Source: Bacilli bacterium (GTDB lineage: Bacteria > Bacillota_I > Bacilli_A > RF39 > UBA660). From it: a stretch of DNA of 64,000 nucleotides. This document shows positions 1 to 64,000 of the stretch, piece after piece (position 1 is the first letter of the stretch; the number at the start of each line of letters is the position of its first letter). The position numbers were made by a program, and so were the translations under genes. The notes beneath the pieces are model-generated. The model was not told where the DNA came from. It saw only the letters and a list, made by a program, of their open reading frames with translations, and did no database searches. Where the stretch lies: positions 93,826 through 157,825 of the forward strand of contig JBMNER010000003.1 in assembly GCA_050948885.1 (NCBI GenBank), in the 5' to 3' direction.

Positions 1-723
1 ATAATTACATACTTTTTCTAATTGCTCTTTACTTGTATCAAAATTATATATTTCTATTCCATCAATATAAGGTTTACAGATTTCTAATATCTCTTTGATA
101 TTATTTCCATAATGATATGGATGAGCTAAAAAAACCTGGCCCCTATTCTCGTTAATAATTTTATACAAATCTTTTAATTTAGGCCATACTATACTCATAT
201 CTAAATAAAAATCAAAACTATTATCAATTGTGCTCCGTCTATAAAAATCACTAACACTATTTATATTTTGTTTTTCTAAATATTTTTTAGTTCCTTCGCT
301 TTCCATCATCATTCTAAATATTGCTTGATGGGCAAATTCATTACTTGGGTTATAAGTATTCAAGTTTTCTATAGCAATACCCTTTTTATTTGCTATTTCT
401 ATTAAAGCATTAAATATCTTCTTTTGACGCACGTCAATTGTTTGGTACTGTTTTTCAACTCATTTATTTATTATATCTAAATTGAAACCATAACAAAGAA
501 AATCAAAAGTCTTATTATTGACTATAGCATCGGCTTCTATTCCATATAATATAGTTCCCTTAAAATTGTTCTTGGCTTGATCTAAGTTATAATACGCTCT
601 TACTGTATTATGATCAGTAATAGATATGTACTTTACACCAGATTCTGAGCAAAGATTCAATATATCATTTATATCTTTTTTCCCCTCTAACGAACATTTA
701 GAGTGTATGTGTAAATCTATCAT
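1..723 (-). pseudogene. PHP-domain phosphoesterase interrupted by one in-frame TGA (460-462); its 3' end runs off the window start
   Basis: ORF 460..723 (MIDLHIHSKCS...) continues in the same frame for 153 more sense codons (VEKQYQTIDVRQKK...FLAHPYHYGNN...EQLEKVCNY); I translated this by hand from 459 down to 1. Confidence 0.55.
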
Positions 724-728
724 TTATA

Positions 729-1613
729 TCACCCATTAAAATTATAGCATAGGATTTCATAAATTATCTTAATAATTTTATTACAATACTCATCATTTTT
801 AGCAATATTCATTATATAAAAATGAACATAGCCATTAATTAAACACCATCTTAACTTTTTCTCGTCATAAAATCCCGTTTCTCTATAACCTTCAAGAAAC
901 AAATCAACCTCTTGCTTACTATCCATAAATTTTTGAGATGGTCTTAATATTAACGACCACGCAATATCTTGTTCTTTTAAACCCTGTCCCGAATATTCCC
1001 AATCAAGAACACCACTTATTTGATACTCACTCCATAAAACATTAGCATAATGAAAATCGCCATGAATAAATGTATTATACTTAAAAGCGGGCATATTAGA
1101 ATTTAACCATTCCAAAATTGGTTTTATTTCAGGATACTTACTTAAATCATCAACTATAGGTATATTGTTAATTTTTCTTAACTTAGCTTTTGGCGAACTA
1201 ACTTCCAAACTATGTATATATGAAAGCATTTTCCCTAAAGATTTCATATATTTCATACTTTCTTTCTTTTTATCTTCAAAACCTTCCAAAATAGTAGATA
1301 ACCTCTGACCATTTAATGAACTTATAACGATATAATAAAAATCACCTTTTTTGCCTACATCTAAAAGCTCTGGTATCGGTAAATTATAATTTTTAATTAA
1401 AGGTAAAATAAGCGCTTCATTTTTTATATTACCTTTTTCATCTCTTTGAATTTTTAAATAGAAATCAATGTTCTCGCCGTCTTTTTTCCCGTGGCATTCA
1501 AAAACATCATTCCACGCATGAGGATAACCTATTATCTCTTCTAATAATAAATCATTATTAAAAGAAATAGTATGTGGATCAATAAGGGGTTCACGCCATT
1601 TTGGAGTGCTCAT
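729..1613 (-). CDS. phosphotransferase-family kinase (APH/choline-kinase-like)
   Basis: HGDFHYANVLW catalytic-loop motif and DWEYSGQG metal-binding motif. Confidence 0.6.
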   Translation of the reverse strand: MSTPKWREPLIDPHTISFNNDLLLEEIIGYPHAWNDVFECHGKKDGENIDFYLKIQRDEKGNIKNEALILPLIKNYNLPIPELLDVGKKGDFYYIVISSLNGQRLSTILEGFEDKKKESMKYMKSLGKMLSYIHSLEVSSPKAKLRKINNIPIVDDLSKYPEIKPILEWLNSNMPAFKYNTFIHGDFHYANVLWSEYQISGVLDWEYSGQGLKEQDIAWSLILRPSQKFMDSKQEVDLFLEGYRETGFYDEKKLRWCLINGYVHFYIMNIAKNDEYCNKIIKIIYEILCYNFNG

Positions 1614-1840
1614 ACATAATTCTCCTTCCCTTTTTATTTTTTTATCCTTTTTTTATTTTAATTATACTATGTCTATATGAAAACTGTCTAGTTTAGTGTA
1701 ACTGATTCAATCGTTATAAGTAAAAGGTAGATTTTGATAATATGATTATAACTTTAAATGTTTATTCTCATCTTACCCCAAGAAATGAGGATAAAACAAG
1801 AAAACAAAAAATCCTTATTAAATAAGAACTTATTTACATC

Positions 1841-1867
1841 ATGGTCGGAAAGACAAGATTTGAATTT
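1841..1867. repeat. 27-bp degenerate copy (23/27 identical) of the tRNA-Pro 3' end at 7743..7769; putative att remnant
   Basis: atggtcggaaagacaagatttgaattt versus atggtcgggaagacaggatttgaacct. Confidence 0.5.
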
Positions 1868-1991
1868 AACTATACTTATTTGTTTTTTCCTTATTAAATA
1901 AGGGTTGTTTTTTCATAATTCCCATAAAATCCACTCTTTTTATTTATTGTGGAGTCATTCTGGAGTCAAGATTAATACAAACTAAAATAAT

Positions 1992-2243
1992 TTATTCTGC
2001 TATATTAATACCATATTTTATCAAAAAAATATTTTGCTCTTCAGAATATTTTTTTCTTTCTTTCATCGCTTCATTAGTAGCATGCCTAAAACAATGTGTA
2101 ATTTTCCTATATTTCATAATATCTTCTTCTGTTACAAATCCAATAAAAAGATTTTTGTAATCTAATTTTATGAATTTTTCGTTTTTCTTTAACATATTCT
2201 CAATTAAATTGCATAATTCTTGTAGCTTTTCATCTGTAGACAT
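1992..2243 (-). CDS. hypothetical protein
   Basis: ORF only; no motif recognised. Confidence 0.3.
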   Translation of the reverse strand: MSTDEKLQELCNLIENMLKKNEKFIKLDYKNLFIGFVTEEDIMKYRKITHCFRHATNEAMKERKKYSEEQNIFLIKYGINIAE

Positions 2244-2344
2244 TTTTTCAAAAGTAGCATCTCTTGTAGAAATTGACTTAATTCTTTTATTTACTTCAAC
2301 GTTTAAATGATATTTATCCTGCTTGATAAAATTTAATGAATCTA

Positions 2345-2674
2345 TTAATTCTTTTCTTTGGGGCCATTCAACCTTAGCATATATTTTTCTTTTTTTTGAC
2401 TATAAGCTCGTATTTGATTATACGAAAAATCAAGCAATGATTTTGGACGACTTAATGCAGTTGGAAACTCTTCTATTAGATATCCTTTACTATATAAAAA
2501 ATAGCACATAAATAAAAAGAGTTCACAATCTTTAGCGGCTTTATCATCTGGCGGCTTTCTTAGTTCTTTGAGTTTTTCAATTACATCTTGATTATCAAAA
2601 AATTTTATATTACAAGTGCTATTAATTAAATTATAATAGTATTTATAGTGATACTCATCTTCGCTAATATTCAT
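2345..2674 (-). CDS. hypothetical protein
   Basis: ORF only. Confidence 0.3.
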   Translation of the reverse strand: MNISEDEYHYKYYYNLINSTCNIKFFDNQDVIEKLKELRKPPDDKAAKDCELFLFMCYFLYSKGYLIEEFPTALSRPKSLLDFSYNQIRAYSQKKEKYMLRLNGPKEKN

Positions 2675-2718
2675 AATAAAAAATTAACGTAAATCAATCA
2701 TAATATCCCTCTAAATAA

Positions 2719-3630
2719 TCACATTATATTATCAATCTCTTTTGCTATCGCTCTAATTACAGGTACTGATACACTATTACCAAACTGCTTATATGCTTGC
2801 ACGTCATTAACAACAATTTTAAAGCTTTCTGGAAACCCTTGTAATCTAGCTGCTTCACGTGGTGTTAATTTTCGTGGATTTTTATCTTTTTGATTTATTA
2901 ATATTTCTGATCCATCCTTATAATATCTTGCTGATATTGTGTTAGTATAAGGTGATTTATGATCAAATAAAGAGTACCCAAACCCATTGCCTTTTGACAT
3001 ATGCTCTTTTTTCCTTCGTTGGTGCCCAGCCCATAGTTTATCTGATATAGTATATTTTTCGTCTACATTTTTATCTAAAATTTGTCCAACACGAGTAACT
3101 ATATAGCTTGGTTTTGGAAAGTTAAATTTCCTTCTCTTATCTCTAATAGCAACCATATATACTCTCTCTCGGTTTTGTGGGATACCAAAGTCTTTTGAAT
3201 TATATATTTGAAAAAAGAAATTATACCCCATCTTTTCAAATTCAGTTTTTACCATCATATAAATTAAATTATTATTGCTTGTATAAAATCTTTTCACATT
3301 TTCTAAAAAAACAACTTTAGGTTTATGCTCTTTGACAATCTTTATTATATCAAAAATAAATGTTCCCCTCTCATCTTCAAGTCCTTTTTTTAATCCAGCT
3401 TGAGAAAAAGGCTGACAAGGAAATCCCGCTAATAACAAATCATGTTTAGGAATATCTCTTGGTTTTATTGTTTTTATATCACCGTATGGTGTGTCGTTAA
3501 AATTTGCTTTATATGTTTCAACAGCAAATTTATCTATTTCGGAACTAAAGACACATTCATAGCCTAATTCTTCAAAAGGAATTCTAATTCCACCTATTCC
3601 CGCAAATAAATCAATAAATTTTACTGCCAT
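2719..3630 (-). CDS. DNA (cytosine-5)-methyltransferase (type II modification subunit)
   Basis: motif I FAGIGG, motif IV PCQPFS, ENV, QNRERVY; short target-recognition domain. Confidence 0.85.
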   Translation of the reverse strand: MAVKFIDLFAGIGGIRIPFEELGYECVFSSEIDKFAVETYKANFNDTPYGDIKTIKPRDIPKHDLLLAGFPCQPFSQAGLKKGLEDERGTFIFDIIKIVKEHKPKVVFLENVKRFYTSNNNLIYMMVKTEFEKMGYNFFFQIYNSKDFGIPQNRERVYMVAIRDKRRKFNFPKPSYIVTRVGQILDKNVDEKYTISDKLWAGHQRRKKEHMSKGNGFGYSLFDHKSPYTNTISARYYKDGSEILINQKDKNPRKLTPREAARLQGFPESFKIVVNDVQAYKQFGNSVSVPVIRAIAKEIDNIM

Positions 3631-3641
3631 TAATTTTCACC

Positions 3642-4319
3642 TCACTTATCCCAATAATTTAATACTTCCGGTATGTTTTTATAAAAATAATATTCAAAAG
3701 ATATCACATTATGATCCTTACTAAATTTAGTTTCTTTAATATTCTTTAACACTACTAAAATAATATTGTGCATTGCCATCTGTTTTATTTTAGCACCAGC
3801 TATATCTTCGTCAACAGTTAGCAAATAAATATTGGGTAAATTAGATCTTTGTACTTCTTCTACTACTTCTTGCCAACGTTCTCTTAAAGTTGTTTTCATA
3901 CTACCAACAACTGTCTTATTTCTATAATCATTAAAAGCTTGGATGCTAGGCAATACGGAATCTACAACTTTCCCTAATCCTAGTTTTTCAAAAGCTAATT
4001 TACCAATTTGAGCTTGCGAATCATATGAATAACCAAGTAATTCATATAGGGTATAAATTATACTTTCAAAAGTACTACCCGCTCTGCTCCTTCTAGATTG
4101 AGTATTACTTAACGATAATTGATAAATATATGGGTAAATTTTACCAGCATATGTACTAAATTCTTCATTTATCCTATTTCTAAATTCAGTTATATTTAAT
4201 TCTTTAGAAAAATCCTTTTCGAGATTATTTACTATTTCACTTAATATTTCTTTTGGATAATCAAATTCTAAACCAATTTGCTTTAATATAATTTCATTAA
4301 ATCTTATTTCTTGCTCCAA
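3642..4319 (-). CDS. putative type II restriction endonuclease partnered with the C5-MTase
   Basis: same strand, 11-bp gap to the methyltransferase gene, island context; family not recognisable by eye. Confidence 0.45.
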   Translation of the reverse strand: MEQEIRFNEIILKQIGLEFDYPKEILSEIVNNLEKDFSKELNITEFRNRINEEFSTYAGKIYPYIYQLSLSNTQSRRSRAGSTFESIIYTLYELLGYSYDSQAQIGKLAFEKLGLGKVVDSVLPSIQAFNDYRNKTVVGSMKTTLRERWQEVVEEVQRSNLPNIYLLTVDEDIAGAKIKQMAMHNIILVVLKNIKETKFSKDHNVISFEYYFYKNIPEVLNYWDK

Positions 4320-4537
4320 AAAACATCATATACTTCTTGTCTCAATATCATAATTAATTGTGATATGTTTTGATTTTTCAAATATTCTTTTATTAATTCT
4401 GAATTCTTCATACATACAAGTTCAACGGTTTCTTTTGCATTTGTTATGTATTTATTGCGTCCATCACGTATATAATGTGTAAGCTTTTTTTCTTCTTCAA
4501 TAGATAATTTAATATTTTCTTCCAACTTATTATTCAT
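4304..4537 (-). CDS. small hypothetical protein
   Basis: ORF only. Confidence 0.3.
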   Translation of the reverse strand: MNNKLEENIKLSIEEEKKLTHYIRDGRNKYITNAKETVELVCMKNSELIKEYLKNQNISQLIMILRQEVYDVFWSKK

Positions 4538-4552
4538 AACTACCTCCTATAT

Positions 4553-4894
4553 TTAAATTTTTTTAATAAAATCTATTATTTTTATTAGGGTTTTCTTACT
4601 TGGTATTTCTCTATACTTCTTATAATAATATTCCTTAATATTTTCCATTAATTCTTTAGCTTCTTTATCAATATCCAAACCTTTTTCAAAATCAGGAGCT
4701 AATCCTAATAAATCTCTAACATCTATTTTGTAATAGTCAGCTATTTTTTCAAGAGTATAAAATTCAGGATATGACATCCCTGTTTCATAATTACCATATG
4801 CTGATCTTTTAATATTTAACTCTTCAGCGAGTTTATACTGACTAACACCTTTTAGTTCACGCATTTTTTTCAAATTTGAAGCTAATTTATCCAT
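4553..4894 (-). CDS. XRE-family helix-turn-helix transcriptional regulator (controller or repressor-like)
   Basis: LKKMRELKGVSQYKLAEELNIKRSAYGNYETG is a Cro/C1-type HTH. Confidence 0.7.
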   Translation of the reverse strand: MDKLASNLKKMRELKGVSQYKLAEELNIKRSAYGNYETGMSYPEFYTLEKIADYYKIDVRDLLGLAPDFEKGLDIDKEAKELMENIKEYYYKKYREIPSKKTLIKIIDFIKKI

Positions 4895-5036
4895 ACCCTA
4901 TTACCTCCATATACATTATAAAACATATTGCAAAAAAAGACAATTAATTTTGTCTTTTATATTGCAAATTAATTTGTCCGTGTTATTGTGATTATAGGCA
5001 AATAAGATTGTCTATAATTTAAAAGGAGGTATTACT

Positions 5037-5216
5037 ATGAACGAAAATCAAAAAGTTTTTAACTGCAACGATGTCATGAAAATATTAAGATGTAAAAAGA
5101 GTAAAGCCTACGAAATTATTAAAGTATTAGATTATGAATTAAAAGAAAAAGGTTATTTGACAGTTAACGGTAAAATACCCAGCAGTTATTTATTTTATAG
5201 ATTAAATATTCAATAA
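5037..5216 (+). CDS. excisionase-like small DNA-binding protein (Xis-like)
   Basis: 59 aa, good RBS (aaaggagg), lies just upstream of the integrase remnant; putative HTH (VMKILRCKKSKAYEIIK). Confidence 0.45.
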   Translation: MNENQKVFNCNDVMKILRCKKSKAYEIIKVLDYELKEKGYLTVNGKIPSSYLFYRLNIQ

Positions 5217-5306
5217 TATTTAATCTTCTTGATATAAACCAATAATTAGATATTAAAGATAACGAGATGTTTTTATTTAACCAAAACAAATCACAAAAGA
5301 AGGAGG

Positions 5307-5650
5307 ATGGTGTTAATGCCTATTAAAAAAATGCATAATGGTACATATAAAGTAGATGTATCTTTAGGATCTGATCAATTATCTAACAAAAGAAAAAGTG
5401 TTGACAATCCAACCAAAGGAAACTCTTAGAAGAAATTTTAAATATTATCAAAGAATGGCAGGTTCAAAGGATATTAGATTACATAACTTAAGACATTCAC
5501 ATGTAGCATTATTAATAAATCTAGGACGAGATCCCTAACTATTAAAAAGCGATTAGGTCATTCTGATATTACTATTACTTTAAACACCTATGGACACCTT
5601 TATGATGATGCACAAAAGAAGTTAGCGGATAAATTGGATGAAATATAAAA
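5307..5650 (+). pseudogene. tyrosine recombinase (integrase) remnant with internal deletion and stops
   Basis: the N-terminal piece MPIKKMHNGTYKVDVSLG...KRKS is joined directly to C-terminal catalytic fragments LRHSHVALLINLG and HSDITITLNTYGHLYDD, in different frames with stops. Confidence 0.55.
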
Positions 5651-5654
5651 AGTG

Positions 5655-7557
5655 TTATGCGCTTTCTTTTTTATACTCAAACATTTTTTTGATAATACAA
5701 ATTTCATAATCCAAATCATCAATTGAAACATTAGCTGCAAAATTAAAAGGTTGTATTTGATCATAATAATGACCGTTTTGATTTAACATCACTTTCATTT
5801 GCATTAATTTAGTCCTATCAACTTCAGGATAACAATTTATTTTAGGAGTTTTCCCTTTAGGATATAAATAATCAATCTTTGCTCCAAAAGTTTCCTTTTT
5901 AGTTAATTCACACAGAATATCTTTATTATCCTTAAACGCTTCATAGAATTTCTTCTCAATCCAAACCCGTATACCAATAATTAATAAAATTTTTATATAA
6001 ATCATTTCTTCAAAATTTTTTTCAATATAATCACTAGCATCAAAAGAATCTATCATTTCAACAAAATACTCATTTGTTAAATCAACATAATCTGAACCTA
6101 CTTTAAACCTAAAGGTAAAGGGACTATCATAATGAAAAACCTTGTGTCCTTTATAATTTTTGTCTTCCAATTCCCTTGATACTAAGAGCAACAAGTATTT
6201 ATCTTTGTCGTATTTTTTTATGATGTTTAAAATACCATAATCACTTGTACTTATTTTCTTTATGTATCGCACGCCCTTATAAACATCAAAATATTTTAAA
6301 TTGAATAACCACTTTAGTTGAGAATTTAATATATTAATTGTTTCAATATTGTGTGTAAAAACATGGACTTTATTTTCTTTTGTCAGGGATGCTATTTCAT
6401 ACATTATTTTATATTGGTTCGTCATATCAAAACTACTTATCGGATCATCAATAACTAAAATATCTTTATTATTAATTCTAAACCCGTATAACTTAACAAT
6501 AATTAAAAGTAAGTTAATTTCACCCGTACTATAACTATCTATTTTCCTTCCCTTTTTCGGAATAAACTCAATTTGATAGTTTTCATCATCAAAAATAATT
6601 TCTTTAAAATCAAATTTTTTGTTTATATAACCTTTAATCAAAGTCTCTTCAGCTTTTAAGACTTTATATTGTTCTTCCTTTACACTTAATAATTTTTTAA
6701 TTTTATTAGTTAGTTTAGAAATTTCTTTATATGCTTTTTCAAACAATTTACGGTTATCCTGATTACCATTACATAAAAAATAATCCAAAATTTCTTTATT
6801 ATCCATTGATTTAACAGTCTTAACTATATTATTTAAAATCTCCGCGTGCCTTTTATTAGTCTTATCAAAATTAAATCCAGCAAATAGATTATCTTTAATT
6901 TCTGAGAGTTTTTCCATTTTGGTAGTTATAATTGCCAAAATTTTTTTACCGGTAGTCCCACATACTGGGCATTCATCAGTTTCTTCATCAACAATTTTTA
7001 ACAAATTATCTAGCGTTTTTTAAATATACACTTTTTAGATTGTTTATTTCTTCTTCTACATTACTCACTCCTTTTATCCTTTTATAGTTTTTTACAGTAC
7101 AATTGATATAATCTGATGGAATATTTTGGTTTATTTCATTTAATCTTTCCTTACTCAATGTAAAACTATCTATTTGTTTTGATGATTGAATCTCTTCAAA
7201 TAAGATATCTATTTGTTTAGCAACTGTTGCATTAATGCCAGCTTGTTTAAACTGTGAATCGATTGATAAATCTTGTTGAATTATTTTAAGGTGATTTTGT
7301 AAATTTTCAATTTCTGCAACTTTAGCTGCTATTACTATACTACCCTTTATTTTTATAAAATCTTCCTTCATTCTATCAACATCAAAGTAATCTATTCTAT
7401 TTGAAAAATCACTATTGACAATGTAATTATAAATACTGGTTTTACCTATTCCATTGTAACCAAAATAAACAGTCGAATCCTCTTCAAGATTGATATTAAA
7501 ATCTGAATCAAATTTTAAGTATTTTAAATTATCATTTAAAACTTTACTATCAAACAT
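5655..7557 (-). pseudogene. SMC/Rad50-like ABC ATPase (about 630 aa if joined) split by a frameshift in a homopolymer (T6 at 7006..7011)
   Basis: N-terminal part has Walker A GYNGIGKTS. C-terminal part has a CPVCG zinc-hook-like motif, signature-like YSTGEINLL, Walker B ILVIDDPISSFD and H-loop VFTHN. Removing one A restores SVYLK-TLDNLLKIVDEE. Confidence 0.55.
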
Positions 7558-7705
7558 AATCTCACATCCTTAAATAAAAACAGCAGCACAAATTTCTTTG
7601 TACTGCTTCACAATTTAACTATAACACCATTCAATAACTTTTGCAAATATATTTCGGCAAAATTCTGCATCCTAGAGTCAAGACTGGAGTCATTTTCATT
7701 TTGAC

Positions 7706-7733
7706 ATTAAAAAACCCTTGTATTACAAGGGTT
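7706..7733 (-). terminator. rho-independent terminator after the tRNA-Pro..Asp cluster
   Basis: hairpin aacccttgtaatacaagggtt followed by a U-run on the minus strand. Confidence 0.45.
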
Positions 7734-7743
7734 AATTTACTTA

Positions 7744-7820
7744 TGGTCGGGAAGACAGGATTTGAACCTGCAACCCCCTGGTCCCAAACCAGGTGCACTG
7801 CCAAGTTGTGCTACTTCCCG
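7744..7820 (-). tRNA. tRNA-Pro (anticodon TGG)
   Basis: cloverleaf read by hand; starts CGGGAAG, ends CCA. Confidence 0.85.
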
Positions 7821-7823
7821 TAA

Positions 7824-7900
7824 TGGCGCGCCCGATAGGAGTCGAACCCATAACCTTTTGATCCGTAGTCAAACGCTCTATCCAATTGAGCTACGGGCGC
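7824..7900 (-). tRNA. tRNA-Arg (anticodon ACG)
   Basis: GCGCCCGTAGCTCAATTGGATAGAGC...; anticodon loop cuACGga. Confidence 0.85.
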
Positions 7901-7946
7901 ATTATATACATTATTTGATATTATATTATATGCATTTATATAAGAA

Positions 7947-8022
7947 TGGTGGCTTCGGACGGAATCGAACCGCCGACACAAGGATTTTCAGTCCTTTGCT
8001 CTACCGACTGAGCTACGAAGCC
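7947..8022 (-). tRNA. tRNA-Phe (anticodon GAA)
   Basis: GGCTTCGTAGCTCAGTCGGTAGAGC...; anticodon loop cuGAAaa. Confidence 0.85.
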
Positions 8023-8025
8023 TCT

Positions 8026-8100
8026 TGGCGGTTCCGACGGGAATTGAACCCGCGATCTTCTGCGTGACAGGCAGACGTGTTAACCACTACACTACGGAAC
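8026..8100 (-). tRNA. tRNA-Asp (anticodon GTC)
   Basis: acceptor ggttccg/cggaacc; anticodon loop cuGTCac. Confidence 0.8.
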
Positions 8101-8175
8101 CCTCAACTTATTTAATTAATTGCCTTTATAGTATACTAGATATAGGTGGTTTTTGTCAATATGTTATACCTATAA

Positions 8176-9027
8176 TTAAGCATCATTATCAATATTAGTT
8201 TGACTCAAAAAACGATAAGAGATTAGAAAAGATATTATTAAAGCCATAATATTTAGAATATCTTTAAAAGTATAACTTAAACCCGGATATATTGCCGCAA
8301 TTGACCCTAGAACAAACCCTAAAATAAAACTATAAGTAGTGCGATAATGATTATCTAATAGATATTTTATTAATTTCACCATTACTACCGCTCCCATAAT
8401 CACACCTAGTAATACGGGGATTAACTCAATCATTTCTTGTTTTGTTAAGGTGAAAACATTTGCAATAATATGTAAAAAGTACTGATACATCCCTATTAAC
8501 ATGAGCATAAATGAGCTACTAATACCCGGTATAATTTTACCTGATATATAGATAAAACCAGTGAAAAATAGTAATATATTAGCAATAATACCCCCATCTA
8601 ACTTAGCCGCAATATTAATATCAATTATATTCTTACCAAGAACAAAAATGCCCATTGATACTAAGAAAGAAATCAAGAACACTACTACATTTAACCCTTT
8701 GGCATCTCTTTCTTTCATTTTTAAAAAAAGAACCGGTAAACTACCAAGAATTAAGCCCATAAAAATAAAACATAATTCAGCATGATATTCATAGAAAAAA
8801 TAATTTAGCATTTTACCAAATAAAATAATGCCTATAATAACCCCTATAAAAATAGGCATAAGATAAGAGATATGTTTCTTCCAATCAGCAAAGAAATTTG
8901 TTAGCGCGTGTATCATGTTTTCATAGATACCAAAGATAATCGCTAAAACACCGCCACTTACTCCCGGTAAAATCATCCCCGCCCCAATAATAATTCCCGC
9001 TATCACCAATTTAAGCTTTTTCATCAT
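8176..9027 (-). CDS. DUF368-family polytopic membrane protein (candidate undecaprenyl-phosphate recycling protein)
   Basis: two internal repeats with PGVSGG and PGISSS motifs; about 8 transmembrane segments. Confidence 0.55.
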   Translation of the reverse strand: MMKKLKLVIAGIIIGAGMILPGVSGGVLAIIFGIYENMIHALTNFFADWKKHISYLMPIFIGVIIGIILFGKMLNYFFYEYHAELCFIFMGLILGSLPVLFLKMKERDAKGLNVVVFLISFLVSMGIFVLGKNIIDINIAAKLDGGIIANILLFFTGFIYISGKIIPGISSSFMLMLIGMYQYFLHIIANVFTLTKQEMIELIPVLLGVIMGAVVMVKLIKYLLDNHYRTTYSFILGFVLGSIAAIYPGLSYTFKDILNIMALIISFLISYRFLSQTNIDNDA

Positions 9028-9211
9028 TAATAATCTCCCTATCGCCTAACCTTTATTTCTTTTTGATATTTATATCCTTACTTTATTAATTATACCATTT
9101 ATTAAGGTAATTTTATAAACAAAGAAATTATTATTAATTTTATATGTTAAAAGAAAGAATATATACAAAAAATTACCAATACTGGTAATTTTAAAGGCTA
9201 ATATTTTTTGT

Positions 9212-11077
9212 TTATTGTTTGATTAAACTATATATATCATTAGAAAACCCTACAGGATCATCAACCGATAAACCCTCAATTAATAATGATTGATTATATA
9301 AAATCTTAGTAATCGTTTTCAGTTTTTCCTTATCATTTTTAAAAGCTTTTTTGATGGTATTAAATATTTCATGTTCAGTATTAATCTCTAATATTTTATC
9401 CGTTTTAACATCTTGAGCATTGGGCATCATTTTTAATACCTTTTCCATTTCAATGGATACCGCGCCTTCATTTATTATACATACCGGATAGCTTCTTAAT
9501 CTTTCAGATGCTCTAATATCTTTTATCTTATCTTTTAATACTTCTTTCATAAAAGCGAAAATTTCTTTTGTTTGTTTATCGGCCGTTGTTTTTTTACTTT
9601 CCTCTAATTCACTACTTGATACTGACTTAAACTCTTTATCTTGATATTGGGATAACATTTTTACGGCAAACTCATCTATTTCATCGGTTAAATATAAAAT
9701 CTCATAATCTTTCTCTTTCGCAAATTCGGTTTGTGGTAGTTTATCAATCATATCCACATCTTCCCCAGTCGCATAATAAATATATTTTTGTTTTTTCTTC
9801 ATTCTTGATACATATTCATCTAAAGTAACTAATTTTTTCTCTCTTGATGAATAAAACATAATTAAGTCTTGTAAAAATTCTTTATTAACGCCCCAATCGG
9901 TATATACACCATATTTGATAACCCGACCAAAGTTTTTAAAGAAAGTTTCATATTTTTCACGTTCGTTTTTTAACATTTCTGATAATTCCTTTTTAATTTT
10001 ATCATTAATTCTTTTCGCAATAAATTGTAATTGACGATCATGTTGTAACATCTCTCTTGATATATTTAAAGAAACATCAGGAGAATCAACTAAACCTCTA
10101 ACAAAGCCAAAATAATCTGGTAATAGTTCAGCACATTTTTCAGTAATCAAAACATTATTAACATATAACTTTAAACCCTTTTGAAAATCTTTGGTAAAAA
10201 AATCAAATGGTAATTCAGTCGGAATATATAATAAAACATCATAGCTAACAACCCCTTCCGCACTAGTATGAATTACTTTTAAAGGTTTATCATAACCAAA
10301 TTTTTGTTCAAGATAAAAATTCTCATAATCTTCTTCTTTTAATTCCTTTTTCTTTTTACGCCAGATAGGAATCATACTATTAATTGTTTCGTCTTCTTGA
10401 TATTCTTCAAACTCATCTTTATTATCTTTTTTAGGCCTTGATTTAGTTGTTTTCATTATAATCGGATGTTTTATAAAATCAGAATATTTTTTTATTAACC
10501 ACCTTAAATGATACTCCTCAAGAAAATCATCATATTTTTCTTCTTTTTCGTTTTCCTTAATGGTTAAAATAATATCGGTACCAATATTATCTTTTTTCAC
10601 TTCCGAAATAGCATAACCATCAATACCACTAGATTCCCATTTATAAGCTTTATCAGTTTCGTTCTTTTTACTAATAACTACTACTTTACTAGCCACCATA
10701 AAGGCCGAATAAAAACCAACCCCAAATTGACCAATAATATCGTTCGAATCTTTAATCTTATTTTCTAATTTAAAAGCAAGAGTTCCACTTTTGGCAATAG
10801 TTCCTAAGTTTTCTTCTAATTCCTTCTTATCCATACCAATACCAGTATCAGTAATGGTTAAAGTTCTGTTTTTCTTATCAGCGGTGATTCTAATATATAA
10901 ATCATCCCGGCTATATTTTTTCTTTTTATCAGTTAATAAAAAATAATGACGTTTATCTAAAGCATCACTAGCATTTGATATAAGCTCCCTTAAAAATATT
11001 TCCTTATGCGTATAAATAGAATTAATCATAATATCTAATAATCTTTTTGATTCCGCCTTAAATTGTTTTTTAGCCAT
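9212..11077 (-). CDS. htpG: molecular chaperone HtpG (Hsp90)
   Basis: [15 protein letters not shown]-binding motif; GTIAKSGT; 621 aa. Confidence 0.95.
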
Positions 11078-11115
11078 AGTATTATACCTCCTATTATAAA
11101 TTATTATATTATTCT

Positions 11116-11142
11116 ACCCTATGTTATAGCACTCCAATAAGT
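11116..11142. promoter_or_regulatory. CIRCE-like inverted repeat (HrcA operator) 39 nt upstream of htpG
   Basis: aTAGCACTC-caataagtt-GAGTGCTAA against the consensus TTAGCACTC-N9-GAGTGCTAA (17/18). Confidence 0.5.
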
Positions 11143-11258
11143 TGAGTGCTAATCTAATTATAATAGAATTAATATCTAAATTCAAGACTATATTTAAATA
11201 AAATTTAATTTTATCAATTTTCCCACCAGAAAAAGATGCTATAATAATCATCAATAGT

Positions 11259-11894
11259 ATGATTATAATATTATTAATAAATCATTATAAAAAGGAGGTC
11301 AATAATATGAAACAACAAAAATTAATCAATTTTGTTAAAAGTTTAGATCGCTCACAATTTATCGATAATCCCGCTAAATCATTTGCCACTTATGATATTG
11401 CTTTACCGATAGAATGTGGACAAACGATTTCTCAACCCAGCTTAGTTTTAGAAATGAGTTTATTATTAGATTTAAATGAAAATTGTACGGTTTTAGAAAT
11501 AGGAACCGGTTCCGGATATCAAACAGCTATACTAGCTAAATTTGCTAAACAAGTCTATACCCTTGAATTAATTCCCGAGTTAAGCAAAAAGGCGGAAGCG
11601 AAATTACAAAAAATGGGCTATAAAAATATTAAGTTTTTAATTGCAGACGGTAGTAAAGGATTAGAAAAACATGCCCCTTATGATCGCATTATAGTAACCG
11701 CTGGTGCCAAAGAGATTCCTAATGAACTACTAGAACAATTAAACAACAACGGCATTATGGTTATTCCCGTCGGTACTTCTCAATTACAAACTTTAAAATT
11801 AATTAAAAAGGATTATAAAGGCGCTATTACCATAGAACCGATTACAGATGTAAAATTCGTTGAATTTAAAGGAAAGTATGGGTGGCCAAAATAA
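11259..11894 (+). CDS. pcm: protein-L-isoaspartate O-methyltransferase (start is probably the ATG at 11307)
   Basis: GQTISQP, VLEIGTGSGYQTAILA, PYDRIIVTAGA, GIMVIPVG. Confidence 0.85.
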   Translation: MIIILLINHYKKEVNNMKQQKLINFVKSLDRSQFIDNPAKSFATYDIALPIECGQTISQPSLVLEMSLLLDLNENCTVLEIGTGSGYQTAILAKFAKQVYTLELIPELSKKAEAKLQKMGYKNIKFLIADGSKGLEKHAPYDRIIVTAGAKEIPNELLEQLNNNGIMVIPVGTSQLQTLKLIKKDYKGAITIEPITDVKFVEFKGKYGWPK

Positions 11895-11993
11895 TAAAAA
11901 TTGGAATTAATTTAATCATAAATGTTAAATATTTATTTAGTTGAAACAGTTTAAATAACATGTTAACATAGAAATTAAAGTGAAGGAGAAAAA

Positions 11994-12302
11994 ATGAATA
12001 TTAATGAATTAAACGAACTAATTGTTAAGCTGGATAAAGATTTGCCTAAAAAGATATTAGATGGTAAAGAAGTATTTGATTTTAAAGATTCAAATATAGT
12101 CCTTGGGGTAGCATGTATTGTAGTTTATAAAGATAAAATGCTCATTATGAAACGAAGCAATAAAGTAGCCGTATTTCAAAATAAATGGGCCGTAATTAGT
12201 GGTCACTTAGACTGCGTAAAACCAATTAAAGAAATCATATTAGAAGAAATAGCATTTAAGCTCCCTATTATTAGAAACTTTTTATCATATTCAATTAATT
12301 GA
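11994..12302 (+). pseudogene. NUDIX-like hydrolase N-terminal fragment, truncated
   Basis: GVACIVVYKDKMLIMKRS...WAVISGHLD NUDIX-fold start with an incomplete NUDIX box; overlaps the opposite-strand MTase fragment. Confidence 0.35.
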
Positions 12303-12817
12303 GCTATATATTCCCTAAATAAACTAAAGGGAGGATTAGTAACAACTATATCAGCTTCTTTTAATAATTTAATACATTCTTTACTTCTAAAATCGCCATC
12401 ATCTTTAAGTAAAGTTAATATGTTTTTTTTATTTTTTATTAAATGTTCTACATCAACTAAATCAACAGCCCCATCTTGGTTACAATCCACTATCTCATTT
12501 ATTTCTAATTTATAAGGTTTTTTATTGTTTGTTTTTTTTATTTCTAATTCCTTTACATCAAATAAAGATAACTGAACATGAGATATAGAAGAATCAGTAT
12601 AACATGTAGTAATTATTTTTTTTAATCCAAGAACATTAAAATTCATCGCAAAATATTTAAAGAAATTGCTCTCAAAAGGATCATCACAATTACAAATGAC
12701 TATTTTATCTTTAAAATGTTCTTTATAATATTTAAGTTCTTTTTCTATATCAGATAATTGTGTATAAAATTCATCGTTCTTGTCCTTTTTTGCCTTTTGT
12801 AAATTTTTATTTGCCAT
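12203..12817 (-). pseudogene. EcoRI-methylase-family N6-adenine DNA methyltransferase, C-terminally truncated orphan
   Basis: N-terminal KAKKDKNDEFYTQ...CNCDDPFESNFFKYF and motif IV VVTNPPF; only 204 aa, no cognate endonuclease. Confidence 0.45.
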
Positions 12818-13015
12818 AAATTTTTACTCCTTACCAAAACTATTATAATAATTAATTATCATTAACTAAATCTACAACAATTATAACATAAAAAATTATA
12901 TTTAAACCCATCTTCCAAAAAAACCCAAGAAGTCTTGACACTAACACCATATAGTTTAATCCTTTTGAAAAAAATAAAAAGAATTGCAATCTCTTGCAAT
13001 CCTTTTAACATTCAA

Positions 13016-13092
<77 letters not shown>

Positions 13093-13103
13093 ATATTAAA
13101 CTT

Positions 13104-13196
13104 TGGCGGAGGAAGAGGGATTCGAACCCCCGCGTCGCTTGCGCGACCTCTCGGTTTTCAAGACCGACCCCTTCAACCAGACTTGGGTATTCCTCC
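13104..13196 (-). tRNA. tRNA-Ser (anticodon TGA)
   Basis: long variable arm; anticodon loop cuTGAaa. Confidence 0.8.
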
Positions 13197-13204
13197 ATAT
13201 AATA

Positions 13205-13291
13205 TGGTGCCTGAGGCCGGAATTGAACCGGCACGGGATTGCTCCCTCAGGATTTTAAGTCCTGTGCGTCTACCTGTTCCGCCACTCAGGC
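13205..13291 (-). tRNA. tRNA-Leu (anticodon TAA)
   Basis: long variable arm; anticodon loop cuTAAaa. Confidence 0.8.
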
Positions 13292-13298
13292 ATATAAA

Positions 13299-13374
13299 TG
13301 GTGTCCCGTATAGGACTCGAACCTATGGCCCTTTGATTAAAAGTCAAATGCTCTACCACCTGAGCTAACGGGAC
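13299..13374 (-). tRNA. tRNA-Lys (anticodon TTT)
   Basis: GTCCCGTTAGCTCAGGTGGTAGAGC; anticodon loop cuTTTaa. Confidence 0.85.
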
Positions 13375-13381
13375 AAATAAC

Positions 13382-13456
13382 TGGCTGCCTCGGCTAGATT
13401 CGAACTAGCGCATGTCAGAGTCAAAGTCTGATGCCTTACCGCTTGGCTACGAGGCA
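13382..13456 (-). tRNA. tRNA-Gln (anticodon TTG)
   Basis: U1-A72 start; anticodon loop cuTTGac. Confidence 0.8.
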
Positions 13457-13462
13457 TTAACT

Positions 13463-13545
13463 GGTGGAGAGAGGTGGATTCGAACCACCGAACCCGAAGG
13501 AACAGATTTACAGTCTGTCGCGTTTAGCCACTTCGCTATCTCTCC
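13463..13545 (-). tRNA. tRNA-Tyr (anticodon GTA)
   Basis: long variable arm; anticodon loop cuGTAaa. Confidence 0.8.
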
Positions 13546-13551
13546 ACAAGA

Positions 13552-13627
<76 letters not shown>

Positions 13628-13631
13628 AAAA

Positions 13632-13708
13632 TGGTGGACGATGTAGGACTCGAACCTACGACCCCTTGCTTGTAAGGCAAGTGCTCTAACCAGCTGAGCT
13701 AATCGTCC
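13632..13708 (-). tRNA. tRNA-Val (anticodon TAC)
   Basis: GGACGATTAGCTCAGCTGGTTAGAGC; anticodon loop cuTACaa. Confidence 0.85.
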
Positions 13709-13873
13709 AGCCATGACCAGACGGAAATAATATAACATCTATATAGCTCTTTGTCAATACTTTCAAGGGATTTGCGCCAACTATTTACATTAGCTATCAT
13801 CTCTTTTAAAGTATTATTAAATTATTTATTACCTTTCTGGTAAAATAGGGTATAATAACAGTAGGTGATAAAA

Positions 13874-14122
13874 ATGAATAATGTAGAAACAAAAATTAAA
13901 CAGGTCTTAGAAAGACTCAAACCTTATTTAAGGAATGATGGCGGCGATATTGAATTTATAAAATTTGAGGATGGTATTGTTTACGTTAAGTTTAGTGGCG
14001 CCTGTAGTTGTTGTCATATGCAAGAATTAACTTTTAAAGAGGGGATAGAAAAATCTTTACTTGAAGAAATCCCGGAAGTTAAAGAAGTCGTTAATATCAA
14101 AAATGAAAACTCAGAGCGCTGA
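13874..14122 (+). CDS. NifU-like Fe-S cluster scaffold (Nfu/YutI-like)
   Basis: GGDIEF...GACSCC...KEGIE; RBS aggtga precedes the ATG at 13874. Confidence 0.75.
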   Translation: MNNVETKIKQVLERLKPYLRNDGGDIEFIKFEDGIVYVKFSGACSCCHMQELTFKEGIEKSLLEEIPEVKEVVNIKNENSER

Positions 14123-14162
14123 GTTTTTTTCTTTTTAAACTAACTATAATGTCACAATAATA

Positions 14163-15104
14163 TTATGTATCAACATTATCCTGTAACCATTCAATTGGGG
14201 GAATATTAGCGCTTATTCTAATATATGCATAAAACTCCTTCAGGAAATCTTCATATTTATTTATTTTGTTAATAATAGTAAACAACTCTTTCTCTTCTAC
14301 TTTACCGGCTAAAATGTCATCATAAATATCAAAATAAAATGATGGAAAAAGCATACGACCAAACAAGAGACGATATTCAAATACGGTTAGTGAGTTATAG
14401 GCAAAATACTGTTCTATTTCACCCCAGATATCCTTATCACAAAAAATACCCGCTTTAATATATTCACTTAAGTCCCTAACCCTTAAATCAAGAACCAAAT
14501 TAAGGGGGTTATAAGCATCAAACAAAGAATCTATTGGTTTAATGCGCCTATGAGATACAACATAATCCGAAATATGATTAATCTTAAAATCAAGGTAAGT
14601 ATTTTTTACATAGGTTATGGCGTTTTCCGCTAAACCAATAAAATAACTAATCGAATCAGAAATATTTGGATACTTAGTACCCAATTGATTAATTTGATAC
14701 TCTATATAATCAATTTTGTTACTCCATAAATTAACCCAATCCGAAACATCTAATAATTTATTATAATAAATCATACGAGTATTAGTCGTAATATAATTTA
14801 CATCCGCTAGTTTAGTTATTGATTGTTCATTTACATAGACTTTCATTAAAACGTATGGTATATTATTAATATTAGTTAATATTTGTTTATCTTTATTTAA
14901 TATTATCTCATGAACTAATAAATGACGTTTTAACATTTCTATATTCAACTCATAAAGAGGACCTGCCTGTTCAACGGGCCGATCAAAGAGTACTAGATAA
15001 TATTTCTCATCATTATATTTAAAAAAGAAGCGGTGGTTTGCTTGGTGAATATTTTCCGGAAAAAGATTAAAATAATAATTAATAACGTTTTTCACAGTAT
15101 TCAC
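14163..15104 (-). CDS. CotS/YutH-like spore-coat kinase-fold protein
   Basis: size and synteny with the NifU-like (yutI) and PgpA-like (yutG) neighbours as in Bacillus. Confidence 0.5.
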   Translation of the reverse strand: MNTVKNVINYYFNLFPENIHQANHRFFFKYNDEKYYLVLFDRPVEQAGPLYELNIEMLKRHLLVHEIILNKDKQILTNINNIPYVLMKVYVNEQSITKLADVNYITTNTRMIYYNKLLDVSDWVNLWSNKIDYIEYQINQLGTKYPNISDSISYFIGLAENAITYVKNTYLDFKINHISDYVVSHRRIKPIDSLFDAYNPLNLVLDLRVRDLSEYIKAGIFCDKDIWGEIEQYFAYNSLTVFEYRLLFGRMLFPSFYFDIYDDILAGKVEEKELFTIINKINKYEDFLKEFYAYIRISANIPPIEWLQDNVDT

Positions 15105-15122
15105 CTCATACCAATACTATGA

Positions 15123-15653
15123 ATGAAAATAAAAAAATATGAATGGAGCGATATAATGGAAAAATTACACCAATTAACCATTAATACCTTAAAGGAAAGA
15201 GGAGTTACGATCGAGAGTATCGCCGAAATTGTTTACGATTTACAAAAAGATTATACGGATAATTTAACAATTGAATATTGTCAAGAAACCATTTTATCAG
15301 TCTTAAAAAAACGGGAAGTTATATATGCGATATTAGTCGGTATCGCCCTTGATAAAGGCGCTGAACAAGGATTATTTACTAAAGAAATTAACGAAGTTAT
15401 CTTAGACGATAATAGTTTATTTGGTATTGATGAAATATTAGCCCTTAGTATTATTAATGTTTATGGATCAATCGCCCTAACTAATTTTGGTTATGTTGAT
15501 AAAATTAAACCATTTATCATTGGCAAATTAAATCGGTTAGGAGAACAAAAAAAGCAGTGTACTACCTTTTTAGATGACTTAGTAGCGGCTATTGCGGCTG
15601 CGAGCGCTAGTAAAATGGCTCATGATCGCTTAAAAAAGGAAGATAATGTTTAA
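15123..15653 (+). CDS. phosphatidylglycerophosphatase A family protein (YutG/PgpA-like)
   Basis: GIDEILALSIINVYGS motif region; synteny. Confidence 0.65.
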   Translation: MKIKKYEWSDIMEKLHQLTINTLKERGVTIESIAEIVYDLQKDYTDNLTIEYCQETILSVLKKREVIYAILVGIALDKGAEQGLFTKEINEVILDDNSLFGIDEILALSIINVYGSIALTNFGYVDKIKPFIIGKLNRLGEQKKQCTTFLDDLVAAIAAASASKMAHDRLKKEDNV

Positions 15654-17452
15654 TTATCTTCTTTTTTATATACATAAGTTGGATTTTGGGTCTTTTCTTG
15701 GTCCGGTGTTGTTTGTTGCTTTTGATCCGTCTGAACCATGTGGCTTATTCCCTGCGCTAGTGCTGGCATAAGCCCTTTTATACTTTTAGTATCATTTCCT
15801 ATGTCCTCTAGTCTATCCTTTATATCCCCTACTTCAGCTAATATTTGATTATCTTGATTATGTATTACAAGTTCAATACCTTCTCTTTTACCCCTTAGCC
15901 GAGCAAGTTCTAGTTTATCGGTTTGGGGGTCCTTTTCCATTTCTTCAATTTGCCTTGTTAACTCTATTATTGTATAAGCAGGACTATTAAACGCTTCCGT
16001 TAGTTCTCCTTCACGCCTTAAATTAACTTCCCCCTTCTTAGTTAGAGCTGGTGATTCTTTCTTTTCGCCACCTTCTGGTGTAGTCTGGGTTATGTAAATA
16101 GGATTATTATCGGCTTCATCTAGATTCTTCTTACCTGTATTTTCAGGTTGAGTTACATGAACATAATCATGGTGTGTTTTATCTAAATTTTCTTTAGATG
16201 TTAAATTAACTTCCTCAGTAGTTAATGGCGGTGTTTCTTTATTTTTGCCACCTTCTGGTACAGTTTGGGTTGTATAAGTATAATTATGGGAAGCTTCATC
16301 TAGATTCTTCTCCTCCCTATATTTTTCAGGCTGAGTTACATGAACATAATCATGGTGAGCTTTATCTAAATTTTCTTTAGATGTTAAATTAACTTCCTCA
16401 GTAGTTAATGGCGGTGTTTCTTTATTTTCGCCACCTTCTGGTACAGTCTGGGTTGTATAAGTATAATTATGGGAAGCTTCATCTAAATTCTTCTCCTCCC
16501 TATATTTTTCAGGCTGAGTTACATGAACATAATCATGGTGAGCTTTATCTAAATTTTCTTTAGATGTTAAATTAACTTCCTCAGTAGTTAATGGCGGTGT
16601 TTCTTTTGGTTCAATTCCTTCTTGATTGCTAAGTTCAGTAGCCTCAGTACTAATTGATTTTTTTGATCTATCAATTAGTTCACCATTTTGATCAAATAAA
16701 TATTCAACTTGTCTTATATTACCTTCTTCTAATAAAGCGGCATGTTTATCTATATATTTTTGGTATTTTTTCTCCAGTCTTAGTTTTTTATTATCACCAT
16801 GCCATAATGAAAAATTTACCATTAAAGATTTAATCCCAGTTTGACGATGGCTATCACTAAGTATCTTTTCTTGTTCCTTTTTATGGTGTTCAATCTCTTT
16901 AGCCCCTTCTTCAATTTCTTTTCTTACTTTCCACTCAGCATAATAATCATGACCGGCTTGCCTTGTATACCACGCGGACAAATTAGTAAAAGGGTTCTTA
17001 GAAATTTTTATTGGTCTCGGCTTACTAATGACATTAAAAAAAGCGGTGATTTCCGGCGTCCCATAGAAATCTAGCCCATATTTCTCAGCCATTTTTTTAA
17101 TGTTACCACTTAATTTATGTTCTAATGAACGGACTTCCCGAGCTTTTTCTTTAGCCGTTTCTTTATTATCGGTTCTAGCTAATCCTTCTTGAGCCTTTCT
17201 AAAATCTTTATATAATGGCTCAAGACTAGCCTCTAGCCTTTGTTGGTTTATTTCTCGCCAGGTTCTTGCAAATTTTGCATTTCTTATCTTATTACAAAGT
17301 GAACTAGTTAATTTAGCCACTTTTTCTTTACCTGAAGTAAAAAGATCACTGGCTATTACCTGAGCTCTTCCTACTGGTAATCCCTCTCGAACCAATAATA
17401 CATCATTAAATTCGTTTCCTTCGTTTCCTGTATTAAAAAAATCAGGCTTCAT
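15650..17452 (-). CDS. 600-aa protein with an N-terminal helical domain and 3.3 tandem 61-aa His/Tyr-rich repeats; composition-atypical
   Basis: repeat unit ETPPLTTEEVNLTSKENLDKAHHDYVHVTQPEKYREEKNLDEASHNYTYTTQTVPEGG; no signal peptide; local GC is clearly higher than the flanks. Confidence 0.5.
   Translation of the reverse strand: MKPDFFNTGNEGNEFNDVLLVREGLPVGRAQVIASDLFTSGKEKVAKLTSSLCNKIRNAKFARTWREINQQRLEASLEPLYKDFRKAQEGLARTDNKETAKEKAREVRSLEHKLSGNIKKMAEKYGLDFYGTPEITAFFNVISKPRPIKISKNPFTNLSAWYTRQAGHDYYAEWKVRKEIEEGAKEIEHHKKEQEKILSDSHRQTGIKSLMVNFSLWHGDNKKLRLEKKYQKYIDKHAALLEEGNIRQVEYLFDQNGELIDRSKKSISTEATELSNQEGIEPKETPPLTTEEVNLTSKENLDKAHHDYVHVTQPEKYREEKNLDEASHNYTYTTQTVPEGGENKETPPLTTEEVNLTSKENLDKAHHDYVHVTQPEKYREEKNLDEASHNYTYTTQTVPEGGKNKETPPLTTEEVNLTSKENLDKTHHDYVHVTQPENTGKKNLDEADNNPIYITQTTPEGGEKKESPALTKKGEVNLRREGELTEAFNSPAYTIIELTRQIEEMEKDPQTDKLELARLRGKREGIELVIHNQDNQILAEVGDIKDRLEDIGNDTKSIKGLMPALAQGISHMVQTDQKQQTTPDQEKTQNPTYVYKKEDN
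16022..16620. repeat. 183-bp tandem repeat, about 3.3 copies, in frame within the 600-aa gene
   Basis: the string ttaaattaac recurs at 16201, 16384 and 16567 (period 183); copies 2 and 3 are near-identical, copy 1 diverged. Confidence 0.85.
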
Positions 17453-17466
17453 TTCCTATCCCACCT

Positions 17467-17733
17467 TTACTCATCTTTTGCGAGTTCTTTAAGTATTTCT
17501 TTAATTTTTTCCCACTCATCATCAGTCGCAATACCCGTCAAAACCTTTTGACCGTTTTGTTCCTCAATGGCTGATGCGTAAATAGTTACATTACCATCCT
17601 CATCTTGTTCATTCTTCGTATAAATAACATAGTCTTTATTAGTAACATCCATACGAAAAGCAATCAAAGCTTCTACCTGTTCCTTATTACCACTTTCATC
17701 CATGATAGTAATCATTTTTCTGTTATCCATCAA
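17467..17733 (-). CDS. DUF1292/UPF0473 (YrzB-like) small acidic protein
   Basis: ITIMDESGNKEQVEALIAF...ATDDEWEKIKEIL pattern. Confidence 0.6.
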   Translation of the reverse strand: MMDNRKMITIMDESGNKEQVEALIAFRMDVTNKDYVIYTKNEQDEDGNVTIYASAIEEQNGQKVLTGIATDDEWEKIKEILKELAKDE

Positions 17734-17822
17734 CTAACCTCCCATTATTCTTACTATTTTTATTATAACACATATTCCTTGATAATAAACAGTTATTTCT
17801 TATCTTGTCAAAACAATGTCAA

Positions 17823-18104
17823 TTACTGTTTCTTTAACACAAAATATTTACATCCATAGGCACAATGATTTTTTAAATAATAATCTAACCCTTTAATATT
17901 ATTAACCTTATTAACTTTGGGATTATCGCCGTCATTAAAACCTTTTAATCTTAATTTATTATAAGCGTAGTCTCCAACTACATAATCATAATCGCAAAAG
18001 TAATCGGTATATTTTTCTATAAACTCTTCCTCATAAAAAGCATCATCCTTATTATCAATTAATTCATATTCAACCCCATTAACTATCACTTTTTGTTCCA
18101 TCAA
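17823..18104 (-). CDS. YutD-like protein (DUF1027)
   Basis: YDYVVGDYAYNKLRLKGF...GCKYFVLKK matches the Bacillus YutD pattern. Confidence 0.65.
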   Translation of the reverse strand: MMEQKVIVNGVEYELIDNKDDAFYEEEFIEKYTDYFCDYDYVVGDYAYNKLRLKGFNDGDNPKVNKVNNIKGLDYYLKNHCAYGCKYFVLKKQ

Positions 18105-19855
18105 TTTTCCTCCTTTTGATACTCCTTTTGATAGGCCTCTAACTGTTGTTTATATTTATTAATACTAGAACCACCATGCCAAGTCATATAACCATTAACT
18201 AACCCTGCATCAAACAAGCCCCTTATTTGTTGTTCTAACTCCTCGGCATTATATTCTACATAATTATCTCGATTTGGGAGTACATCATAGGCTTGAACCC
18301 AAGTTCGCAATTTAGCCGGTGTCGGGATTTCTTTTTGTCTGACCATCACATAATTTTTACCCCAATAATTTAAAAGCTCATAAGGAACTGTCCACACTGG
18401 GACTTTAAATCCATATTCATACTTATTAAAATGATCCGGATAAGGCATCCCACTAATCACATCAACCACATTACTTAATGCCGGCCAGTATTGGCCATAA
18501 GGCGTTACATAAGCATGTGCGGACTCCCCAAAAACATCAACCCCGACATAAACCTTTAGTGGATGTAGTTGATCACGCGCATACATTAAAAAGCGCTGAC
18601 AAACCTGGGCTTTTTCTTCTTGATAAATATTTCTAAAATCAATAATGCCTTCTTTTTCTAAGCGACTGGTAAGGTCAGGAAAGCGAACATAATCAAATTG
18701 AATTTCATTAAACCCCATCTCTAAAACCGCTTCTTTGGCTAAAGAAACATTAAATTCCCAAACACCTCTTTGAAAGGGGCTTGGCCAGTAAGTATTTTGG
18801 TGTAATAAGGGTTCATTCGTTTTGGTATTTATAATTCCGTGTTCGGGGTGATCTAAAACATAATATTTATCCTTAAAAACCGTAATTCGCCCAATCACAT
18901 AAAAACCCGCCGCTTTTAATTTCTTAATGGCGGCTTGATAAGTTTCAAAACTATTATTGGCCTTTCGATAATTAATCGGTGAATATGCTTCCATTACTTT
19001 TGAACGATACCCAGGGGATTCATTATCCTTAATATCCACAACAAAAGCATTAATCTTGGTGCCTTCGACTAATTTAATATATTCATCAATTCGCCTAATT
19101 ACATTACTACCGGAATTTAAATAAAGAGCATAAATTGGATCGGGCATAACATTATCATCAAAAAGAGGCTTAGATACTGGATAATAATCTAAATTTCCCG
19201 CTGACCCACCACCATATGTATCATTTCTTTGTTGATGAACTTTATAATATTGTTCTGGTTGGTAATGAAGTAAGGCTTCATCCTTATCTAATACTGTATA
19301 CTCACTATAAATATAACCCGTCTTATCTTTTATTTTCACTTGATAGATATTTACGTGCCCATCATCTAATACTTTATCATAATCAAGAACCTCTAGTTCA
19401 TCACCTTTATTAACTAGGGTCAATAACTGGCCTGCTTTGATATTTTTATAAATATCAATAGGCGTTCTAACATAAACAACCTTTTCCCGAACAATTTGCT
19501 TTTTATCAATAACTAAATTATCCTTCGCCACATAATATTTTTTACCCTTAATAATGATGCGGTAAAAAGTTCCACCCTGTTTATCAGTTAGAGGTTTTTC
19601 GCGCTTTACACTTACCAAGAGACCACGGGGCATAGTTACTGCTGGTTTTAATTCATCATTATATAATGTTACCTTATAACTATTACTGGAGAGAAAATAA
19701 CTCCCTTTAACATCAAATATTTTTTCTATCACAATACCGGCTATAATAAATAACAAAAATACTATTACAATCATGCCTATTAAAAATTTTTCGCTAATAT
19801 TACGTTTTAATCTAATCTTTTTTTTGCTTCGTTGCCTAGTTATTCTCTTGGTCAT
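18101..19855 (-). CDS. membrane-anchored putative glycoside-hydrolase-like protein (DUF4015-like)
   Basis: N-terminal transmembrane segment, 584 aa; weak family call. Confidence 0.4.
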   Translation of the reverse strand: MTKRITRQRSKKKIRLKRNISEKFLIGMIVIVFLLFIIAGIVIEKIFDVKGSYFLSSNSYKVTLYNDELKPAVTMPRGLLVSVKREKPLTDKQGGTFYRIIIKGKKYYVAKDNLVIDKKQIVREKVVYVRTPIDIYKNIKAGQLLTLVNKGDELEVLDYDKVLDDGHVNIYQVKIKDKTGYIYSEYTVLDKDEALLHYQPEQYYKVHQQRNDTYGGGSAGNLDYYPVSKPLFDDNVMPDPIYALYLNSGSNVIRRIDEYIKLVEGTKINAFVVDIKDNESPGYRSKVMEAYSPINYRKANNSFETYQAAIKKLKAAGFYVIGRITVFKDKYYVLDHPEHGIINTKTNEPLLHQNTYWPSPFQRGVWEFNVSLAKEAVLEMGFNEIQFDYVRFPDLTSRLEKEGIIDFRNIYQEEKAQVCQRFLMYARDQLHPLKVYVGVDVFGESAHAYVTPYGQYWPALSNVVDVISGMPYPDHFNKYEYGFKVPVWTVPYELLNYWGKNYVMVRQKEIPTPAKLRTWVQAYDVLPNRDNYVEYNAEELEQQIRGLFDAGLVNGYMTWHGGSSINKYKQQLEAYQKEYQKEEN

Positions 19856-19897
19856 CTATAACTCCTTATTAATAAAAATATATCATATTTAAATTCA

Positions 19898-20656
19898 TTA
19901 ATCCATAGGAATAGTAAAAATTGGTGACGATTGTGAAAAACCCTGTTGATAGTATTTAGGAATCTCCCCGGGCATTATTTTTGTCGCCACTGGCATCTCT
20001 AAATTATACTGAATTGTTTTTGACATTAATGGTAATATTACTTGATTAGTAACATCAACCTTTATAACGGCCTCTACCATAATATTATTAATACCATAAT
20101 TACGAACCCTAGTATAAACATTAGTATTTAAATTGCCCACTAGGGCAAAACGAATTGGTATCTTTGGGCCAACATTAGCTAAAAGAGGCATATTAGAAAT
20201 AATTCCTAAGGGTATTTCATAGACAATACCTCTTTTTAGATTATGAAGATCATAATCAGAAAAAATTACCTCCGCCCCATCAATTAAATGAAGGTTGCCT
20301 TCTTCAATCGCTTTTAAGTTTTGCAAAATTATAATAGACGCTTCATTTAATACTTTATTAACTATCACTGGGTTAAAATCAATACTGACTATTTCTCTAT
20401 TATTATTATAAACCGTATCAAATAAATCATTCATATCTAATTTACTAATTACTTCATTAGAGATGGTGCGATTAATTACTAAATTACCTAGTTTTTTAAC
20501 TTTCATCTCCGCAAAAGATAACAAGATGGGTGTGCCAACGTTACCCATATAACGAATTCCTAAAATAGCCACAATAATAACAATCGTAATAATAATTAAA
20601 AGGGGCGATAACCAGTGGTTTCTTTTAAAACGCCTCTTTAACTTCATGTGTGCCAT
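19898..20656 (-). CDS. sporulation protein YunB-like
   Basis: N-terminal transmembrane segment plus the YunB-type body; neighbours are Bacillus yut/yun genes. Confidence 0.55.
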   Translation of the reverse strand: MAHMKLKRRFKRNHWLSPLLIIITIVIIVAILGIRYMGNVGTPILLSFAEMKVKKLGNLVINRTISNEVISKLDMNDLFDTVYNNNREIVSIDFNPVIVNKVLNEASIIILQNLKAIEEGNLHLIDGAEVIFSDYDLHNLKRGIVYEIPLGIISNMPLLANVGPKIPIRFALVGNLNTNVYTRVRNYGINNIMVEAVIKVDVTNQVILPLMSKTIQYNLEMPVATKIMPGEIPKYYQQGFSQSSPIFTIPMD

Positions 20657-20733
20657 TATTTCACCTTTTTAATTATATGTTAAGTAATATTTTTTTAGAT
20701 ATGGTTAACACTATATCCAAAAGGAGAAATATT

Positions 20734-21198
20734 ATGTTTAACCAGCAAGTAAAAGATATTATGACTAAAAAAGTAATTACGGCAAATCGCCATACTACCT
20801 TCAATGAAGTCGCTAAGTTAATGGCCAAACATGATACTGGTTTTATTCCTATTGTTGACCATGACGAAATAATTGGCGTTATTACTGACCGCGATATAGT
20901 TATAAGAGGCCTAAGTAATAGAGAAAACTATAATTGTCCCGTTGATAAATACATGACTCATGAAGTTATCACCATTAAACCAGATGCTTCCATTGATCAA
21001 GCTAGTGAATTAATGGCCCAAAAACAAATAAAAAGATTATTAGTTACTGATCAAGGTAAGTTAACTGGTGTTATATCACTAGCGGATATAACTAACTATA
21101 ATAATAAAAAAGCCCTTCAGGCTTTAACTGGCATCAATAAAAAAAACACTAGGTCTTATCAAGATGACAACCCTAGTGTTGATGACTTTAAACTATAA
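20734..21198 (+). CDS. CBS-pair domain protein
   Basis: VKDIMTKKVITA...IPIVD...GVITDRDIV and a second CBS; RBS aaggag. Confidence 0.75.
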   Translation: MFNQQVKDIMTKKVITANRHTTFNEVAKLMAKHDTGFIPIVDHDEIIGVITDRDIVIRGLSNRENYNCPVDKYMTHEVITIKPDASIDQASELMAQKQIKRLLVTDQGKLTGVISLADITNYNNKKALQALTGINKKNTRSYQDDNPSVDDFKL

Positions 21199-21987
21199 CT
21201 TAAAAGCATTAAAATCAACATAACTACTAACCAGATACCAAACAAAAGTAATAATTAAGGCAACTATGACAAAGATTAATAAGCGTCTAACTAGACCATT
21301 ACTTTTAACTGGCGTTTTATCAGCCTTTTCTTTTTCAAAATCATCTTTGGTGAAATTACAAAAACTAGAATAAAAAGATTTATCAATCTCCTTTATCTCG
21401 TCATTTTCTTTTTCCGCTTTTTCAATCATATCTCCTAATGATTGTGTCATCATATCTGATAACAAGTTGTTAGTATCATCTTTCTTTCTTATGGCATTAA
21501 TTTCTCTTTTATTCATCGTAATAGTATGAATTAAATCCTTTAATTTTTCTTCGGCTGATTCTATCTCTTGAGTATATTCATCAATATCTTTACTTAAATC
21601 TAAATTATTCAATATATTATATTGCGTATTTCTTAACTTACGATACTTCTCCCGAATATCAGTCTCCGTTCTTTCTTCTTTAGCCCTTTCCAAAATACTA
21701 TTAATATCATGATTTATCTCTTCTTCAAAAATTGAATTAACAGGTTCTTCTTCTCTTTCGTAGGGTGCCTCTACCAAAGTTTGATAACTTTTCAAACGTT
21801 GGTATTCCGCCCTGCTTTTATATTGTTTTGTCTCACCATGTAAATTTATCTCTTTAATATCATCAACACTAACCACCTCAGAAATAGGCTCTAGATTATA
21901 AACGGTATTATATAAATCAGTGTTTTTTTTAGCCCGCGTGTTGGTTTTACTTTCATCTTGATAATATTTATCCATCCGTCTTTTCAT
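21193..21987 (-). CDS. hypothetical coiled-coil protein with C-terminal membrane anchor
   Basis: charged helical body; C-terminal LLIFVIVALIITFVWYLV. Confidence 0.4.
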   Translation of the reverse strand: MKRRMDKYYQDESKTNTRAKKNTDLYNTVYNLEPISEVVSVDDIKEINLHGETKQYKSRAEYQRLKSYQTLVEAPYEREEEPVNSIFEEEINHDINSILERAKEERTETDIREKYRKLRNTQYNILNNLDLSKDIDEYTQEIESAEEKLKDLIHTITMNKREINAIRKKDDTNNLLSDMMTQSLGDMIEKAEKENDEIKEIDKSFYSSFCNFTKDDFEKEKADKTPVKSNGLVRRLLIFVIVALIITFVWYLVSSYVDFNAFKL

Positions 21988-22136
21988 TCTATCACCACCT
22001 AAATTCTACCATGTTTCATGAACATTTTCAAACAAATAAAATATTACTCTGCCCACCTTTAATATTACCTCATCTTAGTTGCTTTTTTTATTTAATCACG
22101 CTATAATTTTATTATATTGAGGAGGAAAAAAGAAAC

Positions 22137-22334
22137 ATGATTAAAGTAAAAATTAACACTGAGCTTTGTATTGGTTGTGGCGCATGTCATGCTATCGCCC
22201 CAGAAGTATTTGCGATTAATGATGAGGGATTTGCGTATGTTAAAAATAATGATTTTGATGAGAAAAATAAAGATGATGTTTTAGATGCGGTGGAAAGTTG
22301 TCCCACTAACGCCATTGAAAGGAAAGATAAATAA
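22137..22334 (+). CDS. ferredoxin (single [4Fe-4S]-type)
   Basis: CIGCGACHAIAPEVF...VESCPTNAI; hairpin terminator at 22340-22370. Confidence 0.85.
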   Translation: MIKVKINTELCIGCGACHAIAPEVFAINDEGFAYVKNNDFDEKNKDDVLDAVESCPTNAIERKDK

Positions 22335-22467
22335 AAAGGCCATCATAAATGAGCCTTTTTTCTTTCTCTTTAGAAGTTTAAACGAATGCTTTTAATAATT
22401 TTTACTGTTTTGGTCAGGCATAAAAGAGAAAGTTAACAGACAAAGTAAATTTTACTTTTAATTTGTT

Positions 22468-22683
22468 CTATCCTTTTATTTTTATATATCTATTTAATTC
22501 TTCAATTAAATAATCACAGATTAAATCTAACATTAGGGAATAATCTTTATTTTCATTATATACTTTAAAAGCATCATAGTATCTTTTTTTATCTTTATTT
22601 TTTATGTTTATAGCCACATAACCATTTTTCATAAGTTCTAAATTAAGAATTAATCGTCCTACTCGACCGTTACCATCAGGTAA
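22468..22683 (-). pseudogene. Fic-domain C-terminal fragment
   Basis: LKPLPDGNGRVGRLILNLELMKNGY is the tail of the HPFxDGNGR motif region; no start codon and an upstream stop. Confidence 0.45.
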
Positions 22684-22699
22684 TGGCTTTAACTATGTT

Positions 22700-23158
22700 T
22701 TAATCTTCTTTATAAAATAATTCTTCTTTATACTTTTCTAAACACCTTGCACTAGGAAAGAAAAAATTTGTAGGTACGTTATTAATATCAAACCATTTCC
22801 ATTCAACTATTTCATCAGGCTCCATAACTTTTTCTTCACCAGTAAAAGATTTAGCAATCATACCAATAGTTACAAAATGGGCAAATTCATTTAAATCATT
22901 TTGAACACAAAAAACTTCTATATCTTTGACATCAATATTAGTTTCTTCTTTTACTTCTCTTATGCCTCCTTGTTCAAAAGTTTCTCCGTATTCTAATTTG
23001 CCACCAGGCATTGTCCAAGTGCCTTCTCCATGTAACTCACTATCTGCTTTTTTTCCATCATCATTTCTAAGTCCTAGTAATATTTTATTATCTTTTATTA
23101 CCATTACTCCAAAACCGACACCAACTTTTTTCTTTTCGTTCATAAAACATTCCTCCAC
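22700..23158 (-). CDS. NUDIX hydrolase
   Basis: NUDIX box GGKLEYGETFEQGGIREVKEETNI. Confidence 0.8.
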   Translation of the reverse strand: MEECFMNEKKKVGVGFGVMVIKDNKILLGLRNDDGKKADSELHGEGTWTMPGGKLEYGETFEQGGIREVKEETNIDVKDIEVFCVQNDLNEFAHFVTIGMIAKSFTGEEKVMEPDEIVEWKWFDINNVPTNFFFPSARCLEKYKEELFYKED

Positions 23159-23415
23159 TTCCTATTAAATTCATTATATCAATAAAAAGTGGGTTTTAAA
23201 CATTTAAAATTAAATATTCCCATATCAAATTAAAAAAACCATAAAAAAAGATTCATTTAAATCATCAATCATTTTTCCATATTCTTCAGGAGTTTTAGGA
23301 TTAACAACTATTACTGTTAATTCTTTTCTCTTTTCAACATATTTGCTTGACATTTTTATCACCTCCGCTTTTATTTTGGCGTAAGCAATATTTTTTTGGG
23401 GCCCCTATATGGGAT

Positions 23416-23888
23416 TATTTTATAATTTCATTATATAATTTTTTTAAAATAACATTTTGAAAATCTAATTTCATTTTACCAAATAGTTCTTCTGGATAGC
23501 AATATTCTATATCGTGATATTTTTCTGTTGGTTCTTGGATTTTTGTTTTTATTATACCAGTATATAAATCAACAATAGCATGACAGTATATTTTTGTTTT
23601 CTCAAGTAAAGCTTTATCTTCAATTTTTGAGTTAGAACTTCATAATATGTTTCAAAATTTGTGTAGAATTCTAAATCATCAACTTCATATCCTATTTCTT
23701 CTAAAGTTTCTCTTTTAATAATTTCTTTTGAATTTTCATTTTCTTCAATTTTTCCGCCAAGAAATATTAAACCCCACTTTTTTTATATTAACAACAGCAA
23801 TTTTACCTTCATTATTTTTAAGAACAGCATAACTTGATTTTCTTTCTAAATAATCTACATCTGCTAATTTTTGTCCAATTATTATCAT
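23416..23888 (-). pseudogene. NUDIX hydrolase with two frameshifts
   Basis: MIIIGQKLADV... then LGGKIEENENSKEIIKRETLEEIGYEV in another frame; shifts at T7 (23778..23784) and a poly-A run near 23640. Confidence 0.5.
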
Positions 23889-23909
23889 TTCCACATCTCT
23901 CTTTCTACA

Positions 23910-24427
23910 TTATCCATATATTTTGACATTACCATTTCCATCAATAAAAGGATGGATACTTTCAAACTTTAAATGAAATAAAGCAATTTTTCTATTATCG
24001 GTAATTTATTTTCACTATTATACCAAACTAATAATTTTTCTATATTAGATTTTATCATATAGGGTTCTGAAAGAACAGCGGTAGTACCAAGAATACGTAC
24101 CGGTAAATCTCTATACTTCCCTTTATCCGCTTGTCTTTCCATCAAAACAAGGCGGTGAATATCTAAAATTTGGTTTTCCATTAAATTACCTTTTGTTTTA
24201 ACTAAATCCTCAATATAATAATAAGCATCTTTATGTCCTATAGCAGTTAGATAATCATTAAGTGGCTTTTCCCCGATTGTAATATTCTCTTTTAAAACTA
24301 ATGCCGTTTCATCTAATGTTAATGTGCTCCCTTCAATGGCATTACTATCATAAGTATACTCAATAACAAACTCTTCGCGTAAACGATTAATTTCTCCGCT
24401 TGTAAACGCTCTTAAAGAACTTAACAT
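23910..24427 (-). pseudogene. Fic-domain protein, frameshifted and truncated at the active-site motif
   Basis: the N-terminal Fic body (ORF 23969..24427) shifts frame to ...FHLKFESIHPFIDGNGNVKIYG*; ends within the HPFxDGNGR motif. Confidence 0.5.
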
Positions 24428-24659
24428 ATCTTTTATCCATCTATTATTTTTATTTTAGGATTTATAAATACATCTTCCCACTACTAATAATTATACTGTA
24501 TTTTAAATAATATTGCTGTGTTTTTTAACTATTAGGGTTTTTATTTTGTCTTCTATTTTTTTATTTAGGTAACATTACCCTATTGGTACGCTTAATACGC
24601 TTTTGTATAAAAAATATTCATTTTACTCTACATATCTTATAACAAAATTATTAACTACT

Positions 24660-25391
24660 TTATTTATGGTTACTAACTAAATTATAAAGTTTTCTAACCT
24701 CTTTAATTGTTAATGGGCGATATTCACCAGGCTTTAACCCCTTTAAATCAAGAAAAGCAATTCTTTCTCTTTTTAGTTTTAAAACCTCGTAACCAAAATA
24801 AGCAAACATCTTTTTAATCTGATGGTAACGGCCTTCGCCAATAGTAACCTGAACAACACTTTTATTATTACGACGATTTATTCTTCTTACCTTAACTTTA
24901 GCTTTGGCGGCCTTCTTATTATCAATTATTATTCCATCTGCCATTGCCTTAATATTCTGAGGCATTACAATACTATTAACTGTCGCCACATATACTTTTT
25001 CAATTTGCTCACGCGGATGCATAATTAAATTAGCCAAAGTGCCATCATTAGTAACAATTATTAGCCCCGTGGTATTATAATCAAGTCTCCCTACTGGATA
25101 CAAGCCTTTTTCATTACCAAAATAATCTAATATCGTTGGGCGACCCCTATCATCAGTTGTGGTACTAAGAACACCTAATGGCTTATAGAATAGAAAATAT
25201 CGTTTAATTGCGATTGGTAATTGGTTCCCTTTAATCTCTATGGTGGCGGTCTTTTTGACTTTTGTCCCTAGTTTAGTTACTATTTCGCCATTTACTTTTA
25301 CACATCCAGCCTGAATTAACTCTTCAGCCTTTCGTCTTGAACAATAACCACGCTGAGCAATTAATTTGTGCAATCGTTCCAACGTTATCAC
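24660..25391 (-). CDS. rluB: rRNA pseudouridine synthase (RluB/RsuA family) with S4 domain
   Basis: S4 motif RLHKLIAQRGYCSRRKAEELI; GRLDYNTTGLIIVTNDG catalytic Asp region. Confidence 0.85.
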   Translation of the reverse strand: MITLERLHKLIAQRGYCSRRKAEELIQAGCVKVNGEIVTKLGTKVKKTATIEIKGNQLPIAIKRYFLFYKPLGVLSTTTDDRGRPTILDYFGNEKGLYPVGRLDYNTTGLIIVTNDGTLANLIMHPREQIEKVYVATVNSIVMPQNIKAMADGIIIDNKKAAKAKVKVRRINRRNNKSVVQVTIGEGRYHQIKKMFAYFGYEVLKLKRERIAFLDLKGLKPGEYRPLTIKEVRKLYNLVSNHK

Positions 25392-26502
25392 CCAATAATA
25401 TTATAACTTTTTTAGTATCTAATAACAATATCCCTAGTGACTTTAGTAACTTAATTAATAAGTGGTTCCGTTTCGCTTTCTTAACGTAAATAACTTGAGA
25501 ATGAATCTTTTTATCGCCTAGATATACATATACATTACCAACCTTATCACTATGTTGATAATTATTTAACTTTTCTATTTCTATTTTAGTGTATACTAAT
25601 TCTTTTTCCTCTTTAGTTAACGGGTAAAAAAAATCATGCTTGATATATAATTTATCTTGATAAAAAGTGTCTTCCACAACCTTAAACCTTTTTTTGTTTA
25701 ATATTTTATAATTACGATATTCTCTAAAACCAAGTTCATGTAAATCCTGGTGGGTTTTCCATTGATTAGGATCGTTTAAAGTCACGGCTATTAAATTGAA
25801 ATTGCCTTTTGTCGCGGTGGTAACTAACGTTTTTAACGCCTTTTCAGTATAACCGTTCTTACCCCCAGTTAAGTATTGATAAGAAAATAACAACTTATTT
25901 TTATTAGTCCAGACATATGTTTTATAATTAGTCCTAACGGTATGTTTTTTTGTTTTAACAATCTTCTGGTATTCATCTTGGGTCATCGCATACTTAGTTA
26001 ATAAAGCCATATCGTAAGCAGTTGAATAATTTTCCGTTTCCTCATCCAAACCATGCGGATTTCTAAAACTAGTATGGTGCATACCTAATTCGTTAGCTTT
26101 TTGGTTCATTAAAACAACAAAGTCCTCCTCCGAACCCGATAAATAATTGGCAATCATCATCGCCGCATCATTCCCGCTTCTTAACATTAAACCATATACT
26201 AAATCCCTTAAGCTTATTTTTTCCCCTACTTCAAGATAAAGATTAGTACCATAGCTTTTTAACACTGTCTCATCAACAGTAACAATATTATCCAGTTTTT
26301 CTGATTCAAGCGCCATAATGGCCGTCATTATTTTGGTTAGGGAGGCGATTAATTTTGGTTTATGAATATTTTGCTCATAAATAATGCGTCCACTATCTGA
26401 GTCCATTAAAATAGCACATTCACTACTAATATCAATGGCTTTTATTTTCAGAACCATAATTAAAAAAAAGAAAATAATAACAATAATATATTTGCGCACC
26501 AA
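25324..26502 (-). CDS. D-alanyl-D-alanine carboxypeptidase (PBP5/DacF-like); the C-terminal roughly 40 aa look out of frame
   Basis: SLTKIMT (SxxK), LRSGND (SxN), signal peptide. Confidence 0.75.
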   Translation of the reverse strand: MVRKYIIVIIFFFLIMVLKIKAIDISSECAILMDSDSGRIIYEQNIHKPKLIASLTKIMTAIMALESEKLDNIVTVDETVLKSYGTNLYLEVGEKISLRDLVYGLMLRSGNDAAMMIANYLSGSEEDFVVLMNQKANELGMHHTSFRNPHGLDEETENYSTAYDMALLTKYAMTQDEYQKIVKTKKHTVRTNYKTYVWTNKNKLLFSYQYLTGGKNGYTEKALKTLVTTATKGNFNLIAVTLNDPNQWKTHQDLHELGFREYRNYKILNKKRFKVVEDTFYQDKLYIKHDFFYPLTKEEKELVYTKIEIEKLNNYQHSDKVGNVYVYLGDKKIHSQVIYVKKAKRNHLLIKLLKSLGILLLDTKKVIILLGDNVGTIAQINCSAWLLFKTKG

Positions 26503-26560
26503 ACCACCTAAAAAAGTTTATGTTTTAAATATTTAAAAAATGAAAAAGGACATTGTCCTT

Positions 26561-27100
26561 TTAATAATTATATAAACCATGTATTTTTTCTCGATCTGTT
26601 TCCGTTAGATCATCCATTACCCAAGTACTATCCCGTTTAGTTAAGGATAAATTTAGGGTATAGGTTACTCTTTCTTTTTCTTTACTCATTTGGCCTAGTC
26701 GATAATCAAAGAATAACGGTTCCGAATAAGTCTTATCATCGCCCATAAACTCATTAGGATGATTATTTAAGTACTGTTGGGCATCATTAATAGTCTTATT
26801 TAAATCATACACTTCTATTTCTGCGGTTACAATCGCATTATCACCATCAATAATTTCATCCTTAATATCATAAGTAAGATTTTGATACTGACGACGCATT
26901 AATTTAGTATAAGCTGTTTTCTGAGAAGTATTTAAAGCGGGTTCACCTTTTACTACATCATTTAATTGATTCATAACTTGTTGATCCAAAGTCTGATAAC
27001 GCGACAAAAAGTTCTCAACCTCGTTTGTTGGTGTCTTAGTTAGTTTCCCACAGCCAGTTATTAAAAAGATTAATAATATTATTGACAAAACCTTTTTCAT
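26561..27100 (-). CDS. lipoprotein of unknown function
   Basis: lipobox LITGCG. Confidence 0.5.
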   Translation of the reverse strand: MKKVLSIILLIFLITGCGKLTKTPTNEVENFLSRYQTLDQQVMNQLNDVVKGEPALNTSQKTAYTKLMRRQYQNLTYDIKDEIIDGDNAIVTAEIEVYDLNKTINDAQQYLNNHPNEFMGDDKTYSEPLFFDYRLGQMSKEKERVTYTLNLSLTKRDSTWVMDDLTETDREKIHGLYNY

Positions 27101-27211
27101 CTTTTCCCTCCTTTGTTCTTATGTTACCAAAAATATGGTAATTTATACGAAAAAGAAGTTAGATAGAAAACATTTTTATCATATTATTAATCACGTTATT
27201 TATTAATTAAA

Positions 27212-28536
27212 TTACGGCCATAAACGTTTTTGATTTCTAAAGACATAAGAAGTCTCCCTAATACTATCCAGCCCTAATAACACCATTAATATTCGCGCTA
27301 GACCGCTCCCAAAACCGCCATGGGGTGGACATCCATATTTAAAAAAATCTAAATAAAAATTAATTGTTTCTAAATTCAAACCCTTTTCTAGCGCCTGTTT
27401 AACTAAAACATCATAACGATGTTCTCTTTGGGAACCCGTGGTAATCTCAACCCCATTCCATAACAGATCAAAACTCTTAGTTAATAATGCGTCCTGTTCA
27501 CTTTTCATATGATAAAAAGGGCGCTTAGTGTAAGGGAAATCAGTAATAAAAACAAATTCATGCTGGTGGTGTTTTTTAATATAGGCTGATAATATCTTCT
27601 GTCCTTCCGCATCTAAGTCCCCCTCAAGATTGAAAGGATTAGAATGCCCCTCTGCGCTCACCAATGTAATGGCATCAAGCCATCTTTATTCGCGGAAATG
27701 GTCGTTTGGGAATGACTAGTTCCCTATTAAATAAGGCTTTTACTTGATTCCCATACTTTTCTTTTACTTTCGTAATGCCCTCAATGAATAATTCTTCCTG
27801 TAACGACCATAATATCTTCTTCGGACTTAATCCAGGATACTTCCGCATCAATACCAGTAAAATCAGTCGCATGAACCGTGGTATGTGAACGATCAGCTCG
27901 GAAAACGGGGCCAATTTCAAAAACTTTCCCAAAACCAGCGGCCATCGCCATTTGTTTATAAAATTGTGGTGATTGGGTTAAATAAGCCTTGGTCCCAAAA
28001 TAATCAACCTCAAAAACCTCCGCCCCTGATTCAGTTGGAGCCCCAGTAATTTTCGGTGAATGAATCTCAATAAAATCATTACTAACAAAGTATTTTCTTA
28101 TTGTATGTTCAAATAAGGTTTGCACTTTAAAAATTAACGCTTTTTCTTGTTGACGAAGATCTAAATAACGCCAGTTTAATCTTACTTCGGCAGAGGTTTC
28201 GGTTTTACCACTAAAATCAATGGGAATTAAATTTTGAGCCTTACATTCTACCTCAATATCATTTACTACTACCTCTAATTTATTTATTGGCCCTTTACTT
28301 TTATTTACCATTCCCTTGACAGATATGACCGATTCTAAAGTAATGTTTTTAACCTTAGTTACTAAATCTTCATTATCCTTTAAGACTAATAATTGGATAT
28401 CGCCACTAAAATCACGCAAGTCAATAAACATAACCGCTTTTAAATTTCTGATTCTCTTAAGCCAGCCTTTTATAATTACTTCTTGATTAAGATAACGATC
28501 CAATTCCTCTATTAATACTCTTTTCATATCTACCAC
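27212..28536 (-). pseudogene. aspS: archaeal/eukaryal-type aspartyl-tRNA synthetase (AspRS2-like) broken into three frames
   Basis: N-terminal and core piece 27781..28536, middle piece ...ELFIEGITKVKEKYGNQVKALFNRELVIPKRPFPRIKMA in frame 2, C-terminal piece DAITLVSAEGH...GGFGSGLARI in frame 3; stops at 27781 and 27675. Confidence 0.55.
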
Positions 28537-29961
28537 CTATTTTTTCTTTATTTCTTCTTTTAATATTTCCGCTGTTAAAGCCGGGTTTGCCTTTCCTTTT
28601 GTTTTTTTCATGACTTGTCCCATAAAATAATCTAAAACATTATCGCGACCTTTTTGATACTCACTTATTAGGTGCTTATTCTCCGTTAAAACTTCTGTCA
28701 CCACCTCTTTAATATAACTATCGTCCTGAATCTGTTTAATATCTAAGGTTTTAATAATATCTATTGGTGATTGTTTTTTCTCTAGGGCTTGATATAACAC
28801 TTCTTTACCTTGTTTGTTAGATATTACTTTACTGTCAACTTGGTTAATTAATTCAATTAACATCAATGGTGTAATATAAAGATCATCCATTGTTAATTCA
28901 TATTTATTAAGGTGACTTAAAATAATACCATTAACCCAGTTTACTATGGTTTTATAGTTATTACTATACTTTAATGTATTTTCAAAAAAATCAGCCACTT
29001 TTTTATCTTTTACCAAAATCGTTGCGTCATACCTTGATAACTCATATTCATTCATATACTTATTAATTCGTTCATACTGCAACATGGGAATAGTTTTTTT
29101 AATAGTGGTCAACCACGACGAAGCAATAGGAAATGCCGGCAAATTAGGGTCAATGAAATACTTATAATCAGTCGCTTCCACTTTCGTTCTCATACTATAG
29201 GTTTTACGCTTATCATCATCAAAACGCCTTGTTTCCATCAGTACTTTTTTACCGGATTTTAACAACTCGGTTTGGCGCTTAACTTCATACTCAATCGCAT
29301 CCTTAACGTTATTAAAGGAATTAATATTTTTTAACTCCACTTTAGTCCCCAGTGTCTCTGCTTCTGATTTAGTAATGGAAATATTAACATCACACCGCAT
29401 TTGTCCCTTATCACTTTTCGCCTCAGAAACATCACAATATAAAAAGACTGATCTTAAAGCTTCTAAAAAAAGGACGGCTTCACGACTACTATTAAGACAA
29501 GGTTCGGTGACGATTTCAATTAAAGGAATGCCCGCGCGATTATAATCTAATAATGAATAATTATCAAAGTGATCTAAGCTTGCTGTATCTTCTTCTAGAT
29601 GTAATTGTTTTATATTAACAGTCTTATCATGACCATCAACATTAATAATTAAAATCCCATTAACACCAAGTGGTTTAGTGTTTTGCGTTATTTGATACCC
29701 TTTCGGTAAATCAGGATAAAAATAATTTTTACGGTCAAAAATAAGTTCATCAGCTATATCACAATTTAAAGCCAGTGCGGTTTTTAAAGCTAATTCGACC
29801 GCCCCTTTATTAGTGACGGGCATAACACCAGGAAAAGCAACATCTACCGGTGAAACATTTATATTCGGTGTTACATCATAAGTATTAGGTGCGGATGAAA
29901 AGACTTTAGACTTTGTTTTTAATTCACAATGAACTTCTAAACCGATTACTACCTTATACAT
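28537..29961 (-). CDS. gatB: Asp-tRNA(Asn)/Glu-tRNA(Gln) amidotransferase subunit B
   Basis: 474 aa with typical GatB N-terminal and C-terminal domains. Confidence 0.95.
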   Translation of the reverse strand: MYKVVIGLEVHCELKTKSKVFSSAPNTYDVTPNINVSPVDVAFPGVMPVTNKGAVELALKTALALNCDIADELIFDRKNYFYPDLPKGYQITQNTKPLGVNGILIINVDGHDKTVNIKQLHLEEDTASLDHFDNYSLLDYNRAGIPLIEIVTEPCLNSSREAVLFLEALRSVFLYCDVSEAKSDKGQMRCDVNISITKSEAETLGTKVELKNINSFNNVKDAIEYEVKRQTELLKSGKKVLMETRRFDDDKRKTYSMRTKVEATDYKYFIDPNLPAFPIASSWLTTIKKTIPMLQYERINKYMNEYELSRYDATILVKDKKVADFFENTLKYSNNYKTIVNWVNGIILSHLNKYELTMDDLYITPLMLIELINQVDSKVISNKQGKEVLYQALEKKQSPIDIIKTLDIKQIQDDSYIKEVVTEVLTENKHLISEYQKGRDNVLDYFMGQVMKKTKGKANPALTAEILKEEIKKK

Positions 29962-31426
29962 CTTCTCGACCCCCTCTCGCGATAATACCTTTTTGGCCTA
30001 ATTTGGCCTCTAGCGCATACGCTATATTTAAAACTATATCATCCTCTAATATACGGCCAGTAATATTAACCCCGATTGGCATTTCATCCACTAAACCACT
30101 AGGAATCGTAATACTAGGAAAGCCACCAAAATTACCTATCAATAAATGATTCTCCGACAATAAAGAAAAATCAGAAAAATCATCAATCTCTTTATTTAAC
30201 AAAGGAGCGATGCCACGAGCAGCGGGTAAAATTAAACCATCATAAATTTTAAATAAGTCATTAATTTGTTCAACAATCATCCGTCTTAACCTTTGAGCAT
30301 TACGAAAGAAATTCGCTTGATTTTCCTTTTGTAAAACATAGCTACCAAAAATAAAACGTTGTTTTATTAGTCGTGAAAAGCCTTTCGTTCTGGCATCAAA
30401 AATAATATCATCAATCGTATTGCCCCGACCTCTATTGCCAAACAAAAGCCCCGTTAAATTAGCATTATTAGAAGTCGCTTCCGCTCCCGAAATAATTAAA
30501 TAAGCTGGATATAAGGCCTTTAATAATTGTTTATCAATAGTAACCGGTTCAACTACCATGCCTAATTCTTCACAATGCTTTATTGCTAGCTTAAAATTAT
30601 TAATAATTGAACTCCATTCTTTATTATCATTATCTAAATCAATAATTTCTTTAATATAACATAGCTTTTTCCCTTTAACATTACCATCTAACATATGCTC
30701 ATAAACTTTATCATCATCTGGTAAAGTCGTCATATCCCTTTCATCATGACCTTTAATAGCATCAACCACATAAGCGGCATCCTTAACGCTTCTGGTCAAA
30801 CACCCAATATGATCTAGTGAACTAGCCAGTGGAAACAGACCAAAACGCGAAATCCGGCCATAAGTCGGTTTAAAGCCAACCACACCACCAAAAGCAGCCG
30901 GTCTTCTAATTGAATTACCAGTATCAGAGCCAAGGGCAAAAGGAACAATGCCCAGAGCCACAGCGGCCGTACTACCAGCTGATGACCCCCCTATTATGCG
31001 TTTTGGATCCCATGGATTATAAACTTTACCGGTGTGGCCAGTTGTGCCTGAACCACCCATCGCGAGTTCATCTAAAACGGTTTTCCCAATCAAAATCGCT
31101 TTTTTCTTTTTTAATTTACTAACTACCGTCGCATCAAAGACCGGACGATACTCTTTTAGAATGTTTGATGAACCCGTAGTTAGAATTCCTTTAGTCGCAA
31201 TATTATCTTTTAAAGCATAAGGAACACCATAAAGAGGATTATCAATATCCCCTTTTAATTGTTTAGCTTCATCACTGGCCGTCTCTATTAAGGTAACAAA
31301 AGCATTATATTGTTGTTGATATTTTTTTGCTCTTTGTAAAGATTCTTCAACTAAAGTCGTTGGGGTTATTTTTTCCCCTTTCAATTGTTTAAAAATATCA
31401 TCAATTGTTAATTTAAAATTACTCAT
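29954..31426 (-). CDS. gatA: Asp-tRNA(Asn)/Glu-tRNA(Gln) amidotransferase subunit A
   Basis: amidase signature GGSSGGS...; 490 aa. Confidence 0.95.
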   Translation of the reverse strand: MSNFKLTIDDIFKQLKGEKITPTTLVEESLQRAKKYQQQYNAFVTLIETASDEAKQLKGDIDNPLYGVPYALKDNIATKGILTTGSSNILKEYRPVFDATVVSKLKKKKAILIGKTVLDELAMGGSGTTGHTGKVYNPWDPKRIIGGSSAGSTAAVALGIVPFALGSDTGNSIRRPAAFGGVVGFKPTYGRISRFGLFPLASSLDHIGCLTRSVKDAAYVVDAIKGHDERDMTTLPDDDKVYEHMLDGNVKGKKLCYIKEIIDLDNDNKEWSSIINNFKLAIKHCEELGMVVEPVTIDKQLLKALYPAYLIISGAEATSNNANLTGLLFGNRGRGNTIDDIIFDARTKGFSRLIKQRFIFGSYVLQKENQANFFRNAQRLRRMIVEQINDLFKIYDGLILPAARGIAPLLNKEIDDFSDFSLLSENHLLIGNFGGFPSITIPSGLVDEMPIGVNITGRILEDDIVLNIAYALEAKLGQKGIIARGGREDV

Positions 31427-31427
31427 T

Positions 31428-31748
31428 TTAGCTAACCACCTTTGGTACCTTTACTTCGTTATTTACTACTTCATTTGTATTACTTAATAACTCACTTGGT
31501 AAAAGACAATCAACTATTTTATCTTCCCTTAAAGTAATGTCCTTTAGAGTAAATGGGAAAGTTAAGGGTGACTTTTCAGCAAGACCATCAATCTTGTTCA
31601 TTAACTGAATATGTTCTAATATTACTTTAAATTTTGCTTGTAGAACATCATATTCTTCATCTTCCATCGCAAACATTAAACTATTCGCACATTTTTTTAA
31701 TAAGTCCTTATCTACTCCCATTAAATAACCTCCTAAGTCACATGCCAA
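31428..31748 (-). CDS. gatC: amidotransferase subunit C
   Basis: 106 aa; REDK...LPSE...VPKVV C-terminal pattern; lies directly upstream of gatA. Confidence 0.7.
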   Translation of the reverse strand: MACDLGGYLMGVDKDLLKKCANSLMFAMEDEEYDVLQAKFKVILEHIQLMNKIDGLAEKSPLTFPFTLKDITLREDKIVDCLLPSELLSNTNEVVNNEVKVPKVVS

Positions 31749-31797
31749 GACAAAATAATGATTCTAATTATCTATAACATTAAATTAATTAACCTAT

Positions 31798-31873
31798 TGG
31801 CGCCTGATGTAGGACTCGAACCTACGACAATCCGGTTAACAGCCGGGTACTCTACCAACTGAGCTAATCAGGC
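31798..31873 (-). tRNA. tRNA-Asn (anticodon GTT)
   Basis: GCCTGATTAGCTCAGTTGGTAGAGT...; anticodon loop cuGTTaa. Confidence 0.85.
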
Positions 31874-31877
31874 AATT

Positions 31878-32170
31878 AAAAAACAGTTTCTCTCCTATAA
31901 AGGGACGAATAACTGTTAACATTCGCGGTGCCACCCAATTTATCATATCTTTAATATGATCACTTAATCGATTCACCAAAATCGCATAACATGATAACGG
32001 GTTACTTCCGGCTTAACCTACTATTGTTTCGATAAGCGACTCCTGAATGTTATTCATACCATCCTTTACTATTAGGTTTACACCATCCCTAACTCTCTAT
32101 TAGTAGTAGTATTACTTCTTTCAATCACAGTCTCTGTAAAAATTATATAATATCTTATTATGTCTGTCAA
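31878..32170 (-). promoter_or_regulatory. T-box riboswitch leader (probable Asn specifier AAC) with its sigma-A promoter and terminator, ahead of tRNA-Asn-gatCAB-aspS
   Basis: minus-strand TTGACA(32165-32170)-17nt-TATAAT(32142-32147); T-box sequence AAATTGGGTGGCACCGCGAAT (plus 31921..31941); terminator aacagtt...aactgtt plus U-run; AGAGAG bulge; GAAUAACA specifier-loop-like string. Confidence 0.6.
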
Positions 32171-32290
32171 CTAAGATTATGTATTTTGATTATCATACAC
32201 TGGATAGTTGTCATTCATTAGGTCTTATAATAATTATTACCACTAAGCCCAACTTTTTGATATAATATTATTAAGTAAGGGAGTGACAAT

Positions 32291-33280
32291 GTGAAAAAAT
32301 TAATATCAGGCATAAAACCAACCGGCCAATTAACACTTGGAAATTATATTGGTGCCATAAAACAATTTGTTAAATTACAAAATGAATATGAGTCATTTAT
32401 TTTTGTCGCTGATTTACACGCTATAACTACGCCCCAAAATAAAAAACAACTACAAAAGTTAATTAAAGAATTGGTCGCTCTATATTTAGCTTGTGGTCTT
32501 GATTCTTCTAAAAATACTATCTATTTACAATCCGAAAATCCATATCATGCTCATTTATCCTGGGTCTTAAATTGCCACACCTATCTTGGTGAGTTAAACC
32601 GCATGACCCAATTTAAAGATAAAGCCGCCAAATTAAAAAAAGAGGGAATTCCCGCGGGTCTTTATACCTATCCCGTTTTAATGGCTAGTGATATCTTGTT
32701 ATATGATGCTGATGTGGTACCGGTTGGTGATGATCAAAAACAACATGTGGAAATAACTCGTCGCCTCGCCGAACGTTTTAATAATAAATATGGGTCTACA
32801 TTTAAAATACCTGATGTCATTATTACCTCAACTGGCGCCCGTATAAAAGATTTACAAGATCCGACTAAGAAGATGGATAAATCAAGCGTTTCTGATAAAG
32901 GGGTCATTTTAATGCTAGATCCAATCGAAAGTATTAAACAAAAAATAAGGCGAGCCGTTACTGATAATGATTCTATCATTAAATTTGATGAAAAAAATAA
33001 GCCTGGCATTTCTAACCTAATTAATATTTATGCCAACCTAAAAGATATTAGCATTAAGGAAACTGAAGAGGAGTTTAAAAAGGCCAATTATGGCGATTTT
33101 AAAGAAGCCGTGGCGAATCTTGTTACCGAAGTATTAAAACCAATCCAAGATAAATACCACCAAATAATAAATTCTAATATTATTGATGATATTTTAAATC
33201 AGGGTATAGAAAAAGCCCTCCCCATAGCTAAAGCTAAATGCGAATACGTAAGTAAGAAAATAGGTTTAGGCAGGCCCTAA
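32291..33280 (+). CDS. trpS: tryptophanyl-tRNA synthetase
   Basis: HIGH-like TGQLTLGNYIG and KMSKS-like KMDKS motifs; GTG start with RBS aagggag; extended -10 promoter TGaTATAAT at 32258..32266. Confidence 0.95.
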   Translation: MKKLISGIKPTGQLTLGNYIGAIKQFVKLQNEYESFIFVADLHAITTPQNKKQLQKLIKELVALYLACGLDSSKNTIYLQSENPYHAHLSWVLNCHTYLGELNRMTQFKDKAAKLKKEGIPAGLYTYPVLMASDILLYDADVVPVGDDQKQHVEITRRLAERFNNKYGSTFKIPDVIITSTGARIKDLQDPTKKMDKSSVSDKGVILMLDPIESIKQKIRRAVTDNDSIIKFDEKNKPGISNLINIYANLKDISIKETEEEFKKANYGDFKEAVANLVTEVLKPIQDKYHQIINSNIIDDILNQGIEKALPIAKAKCEYVSKKIGLGRP

Positions 33281-33936
33281 ACCCATTTTCTTAAATATGA
33301 TAATTTAATTAAATTATATAAAGCAAAATGTTGATTAGTCCACTCCTTATTTAACATCCTTTTCATTCTTTTATACATAAAATCAACATCATCGTTCTGA
33401 TCATTATACCATTCATTATATAAATACTTTAACTTATCAATATTCTTTTCCTGATATATATGGTCAAACTCATGACTGAGGTGTTTTTTTATTTTTCTTT
33501 CTAACCGGGTCATAAACACATCTTTTTTTACTTCTTTTTTAATTACTTTATATTCTAATATCGTTATTGTCATCTTTGTTGCCATATTAATTATCTCTGT
33601 CTCTTCCTCAATTAAAAAAGCACTTTTAAAAATACTTAGTCCTTTATTATCAAATTCCACCGCTACCGCACGAAAACCATCGGTAAAGATGCCCGCGTAA
33701 TCGATATGTGAGCCAGACTTACGATTAAATAATTCTGTTTTTTGATATAACAAAGTTAATAATTCCTTAGAAACTTTGATTTTATAATTATATATGTCAA
33801 AAAAGGTATTAGAATCCACCCTTAAAATAGATATCTTCTTGATATGCTCAATATCATCAGTTGGTTGCCACTCGTAGAATTCATAAATATAAGGATTATC
33901 AGTCCAATTTAATAATACATCATAAATATAACTCAT
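33277..33936 (-). CDS. hypothetical protein
   Basis: ORF only. Confidence 0.35.
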   Translation of the reverse strand: MSYIYDVLLNWTDNPYIYEFYEWQPTDDIEHIKKISILRVDSNTFFDIYNYKIKVSKELLTLLYQKTELFNRKSGSHIDYAGIFTDGFRAVAVEFDNKGLSIFKSAFLIEEETEIINMATKMTITILEYKVIKKEVKKDVFMTRLERKIKKHLSHEFDHIYQEKNIDKLKYLYNEWYNDQNDDVDFMYKRMKRMLNKEWTNQHFALYNLIKLSYLRKWV

Positions 33937-34144
33937 TATTTAATCCCCCTTTAACAAAGATGGTTAAACTAATAATTACTAACCCAATAAGCGCTAGTAA
34001 ACACTCTATTTGGCCACTAATAAAATATAAATACTCACTAAAACTATATCCTATGGTCATTAAGTTGGTATACATTATTATGTACATAAAACCAATTACC
34101 ATTAAACCAAAACCTACCAAAAAGAAAAATACTCTATAAACCAC
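33920..34144 (-). CDS. small hydrophobic protein
   Basis: two predicted transmembrane helices. Confidence 0.25.
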   Translation of the reverse strand: MVYRVFFFLVGFGLMVIGFMYIIMYTNLMTIGYSFSEYLYFISGQIECLLALIGLVIISLTIFVKGGLNNELYL

Positions 34145-34225
34145 TACTACTCACCTACTAAATTCTATTTACTGTTATTACTATTTATTATATAATTATA
34201 ATATGATGATTATAGGAGGTTAACA

Positions 34226-35041
34226 ATGAATACCATTAAACTTTTTCAATATATACTCTTGGGTATTATCCAAGGATTCACAGAACCATTACCTATTTCG
34301 TCTAGTGGTCATCTGGTTATTTTAGGTCATTTATTTAAAACCAATATTTTTACTGACCTAAATTTTGAAATAATGCTTAATTTTGGTTCTTTAATAGCCA
34401 TTATTCTTATTTATAAAGAAGATATTATAAAAATTATAACCGGCTCTATAGCTTATTTACAAACTAAGAAGCCAAAACATCAACCAGACTTTACTTATAT
34501 TATGTTACTAATCATTGGAACTATACCAGCCGGAATAGCGGGACTCTTATTTAAAGATTTAATTGAACAATTATTTATTAATAATCTTAAATTAATTGGT
34601 TTTAGTTTATTAGTCACCGGTTTCCTTTTATATATTATTCGTAATTCAACCGGAACCATTGATGATAATAAAATTAGTTTTAAAAGTGCTTTTATGGTGG
34701 GATTATGCCAAGCAATCGCGTTAATACCAGGAATAAGTAGAAGCGGCATGACAATTGTTGGTGGTCTACTGAATGATTTTAAAAGATCAACGGCTTTAAA
34801 ATTTTCCTTTTTACTCTACATTCCCGTTAGCCTAGGTAGTTTTATGCTTGGTATAAATGATATTATCACTCACGAACAAATAGCTATCATATGGTTACCA
34901 TATTTACTGGGAACAATAGCGGCCACTATTGTTACTTATTATACTACCAAATTATTTATTAAAATAACCACCGAGGGTAAACTTATTTATTTTGTTTATT
35001 ATTGTTTGGTAGTTGGTAGTTTAGTTTTATTATTATTATAA
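34226..35041 (+). CDS. uppP: undecaprenyl-diphosphate phosphatase
   Basis: LPISSSGHLVIL and PGISRSGMTIVGG motifs. Confidence 0.9.
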   Translation: MNTIKLFQYILLGIIQGFTEPLPISSSGHLVILGHLFKTNIFTDLNFEIMLNFGSLIAIILIYKEDIIKIITGSIAYLQTKKPKHQPDFTYIMLLIIGTIPAGIAGLLFKDLIEQLFINNLKLIGFSLLVTGFLLYIIRNSTGTIDDNKISFKSAFMVGLCQAIALIPGISRSGMTIVGGLLNDFKRSTALKFSFLLYIPVSLGSFMLGINDIITHEQIAIIWLPYLLGTIAATIVTYYTTKLFIKITTEGKLIYFVYYCLVVGSLVLLLL

Positions 35042-35070
35042 AAAAACATCTTTTTAGATGTTTTTTGATG

Positions 35071-36156
35071 TTATTTACTTTCACTATCCACTATATTATC
35101 TAATATCTCCATATCAACCTGACTAATATGTTCAAACTTCTTAGCTATCTTCTCGGTTGTAATATGGAATATTTCTACATCTTTATTAACCGTTTGAATA
35201 CTTCGGGCTAGTTTATTCCACCTATCGCGATAACGATTAAATTCAATGCCTAATCTTTTTAATTCACGATGAATTATACCTGCATATTTATCCCTTTCTA
35301 AATTTTTAATTATCATTTGAATAACCGTAAGCGTACTAATTAAAGTAGTCGGAGCTGTAATCCAAACTCTTTTTTTATAGGCATACTCAACTAAATCATG
35401 ATGGTAGGCATTAATTTCCGCAAAAATAGCCTCGGCTGGTAAAAACATTATGGCTTGATCTGATGTCTCACCCGCAATAATATACTTACTAGCAATATCA
35501 TCAATATGTTTCTTAATATCACTTTTAAATAACTTAGTGGCTTTTTCTCTTTCAATCTTAGTTTTATTTTTATCTACCATCAATTGATAGTTTTCTAATG
35601 GGAACTTAGAATCAATTGCCACCGTATTAAGTGGCGGGGGGGCGAATAATACGGCATCAGCAATCACCCCATTTTTAAATTGGTATTGCATTTGGTATAT
35701 TTTATCATTCTTATCCCCAAAAATACTTACTAAAATGTGTTTCAAATTTACTTCCCCAAAAATACCCCGACTCTTTTTATCAGTTAAAATATCTTGTAAC
35801 GAAACAATATCGGAAGATAAACTATCAATTTTCTTTTGGGCTTCATCTATTTTTGATAACCTTTCTAAAACCGAGATAAAAGTTTTATTCGTTTGTGCGA
35901 AATTTTCATTTAAACGTTCATTAACTTTATCACTAATTAAGTTTAAACGATAATCTAACTTCTCATTTAAGTGATTAAAATCATTTGTTAATTCTTTATT
36001 TAATTCCCCCTTAAAATTACTTACTTCTTTTGTGATATTAGTTTCAAAGCGACCTAAACGCTCCGTGATATTGGCCTCATTAATATTTTTAAATATTGAT
36101 ATTGTAACTAAAATGATAATTAATATTAATAAACCAACAATTAAATACTCCATCAT
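35071..36156 (-). CDS. rmuC: DNA recombination protein RmuC
   Basis: N-terminal transmembrane segment, coiled-coil, RmuC-type C-terminal domain. Confidence 0.75.
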   Translation of the reverse strand: MMEYLIVGLLILIIILVTISIFKNINEANITERLGRFETNITKEVSNFKGELNKELTNDFNHLNEKLDYRLNLISDKVNERLNENFAQTNKTFISVLERLSKIDEAQKKIDSLSSDIVSLQDILTDKKSRGIFGEVNLKHILVSIFGDKNDKIYQMQYQFKNGVIADAVLFAPPPLNTVAIDSKFPLENYQLMVDKNKTKIEREKATKLFKSDIKKHIDDIASKYIIAGETSDQAIMFLPAEAIFAEINAYHHDLVEYAYKKRVWITAPTTLISTLTVIQMIIKNLERDKYAGIIHRELKRLGIEFNRYRDRWNKLARSIQTVNKDVEIFHITTEKIAKKFEHISQVDMEILDNIVDSESK

Positions 36157-36163
36157 TACACTC

Positions 36164-36760
36164 CTATTCTATTCTTAATTTTCGACTTACCAACTTTGAC
36201 AAAAAATAAACCACAATTAACATTAAAATTACTTCAATAGTAATAATGGGATTCTTAATACTATCCACTATATTCATACCAATATAACCCCAAAAATAAA
36301 CAATGACTACTTTTCCAATTAGAAGCGATAATAAGAATTTTCGGGCGGCTATTTTTGACACTCCTGCCCCCACATTAATTAATAAAACTGGTAAAAACGG
36401 AATTGCATTTAATATTACCAATTGACTAAATTCGACATTATTAATAAGCGTCATTATTTTGTTAAAGCGGGGTTGTTTTTTAATTTTTTGATATAAATAT
36501 TTACTAAACCATTTTCTAAAAATTAAAAAAGTTAACATACAACCAACAGTTGTTCCTAACCATGACAAAACAAAACCAAAAACAGAACCATAAGCATACA
36601 TATTTAAAGTTATAAATAAAGATAATGGTAAAATAGGTACAATGGATTCAAGTACAACAATTATAAAACCTAATAGTGGACCTAATCCTTTTAATGATTC
36701 TATAATAAAAATAATAATAAATTCTAAAAATACTAACATATAATCACCGTCTGTTATCAT
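36164..36760 (-). CDS. DedA/TVP38-TMEM64 family membrane protein
   Basis: topology and the FLPVLLINVGAG region. Confidence 0.65.
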   Translation of the reverse strand: MITDGDYMLVFLEFIIIFIIESLKGLGPLLGFIIVVLESIVPILPLSLFITLNMYAYGSVFGFVLSWLGTTVGCMLTFLIFRKWFSKYLYQKIKKQPRFNKIMTLINNVEFSQLVILNAIPFLPVLLINVGAGVSKIAARKFLLSLLIGKVVIVYFWGYIGMNIVDSIKNPIITIEVILMLIVVYFLSKLVSRKLRIE

Positions 36761-36812
36761 TATATTACATCTTTATCTTATTTAAAAGAAAATAAGATAC
36801 TTTTGTACCTTA

Positions 36813-37100
36813 TTATTCTTGTTGCCACGCACGATATCCTCCTATTATATTCACAACTTGATAGCCTTCCTTCGCTAACATTTTACAAACATAAGTACTA
36901 GAACAACCTTTTTCACAATATAAATAATAACATTCATCTTCTTTTAAATAAAAGGAAGAATCAGACAACAATTTATATATGGGAATGTTTTTTGCCTTAA
37001 GTATTCTACCTTGATTAAATAATTTTTCATCTCTAATATCTATTAAATTTATTTTATCACCTAACAACTTTAATTTAGATATAGAAATATCGGTATCCAT
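36813..37100 (-). CDS. single-domain rhodanese-like sulfurtransferase
   Basis: active-site Cys loop YCEKGCSSTYV...GGYRAW. Confidence 0.75.
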   Translation of the reverse strand: MDTDISISKLKLLGDKINLIDIRDEKLFNQGRILKAKNIPIYKLLSDSSFYLKEDECYYLYCEKGCSSTYVCKMLAKEGYQVVNIIGGYRAWQQE

Positions 37101-37193
37101 CGATAACCCTCCTAAGGTATTATATGATACCGATAAATTATAAGGTAGTTAATTTAAAATATATCATCTTCCTAGTATTATTGTTTGCCTATA

Positions 37194-38078
37194 TTAGAAC
37201 GGCATTTCTGGTTTATAACCGACATAATTAGGGCCAATGGTAATCGGGAAAGGAGCTAAATCAGGCCAATCAGGCATCGGTAAACGAATAATCACTTCTA
37301 ACTCCCCCTTAGAATTAATATAGGCACTATCAAAGTTAGTAATATTAAGTTTGTTAATATAATTATTAATTTTTTCTGAAGCCTCCGGATGATCTAAATC
37401 ATAGTCAAACACTTCTAGATAAAGATGTTTGATAGTAGATTTAACCATTCCTAGCTGCTGATTTATATTAACTTTACTATATTTTAGCACTTCATCTTTC
37501 GTCATTATTTTTCCAGTTTGCTTATCAACATTGTAAACTGTATAGGGTGGAATAAAAAGGTGTTCCTGCTGCGCGGCGGCCGTTTCGTATTTTAATATTA
37601 TGGTTACAATATCTTTATTATTATAATAAATAAATTCATTATAAGTAATTGATTGAAAACTCAATTTATCATTATTTTTATCAAAAGTAACCTCATTTAT
37701 TAACCTTTCAAAATCATTCTTTAAAACTTTATTGATATTATCGGCTTTTTCACCATCTAAATTAAGTTGAATTAAATTAATAGTATATTCATCATAACTA
37801 GTATTATTTATCTTAATATAACAAGTCGTCGCCACATAAACAACTTCATTGGCTGTTTTATTCTCGCAAATGAAATATTTTTCCCGTAACTCTCCATTAA
37901 TTAAATCATTATTATTATTGTTATTATCGTTGGAATTGTTATTATGATTATTATTCGGCTCCTTGTTCAAATTGGGTTTAATATTGCCCGTTAATAACGA
38001 ATAAGTAATAACAATAATCGCAAATAAAACCATTATGCCAATAATTATGACAACTTCTTTATTTTCACTTAATTTCAT
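37194..38078 (-). CDS. membrane-anchored protein with a poly-Asn low-complexity tract
   Basis: N-terminal transmembrane segment; NNNHNNNSNDNNNNNND. Confidence 0.35.
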   Translation of the reverse strand: MKLSENKEVVIIIGIMVLFAIIVITYSLLTGNIKPNLNKEPNNNHNNNSNDNNNNNNDLINGELREKYFICENKTANEVVYVATTCYIKINNTSYDEYTINLIQLNLDGEKADNINKVLKNDFERLINEVTFDKNNDKLSFQSITYNEFIYYNNKDIVTIILKYETAAAQQEHLFIPPYTVYNVDKQTGKIMTKDEVLKYSKVNINQQLGMVKSTIKHLYLEVFDYDLDHPEASEKINNYINKLNITNFDSAYINSKGELEVIIRLPMPDWPDLAPFPITIGPNYVGYKPEMPF

Positions 38079-38104
38079 CCAACCACCTTCCTTAATTTAT
38101 AAAC

Positions 38105-40138
38105 CTATTCATCATCAAAAAAGTCATCAAAGAAATGATCCTCATCATCTTCAGGCGTATCATCTTCATCAAAATAAATTAATGGTTTTTTAGTTTCCTT
38201 AGTATCACTAACCCCCGGCTTAAATGCTTGCTGCTTCTTGGTTTCTTTCTTTTTAGTATCATCAACCGATGATAATGGTGATGTTTTTTTCTGAGCTTGT
38301 TCCTTTTGTTCCTCTTCTTCTAAGGCCGCTATTTTAGCGTCTATTTTTTTAACTAGCTCATCAACATTAAAATCCATCCGTCTTGGTGGAATTGGTGGCG
38401 GCGTATTACCGCTATCTAACATTTCAAACAACTTATCTCTTTTTTTAGTTTTTACAAATTCTTTCAAATCAAATAATTCAATTTTTCGCATATCACGAAC
38501 GGGAAAACGACCCTTCTCATATTTCTTTTTAGAAAAGGAATATGCACTTAAATCAGGAAATTTAGTTTTAAACGGGTGTAAACGGTGTTTATTAATAATA
38601 ACTTCACCCATTTTCAAAGTCTGTAATTCACTAACGGTAATTAACGGTTTGGTTTGACCTTTATTATCTTTATCTTTTGATTTAACTTCGCCACACAATT
38701 CACTAATTTCTTTTAACGCAGTTAGCTCACTACTTAAAAGATAAATTAGGTTAGCACAATTACCTTTAATTGTTTCGGCGTTTTCCTTACCATAAACTTG
38801 ATTTAATTGGGCAAAGTTTTGAATAATTAAATTAAACCTTATTAATCTACTACGTGCAGCGGTTATCATTGTTGTTATATCTTTTAGAGGTGGCATATTA
38901 GCAAATTCATCTAGGACAAAATTAGTTCTAACTGGTAACTTACCACCATTTTGTTGGGCTACATCAATAAGCGCTTCATAGCATTGCTTAACAAAAATGG
39001 TTGCTAACGGGTGATAGGTTTTTTTCTCATCTTGAATAATAATAAAGACCGCCGTTTTTTCTCTCCCAATATCATACATATTAAAATCACTATAAGATAA
39101 CATCTCTGATAGTCTTTCACGAGCGGAAAATAATCTTATTTTTTGTTTAAATACCGATAAAATACTACCCTTTGTTTCACTTGGCGCAAATAGGGCACTT
39201 GCCACACTCGTATAAGAAGGTTTCGCGGGATCCTTAGTCGCAAAATATTCCTTAATATAAGTTGAACCACCAAAGGGTTCTTCACCTACCGTTGACATTA
39301 AATTAATACTATTTAAGTTTATTTCTTCTTCTTTAGCGTCTTCAAAGAGAGCCAAAGCTAACCCAGAAAAATAATCGGCGGACGTTTTCTCCCAAAAAGG
39401 ATCGGCATTACCAGGGTTTTCCTCATATAAGATATTAACCGCTAGATCATCTAGTAATTCATTTGCCTTATCTTGATTACCACTTTTATACAACTGATAA
39501 GGTAAATTTAAAGGATTCCAAGCATTACCCTCTTGTGGATCACGTAAATTTATAATAACTATCTTATAGCCTTTCTCCAATAATAAGCCGGCATTATGCT
39601 GATATAATTCCGCCTTTGGGTCAGTCGCAATAAGTGATTCACCCTTTTTGGCTAAAATTTGAATTAACGGATGCGCAAAACGTCTAGTTTTTCCGCTCCC
39701 AGTAGTTCCAATAATTAAACTATGTGGTTCCCCATCATCAACCCATATTTCTTCACCGTCACTAATTATCGGTACCCCACCATAATTAAAATTATTATCA
39801 CTCGCAATAATCCTCTTTAAAAACTTTTTCACTTCGGCTGGTTTTGCCCAACGCGAATATCCCTTATCACTTTTATTAGTAATTAAACCAAATCCTTTTT
39901 CACGATCAAAGAAATAAGAGCCAACACTAAACATAATAACAATCAAAATAATTAGATAGAAAACTATTGTGGGATATAAATAATCACCACGGAAAGCGGG
40001 AAAAGGATTAAAACCATATGAAACTCCTGTTTCCGCAAAAGCAACAAAATTTAAAATACCAATGGCCACTAAATATAATAACAAAATAGCAAATAATATA
40101 AATATTAATATATCCTTTGGTTCTGCCCTAAATTTCAT
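38105..40138 (-). CDS. type IV coupling protein (VirD4/TraG family); start is probably MKFRAEPKD at 40138 with RBS ggagg
   Basis: two N-terminal transmembrane segments, Walker A GTTGSGKT, acidic C-terminal tail DEDDTPEDDEDHFFDDFFDDE. Confidence 0.8.
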   Translation of the reverse strand: MKFRAEPKDILIFILFAILLLYLVAIGILNFVAFAETGVSYGFNPFPAFRGDYLYPTIVFYLIILIVIMFSVGSYFFDREKGFGLITNKSDKGYSRWAKPAEVKKFLKRIIASDNNFNYGGVPIISDGEEIWVDDGEPHSLIIGTTGSGKTRRFAHPLIQILAKKGESLIATDPKAELYQHNAGLLLEKGYKIVIINLRDPQEGNAWNPLNLPYQLYKSGNQDKANELLDDLAVNILYEENPGNADPFWEKTSADYFSGLALALFEDAKEEEINLNSINLMSTVGEEPFGGSTYIKEYFATKDPAKPSYTSVASALFAPSETKGSILSVFKQKIRLFSARERLSEMLSYSDFNMYDIGREKTAVFIIIQDEKKTYHPLATIFVKQCYEALIDVAQQNGGKLPVRTNFVLDEFANMPPLKDITTMITAARSRLIRFNLIIQNFAQLNQVYGKENAETIKGNCANLIYLLSSELTALKEISELCGEVKSKDKDNKGQTKPLITVSELQTLKMGEVIINKHRLHPFKTKFPDLSAYSFSKKKYEKGRFPVRDMRKIELFDLKEFVKTKKRDKLFEMLDSGNTPPPIPPRRMDFNVDELVKKIDAKIAALEEEEQKEQAQKKTSPLSSVDDTKKKETKKQQAFKPGVSDTKETKKPLIYFDEDDTPEDDEDHFFDDFFDDE

Positions 40139-40151
40139 CAATAAAACCTCC

Positions 40152-41489
40152 CTATTTAATAACCTTTGAACAAGAACGAATGGAACCACCACAATACGGT
40201 TTATAAGTATCATTTAAACACATTGTTGCTTCGTAGAGGTTTTTGCCCTCTCTAATTTCTAAATGTAAATGAACGCCAGTTGAATATCCACTTGTGCCCA
40301 TAATACCAATTATATCACCCGCGGAGACAGATTCATTAACTTTAATAATTGGATTAACGCTTTTTAAATGAGCATAAAGGCTATAATATATTTTACCATC
40401 AATATTATGACGAATCGTTATATGATTACCATATCCATATACATCTACTCGAAAGTTAGGATATTTTGCTACCACTTTTACAACTGTTCCATCAGCTACG
40501 GCATGAATAGTTGGGTCTTTATCAGCGGGTGGCACAATATCTAAACCATGGTGCATCTTCCATTCCCCTGATTGAGGATCCCGCCTTATACCGCAATCAG
40601 AACTAACCCGACAGGACAATACTGGTAATTGCCATATCCCCATAATTTCTGGCGGCATTTCACCAAGAGAATATTCAAATTCATTATTACAGTCAAAGAT
40701 ATAACAAAATTGATTTTCACTCCACTCTATTTCTTCAACAAATTCATCACCAGATATTACATCGGCTTTATTAGGTAATACCATCGAAATATATTCGGTT
40801 TTTATCTTTTCAAAGTAATTATCGCGCGATACATCATAAATAGTATATCTTTCAGTCTCTTCATAACCAACCGGACATGTTAGAATCTCATTGGGTTCAA
40901 AGGAACTAAATGATTTTGTATCTACTACCGCTTTACTACTATTAAGCCTTCTTAATGCCTTATCATTCTTAAAGATATCAAATGAGGTTCGCTTATGACC
41001 TGGGTCTACAGAAGGGGGTGATGGCGTGTATTCCTCTTCCTCTTCCGTCTCCTCACCATATTTTGTACATATAATTTTGGCACCTTCAATAACCATCCAA
41101 TTAGCTAAAGTTTCAATTAAGTTTGTATCCATATCATTATAAGTAAAATTCCTATTATATTTATTAGTTATTGTATAAGTGGCTCCAATTAATTGAGCGG
41201 GAATAGTCACCTTTTTTTCTTCATGTATTTTATTGCGAGCGGCTAAAACCCGTTGATAAAATTTACCTTCATCACTATTAGGATCAACATCATAATCCAA
41301 GCCAACGATATAGCCTTCTGCCCCTAATGCATGATTTACCCCTAAGATGTTAGCAATTGGGGCTATTATGGCCGTAATAAGAAGAATAAAACTTAAAATC
41401 AAGACCACCTTGCCAATAATTGGCCATAACCACGGCGGAATTTTTTTTGCAAATTTAATGGCTTTAACTACTTTTCCCATATCATCCAT
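40152..41489 (-). CDS. membrane-anchored M23-family peptidoglycan hydrolase (conjugation-associated cell-wall hydrolase)
   Basis: HHGLDIV...GYGNHITIRH...GYSTGVHLHLEI is the M23 LytM signature. Confidence 0.75.
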   Translation of the reverse strand: MDDMGKVVKAIKFAKKIPPWLWPIIGKVVLILSFILLITAIIAPIANILGVNHALGAEGYIVGLDYDVDPNSDEGKFYQRVLAARNKIHEEKKVTIPAQLIGATYTITNKYNRNFTYNDMDTNLIETLANWMVIEGAKIICTKYGEETEEEEEYTPSPPSVDPGHKRTSFDIFKNDKALRRLNSSKAVVDTKSFSSFEPNEILTCPVGYEETERYTIYDVSRDNYFEKIKTEYISMVLPNKADVISGDEFVEEIEWSENQFCYIFDCNNEFEYSLGEMPPEIMGIWQLPVLSCRVSSDCGIRRDPQSGEWKMHHGLDIVPPADKDPTIHAVADGTVVKVVAKYPNFRVDVYGYGNHITIRHNIDGKIYYSLYAHLKSVNPIIKVNESVSAGDIIGIMGTSGYSTGVHLHLEIREGKNLYEATMCLNDTYKPYCGGSIRSCSKVIK

Positions 41490-41512
41490 TGTTTATTACC
41501 ACCTTTAAACTA

Positions 41513-43297
41513 TTATAAACCACCGCCACTACCAAATGATTCTAATTCTGCCTCCGTTACAATTATACGTATAGTCATCCGCTTTGAACCACAGACAAAA
41601 AGGGCAGCCCCTTGATCAAATCTTTTAATACTTTCCTTCTCGTTATCATTTAAATCAATTAATTTAGACAAATCATCAACTGCTTGCTTCTTAAGACCCA
41701 TGACAAGATAATATGAAGCATTATCAAAAATAGCTTTACCTTGGGTTATTATTCCAGCATCGCTGAAATCACTTGGTTGTTGAGTAATGATAATCGTGCC
41801 AGTATTATATTTACGGGCTCTTCTTTGAACTTGAGCTAAAAACTCAGCCCCCAAAACGTTATTACCACTTAATAATACATGGGCTTCATCTACTGATAAA
41901 ACAGTGTTAACATCTTTATCTAAACATAAACCCCAAGCATATTTTAACACATTAAAGAATAATGCGTTACGAATATTAGTATCAGCATTCATTAATTCCT
42001 TAATATTAAAAACAATAAAATCACTCTCAGCTTCAATCGTAGTGTGACCATCAAAATAATATTTTAGCTCCTTTGTAAGAGGCCTTATTTTCAACTCTAA
42101 CATTTCCATAATATTACGTTCATGAGTCTTTTCAGTCATAGATACTAATTTACCTTTAATAGTAGCATACACATCCTTAAATGTCGGATAATCTTTCGAG
42201 GTAAAAGTACTAAAATCAGTATTAAAATCAATCCCAAATCGACGGTAGGTATCCTGAACCATTTCACTAAATAAGGTTAAAACATCTTCTTGAATTGAAG
42301 GATCATAATAACGCATAAATGCTTTTAAAAACTGTAGGGTTTTGGTGAGAATCGTATAACCTAATCCTTGTTTTAACTCATCTTCATCAGCATCAGTAAT
42401 TATCTCTAGGGGGTTAACCATACCAAATTCGCCACCTTTACCTAAATCAATAAAATCGCCGCCATAAAGGTTGGTCATCTCCTCTATTTCCCCTTCTGGA
42501 TCAATAGCCACAATCTGGTATTTATTACGAATATGATTACGGAGCAATAATTTAGCCGCTGTTGATTTACCACTACCAGTAGTACCAAGAATAATCATAT
42601 TAGCGTTAACGCGGTTATGTTCCTTTTTAATTTGGTATAAAAACTGATTAAATAATATGACACCGCCTGAAAAATCAACTCCTAGTAAAGTGGATAAACC
42701 TTCATCTTTGATACTATCAAAGATAAATGGATACATAGCGGCCATCGTCACAGAAGGAATTGGGGTGCCAATTCGTTGTTCTATATCTTGACTTTCAAAG
42801 ATAGGAATAATTGACTTAAATACCTTTTCTTGTTCAAAGCGCAGTGGAATTGCCCTTAAACCCATAGCTTCTAAATAGTTTTTAAGTTGTAACTTTTTAT
42901 TTTCTAAATCTTCTCTCGAATTACCAACTAACATAAGATGCATTTGAAAGTCAAATATTCTCGCTTGGGTTGCGGTCAACATCGAAATGAAGGTTTCTAA
43001 TGAATCAACATCTTGCCTAATACGTTCCTGAATAGTTTTATCTTTTTCCTCTTGATAACGGGCTTTTAAATCAGCAATTTCTTTATTTAACATTTTAGCC
43101 ATGGTACCAAAAGGCACAGGAATATGTTTTATTACTAATTTTATTCCCGACATACTAGTTAGACCAGATAAGAATCCTGGAGCGATAAACTTGGGATACG
43201 ATATTACTGAAAGTATTGTCGCATATTTATCACTAACAACAAAGTCTCCAGGGTTAAATTGTAATCCTTTCGGAGCTAATTGACTTTTAAAATTCAT
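41513..43297 (-). CDS. VirB4/TrbE-like conjugation ATPase, ATPase domain
   Basis: Walker A GTTGSGKST and Walker B VDEAH; 594 aa. Confidence 0.85.
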   Translation of the reverse strand: MNFKSQLAPKGLQFNPGDFVVSDKYATILSVISYPKFIAPGFLSGLTSMSGIKLVIKHIPVPFGTMAKMLNKEIADLKARYQEEKDKTIQERIRQDVDSLETFISMLTATQARIFDFQMHLMLVGNSREDLENKKLQLKNYLEAMGLRAIPLRFEQEKVFKSIIPIFESQDIEQRIGTPIPSVTMAAMYPFIFDSIKDEGLSTLLGVDFSGGVILFNQFLYQIKKEHNRVNANMIILGTTGSGKSTAAKLLLRNHIRNKYQIVAIDPEGEIEEMTNLYGGDFIDLGKGGEFGMVNPLEIITDADEDELKQGLGYTILTKTLQFLKAFMRYYDPSIQEDVLTLFSEMVQDTYRRFGIDFNTDFSTFTSKDYPTFKDVYATIKGKLVSMTEKTHERNIMEMLELKIRPLTKELKYYFDGHTTIEAESDFIVFNIKELMNADTNIRNALFFNVLKYAWGLCLDKDVNTVLSVDEAHVLLSGNNVLGAEFLAQVQRRARKYNTGTIIITQQPSDFSDAGIITQGKAIFDNASYYLVMGLKKQAVDDLSKLIDLNDNEKESIKRFDQGAALFVCGSKRMTIRIIVTEAELESFGSGGGL

Positions 43298-43851
43298 TAT
43301 GACATCACCGCCCCAAACTCAGTCTCCATCCCGGCATTTAGGAAGTTGTTTAAAATAACGCGCAGATCTTCATTGGTTGTTTGTAAACTATTTAAACCGC
43401 ACGCGGAAAGACCATTAATCAAAGTTCTTATGCGCTTTTGAATAACATCAATGTTTTTCTCCTTAAATAATAAATAATACTCGGTATCAACAACATTATT
43501 ATTCATAAACATATTGGCTTTATTAATATCTTCCATTACCATCTTCCTCGTTATAGGATCTTGAGTTGAATTATATAATAATTGTAATTGGGCTAAATAC
43601 ACCGAAATATCTACTGGTCGATCAGCCACCATAATCCAAAACTCATAATCAATAATATTATAAAGATTCTTAAACCCAATTAAAACATTAGTCTGCGCAT
43701 CGGAATCTAACATGAAAATATTTTTTGGCATTATTTTAACACCCGTTACTTTCATATTGTTATCAAGAGTAATCATGCCATTACTAATTGATTTAACCGG
43801 AATATAATCTTCGGTATATTTTGATTTACTTCCCTTCTTTATAATACTCAT
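43297..43851 (-). CDS. VirB4 N-terminal domain encoded as a separate ORF (ATGA stop/start overlap with the ATPase ORF)
   Basis: EDYIPVKSISNGMITLDNNMKVTGVKIMPKNIFML resembles the N-terminus of Firmicute VirB4 (Orf16/TcpF-type). Confidence 0.5.
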   Translation of the reverse strand: MSIIKKGSKSKYTEDYIPVKSISNGMITLDNNMKVTGVKIMPKNIFMLDSDAQTNVLIGFKNLYNIIDYEFWIMVADRPVDISVYLAQLQLLYNSTQDPITRKMVMEDINKANMFMNNNVVDTEYYLLFKEKNIDVIQKRIRTLINGLSACGLNSLQTTNEDLRVILNNFLNAGMETEFGAVMS

Positions 43852-44146
43852 GCATACACCAACCCTTCCATATATATCTTTGTCTGTTAGTATAGAAACT
43901 TAACATACTTGTTAATACTACCAACACATTATGATAATTTGGTATAGGTGCGACCAATACACCACTTATTAGTGCGGGCGATAAAATTATCATTGTAGAA
44001 CCAAAATTATCTGTTGGTAAAATTAATAATAATACAATTGTAATTGCAATACCAGTACCAAATAATATTATATCCACAGAACGAAATATATTAAAAATAA
44101 GTGCTCCCCTTTTGGTATTAGCTGGTATTAAATAACTATCATTCAT
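43826..44146 (-). CDS. VirB3-like small membrane protein
   Basis: 106 aa with two transmembrane helices, lies directly upstream of VirB4. Confidence 0.4.
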   Translation of the reverse strand: MNDSYLIPANTKRGALIFNIFRSVDIILFGTGIAITIVLLLILPTDNFGSTMIILSPALISGVLVAPIPNYHNVLVVLTSMLSFYTNRQRYIWKGWCMHEYYKEGK

Positions 44147-44172
44147 ATGCTAATTTAATTCCCCTTTCTATT

Positions 44173-45897
44173 TTATGGTGTCCCTGAACCAGGTCCACCA
44201 GCTCCAGCCCTATAGGTAGTTCTTCTTGGTTTGCCTGGTGTTTGTTTTTTCAAAGCTTCTAGTTGCTTTTTCTTTTTTTCTAAATTTTCCTTAGCACCTT
44301 CCACAGTAGCTCTCATGTGTTTTTCCCTCGCAATAGCCGCATTATAATTAGCATCAGCCGCTCTATATTCAGTAGAATTCGCACCATATTGTTGAGCTAC
44401 TATACTGCGTTCAGTATCAAGACGACTCATTTCTATTTGTATATCTTTATACTGCCCTTCATATCTTTGCATACGGAATTCTGCGTTGTCAACATCATCT
44501 TTAGCATCTTGAAGGTGAGCTTTACTAGCAGCCGCACCAGCCACCGCCCCACTTGTTTTCCGATTAAACCATGCTCCAAATCCTGCCTGAGCCTTTTCGT
44601 CACCTGTTGCTGCTTGCAATACAGCCGTTGATCCCGATTTTAGGCCTCCCATTCCAGAGCCGCCTTTGCCTTTTTCATCTAAACCCATAAATGGCACACT
44701 TTTGGCGCCGGCTGCACCTCCTTGTAATAGCCCAGCAGCCGCACCAGCCCAACCCCCTGTTACTGCGCCTGTGATTGCCCCGCCAATAGCACCCGCCGCC
44801 GTTGATCCCGCCATGCCTACGCCAGGGATTTGCTTAAGTTTCGTTAATGGGTTAATATTAAACTCACCAGTTCCTTTAATCCCAAATAATTCTTCAATTA
44901 ATTTTGGAGCTTGTTTAGCGAACATTAACGCTCCAAAAATAATAAATAACTTTACCCAAGCGCCCTCAATTACCCTGGTTTCATCAGTAATATCCCTAAA
45001 ACCAGTACCAGTTAATTCGGAAATTATAAAAACAACAAAAAATATAATTATTAATCTTAAAAATAAGCTCAGATATGTTGAAACACATTCTTGAACCCAT
45101 TTTGAAAAGGGACCATCCTTTGACGACTTTGGGTCAACATAAGACGCTATTGGTATGGGAGCAATTAATTGTAAAAAACCTAATTTTACTACCCTCACTC
45201 CTACATCAATTGCCATTCCTACTAATAAAATTACTACAATCACACCCGTTACTGTAGAAATAAATAATGAATAATCAAATAAATAATCTTCCCCATCGGA
45301 AAAATTATGTTTTACCGTAATAATACTACCATAATACCGAATGTCCATTTCGTTCTCAGCACTTTCATAAAACATCTTAATAGCGCTACCGTCTTCTAAA
45401 ACCCCGCTTGGTTTAATCTCAAAAAAAGGTTTAAAGATATGAAAAGACATTTCTTTCCCCGCTTTATTTTGAATGGAATCACCAGCACTAGCAGCACCCC
45501 GTGATTCTGACGTTATACCAAGTAATATTCGTCCGATAGTATTATCTTCTATTACTAAACCTTGTATCCTGTATGCCGTTTTAAAGATTAAAGGTACACT
45601 AATAATCAAAACTAATACAATAATCACCCTTGTAACAACCTTACCAGCACCCTGCTCCTTATCAGTCATTATATCAGGGTTTACTAACATAGATAAAAAG
45701 GTGAAAATTAATTTAAATAATATAAAAACCCCCAATAAAGCATAAATTCTTGTGGCTAGTAAGTCAATTGTTGTACCAGCCATGCTAGCACGAGAAACAT
45801 CCATGATTAATTGATAAACTATAGTAATAAACCAATAAACCACGCTGTCCAACGTAAAGAAAAAATCTCTTATTGCATCAGAAAGCCAAAATTTCAT
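44173..45897 (-). CDS. VirB6/TrbL-like polytopic channel protein with a GC-rich Gly/Ala-rich plus coiled-coil C-terminal tail
   Basis: at least 6 transmembrane segments, then GGAITGAVTGGWAGAAAGLLQGGAAGAK... and KKKKQLEALKK. Confidence 0.55.
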   Translation of the reverse strand: MKFWLSDAIRDFFFTLDSVVYWFITIVYQLIMDVSRASMAGTTIDLLATRIYALLGVFILFKLIFTFLSMLVNPDIMTDKEQGAGKVVTRVIIVLVLIISVPLIFKTAYRIQGLVIEDNTIGRILLGITSESRGAASAGDSIQNKAGKEMSFHIFKPFFEIKPSGVLEDGSAIKMFYESAENEMDIRYYGSIITVKHNFSDGEDYLFDYSLFISTVTGVIVVILLVGMAIDVGVRVVKLGFLQLIAPIPIASYVDPKSSKDGPFSKWVQECVSTYLSLFLRLIIIFFVVFIISELTGTGFRDITDETRVIEGAWVKLFIIFGALMFAKQAPKLIEELFGIKGTGEFNINPLTKLKQIPGVGMAGSTAAGAIGGAITGAVTGGWAGAAAGLLQGGAAGAKSVPFMGLDEKGKGGSGMGGLKSGSTAVLQAATGDEKAQAGFGAWFNRKTSGAVAGAAASKAHLQDAKDDVDNAEFRMQRYEGQYKDIQIEMSRLDTERSIVAQQYGANSTEYRAADANYNAAIAREKHMRATVEGAKENLEKKKKQLEALKKQTPGKPRRTTYRAGAGGPGSGTP

Positions 45898-45915
45898 ATA
45901 ATCACCCTCATAACA

Positions 45916-46968
45916 TTATCTAATTAAATCTTTACATAAAGTCATATCAATAAAACTTAATAATAAATTTAACATAACTGGTAAAAAGAAAATTACAACT
46001 CCAGCAATTAACCTTTTAACAAAGATACTTTGAGCTTCCTTTAAAGCCTTTTCATCATTTGATATTATTGCGCGACTAAAGTCCATCATCCCTAATACTA
46101 TTAATAATACTGGGACAGCTATTCTTATAATATCTAAAATATTATTTATTTCTTCCCATAGCTCGCTTGATATTAAAGCACAACCTTCTCTATCTAAATC
46201 AGGAATTATTATCGAAGGCCCCATTAATTCAAGAAAATGGTGCATATTGGCCATTGTATCATCTAGACGTCCCTTCTGCGCATCTGATAAATCACCCTTT
46301 TCAATAAGAGCGACTTTTATTTTTTCCATTGATTGAAGACGACTAGCCACTTTTTGACTAACATCTTTATAATGTTTGACTGACACAGGGAATTTTAACC
46401 ATCCAAAATGCGGAGAAATTTCTGGATTAAGGTTCTTTAGAGATTCCTGGGATCTGGAAGCCGCTATTAATGCGTTCTCTGCTTTTATATATGACTGGCT
46501 ATCTTTAGTTATAAGGTACTGTGCTGACCATTCTTCGAACTCATTTGCATGGCGTTTAAAAGTTTCAAACGTTTCATCTATTTTTTTTATATCATCATCA
46601 CTAGATAGTTCTAAAGGGAAGAGGCTCCACTTATCCTTAAAAATTAACTTATCCTTACTCCAAGGGTTATACCACTGAGACTTAAAAGAATCGGCAAAAC
46701 TTGGACATTTATCTTTGCTGCCAGGTGAATCAATTTTTGCACTATCAAACTCACGAATCTTACTGTTACGCATATACCCAATTATCTTTACCTTGTTTAA
46801 ATCATTAGTATCATATTCCATTGCCACCTCCCATAAAGTTGTAGGCCTAATCTCCGAAACTATAATACCTCGATAATAACAACCCCTCATCTCAGCTCTA
46901 ATACTAGTTACTCCCATAAAAAAAACCGAAAAAAATAAAAATATATATATACTAATTCGCCTCATCAT
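45916..46968 (-). CDS. secreted protein with a C-terminal membrane hairpin domain paralogous to the one in 47104..47433
   Basis: signal peptide; C-terminal IRIAVPVLLIVLGMMDFSRAIISNDEKALKEAQSIFVKRLIAGVVIFF. Confidence 0.35.
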   Translation of the reverse strand: MMRRISIYIFLFFSVFFMGVTSIRAEMRGCYYRGIIVSEIRPTTLWEVAMEYDTNDLNKVKIIGYMRNSKIREFDSAKIDSPGSKDKCPSFADSFKSQWYNPWSKDKLIFKDKWSLFPLELSSDDDIKKIDETFETFKRHANEFEEWSAQYLITKDSQSYIKAENALIAASRSQESLKNLNPEISPHFGWLKFPVSVKHYKDVSQKVASRLQSMEKIKVALIEKGDLSDAQKGRLDDTMANMHHFLELMGPSIIIPDLDREGCALISSELWEEINNILDIIRIAVPVLLIVLGMMDFSRAIISNDEKALKEAQSIFVKRLIAGVVIFFLPVMLNLLLSFIDMTLCKDLIR

Positions 46969-47018
46969 AATTACACCTCTTCAGATATTATTTACACATA
47001 TTTATTATAACATAATTA

Positions 47019-47049
47019 AAAACAATAATAAACTGTTTATTATTGTTTT
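47019..47049. terminator. perfect 13-14-bp palindromic hairpin (attenuator/terminator) immediately after the pilin-like gene
   Basis: aaacaataataaac tg tttattattgtttt. Confidence 0.45.
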
Positions 47050-47103
47050 AATCACACTAAACATAATATAATATTACTATTATATATACATATTAAAAAT
47101 TTA

Positions 47104-47433
47104 TTATATTTTTTCCACAATGCTAATGTTATTATTTTCCATACCAAGACAATTTTCCGGCTTCATCCCCTCTGGTAAAAGACCAAATAGTAACCATATT
47201 AATGTCCCTACAAAGAATACTGCCACTCCCGCAATAGCTCTTTTAACTAATAATTGTTGAGCGGCTTTAATTTCATCGTCTTTACCAGCTACCACCGCTT
47301 TACCTAAATCAAGGCTACCAAAAATTACTAGTAATATTGGTATAGCAATCCTAAATAAGTCAATAATTTTTTTAATAAAATCAATAATTCTAGCCAAATC
47401 TGGATTTTCACAAGTAACTTGTAAAATATACAT
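47104..47433 (-). CDS. small two-helix membrane protein, candidate pilin (VirB2/TrbC-like or Tad-associated)
   Basis: 109 aa; IPILLVIFGSLDLGKAVVAGKDDEIKAAQQLLVKRAIAGVAVFFVGTLIWLLFGLL; followed by a strong hairpin. Confidence 0.35.
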   Translation of the reverse strand: MYILQVTCENPDLARIIDFIKKIIDLFRIAIPILLVIFGSLDLGKAVVAGKDDEIKAAQQLLVKRAIAGVAVFFVGTLIWLLFGLLPEGMKPENCLGMENNNISIVEKI

Positions 47434-47497
47434 ATAATTCCTCCTCTAATCAAATAGCATGGGATAGTTTCCCATCTAATATAAATTATATCATAAC

Positions 47498-48481
47498 TTA
47501 AAACTTAAATAAACCTAAAATTTTCGCTTTTTCCTCTTTTTCGGCCGTTTTTTGTCTAATAAAACCTAATTTAGTTAAGAAAAAGTCTAAAACAGGATGC
47601 TGAACCTTTCTTTCATCTAGGGGTGGAACATTAAAAAAGACCTTTGATCTAGATTCGTATTCAAAATCTAAGACATCGTTGGAAGTTAATAAACTCTTAT
47701 TCAAGACAATTTTCTTACCCTTTAGTTTTTCAAACACCTTACGGTCGCGTCTTATTAATTTGTTTAAACTTATGGTTGATGGTTCTATTAAATATAATAT
47801 GTCATGACAAATATCGTCATTTTCATAATTATTTAAATCAATTAAAACCACATCCACATTATTAAGTCGCATTATCTCAGTTGATAAAGACTGGCTAGTG
47901 GTACTAATCATATCCTTATCATTAAAATAAACAAAGTCACGTCTATCCACCTCTATCGCGGCTACCGTATAGTTACGCTCCAATTGTTTTTTTAACATAT
48001 AAACTAAAGTAGTCGCCCCCGCATGATCAGTCATATTTTTAATGCCTAATATTTTAACGCGACCACCCGCTACCTTTTCCACTACCGTTTCGGTCAGTTC
48101 CTCTAATTGATGAATATGAGCCACATCACGATAAGAATTAGGATTATTGTATAAATACATTATTCCCTCTTTATTTCTTGTAAAGTTATAAATACCCATA
48201 GATATTAACTTAGATAAATAAAGAGAAGAACCACTTTCTGGACTATCATCTAATAATAATATAACTTTATTCATATCAAGGGCCATCGATAACTTTTGTA
48301 AGTTAGTAACGTCCTTATAATCCTTAATTGCGGTAATATCAAGAATCATTTTATTAAAAAAGAAATTTTTAAAAGTACTAATTATCTCTTCAACCGCAAA
48401 CTCACCATTAAGTGATTTAATTACATCAATTTCTAAGGTCGCTAGTAATGACTGATATTTATTAGCCACAATAACATTCAT
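47498..48481 (-). CDS. CpaE/TadZ-like ParA/MinD-fold protein with degenerate P-loop
   Basis: KILGIKNMTDHAGATTLVYML sits at the position of the deviant Walker A; context. Confidence 0.4.
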   Translation of the reverse strand: MNVIVANKYQSLLATLEIDVIKSLNGEFAVEEIISTFKNFFFNKMILDITAIKDYKDVTNLQKLSMALDMNKVILLLDDSPESGSSLYLSKLISMGIYNFTRNKEGIMYLYNNPNSYRDVAHIHQLEELTETVVEKVAGGRVKILGIKNMTDHAGATTLVYMLKKQLERNYTVAAIEVDRRDFVYFNDKDMISTTSQSLSTEIMRLNNVDVVLIDLNNYENDDICHDILYLIEPSTISLNKLIRRDRKVFEKLKGKKIVLNKSLLTSNDVLDFEYESRSKVFFNVPPLDERKVQHPVLDFFLTKLGFIRQKTAEKEEKAKILGLFKF

Positions 48482-48504
48482 TTTACCACCATGTCTTTCC
48501 TTTA

Positions 48505-48876
48505 TTACTTATTAATCATAACTCTAGTCTCGCCAGTAATAGGAAACCTTAACAAATTCCCCACCACTGGAAAATCAAAACTAATAAAAGTAGTCACACT
48601 ATAATAAGTTCCTACGCCACCAGCCGAAATAGGCATAATAATATACTCATCGGTATATAAAATCCTACCTAGGAACTCATCAATAGTGCCAGCTGCTGTA
48701 CCCGGCCCAGTACTATTTTCATCATACCCTTCATATTGTTCTATAATAGAGATAATACCATTTTTAGTTCTAAAAGCCTGTGAATAGTTAACTGATATCG
48801 CTAAAAATGATATATATATCCCCAAAAAGATAAAGAATATTTGGATAAGAACCGTACTACCAATTGCCGCCTTCAT
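48505..48876 (-). CDS. small protein with N-terminal transmembrane segment (TadE/pseudopilin-like candidate)
   Basis: MKAAIGSTVLIQIFFIFLGIYISFLAIS. Confidence 0.3.
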   Translation of the reverse strand: MKAAIGSTVLIQIFFIFLGIYISFLAISVNYSQAFRTKNGIISIIEQYEGYDENSTGPGTAAGTIDEFLGRILYTDEYIIMPISAGGVGTYYSVTTFISFDFPVVGNLLRFPITGETRVMINK

Positions 48877-48890
48877 ATCCTAACGATCCT

Positions 48891-49106
48891 TTAATCTATA
48901 CTTTCAATGTATAATGGTAAATTGATAGATAATGCCTCATAATTAGAAATCATTGAAATAGGGACATTAGGTTCCTTTCTGCCGCCCCAACGTTCTCTGA
49001 TTTCCTTAAACATATCTTCTAACATAAAATTTAAAAATAACAGTATCGCTACCGCAGCAATAATAACAATAACTGTCATATTTAATTCACCTGTGGCCTC
49101 TTTCAT
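48891..49106 (-). CDS. 71-aa protein with N-terminal hydrophobic helix (Flp/pilin-like candidate)
   Basis: MKEATGELNMTVIVIIAAVAILLF; no canonical G/xxxxEY motif. Confidence 0.3.
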   Translation of the reverse strand: MKEATGELNMTVIVIIAAVAILLFLNFMLEDMFKEIRERWGGRKEPNVPISMISNYEALSINLPLYIESID

Positions 49107-49166
49107 CGTTAACTCCTCCTTTATTAGTAATTACATTATATATAATTATTATCTAACTTACAATAA

Positions 49167-49949
49167 TTAAAACTGAAAAATCATCAACATTGACAGTAAT
49201 AAGATGGCTAATGTACCGCCACCGGTAACCACCAACATAATTAAAGTCCTTTTTTCCATGTTTCCTAATCGTTCCTTATATCTTTGTTCCCGGGCTTTAT
49301 TTTGTAACGCCGAGACTGTTCTTGAAAACATTAATAGTTGTTCTTGTTTATTTTCTTGAGCGCCAAGCCCCAAGCGATATAATAATCGCATCATACGCAT
49401 TGAATCTCTTACCGGGTATTCCTTCGCAAACGCCATATATGGTTCAATACTAGAATCACCAGCATCTATCTTGGCGATTAGTTCTCTTAATCCCGGTTTA
49501 AAAATGGGCGGGGCTGTTTGAATTGATCTAGATAAGGCCATTGGCGCCGTATAATGTTGAATTAATATTTCTAAACTTTTTAAATAGTATGGCAACATCA
49601 TATCTATTTCATGCAAATTTCGTTTATAATGGTTTCTTAGTGTTATATACTGCATTTTATAAACAAAATAACTAATAACAATAGCGGCGATAAAATTAAT
49701 AAAATTGAGTTGCGCAATAAAAACAAAAATAAAAATTACAAAAGCGACTAAAGCATTTCTAATACGAAGTGAAAATAGTTTTTCCACATCAACATCTTCT
49801 CCATGCTTAGCGCGTACATAAAAAACATAATCTGTTTCTTTTAAGATATTAAAATACTGTTCATTATCTTTAATAAATTTATTAGAACTAATTATTTGAT
49901 CATATTCTAAAATAAATAAGATAATTGCCCCTACTAATAGAACCTCCAT
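49167..49949 (-). CDS. TadC-like (GspF/T2SSF-domain) inner-membrane protein
   Basis: TM-cytoplasmic-TM topology; cytoplasmic helical region LPYYLKSLEILIQHYTAP..LSRSIQ....IFKPGLRELIAKIDAGDSSIEPYMAFAKEYP is T2SSF-like. Confidence 0.55.
   Translation of the reverse strand: MEVLLVGAIILFILEYDQIISSNKFIKDNEQYFNILKETDYVFYVRAKHGEDVDVEKLFSLRIRNALVAFVIFIFVFIAQLNFINFIAAIVISYFVYKMQYITLRNHYKRNLHEIDMMLPYYLKSLEILIQHYTAPMALSRSIQTAPPIFKPGLRELIAKIDAGDSSIEPYMAFAKEYPVRDSMRMMRLLYRLGLGAQENKQEQLLMFSRTVSALQNKAREQRYKERLGNMEKRTLIMLVVTGGGTLAILLLSMLMIFQF

Positions 49950-64000: not shown

What the first reader, a model, noticed from the sequence alone, without database searches (positions are those of the whole stretch)
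1841..7820. Decayed integrative island at tRNA-Pro marked by a partial direct repeat of the tRNA 3' end
A 27-bp sequence at 1841..1867 matches the 3' end of tRNA-Pro (7743..7769) at 23 of 27 positions in direct orientation. This is the classic attL/attR arrangement of elements that integrate into a tRNA 3' end. The roughly 5.9 kb between carries a C5-MTase plus putative endonuclease, an XRE-type HTH, an Xis-like gene, an integrase reduced to N- and C-terminal fragments, and an SMC-like ATPase. The element is therefore immobilised (no intact integrase) but still carries a possibly active R-M system.
Basis: seen in the sequence. Interest (0 to 1): 0.6.

Follow-up and report, generated by a model that had tools for sequence, protein, structure and literature searches.

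The report
Decayed defence island at tRNA-Pro
A 5.9-kb fossil of a small integrating mobile element sits beside a proline tRNA gene in an uncultured Bacilli genome; its integrase, restriction enzyme and an ATPase are all broken, so it is an ordinary kind of relic, though it reveals a small family of elements that carry different anti-phage genes to the same tRNA site.

Summary
The repeat is real. Window 1841-1867 matches the 3' end of tRNA-Pro(UGG) (7743-7769) at 23/27. The true identity block is 24 nt (22/24), running from the T-loop through CCA plus one base. Every mismatch is G/C to A/T in the distal copy.

Between the copies lies a decayed integrative element. It has an XRE repressor, an ICEBs1-like Xis, and a tyrosine integrase that has lost about 254 internal codons and carries a frameshift. 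Paired GGAGTCA arm-type repeats sit just inside both ends.

Relatives in other Bacilli/Mollicutes MAGs share this XRE-Xis-Int backbone, the arm region and the tRNA-Pro site. Their cargo differs: OLD nuclease, GmrSD, Shedu. Two of them have an intact 360-aa integrase.

- The 77-aa ORF is the N-terminus of the Ecl18kI-like restriction enzyme. It is frameshifted here (T6); two other samples have an intact T7 allele. Only the C5 methylase is intact in this window.
- The Rad50/SMC-type ATPase is also split by a homopolymer frameshift.

One metagenome contig lacks the island through a deletion between 12-bp repeats.

Verdict: a new member of a known kind, with modest interest.

The parts
1841..1864 (-). 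attR core: the displaced, decaying copy of the tRNA-Pro 3' end (T-loop through CCA, plus 1 nt)
   Evidence: It matches 7743-7766 at 22/24. It is 21/23 to tRNA-Pro and 16/23 or less to the other tRNAs. Chromosomal DNA identical in all strains begins immediately to its left.
1863..1874 (.). 12-bp direct repeat AATTTAACTATA; left endpoint of the island deletion seen in contig L026
   Evidence: The second copy is at 7612-7623.
1950..1968 (-). Two arm-type repeats TGACTCCA, 11 nt apart start to start (the 'P arm')
   Evidence: Four of the five TGACTCYA sites in the 64-kb window lie at the two island ends, all on the minus strand. The block is about 88% conserved in the Shedu-carrying variant L005, while the surrounding sequence is unrelated.
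1992..2243 (-). 83-aa ORF, no recognisable family (cargo)
2345..2674 (-). 109-aa ORF, no recognisable family (cargo); frameshifted in L043, L044 and L046
2719..3630 (-). Intact C5 cytosine DNA methyltransferase (303 aa)
   Evidence: Pfam DNA_methylase, E 5e-104. TIGR00675 dcm. M.HhaI, E 4e-70. The FxGxG, PCQ, ENV, QxRxR and GN motifs are readable in the translation.
3642..4537 (-). Ecl18kI/PspGI/EcoRII-C-family type II restriction endonuclease gene, frameshifted (T6 run at 4318-4323) into ORFs of 77 and 225 aa
   Evidence: EcoRII-C domain. R.Ecl18kI, E 1e-31, with the TTLRERWQEV block conserved. It is a single 298-aa ORF with T7 in L043 and L046.
4553..4894 (-). XRE/Cro-CI-type HTH regulator (113 aa), part of the element backbone
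   Evidence: HTH_3. RstR-like repressor. About 81% DNA identity to L011 across XRE, the intergenic region, Xis and the integrase 5' end.
5037..5216 (+). Excisionase-like gene (59 aa)
   Evidence: NCBIfam ICEBs1 excisionase, E 4e-13, below the curated cutoff. phrog_989. It lies directly upstream of int in L011, L033 and L045.
5316..5648 (+). Tyrosine integrase remnant: residues about 1-28 and about 283-360 of a 360-aa protein, with an extra frameshift
   Evidence: Translations. Alignment to the intact L033 and L011 integrases. The 761 bp at L011 2699-3459 are replaced by 13 bp at window 5399-5411.
5655..7557 (-). Rad50/SMC-type ABC ATPase (AAA_13-like) with a CxxC motif and a C-terminal helical domain; split by a 1-nt insertion in the A6 run at 7016-7021
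   Evidence: ORFs of 183 and 449 aa. Homologs are single proteins of 623-632 aa. There are weak AAA_13, PDC-S06 and PtuA hits. The AF2 model of homolog P0021 matches Smc, Rad50, AriA and retron ATPase heads.
7582..7646 (-). Conserved part of the tRNA-proximal arm: promoter-like TTGCAA-17-TATAGT, then an 11-bp GAAA hairpin with a U-run, immediately upstream of the cargo gene
   Evidence: It is conserved in L011 and partly in L045, ahead of unrelated cargo genes.
7612..7623 (.). Second copy of the 12-bp repeat AATTTAACTATA; right endpoint of the L026 deletion
7673..7692 (-). Two arm-type repeats (TGACTCTA and TGACTCCA) on the tRNA side (the 'P-prime arm'). Spacing is 12 nt here because of a window-specific extra G at 7682; it is 11 nt in all other contigs and relatives
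7713..7733 (-). Intrinsic terminator for the tRNA operon, supplied by the element
   Evidence: It occupies the same position in L011 and L045.
7743..7820 (-). tRNA-Pro(UGG). Its last 23 nt plus 1 nt (7743-7766) form the attL core

Best explanation
Window 1841-7766 is the fossil of a small integrative element of about 5.9 kb.

How it arrived (inferred from anatomy and from relatives):
- A phage-type tyrosine integrase with an arm-binding N-terminal domain recombined the element's attP with the chromosomal tRNA-Pro(UGG) gene.
- The shared segment runs from the 7-nt T-loop to the CCA end.
- The element therefore supplies the working 3' end of the tRNA and a terminator (attL, 7743-7766).
- The original 3' end was pushed 5.9 kb downstream (attR, 1841-1864), where it is decaying.
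- Paired GGAGTCA repeats just inside both ends would be the integrase arm sites.
- An XRE repressor, transcribed divergently from xis-int, would have controlled excision.

Element layout (shown by comparison): the backbone is only XRE-Xis-Int plus the att arms. Cargo sits in two slots.
- Slot 1 lies between int and the tRNA-side arm. Here it holds a Rad50/SMC-type ABC ATPase.
- Slot 2 lies downstream of XRE. Here it holds an Ecl18kI-like CCNGG/CCWGG-type R-M system and two small ORFs.

What has happened since (shown):
- The element is locked in place. The integrase has lost about 254 internal codons and has a frameshift, in every strain sampled.
- The cargo is eroding through homopolymer slips. 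The ATPase is split in all strains.
- The restriction gene is off (T6) in this window and most strains, and intact (T7) in two samples.
- The methylase is intact here and broken in one strain.
- In this window only the methylase, XRE and Xis remain as intact recognisable genes. The element now behaves as an immobile, dispensable defence-island remnant. One strain has deleted it between 12-bp repeats.
For: Repeat and tRNA.

Arm repeats: 4 of 5 TGACTCYA sites in 64 kb lie just inside the two ends, in one orientation.

Integrase remnant: it aligns to residues 1-28 and 283-360 of intact 360-aa relatives. The RHR-box arginine region and the core-binding domain are missing.

Xis: ICEBs1-excisionase-like.

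Family members:
- L011/L012/L013 have MTase, XRE / Xis, Int, then OLD nuclease, GGAGTCA x2, then tRNA-Pro. Their Int N-terminal half carries Pfam Arm-DNA-bind_4.
- L033 has an intact Int, 74% identical to the L011 reconstruction.
- L045 has an intact Int, a 716-aa gene and a GmrSD-like gene, GGAGTCA x2 with 11-nt spacing, then tRNA-Pro. It shares the Asp-Phe-Arg-Pro tRNA order and the VCA0040-like neighbour.

Same-species variation exactly at the junction: L005 and L006 carry a Shedu gene next to the same flank, with a conserved arm block and a different, less decayed core copy.

Island loss: L026 lacks window 1875-7623. The sequence across 7612 is contiguous with the family-conserved arm of L011, so the window state is ancestral and L026 is derived.

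Cargo identity and decay:
- REase.
- MTase.
- ATPase.

The int deletion and the ATPase split are shared by all 12 near-identical contigs.
Against: - No clean empty site (tRNA-Pro joined directly to the left flank) was found. The only island-free contig still keeps the decayed core and the tRNA-side arm.
- No circular or excised form, and no integrase activity, can be shown from sequence.
- The distal end of every relative is cut off by a contig end. A complete intact element with both att copies was therefore never seen.
- The island's G+C (0.262) does not differ from its flanks.
- The role of the GGAGTCA repeats as arm sites is inferred from position, orientation and enrichment only.
- All comparison sequences are metagenome assemblies. 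Homopolymer lengths there are the least reliable feature, although each state recurs in independent samples.
- The 12-bp repeat next to the core is improbable by chance (about 0.005) and is not explained.
Confidence: 0.87

Rival explanations
1. The homopolymer frameshifts are reversible phase variation (ON/OFF switching of defence genes), not decay. The sites in question are REase T6/T7, the ATPase A6 run, the MTase A7/A8 run in one strain, and the int A-run in L011.
For: The REase tract state does not follow SNP haplotypes. L043 (T7) and L044 (T6) share one lineage, and the divergent L046 also has T7. All four indels lie in runs of 5-8 identical bases.
Against: - Tracts of 6-7 nt are short for efficient phase variation.
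- The ATPase split is fixed in all contigs, with no ON allele seen.
- The integrase also has a 761-bp deletion, which is plain decay.
- One strain has lost the methylase frame as well, as expected once the nuclease is dead.
- Assembly error at homopolymers cannot be excluded.
Confidence: 0.12
2. The island is not truly immobilised. With Xis, both arm regions and both cores still present, it could be excised and moved in trans by an intact integrase from a related element in the same community.
For: Intact family integrases exist. Xis and the arm repeats are retained. A related element with different cargo occupies the same site in a co-occurring strain: L005 and L039 come from the same sample.
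Against: - The attR core has 2 mismatches in 24, and the window has an extra base between the tRNA-side arm repeats.
- The same int deletion occurs at the same site in all 12 contigs, with no second location seen.
- The one loss event observed used 12-bp repeats, not the att cores.
Confidence: 0.1
3. The island is a composite of two or more independent insertions. For example, the ATPase could come from one event and the R-M/XRE/Xis/Int part from another.
For: The integrase is not adjacent to the tRNA; 1.9 kb of ATPase gene lies between them. Another strain has a serine-recombinase element stacked at the same tRNA.
Against: Three independent relatives have the same order: int, then a cargo gene on the opposite strand, then the conserved arm, then tRNA-Pro. 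The conserved arm starts right at the cargo start codon. The ATPase position is therefore a native cargo slot. No third copy of the tRNA fragment lies inside the island.
Confidence: 0.06
4. L026 is the ancestral state, and the 5.75-kb segment inserted at AATTTAACTATA, either as a 12-bp target duplication or as a 12-bp att core.
For: There is exactly one copy of the 12-mer in L026 and two flanking copies in the window. The pair is unlikely by chance (about 0.005).
Against: The sequence on both sides of the 7612-7623 copy is contiguous family-conserved arm sequence in L011. An insertion would have had to recreate that arrangement. L026 still carries the decayed core and the tRNA-side arm repeats, which only make sense as leftovers of the element.
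Confidence: 0.04
5. The tRNA-like 24-mer is a chance match or a stray tRNA pseudogene fragment unrelated to integration.
For: It is short, and tRNA 3' ends resemble one another. tRNA-Met matches the tRNA-Pro 27-mer with 5 mismatches.
Against: Shuffles and simulations give 0 hits. The fragment is Pro-specific. It sits exactly where strain-specific sequence meets the shared flank. Arm repeats are present at both ends.
Confidence: 0.01

Closest known systems
tRNA-targeting tyrosine-integrase genomic islands and prophage-like elements, T-loop sublocation class (Williams 2002, PMC100330, as cited in PMC10121019)
   Same: - The direct repeat is made of the tRNA 3' end, starting at the T-loop.
- The element restores the tRNA.
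- The integrase is phage-type, about 35% identical to Clostridioides, Staphylococcus and Enterococcus phage integrases.
- There is an Xis, and arm-type repeats on both sides.
   Different: - It is tiny: the backbone is about 1.9 kb plus the arms.
- It has no replication, packaging or transfer genes.
- int is separated from the att site by a cargo slot.
- The integrase is destroyed here.
ICEBs1 regulatory/recombination module (ImmR-type XRE repressor, Xis, Int; integrates into the 3' end of a tRNA-Leu gene; from my own knowledge)
   Same: The Xis hits the ICEBs1 excisionase model (E 4e-13). An XRE repressor is transcribed divergently from xis. The integration site is a tRNA 3' end.
   Different: - The Xis score (48.7 bits) is below the family cutoff of 100.
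- There is no ImmA protease, no conjugation genes and no relaxase.
- The gene order differs: here xis and int are co-directional.
Defence-system hotspots on integrated mobile elements: P2/P4 hotspots (PMC9122126) and the E. coli defence-island repertoire with 18 tRNA hotspots (PMC10121019)
   Same: A conserved element backbone has fixed slots holding interchangeable anti-phage genes: R-M, Shedu, OLD nuclease, GmrSD, ABC ATPase. The site is a tRNA.
   Different: The host group is different (uncultured low-GC Bacilli/'Mollicutes' MAGs). The element is much smaller than P4 or typical IMEs. No helper relationship is evident.
Ecl18kI/SsoII, PspGI and EcoRII-C restriction enzymes of the CCNGG/CCWGG group (PMC2577355)
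   Same: The catalytic and recognition core aligns to R.Ecl18kI residues 101-252 (E 1e-31), including the block TTLRERWQEV that Ecl18kI also carries. It is paired with a C5 methylase.
   Different: - The intact form is 298 aa, with a different N-terminus and a shorter C-terminus than Ecl18kI (305 aa).
- It is frameshifted in this window.
- The methylase is a short, 303-aa M.HhaI-like enzyme.
- Specificity was not determined.
Defence-associated Rad50/SMC-type ABC ATPases: Pfam AAA_13 (PrrC/RloC-like), PADLOC PDC-S06, PARIS AriA, Septu/retron PtuA
   Same: - The ABC head is interrupted by a coiled coil with a CxxC motif.
- Fold matches include Smc, Rad50, AriA and retron ATPases.
- Sequence hits are weak.
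- Homologs sit beside type I R-M systems.
   Different: - The AAA_13 score (28.4) is below the gathering threshold (36).
- It is a single gene with no nuclease partner.
- The C-terminal helical domain, about 190 aa, is unassigned.
- It is frameshifted here.

Membership tests
tRNA-integrating tyrosine-recombinase element (genomic island) | Direct repeat of a tRNA 3' segment bounding the element, with an intact tRNA at one end | tested here: met
   22/24 (23/27), Pro-specific, with 0 hits in simulations.
tRNA-integrating tyrosine-recombinase element (genomic island) | Tyrosine integrase gene with a complete catalytic domain | tested here: not met
   Only residues of about 1-28 and 283-360 remain, with a frameshift. 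The gene is recognisable but dead. Intact orthologues exist in L033 and L045.
tRNA-integrating tyrosine-recombinase element (genomic island) | Variable presence or content at the same chromosomal junction in related strains | tested here: met
   There is a Shedu variant (L005/L006) and a deletion variant (L026), with identical flanks.
tRNA-integrating tyrosine-recombinase element (genomic island) | Clean empty attB in a relative, or a circular attP form | tested here: inconclusive
   None was found in 1 metagenome scan and 7 exact-protein look-ups. Many contigs break at the tRNA cluster.
tRNA-integrating tyrosine-recombinase element (genomic island) | Arm-type integrase binding sites flanking the core | tested here: inconclusive
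   GGAGTCA pairs lie at both ends, are enriched, and are conserved in L011 and L045 with 11-nt spacing. Binding itself cannot be tested here.
Integrative conjugative / mobilizable element (ICE/IME) | Conjugation genes, relaxase or oriT | tested here: not met
   No such domain appears in any island ORF against Pfam, NCBIfam or PHROGs.
Prophage or phage satellite (PICI/P4-like) | Replication/primase, packaging or capsid-redirecting genes | tested here: not met
   None were found. There were no matches in IMG/VR with integrase or arm patterns.
Type II R-M system, Ecl18kI/PspGI/EcoRII-C group | C5 methyltransferase with all conserved motifs | tested here: met
   Pfam E 5e-104 over the full-length profile.
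Type II R-M system, Ecl18kI/PspGI/EcoRII-C group | Intact endonuclease ORF with the family catalytic/recognition core | tested here: not met
   The core is present, but the ORF is split at a T6 run in this window. It is intact in L043 and L046.
Type II R-M system, Ecl18kI/PspGI/EcoRII-C group | CCNGG or CCWGG cleavage and methylation specificity | not testable with these tools
   Site-avoidance statistics are weak. Window z = -2.0. There are 0 sites in the island against 2.7 expected, P = 0.07.
Pfam AAA_13 / PADLOC PDC-S06 ATPases | Score above the curated family threshold | tested here: not met
   AAA_13 scores 28.4 bits against a gathering score of 36. PDC-S06 gives E 3e-12 over a partial match only. 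The fold is Rad50/SMC-like.
ICEBs1 excisionase family (NF047858) | Score above the NCBIfam cutoff | tested here: not met
   48.7 bits against a cutoff of 100. It is related, not an equivalog.

The most novel reading that the evidence does not exclude
The window's relic belongs to a previously undescribed family of minimal integrative elements in uncultured low-GC Bacilli. A member needs only XRE-Xis-Int plus about 170-bp att arms, roughly 2 kb of backbone. The family targets the T-loop to 3' end of tRNA-Pro(UGG). It offers two fixed cargo slots for single-gene or two-gene anti-phage systems. The tRNA-side slot is fed by a conserved promoter-plus-terminator cassette built into the att arm. After the integrase is lost, the cargo is toggled or eroded by homopolymer slips. 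The REase T6/T7 tract appears to have changed state more than once.
Probability: 0.2. Interest if true: 0.5.

Novelty: new member of a known kind. Interest (0 to 1): 0.3.

Why it matters
For this genome, the result fixes the annotation:
- The tRNA-Pro gene has an element-derived 3' end and terminator.
- The 'hypothetical' 77-aa gene is the front of a dead restriction enzyme.
- The methylase is effectively an orphan.
- The two 'hypothetical' ATPase ORFs are one broken gene.

More generally, it gives a clean, dated series of how a defence island dies in place:
1. The integrase deletion and the ATPase frameshift are shared by every strain sampled, so they came earliest; their relative order is not resolved.
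2. The nuclease is polymorphic.
3. The methylase has gone in one strain.
4. The whole island has gone in another.

It also points to a compact element family that could be mined for new defence genes in poorly studied Bacilli from digesters and landfills. Candidates are the unannotated 623-632-aa ATPase family and the 716-aa partner of GmrSD. None of this is unexpected in kind.

Tried and rejected
- **Flanking gene in GTDB genomes.** A scan with the flanking APH-family gene found nothing. The species representative evidently lacks it.
- **IMG/VR.** A scan with an integrase alignment and two scans with conserved arm DNA patterns found nothing. The elements are therefore not represented as viral contigs.
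- **Empty site.** The single metagenome scan with the flank pattern gave one occupied contig and the L026 deletion variant, but no clean empty site.
- **The rest of the Shedu-variant island.** The Shedu protein exists only as the same partial sequence.
- **Rfam.** A search over the island found only the tRNAs.
- **Base composition.** It shows no foreign signature.
- **CCNGG avoidance.** Too weak to assign specificity.
- **Second relic at tRNA-Met or tRNA-Asn.** No 3'-end repeat was found there.
- **XRE as an R-M controller (C) protein.** I considered this and rejected it as the main role. XRE travels with Xis-Int at about 81% identity next to a different methylase in L011.
- **L026 as the ancestral empty site.** I considered this and rejected it.
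- **C-terminal domain of the ATPase.** A whole-chain fold search did not assign it, because the hits were dominated by the ABC head.

Full report
**1. The observation**

ARAGORN and Rfam place tRNA-Pro(UGG) at 7744-7820 on the minus strand. It is the last gene of an Asp-Phe-Arg-Pro cluster. Window 1841-1867 and 7743-7769 match at 23/27 in direct orientation.

Nothing else in the window, on either strand, comes within four mismatches. The next best match is another tRNA's 3' end, tRNA-Met, with five. Shuffles and second-order Markov simulations gave no hits. The fragment is specifically Pro-like: 21/23 against tRNA-Pro and 16/23 or less for the other twelve tRNAs.

The true homology is 24 nt, 1841-1864 versus 7743-7766, at 22/24. 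On the tRNA strand it reads TTCAAAT-CCTGT-CTTCCCG-A-CCA plus one base. That is the T-loop, the 3' T-stem, the 3' acceptor strand, the discriminator and CCA. All mismatches are G/C in the tRNA and A/T in the distal copy, as expected for a decaying non-functional copy in this AT-rich genome.

**2. What lies between the copies**

All genes are on the minus strand unless stated.

| Coordinates | Feature |
|---|---|
| 1992-2243 | 83-aa ORF, no family |
| 2345-2674 | 109-aa ORF, no family |
| 2719-3630 | intact C5 methylase |
| 3642-4537 | restriction endonuclease gene, read as two ORFs |
| 4553-4894 | XRE regulator |
| 5037-5216 (+) | Xis-like gene |
| 5316-5648 (+) | integrase fragments |
| 5655-7557 | ABC ATPase gene, read as two ORFs |

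The motif TGACTCYA occurs five times in the 64-kb window. Four of these lie as two pairs just inside the island ends, at 1950-1968 and 7673-7692, all in one orientation. A strong terminator at 7713-7733 follows the tRNA.

**3. The integrase is dead**

The remnant aligns to residues of about 1-28 and 283-360 of intact 360-aa relatives. At the DNA level, 761 bp of the homologous L011 gene are replaced by 13 bp at window 5399-5411. A further frameshift splits the C-terminal piece. The HxxR and catalytic Tyr regions survive. The first arginine box and the whole core-binding domain are gone. All twelve near-identical contigs from other samples carry the same lesion.

**4.

*Restriction enzyme.*
- The 225-aa ORF has an EcoRII-C domain. 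Its closest solved structure is R.Ecl18kI (E 1e-31), with the TTLRERWQEV block conserved.
- Ecl18kI, PspGI and EcoRII-C recognise CCNGG or CCWGG and flip the central base pair (PMC2577355).
- In contigs L043 and L046, from independent samples, the '77-aa ORF' and the 225-aa ORF are one 298-aa gene.
- The only difference is a T7 run where the window and most contigs have T6, at 4318-4323.
- The tract state does not follow SNP haplotypes. L043 (T7) and L044 (T6) share a lineage.

*ATPase.*
- Its homologs are single proteins of 623-632 aa.
- The window copy is split by one extra A in the run at 7016-7021. No intact allele was seen.
- An AlphaFold model of homolog P0021 (pLDDT 86) matches Smc, Rad50, AriA and retron-ATPase heads. 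It has a coiled-coil insert carrying the conserved CPxC, and an unassigned C-terminal helical domain.
- Sequence hits to AAA_13, PDC-S06 and PtuA are weak.
- P0021 sits beside type I R-M systems.

*Methylase.* It is intact here, but carries an A7-to-A8 frameshift in strain L002. That is tolerable only if the nuclease is already inactive.

**5. A family of related elements**

| Locus | Source | Layout |
|---|---|---|
| L011-L013 | 'Mollicutes bacterium' MAG and digester metagenomes | a different C5 methylase, XRE / Xis, Int (frameshifted at an A-run in all four contigs L011-L014), then an OLD-family nuclease on the opposite strand, then GGAGTCA x2, then tRNA-Pro |
| L033 | Bacilli MAG | Xis plus an intact 360-aa Int, then small cargo genes |
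| L045 | Bacilli MAG GCA_964407065.1 | XRE / Xis, intact Int, a 716-aa gene and a GmrSD-like gene, GGAGTCA x2 with 11-nt spacing, then tRNA-Pro |

L045 has the same tRNA order and the same VCA0040-like neighbour as the window.

The window shares about 81-86% DNA identity with L011 over XRE, Xis and the int ends. It shares about 74% over the 170-bp tRNA-side arm. The genes in between are unrelated. The arm alignment shows these features, in order:
- a hairpin;
- a CAAAYATATTTCG box;
- the GGAGTCA pair;
- a terminator;
- a core segment (24 nt plus the next few bases of the tRNA) identical in the window and L045 and differing at one position in L011.

The backbone is therefore XRE-Xis-Int plus the arms, and the element has two cargo slots. 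The L011 Int N-terminus carries Pfam Arm-DNA-bind_4, which fits the use of arm sites. The integrase is about 35% identical to integrases of Firmicutes temperate phages.

**6. Variation within the species at this exact junction**

Contigs carrying the identical APH-family flank gene show several states:
- Most have the same island.
- L005 and L006 instead carry a Shedu (SduA_C) gene. Its arm block is about 88% conserved. Its core copy is different and less decayed, with 1 mismatch. The chromosomal flank beyond the core is 100% identical.
- L026, found by the flank pattern, has the decayed core, then a single AATTTAACTATA, then the last 120 bp of the tRNA-side arm and tRNA-Pro. It lacks window 1875-7623.

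The two 12-mers (1863-1874 and 7612-7623) are the widest-spaced of only eight exact direct repeats of 12 bp or more in the island. They would share such a repeat by chance about 0.5% of the time. The sequence across 7612 is contiguous with the family-conserved arm in L011. The window state is therefore ancestral, and L026 is a deletion that did not use the att cores.

No clean empty site was found.

**7. Mechanism**

Shown:
- the repeat and the anatomy;
- homology to intact elements at the same tRNA;
- the lesions and their distribution among strains.

Inferred from the established behaviour of tRNA-targeting tyrosine integrases:
- Integration occurred by crossover within the shared T-loop to 3' end segment.
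- The element donated the functional tRNA 3' end and a terminator.
- The GGAGTCA repeats are arm sites.
- XRE and Xis controlled excision.

Order of decay, inferred from the distribution among contigs:
1. The integrase deletion and the ATPase frameshift came earliest, because they are shared by all; their relative order is not resolved.
2. The REase slip came next, because it is polymorphic.
3. The methylase slip (one strain) and loss of the whole island (one contig) came last.

**8. Comparison with known systems and verdict**

This is a textbook kind of object: a tRNA-anchored integrative island carrying defence genes. Such islands are documented at scale in E. coli, where 18 hotspots lie at tRNA loci (PMC10121019), and in P2/P4 hotspots (PMC9122126).
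- It is not an ICE, an IME, a prophage or a satellite by gene content.
- The family itself appears undescribed and unusually compact, but it is a new member of a known kind.
- The host is an uncultured 'Bacilli bacterium' MAG lineage. The window proteins are identical to NCBI MGI6309487-93.

Interest is modest. Its suggestion of a live R-M system is wrong for this window.

Noticed in passing
L002 3800-3880 and L035 12500-20180 (junction corresponds to window 7753): In one strain the sequence upstream of window 7753 is not the tRNA. It is an element of 7.6 kb or more carrying two serine recombinases (170 aa and 549 aa), a BglII-like endonuclease and a C5 methylase. That element abuts only the last 10 nt of tRNA-Pro (TTCCCGACCA). 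This suggests a second defence-carrying element stacked at the same tRNA. The far end could not be fetched.
   Followed up: partly
window 7674-7722: Among contigs that are otherwise 99.9% identical, this 50-bp patch has two sharply different alleles. The patch covers the tRNA-side arm repeats, the spacer and the terminator loop. There are 12 differences, with L015, L020 and L038 on one side and the rest on the other. In one allele the second GGAGTCA is changed to GGGGTCA. It looks like a short recombination or conversion tract at the att arm. The window alone has an extra G at 7682.
   Followed up: partly
window 7582-7646 (also L011 5372-5440): The conserved arm holds a promoter-like TTGCAA-17-TATAGT, followed at once by an 11-bp GAAA-loop hairpin with a U-run. 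The cargo start codon follows about 25 nt later, with no room for another promoter. Expression of whatever sits in this slot may therefore depend on terminator read-through. There is no covariation to test, because the stem sequence is conserved.
   Followed up: partly
L011 3095-3125 (and L012, L013, L014): The otherwise complete integrase of the OLD-nuclease element is split into 172 + 196 aa by a 1-nt slip in an A-run. The slip is identical in four contigs from different samples. This relative may therefore be immobilised too, or may use a programmed frameshift.
   Followed up: partly
P0021 and relatives (L027-L032, gene at 8001-9890): The 623-632-aa ATPase family has no Pfam assignment. One identical sequence occurs on more than 450 contigs, always beside type I R-M and other defence-like genes (AAA_14/DUF4143, SIR2 fragments). 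It is a candidate uncharacterised single-gene defence system.
   Followed up: partly
window 12203-12817 (minus strand): A 204-aa ORF with an EcoRI-methylase (N6-adenine) domain, apparently truncated, lies just downstream of the 3' end of tRNA-Met (13016). It may be a second decayed R-M relic at the other tRNA cluster. No tRNA-Met 3'-end repeat was found nearby.
   Followed up: partly
whole window: GATC is strongly under-represented: 94 observed against 162 expected under a second-order Markov model, z = -5.2. GGNCC and GGWCC are also low (z about -3). This hints at other, possibly past, restriction pressures in this lineage.
   Followed up: no
window 460-723 (minus strand): An 87-aa ORF carrying only the start of a PHP domain sits next to the APH-family kinase gene. 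It is probably a truncated gene, and it is conserved in all strains.
   Followed up: no
L045 6457-9850: In the related MAG, the Asp-Phe-Arg-Pro tRNA cluster is interrupted by an ABC-transporter pair between tRNA-Arg and tRNA-Pro, and by a 227-aa gene between tRNA-Phe and tRNA-Arg. The cluster itself is therefore a site of insertions.
   Followed up: no

Follow-up and report, generated by a model that had tools for sequence, protein, structure and literature searches.

DUF1292 proteins, annotated as YrzB or UPF0473, are widespread in non-sporulating Firmicutes. In Bacillus, Listeria, and Enterococcus the gene sits with ruvX/yrzL, and we know of no hypervariable coiled-coil gene described downstream of it in these genera. 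Our literature search recovered no functional data for DUF1292, yrzB, or UPF0473. Other points of reference for the gene studied here are repeat-rich proteins, among them the Bacillus subtilis coat proteins CotG, CotB, and CotC, which are rich in His, Tyr, and Lys. We analyzed a 64,000-nucleotide stretch of DNA (the window) in which a repeat-bearing gene, called gene X herein, directly follows a DUF1292 gene. On balance, we favor with modest confidence the reading that X is a resident gene whose product serves, under weak constraint, as a scaffold in the cytoplasm together with DUF1292, and that it is the local member of a so far undescribed family, evolving very fast, that occupies this position, termed the slot.

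Gene X, its repeat array, and its alleles

An earlier note on this DNA had described a 600-aa ORF with in-frame tandem repeats embedded in core yut/yun synteny, and both parts of this description stand (Table 1). The neighbors of X are NifU/YutI, YutH, PgpA/YutG, DUF1292, YutD, DUF4015, and YunB. A tRNA cluster lies at 13016-13708, with three core genes between it and X. Rfam searches returned nothing within or adjoining X. TRF reported a single array in frame at 16050-16606, with a period of 183, 3.1 copies, 92% matches, and 0% indels. Units are numbered here in gene order, units 1 and 2 being copies 3 and 2 of the earlier note. The three near-identical 183-bp repeats that it reported were found in part: units 1 and 2 differ at only 3 of 183 positions (1.6%), the diagnostic bases lying at unit positions 120, 158, and 177, which agrees with the recent expansion also proposed there, whereas unit 3 is shorter and its second half has diverged: it matches unit 2 in 96 of 100 columns at the start of the alignment and in only 64 of the other 83 (~77%). 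The resulting linker consists of three 61-aa units rich in His, Tyr, Thr, and Glu; the enrichment in His (6.0%) and Tyr (5.5%) was correctly noted before, and the units are acidic (pI 4.9).

Table 1. Positions of gene X, its parts, and the adjoining expression signals in the window
Feature	Position	Strand	Description
Gene X	15650-17452	minus	600-aa ORF plus stop codon, ATG start
X N-terminal region, aa 1-282	16607-17452	minus	pI 9.2, net charge +7; helical by prediction, low confidence
Block 1, aa 41-57	17282-17332	minus	GKEKVAKLTSSLCNKIR; aligned to K-x-A-K-L-(S/T)-P-N, a motif present in slot proteins from related species (suggestive only)
Block 2, aa 124-135	17048-17083	minus	KYGLDFYGTPEI; aligned to the (Y/L/F)-G-(I/L/V) block that related slot proteins carry
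Block 3, aa 143-165	16958-17026	minus	SKPRPIKISKNPFTNLSAWYTRQ; second K-x-I-K-(I/L) motif, aligned in L178, L020, L004, L176b, and L174b
Repeat unit 1, aa 283-343	16424-16606	minus	183 bp; missing from two-unit alleles
Repeat unit 2, aa 344-404	16241-16423	minus	183 bp; matches unit 1 at 180/183 positions
Repeat unit 3, aa 405-464	16061-16240	minus	180 bp; sole unit in the 510-aa allele
Degenerate fourth half-unit, aa 465-495	15968-16060	minus	KESPALTKKGEVNLRREGELTEAF...; read directly from the sequence
C-terminal helical hairpin, aa 491-575	15728-15982	minus	pLDDT ~80 in the single-sequence AF2 model
DUF1292/YrzB-like gene	17467-17733	minus	87-88 aa; conserved upstream partner of X
Shine-Dalgarno of X	17460-17468	minus	AAAGGTGGG; strong, overlaps the DUF1292 stop codon
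Sigma-A-type promoter elements 5' of DUF1292	17762-17811	minus	TTGACA-18-TATTAT (11/12), extended -10 TGTTATAAT, doubled TTGACA box; consensus matches only

The X protein is hydrophilic (GRAVY -1.09, pI 5.7). It carries no signal peptide, as had been stated, and no TM segment, LPXTG motif (LP.TG pattern), or wall-binding Pfam domain; no hydrophobic stretch was found, the maximum Kyte-Doolittle 19-mer score being 0.72. X is probably cytoplasmic, because signal peptide, LPXTG, choline-binding, and S-layer domains are all missing. The N-terminal ~280 aa had been called basic and helical, which holds for their charge and, at low confidence, for their predicted structure. A single-sequence AF2 model was poor (mean pLDDT 41.8) and unusable for fold search, with most of the protein predicted as helical or disordered and only two stretches near pLDDT 80, the C-terminal hairpin and a helix at approximately aa 71-120. 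The modeled hairpin is a probable oligomerization module.

The unrecognised family to which the earlier note assigned the N-terminal domain was the right description for all public libraries searched: for X, Pfam, NCBIfam, and PADLOC gave no match, nor did a PDB sequence search, and the only PHROG match was an 11-residue stretch (E = 0.002). A word-indexed search of 5.8 billion proteins recovered 4 near-identical proteins only, and when 1.84 billion representative proteins were searched exhaustively with phmmer, nothing beyond the cluster of X itself appeared. A profile search with an 8-sequence N-terminal alignment gave only 3 proteins, so there was no deeper alignment for structure prediction.

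Gene X was observed at the same place with the same neighbors in 10 of 10 conspecific contigs, and its full-length frame is intact in all 6 contigs that span it. Copy number appears to vary, as had been predicted, with alleles of 600 aa (three units), 539/541 aa (two units), and 510 aa (one unit), although the other 4 contigs end within the array and short-read k141 assemblies, in which unit collapse is possible, are among the two-unit contigs. The 539/541-aa alleles keep exactly units 2 and 3. The one-unit allele is the firmest, as it came from two independent samples and has a distinct linker sequence, in which unit 3 is preceded by a different Pro/Val/Glu stretch. All length changes and indels are in frame, in multiples of 3. 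The dN/dS of X was 0.37 overall and ~0.5 in either terminal domain, compared with ~0-0.24, mostly 0.07-0.14, for its neighbors. The array is also a ready-made marker by which strains of this uncultured lineage could be told apart.

DUF1292 and the slot gene in related genomes

The protein encoded upstream of X is a clear DUF1292 (Pfam 3e-11; JGI annotation YrzB/UPF0473). Its AF2 model was good (pLDDT 81.5); a Foldseek comparison with the PDB gave nothing significant (best E = 0.09, TM ≤0.39), and the PDB sequence search gave chance-level matches only. The Shine-Dalgarno of X contains AGGTGGG and abuts or overlaps the DUF1292 stop, and the intergenic gap is 14 nt, so X is likely translationally coupled to DUF1292. 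By consensus match, the doubled TTGACA sigma-A-like promoter 5' of DUF1292 is conserved in relatives, including both duplicated modules described below, and elements of this type precede each pair of DUF1292 and slot gene. Pattern searches found no sigE, sigK, or sigG consensus near X, in an organism that provides no positive control for such searches.

Every relative with a contig running past DUF1292 has a slot gene on the same strand. Counting all loci whose contig extends that far (~37 species-level loci), ~34 have a separate gene of 200-606 aa that starts within ~60 nt of the DUF1292 end. At three more loci, each from a different species (L009, L012, and L016), DUF1292 and the slot protein are fused in one ORF, which opens with a DUF1292 domain that BLASTP matches to the window protein (E = 3e-16) and continues into a ~330 aa linker and a K/E-rich helical tail. 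Tandem DUF1292-slot-DUF1292-slot duplications were present in two lineages (L174 and L176/L177). Slot proteins have a common layout: the N-terminal region contains short basic blocks that are conserved, an acidic, repeat-prone linker of low complexity follows, and the C-terminal part is helical or coiled-coil-like (coiled-coil character in relatives being judged from sequence only), with no export signal. X has both this layout and this position, lying directly 3' of DUF1292 on the same strand. Many slot genes have tandem repeats (period 18-69 bp) that are central and in frame; the linkers of the other proteins are of Pro/Glu/Val type and are not enriched in His or Tyr. None of 10 slot proteins tested had a Pfam match.

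We related slot protein similarity to the identity of the flanking DUF4015 protein. At 97% flank identity slot identity was 89%, at 87% it was 52%, and at 76% slot similarity ranged from 57% to undetectable. Similarity was detectable in 4 of 36 slot pairs at 60-65% flank identity and in 0 of 275 below 55%. The nearest relatives of X have flank identities of ≤64%, and a metagenome scan for bridging relatives with >66% DUF4015 identity found none. Because slot similarity fades below ~65% flank identity, the orphan status of X is expected.

Sequence comparison does not establish X as a homologue of the other slot proteins and falls short of standard criteria. BLASTP against L004 and L020 was non-significant (E of at least 0.2), phmmer, run with X in three parts on 2,792 ORFs of related loci, gave nothing specific, and hhalign of a 7-sequence profile against X was likewise non-significant (E = 0.17). 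When a motif HMM built without X was run on 139 window ORFs, X ranked first, yet its E was ~1. The part of X that best resembles another slot protein is its N-terminal region, which against L178 gave a Smith-Waterman (SW) score of 77 (shuffle mean 40 ± 6; z = 5.9, p ~3e-4) in a colinear alignment of X 41-229 with L178 40-217, and among 1,508 real ORFs taken from related loci the L178 group took ranks 1-3 in similarity to X. Repeat-less X against L020 reached z = 3.9 across the whole length, and an 8-sequence alignment that includes X has three colinear blocks. A shared composition, helical and rich in K/E, may account for part of the SW signal. When motifs were sought in distant slot proteins by unsupervised EM, the yield was mainly Pro/Glu/Val low complexity, plus K-x-P-x-S-F; for this distant-clade motif X scored no higher than shuffles (P = 0.35).

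Origin and possible roles of gene X

The earlier note had also read X as composition-atypical, with GC higher than its surroundings, and as probably acquired; neither reading was supported. At 0.345, the GC content of X exceeds the window mean (0.312) by 3.3 points, which puts it at the 87th percentile of equal-length windows and at z = +1.0 among 59 ORFs. Only codon positions 1 and 2 carry this excess, chiefly the first, at which X has the highest GC1 among the 59 ORFs, and the excess thus reflects amino-acid content; GC3 is 0.210, under the mean of 0.240 (z = -0.7), and synonymous-codon deviation (scaled chi-square) ranks 50 of 59. The sliding-window GC and codon-usage check proposed in that note found ordinary codon usage. 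In the presence/absence comparison, the gene was in all ten conspecific contigs, among which unit counts appear to differ, and the slot was occupied in relatives. The idea of a horizontally acquired gene inserted in a conserved yut/yun block is largely refuted, and we consider it very improbable, even though the 1.84 billion representative proteins hold no X homologue outside the species and yutE/yutF occupy roughly the X position in B. subtilis instead. Against it stand the typical silent sites, the constant presence of X within the species, a slot that is filled in all relatives with DUF1292, including fusion and co-duplication, and the weak colinear similarity of X to slot proteins of neighboring species. 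Scans of the adjacent genes matched no integrase or transposase (Pfam, NCBIfam, and PHROG), and from NifU to hyp264, a range that leaves the short ORFs at 21988-22699 outside, no mobility function was matched by Pfam, PHROG, or PADLOC. A GC bump and orphan status alone do not indicate horizontal transfer, and the orphan status of X would follow from very rapid divergence in place.

Constraint on X is relaxed relative to its neighbors, and the protein is of low complexity and mostly disordered by prediction, as might be expected of a decaying or non-functional ORF with repeats that are neutral junk. We give this the least credence of all, given the intact frames and multiple-of-3 length changes, the strong Shine-Dalgarno, a dN/dS below 1, and the retention of a slot gene across ~37 species-level loci, some fused or duplicated. 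Exposure on the spore could instead explain the variability: X would then be a coat, crust, or exosporium protein, made in the mother cell and hence lacking a signal peptide, with its His/Tyr repeats cross-linked or phosphorylated and phage or host exposure driving hypervariability. The clade encodes alpha/beta-type SASPs and so probably sporulates, X lies among sporulation-associated genes (YutH, coat-kinase-like, and YunB), its repeats recall those of CotG, CotB, and CotC in their His and Tyr content (6% and 5.5%), and unit-number variation with extreme divergence is typical of surface components. We nevertheless regard a spore-surface role as unlikely. The recognizable promoter elements are of sigma-A type only and conserved in relatives, sporulation sigma-factor consensus was not found (here without a positive control), the obligate partner DUF1292 is widespread outside spore formers, the other slot proteins lack the His/Tyr enrichment, no Pfam or NCBIfam coat family resembles X, and its dN/dS is <1. 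More improbable still, in our view, is that DUF1292 and its variable partner form a conflict module (effector/immunity, toxin/antitoxin-like, or anti-phage) in which an arms race explains the hypervariability. Divergence, pair duplication, and a variable C-terminal half do resemble polymorphic conflict loci, and Pfam labels the adjoining YutD family "putative antitoxin"; however, PADLOC matched none of X, DUF1292, YutD, and DUF4015, X is mostly helical or disordered with no enzymatic or toxin domain, dN/dS is 0.37-0.5 rather than >1, and the module keeps a fixed chromosomal position amid housekeeping genes.

Under the resident-scaffold reading that we favor, X would be vertically inherited within a family whose genes, in a clade of Bacilli that are uncultured and have small genomes, always lie directly downstream of the DUF1292/YrzB-like gene and on its strand. 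The linker of the family's proteins grows and shrinks through tandem duplications that keep the frame. X and DUF1292 would be co-transcribed and translationally coupled and would act together in the cytoplasm, where the C-terminal hairpin may build an elongated oligomeric scaffold, the disordered repeats may serve as a weakly constrained spacer of variable length, and the N-terminal blocks are the likely contact site for DUF1292. A physical interaction between X and DUF1292 is suggested by adjacency, fusion, and co-duplication, which are its only basis. We propose more tentatively, as a possibility short of even odds, that DUF1292 and the slot gene constitute an unrecognised two-gene module in which the partner, dedicated to DUF1292 and inherited with it, diversifies faster than almost everything around it; spore-surface exposure or phage conflict could be the cause of this diversification. 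If such a module exists, the fusions would be the first functional handle on DUF1292.

Comparison with known systems

The window DUF1292, like DUF1292/UPF0473 elsewhere (YrzB of B. subtilis), is small and stand-alone. Unlike at Bacillus-type loci, DUF1292 in this clade is paired, fused, or co-duplicated with a slot gene, and the modest gain of this analysis is a genomic link, through adjacency, fusion, and co-duplication, between DUF1292/YrzB and a repeat-bearing coiled-coil partner. With CotG and CotB of B. subtilis, X shares in-frame tandem repeats, His/Tyr/Lys-rich units, the lack of a signal peptide, and a location near sporulation genes, including the CotS-family kinase-like yutH. It differs from them in having no sequence similarity, in its acidic rather than strongly basic units, in the sporulation-type promoter, which was not found, and in a partner gene that is not sporulation-specific. 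VNTR proteins of Gram-positive cell surfaces, for example the streptococcal M/PspA and staphylococcal SasG/Spa types, also combine, like X, a coiled coil with Pro/Glu-rich or tandem-repeat spacers, and, as X appears to, vary in repeat number among strains through recombination between near-identical units; unlike them, X has no signal peptide, LPXTG, choline-binding, or S-layer domain. MamJ-type adaptors have no sequence relationship to X, for which no filament or organelle partner was found, but they resemble X as interpreted here in being cytoplasmic, with an acidic repeat linker, variable repeats, and a specific partner.

Composition, repeats and expression signals

The 600-aa repeat protein carries no export signals: its GRAVY of -1.09 marks it as hydrophilic, hydrophobic stretches are absent (the highest Kyte-Doolittle 19-mer reaches 0.72), and its sequence contains no LPXTG motif. 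Residues 1 to 282 are basic, with a pI of 9.2; the repeats, with a pI of 4.9, are acidic and show enrichment for Thr, Glu, His (6.0%), and Tyr (5.5%). The single-sequence AlphaFold model was poor; at its mean pLDDT of 41.8, helices were predicted for residues 30 to 266 and disorder for the repeats, and residues 491 to 575 were modeled as a helical hairpin (pLDDT ~80).

The composition of the gene is typical of its host. The earlier note had described a visibly higher GC content and a probably acquired gene, but sliding-window and codon-usage analyses showed a small difference (0.345 versus 0.312 for the window; 87th percentile when compared with windows of the gene's length; z = +1.0 across 59 ORFs), which gives no pointer to foreign origin. 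The excess sits at first codon positions, where GC1 (0.494) was the highest of the 59 ORFs, and thus reflects Glu, Asp, Gly, Ala, Pro, and His content. GC3 was below the mean (0.210 versus 0.240), and the deviation of synonymous codon usage from all other ORFs (scaled chi-square) ranked 50th of 59, or 15th of the 24 ORFs of at least 300 aa.

Tandem Repeats Finder reported a single array (period 183, 3.1 copies, 92% matches, 0 indels). It consists of two near-identical units and one older unit. The description of three near-identical repeats therefore holds for units 1 and 2 and is overstated for unit 3, because the latter is 180 bp long and, while identical to unit 2 at 96 of the first 100 alignment columns, matches it at only 64 of the remaining 83.

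The 3' ends of the repeat gene and the convergent pgpA/yutG gene (+) overlap by 4 bp, which leaves no space for a terminator between the two; the 3' end of the repeat gene itself contains a terminator-like hairpin, on the + strand. Upstream of DUF1292, the YrzB-like neighbor, lies a near-consensus sigma-A-type promoter. The doubled -35-like box there recurs in five of six near-clade loci examined, among them L004 and L020 as well as L174 and L176, where the second copies have it too (L178 lacks it), and could represent overlapping promoters or an operator. No sigE, sigK, or sigG consensus was found near the two genes, which is weak evidence because sporulation promoters have no positive control in this organism.

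Coordinates of features in the window and in related loci
Feature	Position	Strand	Details
Repeat-protein ORF	15650-17452	-	600 codons, uninterrupted, ATG start
Its Shine-Dalgarno	AAAGGTGGG	-	overlaps upstream gene's stop codon; gap 14 nt
Repeat array	16050-16606	-
Unit 1	16424-16606	-	3/183 positions differ from unit 2
Unit 2	16241-16423	-	3/183 positions differ from unit 1
Unit 3	16061-16240	-	180 bp
Degenerate half-unit	15968-16060	-	directly after unit 3
3' overlap with pgpA/yutG	15650-15653
Terminator-like hairpin	15686-15706	+
DUF1292 gene	17467-17733	-
Sigma-A-type promoter	upstream of DUF1292		TTGACA-18-TATTAT, extended -10 TGTTATAAT
Doubled -35-like box	17790-17811	-	TTGACA or TTTACA, 4-5 nt, then TTGACA
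Gene without family assignment	21193-21987	-	264 aa
Fic-domain gene	23969-24427	-	152 aa
Fic-domain genes, conspecific	L001 290-985; L002 250-984		231-244 aa
gatC/gatA/gatB, tRNA-Asn, T-box leader	28537-31748, 31798-31873, 31898-32137	-	T-box, Rfam 136 bits
Class II Asp/Asn-tRNA synthetase	27212-28536	-	two ORFs: 27781-28536, 27212-27664
Defence-like island	2345-7557	-
tRNAs at island boundary	7744-8101
C5 cytosine methylase	2719-3630	-	in island
EcoRII-C-like endonuclease	3642-4319	-	in island
AAA_13/PDC-S06/PtuA-like ATPase	7006-7557, 5655-7004	-	in island; split, P-loop part first
EcoRI-type adenine methyltransferase	12203-12817	-	204 aa
Overlapping ORF	11994-12302	+
DUF1292 in-frame fusions	L009 7171-8478; L012 10053-11309; L016 9975-11174
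Alpha/beta-type SASP genes	L015 12740-12961; L018 12714-12974; L021 12908-13141

Alleles within the species and other features of the window

A word-indexed search of 5.8 billion proteins matched only four near-identical proteins. When the upstream DUF1292 protein (100% identical) was used to trace conspecific contigs, ten turned up in different samples, all with the same genes around the repeat gene. The three-unit, 600-aa allele occurred in the window and a 226-kb JGI contig (99.98% identical); at least three units were also present on a partial contig of an NCBI MAG. Four contigs carried a 539- or 541-aa allele with exactly units 2 and 3, and two independent samples a 510-aa allele with unit 3 only, preceded by a different Pro/Val/Glu-rich stretch. 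Copy-number variation is thus likely, as the proposal of a recent, variable repeat had anticipated; four of the ten contigs end within the array, so the two-unit form could reflect short-read collapse.

Allele length changes were in frame without exception. For the window compared with the 510-aa strain, dN/dS of the gene was 0.37 overall, with ~0.5 for its N-terminal and C-terminal domains, against ~0 to 0.24 (mostly 0.07 to 0.14) for neighboring genes, showing relaxed yet real purifying selection. In the same region, the syntenic 264-aa gene adjoining the CBS and yunB genes had a between-strain dS of 0.32 (0.01 to 0.07 for adjacent genes), which suggests a recombination boundary or divergent segment. 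The window's Fic-domain gene is shorter than its conspecific counterparts and may be a strain-specific truncation or use another start codon.

Elsewhere, the T-box leader, tRNA-Asn, gatC/gatA/gatB, and synthetase form, in this order, an otherwise coherent tRNA-dependent Asn pathway operon; the split synthetase could be a frameshift, pseudogene, or assembly error. The window also holds a small defence-like island bounded by tRNAs. The adenine methyltransferase ORF, overlapped by an ORF on the opposite strand, covers positions 1 to 177 of a 345-position profile and appears truncated.

The position downstream of DUF1292

Related loci were fetched through the DUF4015 protein from GTDB species representatives and metagenomes, and further contigs through the DUF1292 protein. 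Their source organisms are uncultured Bacilli, in many cases labeled "Mollicutes" or "Tenericutes bacterium" on deposition; in the closest, DUF4015 identity is only 60 to 64% over long matches (66% for one short partial fragment). Wherever DUF1292 follows yutD and the contig continues, the next same-strand gene starts within ~60 nt. This position, here called the slot, held a separate gene (200 to 606 aa) in ~34 loci and a fusion in three more; its constant occupancy also speaks against acquisition.

None of ten slot proteins tested had a Pfam family, and BLAST split 31 from genome and metagenome scans into at least 18 unlinked groups. Slot proteins nonetheless share a layout. The N-terminal part has short basic motifs, the center is acidic, Pro/Glu/Val-rich or otherwise low-complexity, and the C-terminal region is heptad-like and K/E/L-rich. 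The centers often contain in-frame tandem repeats (periods of 18, 39, 42, 45, 66, and 69 bp); four cases have assembly gaps. In the three fusions, DUF1292 continues for ~330 aa as a Pro/Glu/Val-rich linker and a K/E-rich helical tail; the window DUF1292 matched the L012 fusion over the full domain (BLASTP, E = 3e-16), and Pfam did not report DUF1292 there at E ≤ 0.01. Two lineages (L174 and L176/L177) carry tandem DUF1292-slot pairs separated by a terminator and a fresh promoter. Together with adjacency, fusion in three species and pair duplication in two lineages tie the slot gene to DUF1292.

The repeat protein fits no recognized family in the libraries searched, in line with the earlier note's view of its N-terminal domain: Pfam, NCBIfam, PHROGs, PADLOC, and PDB sequences gave no match, and 1.84 billion cluster representatives, searched exhaustively with phmmer, yielded only its own cluster. 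We compared slot similarity with DUF4015 flank identity for every locus pair. Slot identity fell from 89% at 97% flank identity to 52% at 87% and to 40 to 57%, or already undetectable, at 76 to 78%; similarity was detectable in 5 of 21 pairs at 65 to 70%, 4 of 36 at 60 to 65%, 1 of 150 at 55 to 60%, and 0 of 275 below 55%. Because the nearest sequenced relatives reach at most 64% flank identity, the absence of a homologue fits vertical descent with very fast divergence.

Homology of the protein to other slot proteins is probable, with a weak signal in direct alignments. In Smith-Waterman alignment with the L178 slot protein (L178 is a related species from a shared JGI sample), residues 1 to 282 scored 77, versus 40 ± 6 for shuffles (z = 5.9; Gumbel p ~3e-4), with residues 41 to 229 colinear with 40 to 217. 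Three L178-group slot proteins took ranks 1 to 3 among 1,508 real ORFs of at least 100 aa from related loci. Without its repeats, the protein aligned with the L020 slot protein over the whole length (z = 3.9), and slot proteins gave 7 of the 12 best length-corrected scores. L-INS-i alignment of eight N-termini revealed three colinear blocks, K-x-A-K-L-(S/T)-P-N, (Y/L/F)-G-(I/L/V), and K-x-I-K-(I/L)-x-P. Standard tests stayed negative: BLASTP against other slot proteins gave E ≥ 0.2, phmmer against ORFs of related loci nothing specific, and hhalign against a slot profile E = 0.17 in block 1 only; a motif HMM gave E ~1, though the protein topped the 139 window ORFs.

Interpretation

The evidence best supports a resident gene whose product belongs to a fast-evolving family and works with DUF1292. 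The gene would be cotranscribed and translationally coupled with DUF1292, and its product may be an elongated cytoplasmic scaffold that oligomerizes through the C-terminal hairpin, contacts DUF1292 through the N-terminal blocks, and uses the disordered repeats as a spacer of freely variable length. The DUF1292 model (pLDDT 81.5) has five beta strands and a C-terminal helix; Foldseek found no significant fold in PDB (best E = 0.09), and the literature searched gave no function.

The chief alternative is that the protein belongs to the spore coat or crust, as the gene sits among sporulation genes and its repeats are rich in His and Tyr; small acid-soluble spore protein (SASP) genes within a few kb of the module in related loci also indicate that this "Mollicutes/Tenericutes"-labeled clade is probably spore-forming. 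Against this stand the sigma-A-like promoter, the non-sporulation distribution of DUF1292, and other slot proteins without His/Tyr enrichment. Horizontal acquisition, a conflict module of DUF1292 and the repeat protein, and a decaying ORF are disfavored, with specific tests against each. The earlier note is borne out in part: a recent, variable repeat is supported, with the assembly caveat above, and acquisition is not. The protein is of an ordinary kind, lineage-specific, low-constraint, and repeat-bearing, and its one useful twist is the robust genomic link to DUF1292.

Follow-up and report, generated by a model that had tools for sequence, protein, structure and literature searches.

On the minus strand of a 64-kb window (the whole stretch of DNA analyzed here), a T-box leader lies directly 5' of a gene for tRNA-Asn(GUU), which is followed by gatC, gatA, gatB and aspS. 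The anatomy of this locus and its specificity determinants were observed directly, and the arrangement was found conserved over about 80 species. Two propositions, taken jointly, are considered probable: that the leader is a transcriptional T-box riboswitch of class I with specificity for tRNA-Asn, for which antitermination by uncharged tRNA-Asn is inferred, and that T-box, tRNA-Asn, gatCAB and aspS form a single sigma-A transcription unit, co-transcription being inferred without RNA data. T-box control of aspS/gatCAB is already known; a T-box gating the gene of its own ligand was not found in the literature searched, and a prior description is not excluded. Coordinates below refer to the minus strand unless noted.

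A T-box leader with determinants for tRNA-Asn

A sequence-only reading of this DNA had announced a perfect sigma-A promoter on the minus strand, and a consensus scan bore this out. The promoter (32142..32170) consists of TTGACA (32170-32165), a 17-nt spacer and TATAAT (32147-32142), scores 12/12 and is the sole perfect site in the 8 kb between 25500 and 33500. Five nt 3' of its -10 hexamer begins the match to the Rfam T-box model RF00230, which extends over 31898..32137 and includes Stem I, Stem II, IIA/B, Stem III and the antiterminator. With 136.1 bits (E 3.9e-30; gathering score 93 bits), the match covers the full length of the model (positions 1-219 of 219). The AGAGAG motif, T-box sequence and terminator with U-run named in the same reading were all recovered at the positions it gave: the AGAGAG motif of Stem I at 32098-32093, the T-box sequence AAAUUGGGUGGCACCGCGAAU at 31941-31921, and the terminator at 31878..31915, formed by a helix (31915-31884) followed by UUUUUU (31883-31878). 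The terminator hairpin was present in the minimum-free-energy fold of a 50-nt segment (-10.5 kcal/mol). Base pairs of RF00230 and folding indicated that the 5' arm of the terminator helix is shared with the antiterminator, which makes the two folds mutually exclusive.

The specificity for Asn proposed earlier was likewise upheld. In the RF00230 alignment the 3' side of the specifier loop, GAAUAACA (32048..32055), comprises eight bases unpaired between two helices, followed by the closing UUCA, which with UGAA forms the helix that closes the loop. The specifier codon AAC (Asn) occupies 32051-32049, with an A next to it on the 3' side at 32048. Across 79 aligned homologous leaders GAA-N-AAC was invariant, N being U, A or G, and the base 3' of AAC was mostly A, with G in three. 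At the other point of contact, the UGGC of the T-box bulge (31930..31933) is complementary to the G73-C-C-A 3' end of tRNA-Asn. The N position of this UGGN bulge was C in 34 and U in 43 of 77 first-copy leaders, both able to pair with G73. RNAalifold run on the 79 homologous leaders recovered the leader helices, and 30 of the 39 pairs showed compensatory changes.

The tRNA-Asn gene and the genes that follow

The tRNA-Asn(GUU) gene (31798..31873), predicted by ARAGORN and matching RF00005 with 68.2 bits, starts 4 nt after the U-run, in keeping with the earlier claim that it begins a few nucleotides past the terminator. It has G1-C72 and G73 and encodes CCA. These traits were shared by all 164 linked tRNA-Asn copies considered, a set limited to those whose predicted gene ends in CCA. 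The U1-A72 first pair used as a criterion for GatCAB substrates by Bailly et al. (2006) is therefore not met by the window tRNA-Asn. According to that study, bacterial tRNA-Asn conserves the U1-A72 pair, and bacterial GatCAB amidates a G1-C72 variant about 100-fold less well. Together, the G1-C72 pair and this published result put in question whether the GatCAB of this lineage accepts the present tRNA-Asn. As read from the sequence, U20A is absent from the window tRNA-Asn and present in the window tRNA-Asp.

The spacer between the tRNA gene and gatC (31722..31797) measures 76 nt, is unstructured (fold z-score +0.30) and contains a GGAGG Shine-Dalgarno sequence 5' of the ATG. By consensus scan alone, no promoter-like site of 9/12 or better was found in 32141-31722, nor did this interval hold any terminator-like site except the T-box terminator, the spacer being without hairpin or U-run. 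A candidate internal promoter over the T-box terminator, TTAACA ... TTTATA, was rejected, having a 12-nt spacer and being unreported by the promoter scan. Promoter-like sites in the tRNA-gatC spacers of relatives did not exceed chance, occurring in 11 of 68 as against 12.9 ± 3.1 in shuffled spacers.

The enzyme genes follow in the order and with the coupled junctions that had been described. gatC (31428..31721) matched TIGR00135 over its full length at 39.6 bits (cut-off 47.1), its identity being supported by position and synteny; gatA (29954..31426) matched TIGR00132, also full length, at 450 bits (cut-off 481.1); and gatB (28537..29961) matched NF004012 at 599.7 bits (cut-off 338). GatB thus lies above, and GatA and GatC below, the curated NCBIfam cut-offs. 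The gatA start codon lies 1 nt past the gatC stop, and gatA and gatB overlap by 8 nt. The inference of one transcription unit rests on the 4-nt gap before the tRNA gene, the lack of any intervening promoter- or terminator-like site, and the abutting or overlapping gat and asp genes. The sequence-only reading would have been refuted by the lack of a T-box model hit on the minus strand, by a specifier clearly other than AAC/AAU, or by a promoter between the tRNA and gatC; the Rfam, specifier and promoter checks met none of the three. Its remark that trpS, which diverges from this region, is not under T-box control proved correct as well: Rfam gave no T-box match 5' of trpS (32291-33280, plus strand), and its promoter, TTACCA-18-TG-n-TATAAT with an extended -10, ends at 32266, implying a leader of about 18 nt.

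Conservation in uncultured Bacilli

Relatives were sought by a genome scan covering one genome per species, with a pattern restricted to the TAGCTCAG..GG.AGAG D-arm; all counts from it hold among the matches listed. At least 81 loci showed the T-box motif followed by 1-4 tandem tRNA-Asn genes, the tRNA-Asn starting 49-75 nt past the start of the GGUGGNACC motif; most relatives among the matches listed had 2-4 tandem genes. The loci all came from uncultured gut or rumen Bacilli, and every relative found was an uncultured MAG. Of 20 sampled leaders, 18 passed the Rfam threshold. Two loci whose AspS is 64% identical to that of the window (L003 and L004) repeat the order promoter, T-box (142.5 bits), two tRNA-Asn genes, gatCAB and aspS. 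Conservation in at least 80 species-level genomes points to a selected feature and not to an accident of one genome; as far as sequence comparison can tell, the arrangement is the rule in this lineage. Its earlier description as unusual consequently holds against the literature searched and does not hold within the lineage. A run of at least five U after the terminator helix was present in 44 and absent in 38 (L010, for example) of 82 leaders (the 81 listed loci plus the window), and given those 38 the switching mechanism may differ across the family.

Pattern matches beside tRNA-Phe, tRNA-Thr, tRNA-Lys and tRNA-His were discarded: nine such loci were scanned with Rfam and contained no T-box, and the remaining Sphingobacterium loci were set aside by analogy with these nine. 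The discarded false positives belonged to Sphingobacterium, to some MAGs labelled Muribaculaceae, and to actinobacterial and Gammaproteobacteria MAGs.

Downstream genes could be counted at 68 loci with enough downstream DNA, among the matches listed. Directly 3' of the tRNA genes came gatC/gatA in 62 of them, an AsnRS-like gene in four (identified as asnS by NCBIfam in L010), and pgi followed by gatCAB in one; genes forming Asn-tRNA were linked in 67/68. Unlike the window, 48 of the 68 relatives, again among the matches listed, carry a strong hairpin with a U5-U8 run between the last tRNA and gatC/asnS (L016 and L021 are examples), situated 10-15 nt past the tRNA and just 5' of the Shine-Dalgarno sequence, and about 15 further relatives have UCUUUUUUUUG directly 3' of the CCA. 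In those 48, polymerase would have to pass a second terminator-like site for the enzymes to be expressed, and the tRNA is possibly the main regulated product. Generalized, this leads to an alternative in which the tRNA itself is the product under conserved regulation, the unit consisting of promoter, T-box, one or more tRNA-Asn genes and a terminator, while the enzymes receive a small constitutive read-through and are only weakly regulated as an operon. The constancy of T-box plus tRNA-Asn over varying downstream genes (gatCAB with archaeal or bacterial aspS, asnS, or pgi plus gatCAB) agrees with it, as does a second complete Asn T-box between tRNA and gatC in two loci (L025 and L051). It was nevertheless judged rather unlikely, since the 76-nt spacer of the window has neither hairpin nor U-run, Asn-tRNA-forming genes are linked at all but one of the loci, and in the relatives the hairpin lies too close to the Shine-Dalgarno sequence for a promoter to fit in between, so that their enzyme genes still depend on transcription through the T-box.

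A second tRNA-Asn gene and T-boxes for other amino acids

The single T-box unit preferred here does not hold the only tRNA-Asn gene of its host. An exact-sequence metagenome scan revealed an identical tRNA-Asn within an Ile-Asn-Glu-Ser tRNA cluster (locus L128). By NCBI accession, the proteins flanking this cluster belong to three MAG series that also hold the window proteins, and one of them shares a fourth series as well; on this ground the second, ungated gene was assigned to the same genome. The possibility that the gated tRNA-Asn is the sole genomic copy was rejected for the window species, in which the leader would add an inducible copy without controlling the whole tRNA-Asn supply. The claim that the leader induces more tRNA-Asn is accordingly to be narrowed: a gated copy is present, and it does not represent the entire supply. 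In about 29 species, among the matches listed, the order is promoter, tRNA-Ile, tRNA-Glu, T-box, one or more tRNA-Asn genes and gatCAB. The tRNA cluster is Ile-Asn-Glu-Ser in the window species and Ile-Glu, without Asn, in these approximately 29, where the T-box may set the entire cellular supply of tRNA-Asn according to charging state. Should this be the case, the G1-C72 pair of tRNA-Asn would imply that GatCAB follows recognition rules unlike the published bacterial U1-A72 rule.

Loci with the order T-box, tRNA-Phe, pheST were also present, with the Phe specifier UUC, together with loci in which a T-box and a tRNA-like element of no assigned identity precede alaS. That T-boxes gating the tRNA genes of their own ligands constitute a general, undescribed mode of regulation among uncultured Bacilli of gut and rumen (for Asn, Phe and possibly Ala) is offered as a tentative proposal, with prospects slightly short of even. 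The elements before pheST and alaS suggest a general structural role too, and the identical tRNA-Asn in an ordinary cluster means that supply is not strictly tied to the gated copy; both observations would suit a tRNA serving mainly as a punctuation mark for processing and stability, at whose 5' end RNase P cleavage would part the structured, tRNA-bound leader from the mRNA and which forms a barrier to 3'-to-5' decay, tRNA supply being secondary. Punctuation alone hardly explains the 2-4 tandem tRNA genes of most relatives, specifier and embedded tRNA match in both the Asn (AAC) and the Phe (UUC) loci, and no linked tRNA-Asn has lost the standard tRNA features or its encoded CCA, all of which makes this an improbable account.

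Integrity of aspS

The last gene of the operon, aspS (27212..28527), had been described as archaeal-type. Its identity was confirmed by NF003483, a model of the aspartate--tRNA(Asn) ligase family, which matched the N-terminal fragment with 267.8 bits and the C-terminal one with 175.4 bits; what the earlier description had overlooked is that two 1-nt insertions, at 27805 and at 27678/27677, spread the coding sequence across three frames. With its frame broken twice, the window aspS does not provide an intact ORF matching NF003483 or TIGR00458, and the operon as written in the assembly is unable to make full-length AspRS. In three conspecific contigs (99.2-99.6% identical) the gene is unbroken and encodes an AspS of 437 aa (conspecific protein P0001). 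The two insertions, 127 nt apart, are the only indels relative to these contigs over 9.1 kb. This fits a decay of the operon in this strain, in which aspS would have become a genuine pseudogene and T-box, tRNA and gatCAB would have ceased to serve Asn-tRNA synthesis; on the same side, NCBI annotates a 248-aa fragment (MGI6309521.1) in a series that also contains the exact GatB and TrpS of the window and presumably represents the MAG from which the window derives. Decay was given little credence: outside the insertions aspS agrees with the intact alleles at about 99% identity and shows no further deterioration, and leader, tRNA and gatCAB are intact. In addition, the same protein series includes a 1.09 Mb contig, taken as a sign of long-read assembly, in which case isolated 1-nt indels would be a common error. 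No asnS, second aspS or second gatCAB was found within the 64-kb window, which says little about the whole genome. The next closest AspS homologues (53-55% identical; L005 and L006) are solitary genes without a T-box, indicating that aspS is not always part of such an operon.

The notion that the tRNA gene is an independent unit beside the T-box leader, or the leader a relic, with tRNA and gatCAB transcribed from their own promoters, has only weak -10-like strings expected of an AT-rich region (e.g. TGTTATAGA in the tRNA-gatC spacer) and promoter-like matches at chance frequency to lean on, and can practically be dismissed given the 4-nt gap after the U-run, the absence of a promoter site of at least 9/12 in 32141-31722, the tight spacing of T-box and tRNA in at least 81 loci (49-75 nt), and the purifying selection and covariation in the leaders, which contradict a relic.

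Proposed mechanism and comparison with known systems

For the T-box, tRNA-Asn and enzyme genes as one unit, the following course of events is proposed, its read-through, tRNA processing, feedback and physiological purpose all being inferences drawn from the anatomy of the locus and its conservation. While most tRNA-Asn is charged, the helix 31915-31884 with its U6 would form the terminator and transcription would end 4 nt before the tRNA gene. Uncharged tRNA-Asn would pair through its anticodon GUU with the AAC specifier and through its free GCCA with the UGGC bulge, stabilizing the antiterminator and allowing RNA polymerase to proceed through the tRNA-Asn gene into gatC-gatA-gatB-aspS. The tRNA would be released from this precursor by an RNase P cut at its 5' end and, given that CCA is encoded, presumably by an endonucleolytic cut and exonucleolytic trimming at its 3' end. 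The remaining RNA would then be the mRNA for the non-discriminating AspRS/GatCAB route to Asn-tRNA-Asn, so that the operon may supply all three components of Asn transamidation, tRNA included. As the riboswitch would gate its own ligand, induction is predicted to set off positive feed-forward, in which newly made, still uncharged tRNA reinforces antitermination in a closed loop. The tRNA and the enzymes would also be coupled in stoichiometry, the tRNA being the scaffold on which these enzymes make Asn.

T-boxes have been described as charging sensors over genes for aminoacyl-tRNA synthetases, amino-acid biosynthesis and transporters. The window leader shares with the transcriptional T-boxes of Bacillus subtilis tyrS and glyQS the specifier codon plus purine, the AG bulge, the distal loop, the UGGN bulge, and mutually exclusive antiterminator and terminator with a U-run. 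It differs from them in having, next after its terminator, the gene for the sensed tRNA in place of a protein-coding gene; a sensor of tRNA charging would here also govern synthesis of the tRNA it senses. The window also resembles tRNA-mRNA co-transcripts such as the Escherichia coli thrU-tyrU-glyT-thrT-tufB operon, where tRNAs located 5' of a protein gene for translation, and co-transcribed with it, are excised by RNase P and 3' processing. Operons of the tufB type are not known to carry a riboswitch, however, nor do their tRNAs serve as regulatory ligands of the transcript that contains them.

The leader of the Clostridium acetobutylicum aspS/gatCAB operon, in which work by Saad et al. from 2012 and 2013 is said to have reported no tRNA gene, reportedly binds two tRNAs through AAC and GAA codons that overlap, whereas GAA and AAC are separated by U in the window (GAAUAACA). 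That operon is governed by an Asn (AAC) T-box (Saad et al. 2013, as summarized in PMC4052509), and in both organisms an Asn T-box thus stands over genes for non-discriminating AspRS and GatCAB. PMC4052509 mentions no tRNA gene in the clostridial operon. Wels (2008) states that no T-box was detected in front of amidotransferase genes. A tRNA gene between a T-box and structural genes was not described in the literature searched, including Wels 2008, TBDB 2020, the 2020 T-box review, Sun 2013 and Raina & Ibba 2014.

The window operon encodes all three partners of an Asn-transamidosome (tRNA-Asn, GatCAB and an ND-type AspRS), complex formation and non-discrimination being inferred. Asn-transamidosomes also occur in Thermus. 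The complex of ND-AspRS, tRNA-Asn and GatCAB is described for Helicobacter pylori (PMC3367201). In this comparison the window tRNA-Asn stands apart by its G1-C72 pair, as opposed to the U1-A72 preferred by bacterial GatCAB. The locus offers test cases for the control of tRNA levels, beyond charging, in reduced genomes, for tRNA maturation from a riboswitch-mRNA precursor, and for the action of a bacterial GatCAB on a G1-C72 tRNA-Asn.

A T-box leader with an asparagine specifier precedes tRNA-Asn

A promoter scan of 25500-33500 gave only one perfect match, TTGACA-17-TATAAT at 32170-32142 on the minus strand, which is the sigma-A promoter proposed in the sequence-only reading. Five nucleotides downstream of its -10 hexamer begins a match to the Rfam T-box model RF00230, extending over 32137-31898 of the minus strand and model positions 1-219 of 219, with a score of 136.1 bits against a gathering score of 93 (E 3.9e-30). 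Alignment to the model located the AGAGAG of Stem I at 32098-32093 and a distal loop GGUGUAA. In the specifier loop, the 3' side reads GAAUAACA (32055-32048), eight bases left unpaired and bounded by a UGAA/UUCA helix, and the specifier AAC, an asparagine codon, occupies 32051-32049 directly before the terminal purine. The T-box sequence AAAUUGGGUGGCACCGCGAAU is found at 31941-31921. When the 3' part of the leader was folded alone, a terminator hairpin formed at 31915-31884, directly followed by the U-run UUUUUU (31883-31878); the 5' arm of this terminator is the 3' strand of the antiterminator as paired in the Rfam alignment. AGAGAG, AAC, T-box sequence and terminator with U-run, all minus-strand features, had been recognized beforehand, and each was present with positions accurate to the base. 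By every sequence-level criterion tested, this leader belongs to the T-box family.

The tRNA-Asn(GUU) gene (31873-31798, minus strand), on which ARAGORN and Rfam agree, starts four nucleotides past the U-run, as close to the terminator as had been claimed. Its anticodon GUU is complementary to the specifier AAC, and its 3' end, G73-C-C-A with an encoded CCA, is complementary to the UGGC of the T-box bulge. Across 79 aligned homologous leaders, GAA-N-AAC varied only at N (U, A or G), and the base after the codon was A except in three leaders with G. Unguided RNAalifold analysis of the same 79 leaders recovered Stem I, Stem II, IIA/B, Stem III and the antiterminator, with compensatory changes in 30 of 39 pairs, and left the specifier bases unpaired. 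The assignment to asparagine, initially considered only probable, is as firm as sequence analysis allows.

Genes downstream of the tRNA

The tRNA is followed on the minus strand by gatC (31721-31428), gatA (31426-29954), gatB (29961-28537) and aspS (28527-27212), neighbours abutting or overlapping. By NCBIfam, gatB scored 599.7 bits (cut-off 338), gatC and gatA matched at full length below their cut-offs (39.6 versus 47.1 and 450 versus 481 bits, respectively), and aspS was identified as an archaeal-type aspartate--tRNA(Asn) ligase. The gene order and coupled junctions had been read correctly, but it had been missed that aspS is split over three frames by two single-base insertions, a C at 27805 and a T at 27678/27677. 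Both insertions are absent from three independent conspecific contigs (L001, L002 and L127), which encode an intact AspS of 437 aa and are 99.2-99.6% identical to the window over 24742-33854, these two being the only indels in 9.1 kb. At NCBI, a 248-aa AspS fragment (MGI6309521.1) adjoins in accession number the window's exact GatB (MGI6309522.1) and therefore presumably derives from the same MAG; its protein series also includes a 1.09 Mb contig. Whether the frameshifts reflect a recent pseudogene or an assembly error cannot be distinguished. A further AspS homologue, P0002, equals the intact conspecific protein over roughly the first 200 residues and diverges sharply afterwards, which points to recombination between alleles or else to a chimera created in assembly.

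A promoter between the tRNA and gatC would refute their coupling. No promoter-like or terminator-like site was found in the 76-nt spacer separating them, and the predicted folding of this spacer is no stronger than that of shuffled controls (z = +0.30). The divergent trpS gene on the plus strand has an extended -10 promoter ending at 32266 and a GTG start at 32291, and no T-box match lies ahead of it, in agreement with its having been set apart from T-box control.

Proposed mechanism

The simplest reading is that promoter, leader, tRNA-Asn, gatCAB and aspS constitute one transcription unit, co-transcription being inferred. With tRNA-Asn charged, the terminator would form and transcription would stop just ahead of the tRNA gene; with tRNA-Asn uncharged, the antiterminator would be stabilised and the polymerase would proceed through the tRNA into gatCAB-aspS. 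Excision of the tRNA, likewise inferred, would require a 5' cut by RNase P. In Bacillus subtilis, RNase Z is not used where CCA is encoded. Because CCA is encoded here, the 3' end would be generated by an endonucleolytic cut and exonucleolytic trimming, not by RNase Z. By inference, the operon would deliver jointly the three partners of the Asn-transamidosome, tRNA-Asn, a non-discriminating AspRS and GatCAB, and each read-through would yield new, initially uncharged ligand, so that a sharper induction would be expected. The original interpretation, in which uncharged tRNA-Asn induces more tRNA-Asn plus the indirect pathway, is supported, with co-transcription and processing remaining inferences.

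Distribution among relatives

The organism, labelled "Bacilli bacterium", is uncultured and known only from metagenome-assembled genomes. Its next relative (L003/L004, AspS 64% identical) has TTGACA-17-TATAAT, a T-box of 142.5 bits and two tRNA-Asn genes, continuing with gatC, gatA, gatB and aspS; the two genes that come next are likewise those of the window. One genome per species (GTDB representatives) was scanned for a T-box core with a tRNA D-arm 40-70 nt later, and at least 119 loci were obtained. A T-box motif followed by tRNA-Asn(GUU) was found in at least 81 loci of at least 80 assemblies, all of them MAGs from gut or rumen. Their labels are Bacilli, Tenericutes, Mollicutes, Erysipelotrichaceae or some other taxa, the last probably through misbinning or mislabelling. 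The Rfam threshold was passed by 18 of 20 sampled leaders. Among those matches listed in which the sequence runs more than 100 nt past the last tRNA, tRNA-Asn is present in one (12 loci), two (43), three (7) or four (8) copies. Where at least 450 nt followed, gatC/gatA came next in 62 of 68 listed loci, the others showing pgi and then gatCAB (one), an AsnRS-like gene first (four) or tRNA-Glu and unrelated genes (one). The only one tested of these AsnRS-like genes, in L010, is asnS (621 bits to NF003037). The fourth gene was AspS-like in 33 of the 35 listed loci with enough DNA; the only example tested (L047) is a bacterial-type aspS (714 bits). The constant element is the pair of T-box and tRNA-Asn, followed by whichever enzyme set makes Asn-tRNA-Asn. 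The breadth of its conservation is sufficient for the unit to count as a real design feature, one that is directly testable. In one MAG, Lapin-012__bin34, two separate contigs (L011 and L093) each end in tRNA-Glu, T-box and tRNA-Asn; it is possible that this genome carries the unit twice and that the assembly broke for that reason.

Variant layouts

Among the matches listed, 48 of 68 loci, including L016, L021 (= L003:6895-6925), L010 and L012, contain a strong, terminator-like hairpin (-7.7 to -17.5 kcal/mol) with five to eight U, located 10-15 nt past the last tRNA; the Shine-Dalgarno of gatC or asnS follows after only 5-20 nt. There is no room for a promoter between this hairpin and the Shine-Dalgarno, and promoter-like matches in the relatives' tRNA-gatC/asnS spacers were at chance level (11 of 68 loci versus 12.9 +/- 3.1 in shuffled spacers). 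The hairpin looks like an internal attenuator that would favour tRNA over enzyme output, and it raises an alternative reading in which regulation acts chiefly on the tRNA. The window has no such hairpin and U-run, nor does it have UCUUUUUUUUG, which directly follows the tRNA CCA in about 15 further loci.

In two loci of the same layout (L025:3340-3914 and L051), one tRNA-Asn is flanked by a complete Asn T-box on either side (119.1 and 137.4 bits), the second of which lies between the tRNA and gatCAB. In 29 of the matches listed, about 25 nt separate the end of a tRNA-Glu(UUC) gene from Stem I, and in 25 of these tRNA-Ile(GAU) comes before tRNA-Glu; in L122 the upstream pair is Asn-Glu. No promoter-like site was found between tRNA-Glu and Stem I in L075 (4086-4560) or the 28 other loci, and in L075, from the complete chromosome OZ007022.1, the only such site is upstream of tRNA-Ile. 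In loci of this type the T-box seems to sit within a tRNA operon and to serve there as a conditional gate. A run of five or more U is absent after the short terminator helix in 38 of 82 leaders, taken from the 81 loci listed and the window; L010, L036, L092, L072, L012, L016 and about 30 others have a helix of 7-9 bp and then an A-rich or interrupted-U tail. How leaders without a U-tract switch is unclear.

A second tRNA-Asn copy

Scanning of metagenome contigs for the exact 76-nt tRNA-Asn gave two places, the same locus (in L127) and L128, which derives from the JGI sample that also yielded L001. On this contig the identical tRNA (L128:303-378) is part of a cluster Ile(GAU)-Asn-Glu(UUC)-Ser(GCU) (L128:131-461) that ends in a hairpin and U-run and in which no T-box was found. 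Proteins of L128 and the window share NCBI series (MGI6309674/678 versus MGI6309521/522/525; likewise MFA5459 and MDD382), and both protein sets include a contig of 1.09 Mb. Given the shared accession series, the genome has a constitutive-looking and an inducible copy, the T-box-gated tRNA-Asn being an extra copy in this species. The window itself has two tRNA clusters on the minus strand, Asp-Phe-Arg-Pro (7744-8101) and Val-Thr-Tyr-Gln-Lys-Leu-Ser-Met (13016-13708), amounting to 12 tRNA genes in 64 kb, and neither cluster includes tRNA-Asn.

Among the matches listed, all 164 linked tRNA-Asn copies with a predicted gene ending in CCA have G1-C72, as does the unlinked copy in L128. By contrast, U1-A72 is conserved in bacterial tRNA-Asn and is the key determinant recognised by GatCAB of bacteria: changing it to G1-C72 lowered amidation efficiency about 100-fold, and archaeal tRNA-Asn typically has G1-C72 (Bailly et al. 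2006). Within the window, tRNA-Gln (13382-13456) shows U1-A72 as expected, and the extra U20A, an anti-determinant, was read in tRNA-Asp and is absent from tRNA-Asn. Either GatCAB of this lineage has different requirements or transamidation of G1-C72 tRNA-Asn is inefficient, which remains unresolved.

Relation to known systems and other amino acids

Co-transcripts of tRNA and mRNA are known, e.g. E. coli tufB. In Clostridium acetobutylicum, control of the aspS/gatCAB transamidation operon by a tRNA-Asn T-box is established (Saad et al. 2013, as summarised in PMC4052509). The clostridial operon is not known to include a tRNA gene, and its leader reportedly has overlapping AAC and GAA codons. 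What would provisionally be new in the window is that both designs are combined, so that a T-box gates the gene for its own ligand. No description of such gating was found in the full-text literature searched, T-box database paper and dedicated review included; novelty is provisional because key subscription papers fall outside that search.

Units for further amino acids may have escaped the search pattern, which admitted only one D-arm type. A T-box with specifier UUC (GAAUUUCA) followed by tRNA-Phe(GAA) and pheS-pheT was present in at least five MAGs (L080:3507-3802, L126, L031, L035 and L046), as full-length matches that score 59-88 bits and do not reach the threshold. A T-box of 105 bits with specifier UUC precedes tRNA-Phe and an unidentified gene in a MAG of Candidatus Onthoplasma (L066:3471-3808). 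These loci have the same layout, a switch gating its own tRNA, for phenylalanine. In two Ruminococcus MAGs (L050:7010-7339 and L008:1759-2125), T-boxes of 94.7 and 85.9 bits, respectively, are followed by an unusually long tRNA-like element of 98-131 nt and then by a gene that, judged by eye only, is alaS-like (886 aa in L008).
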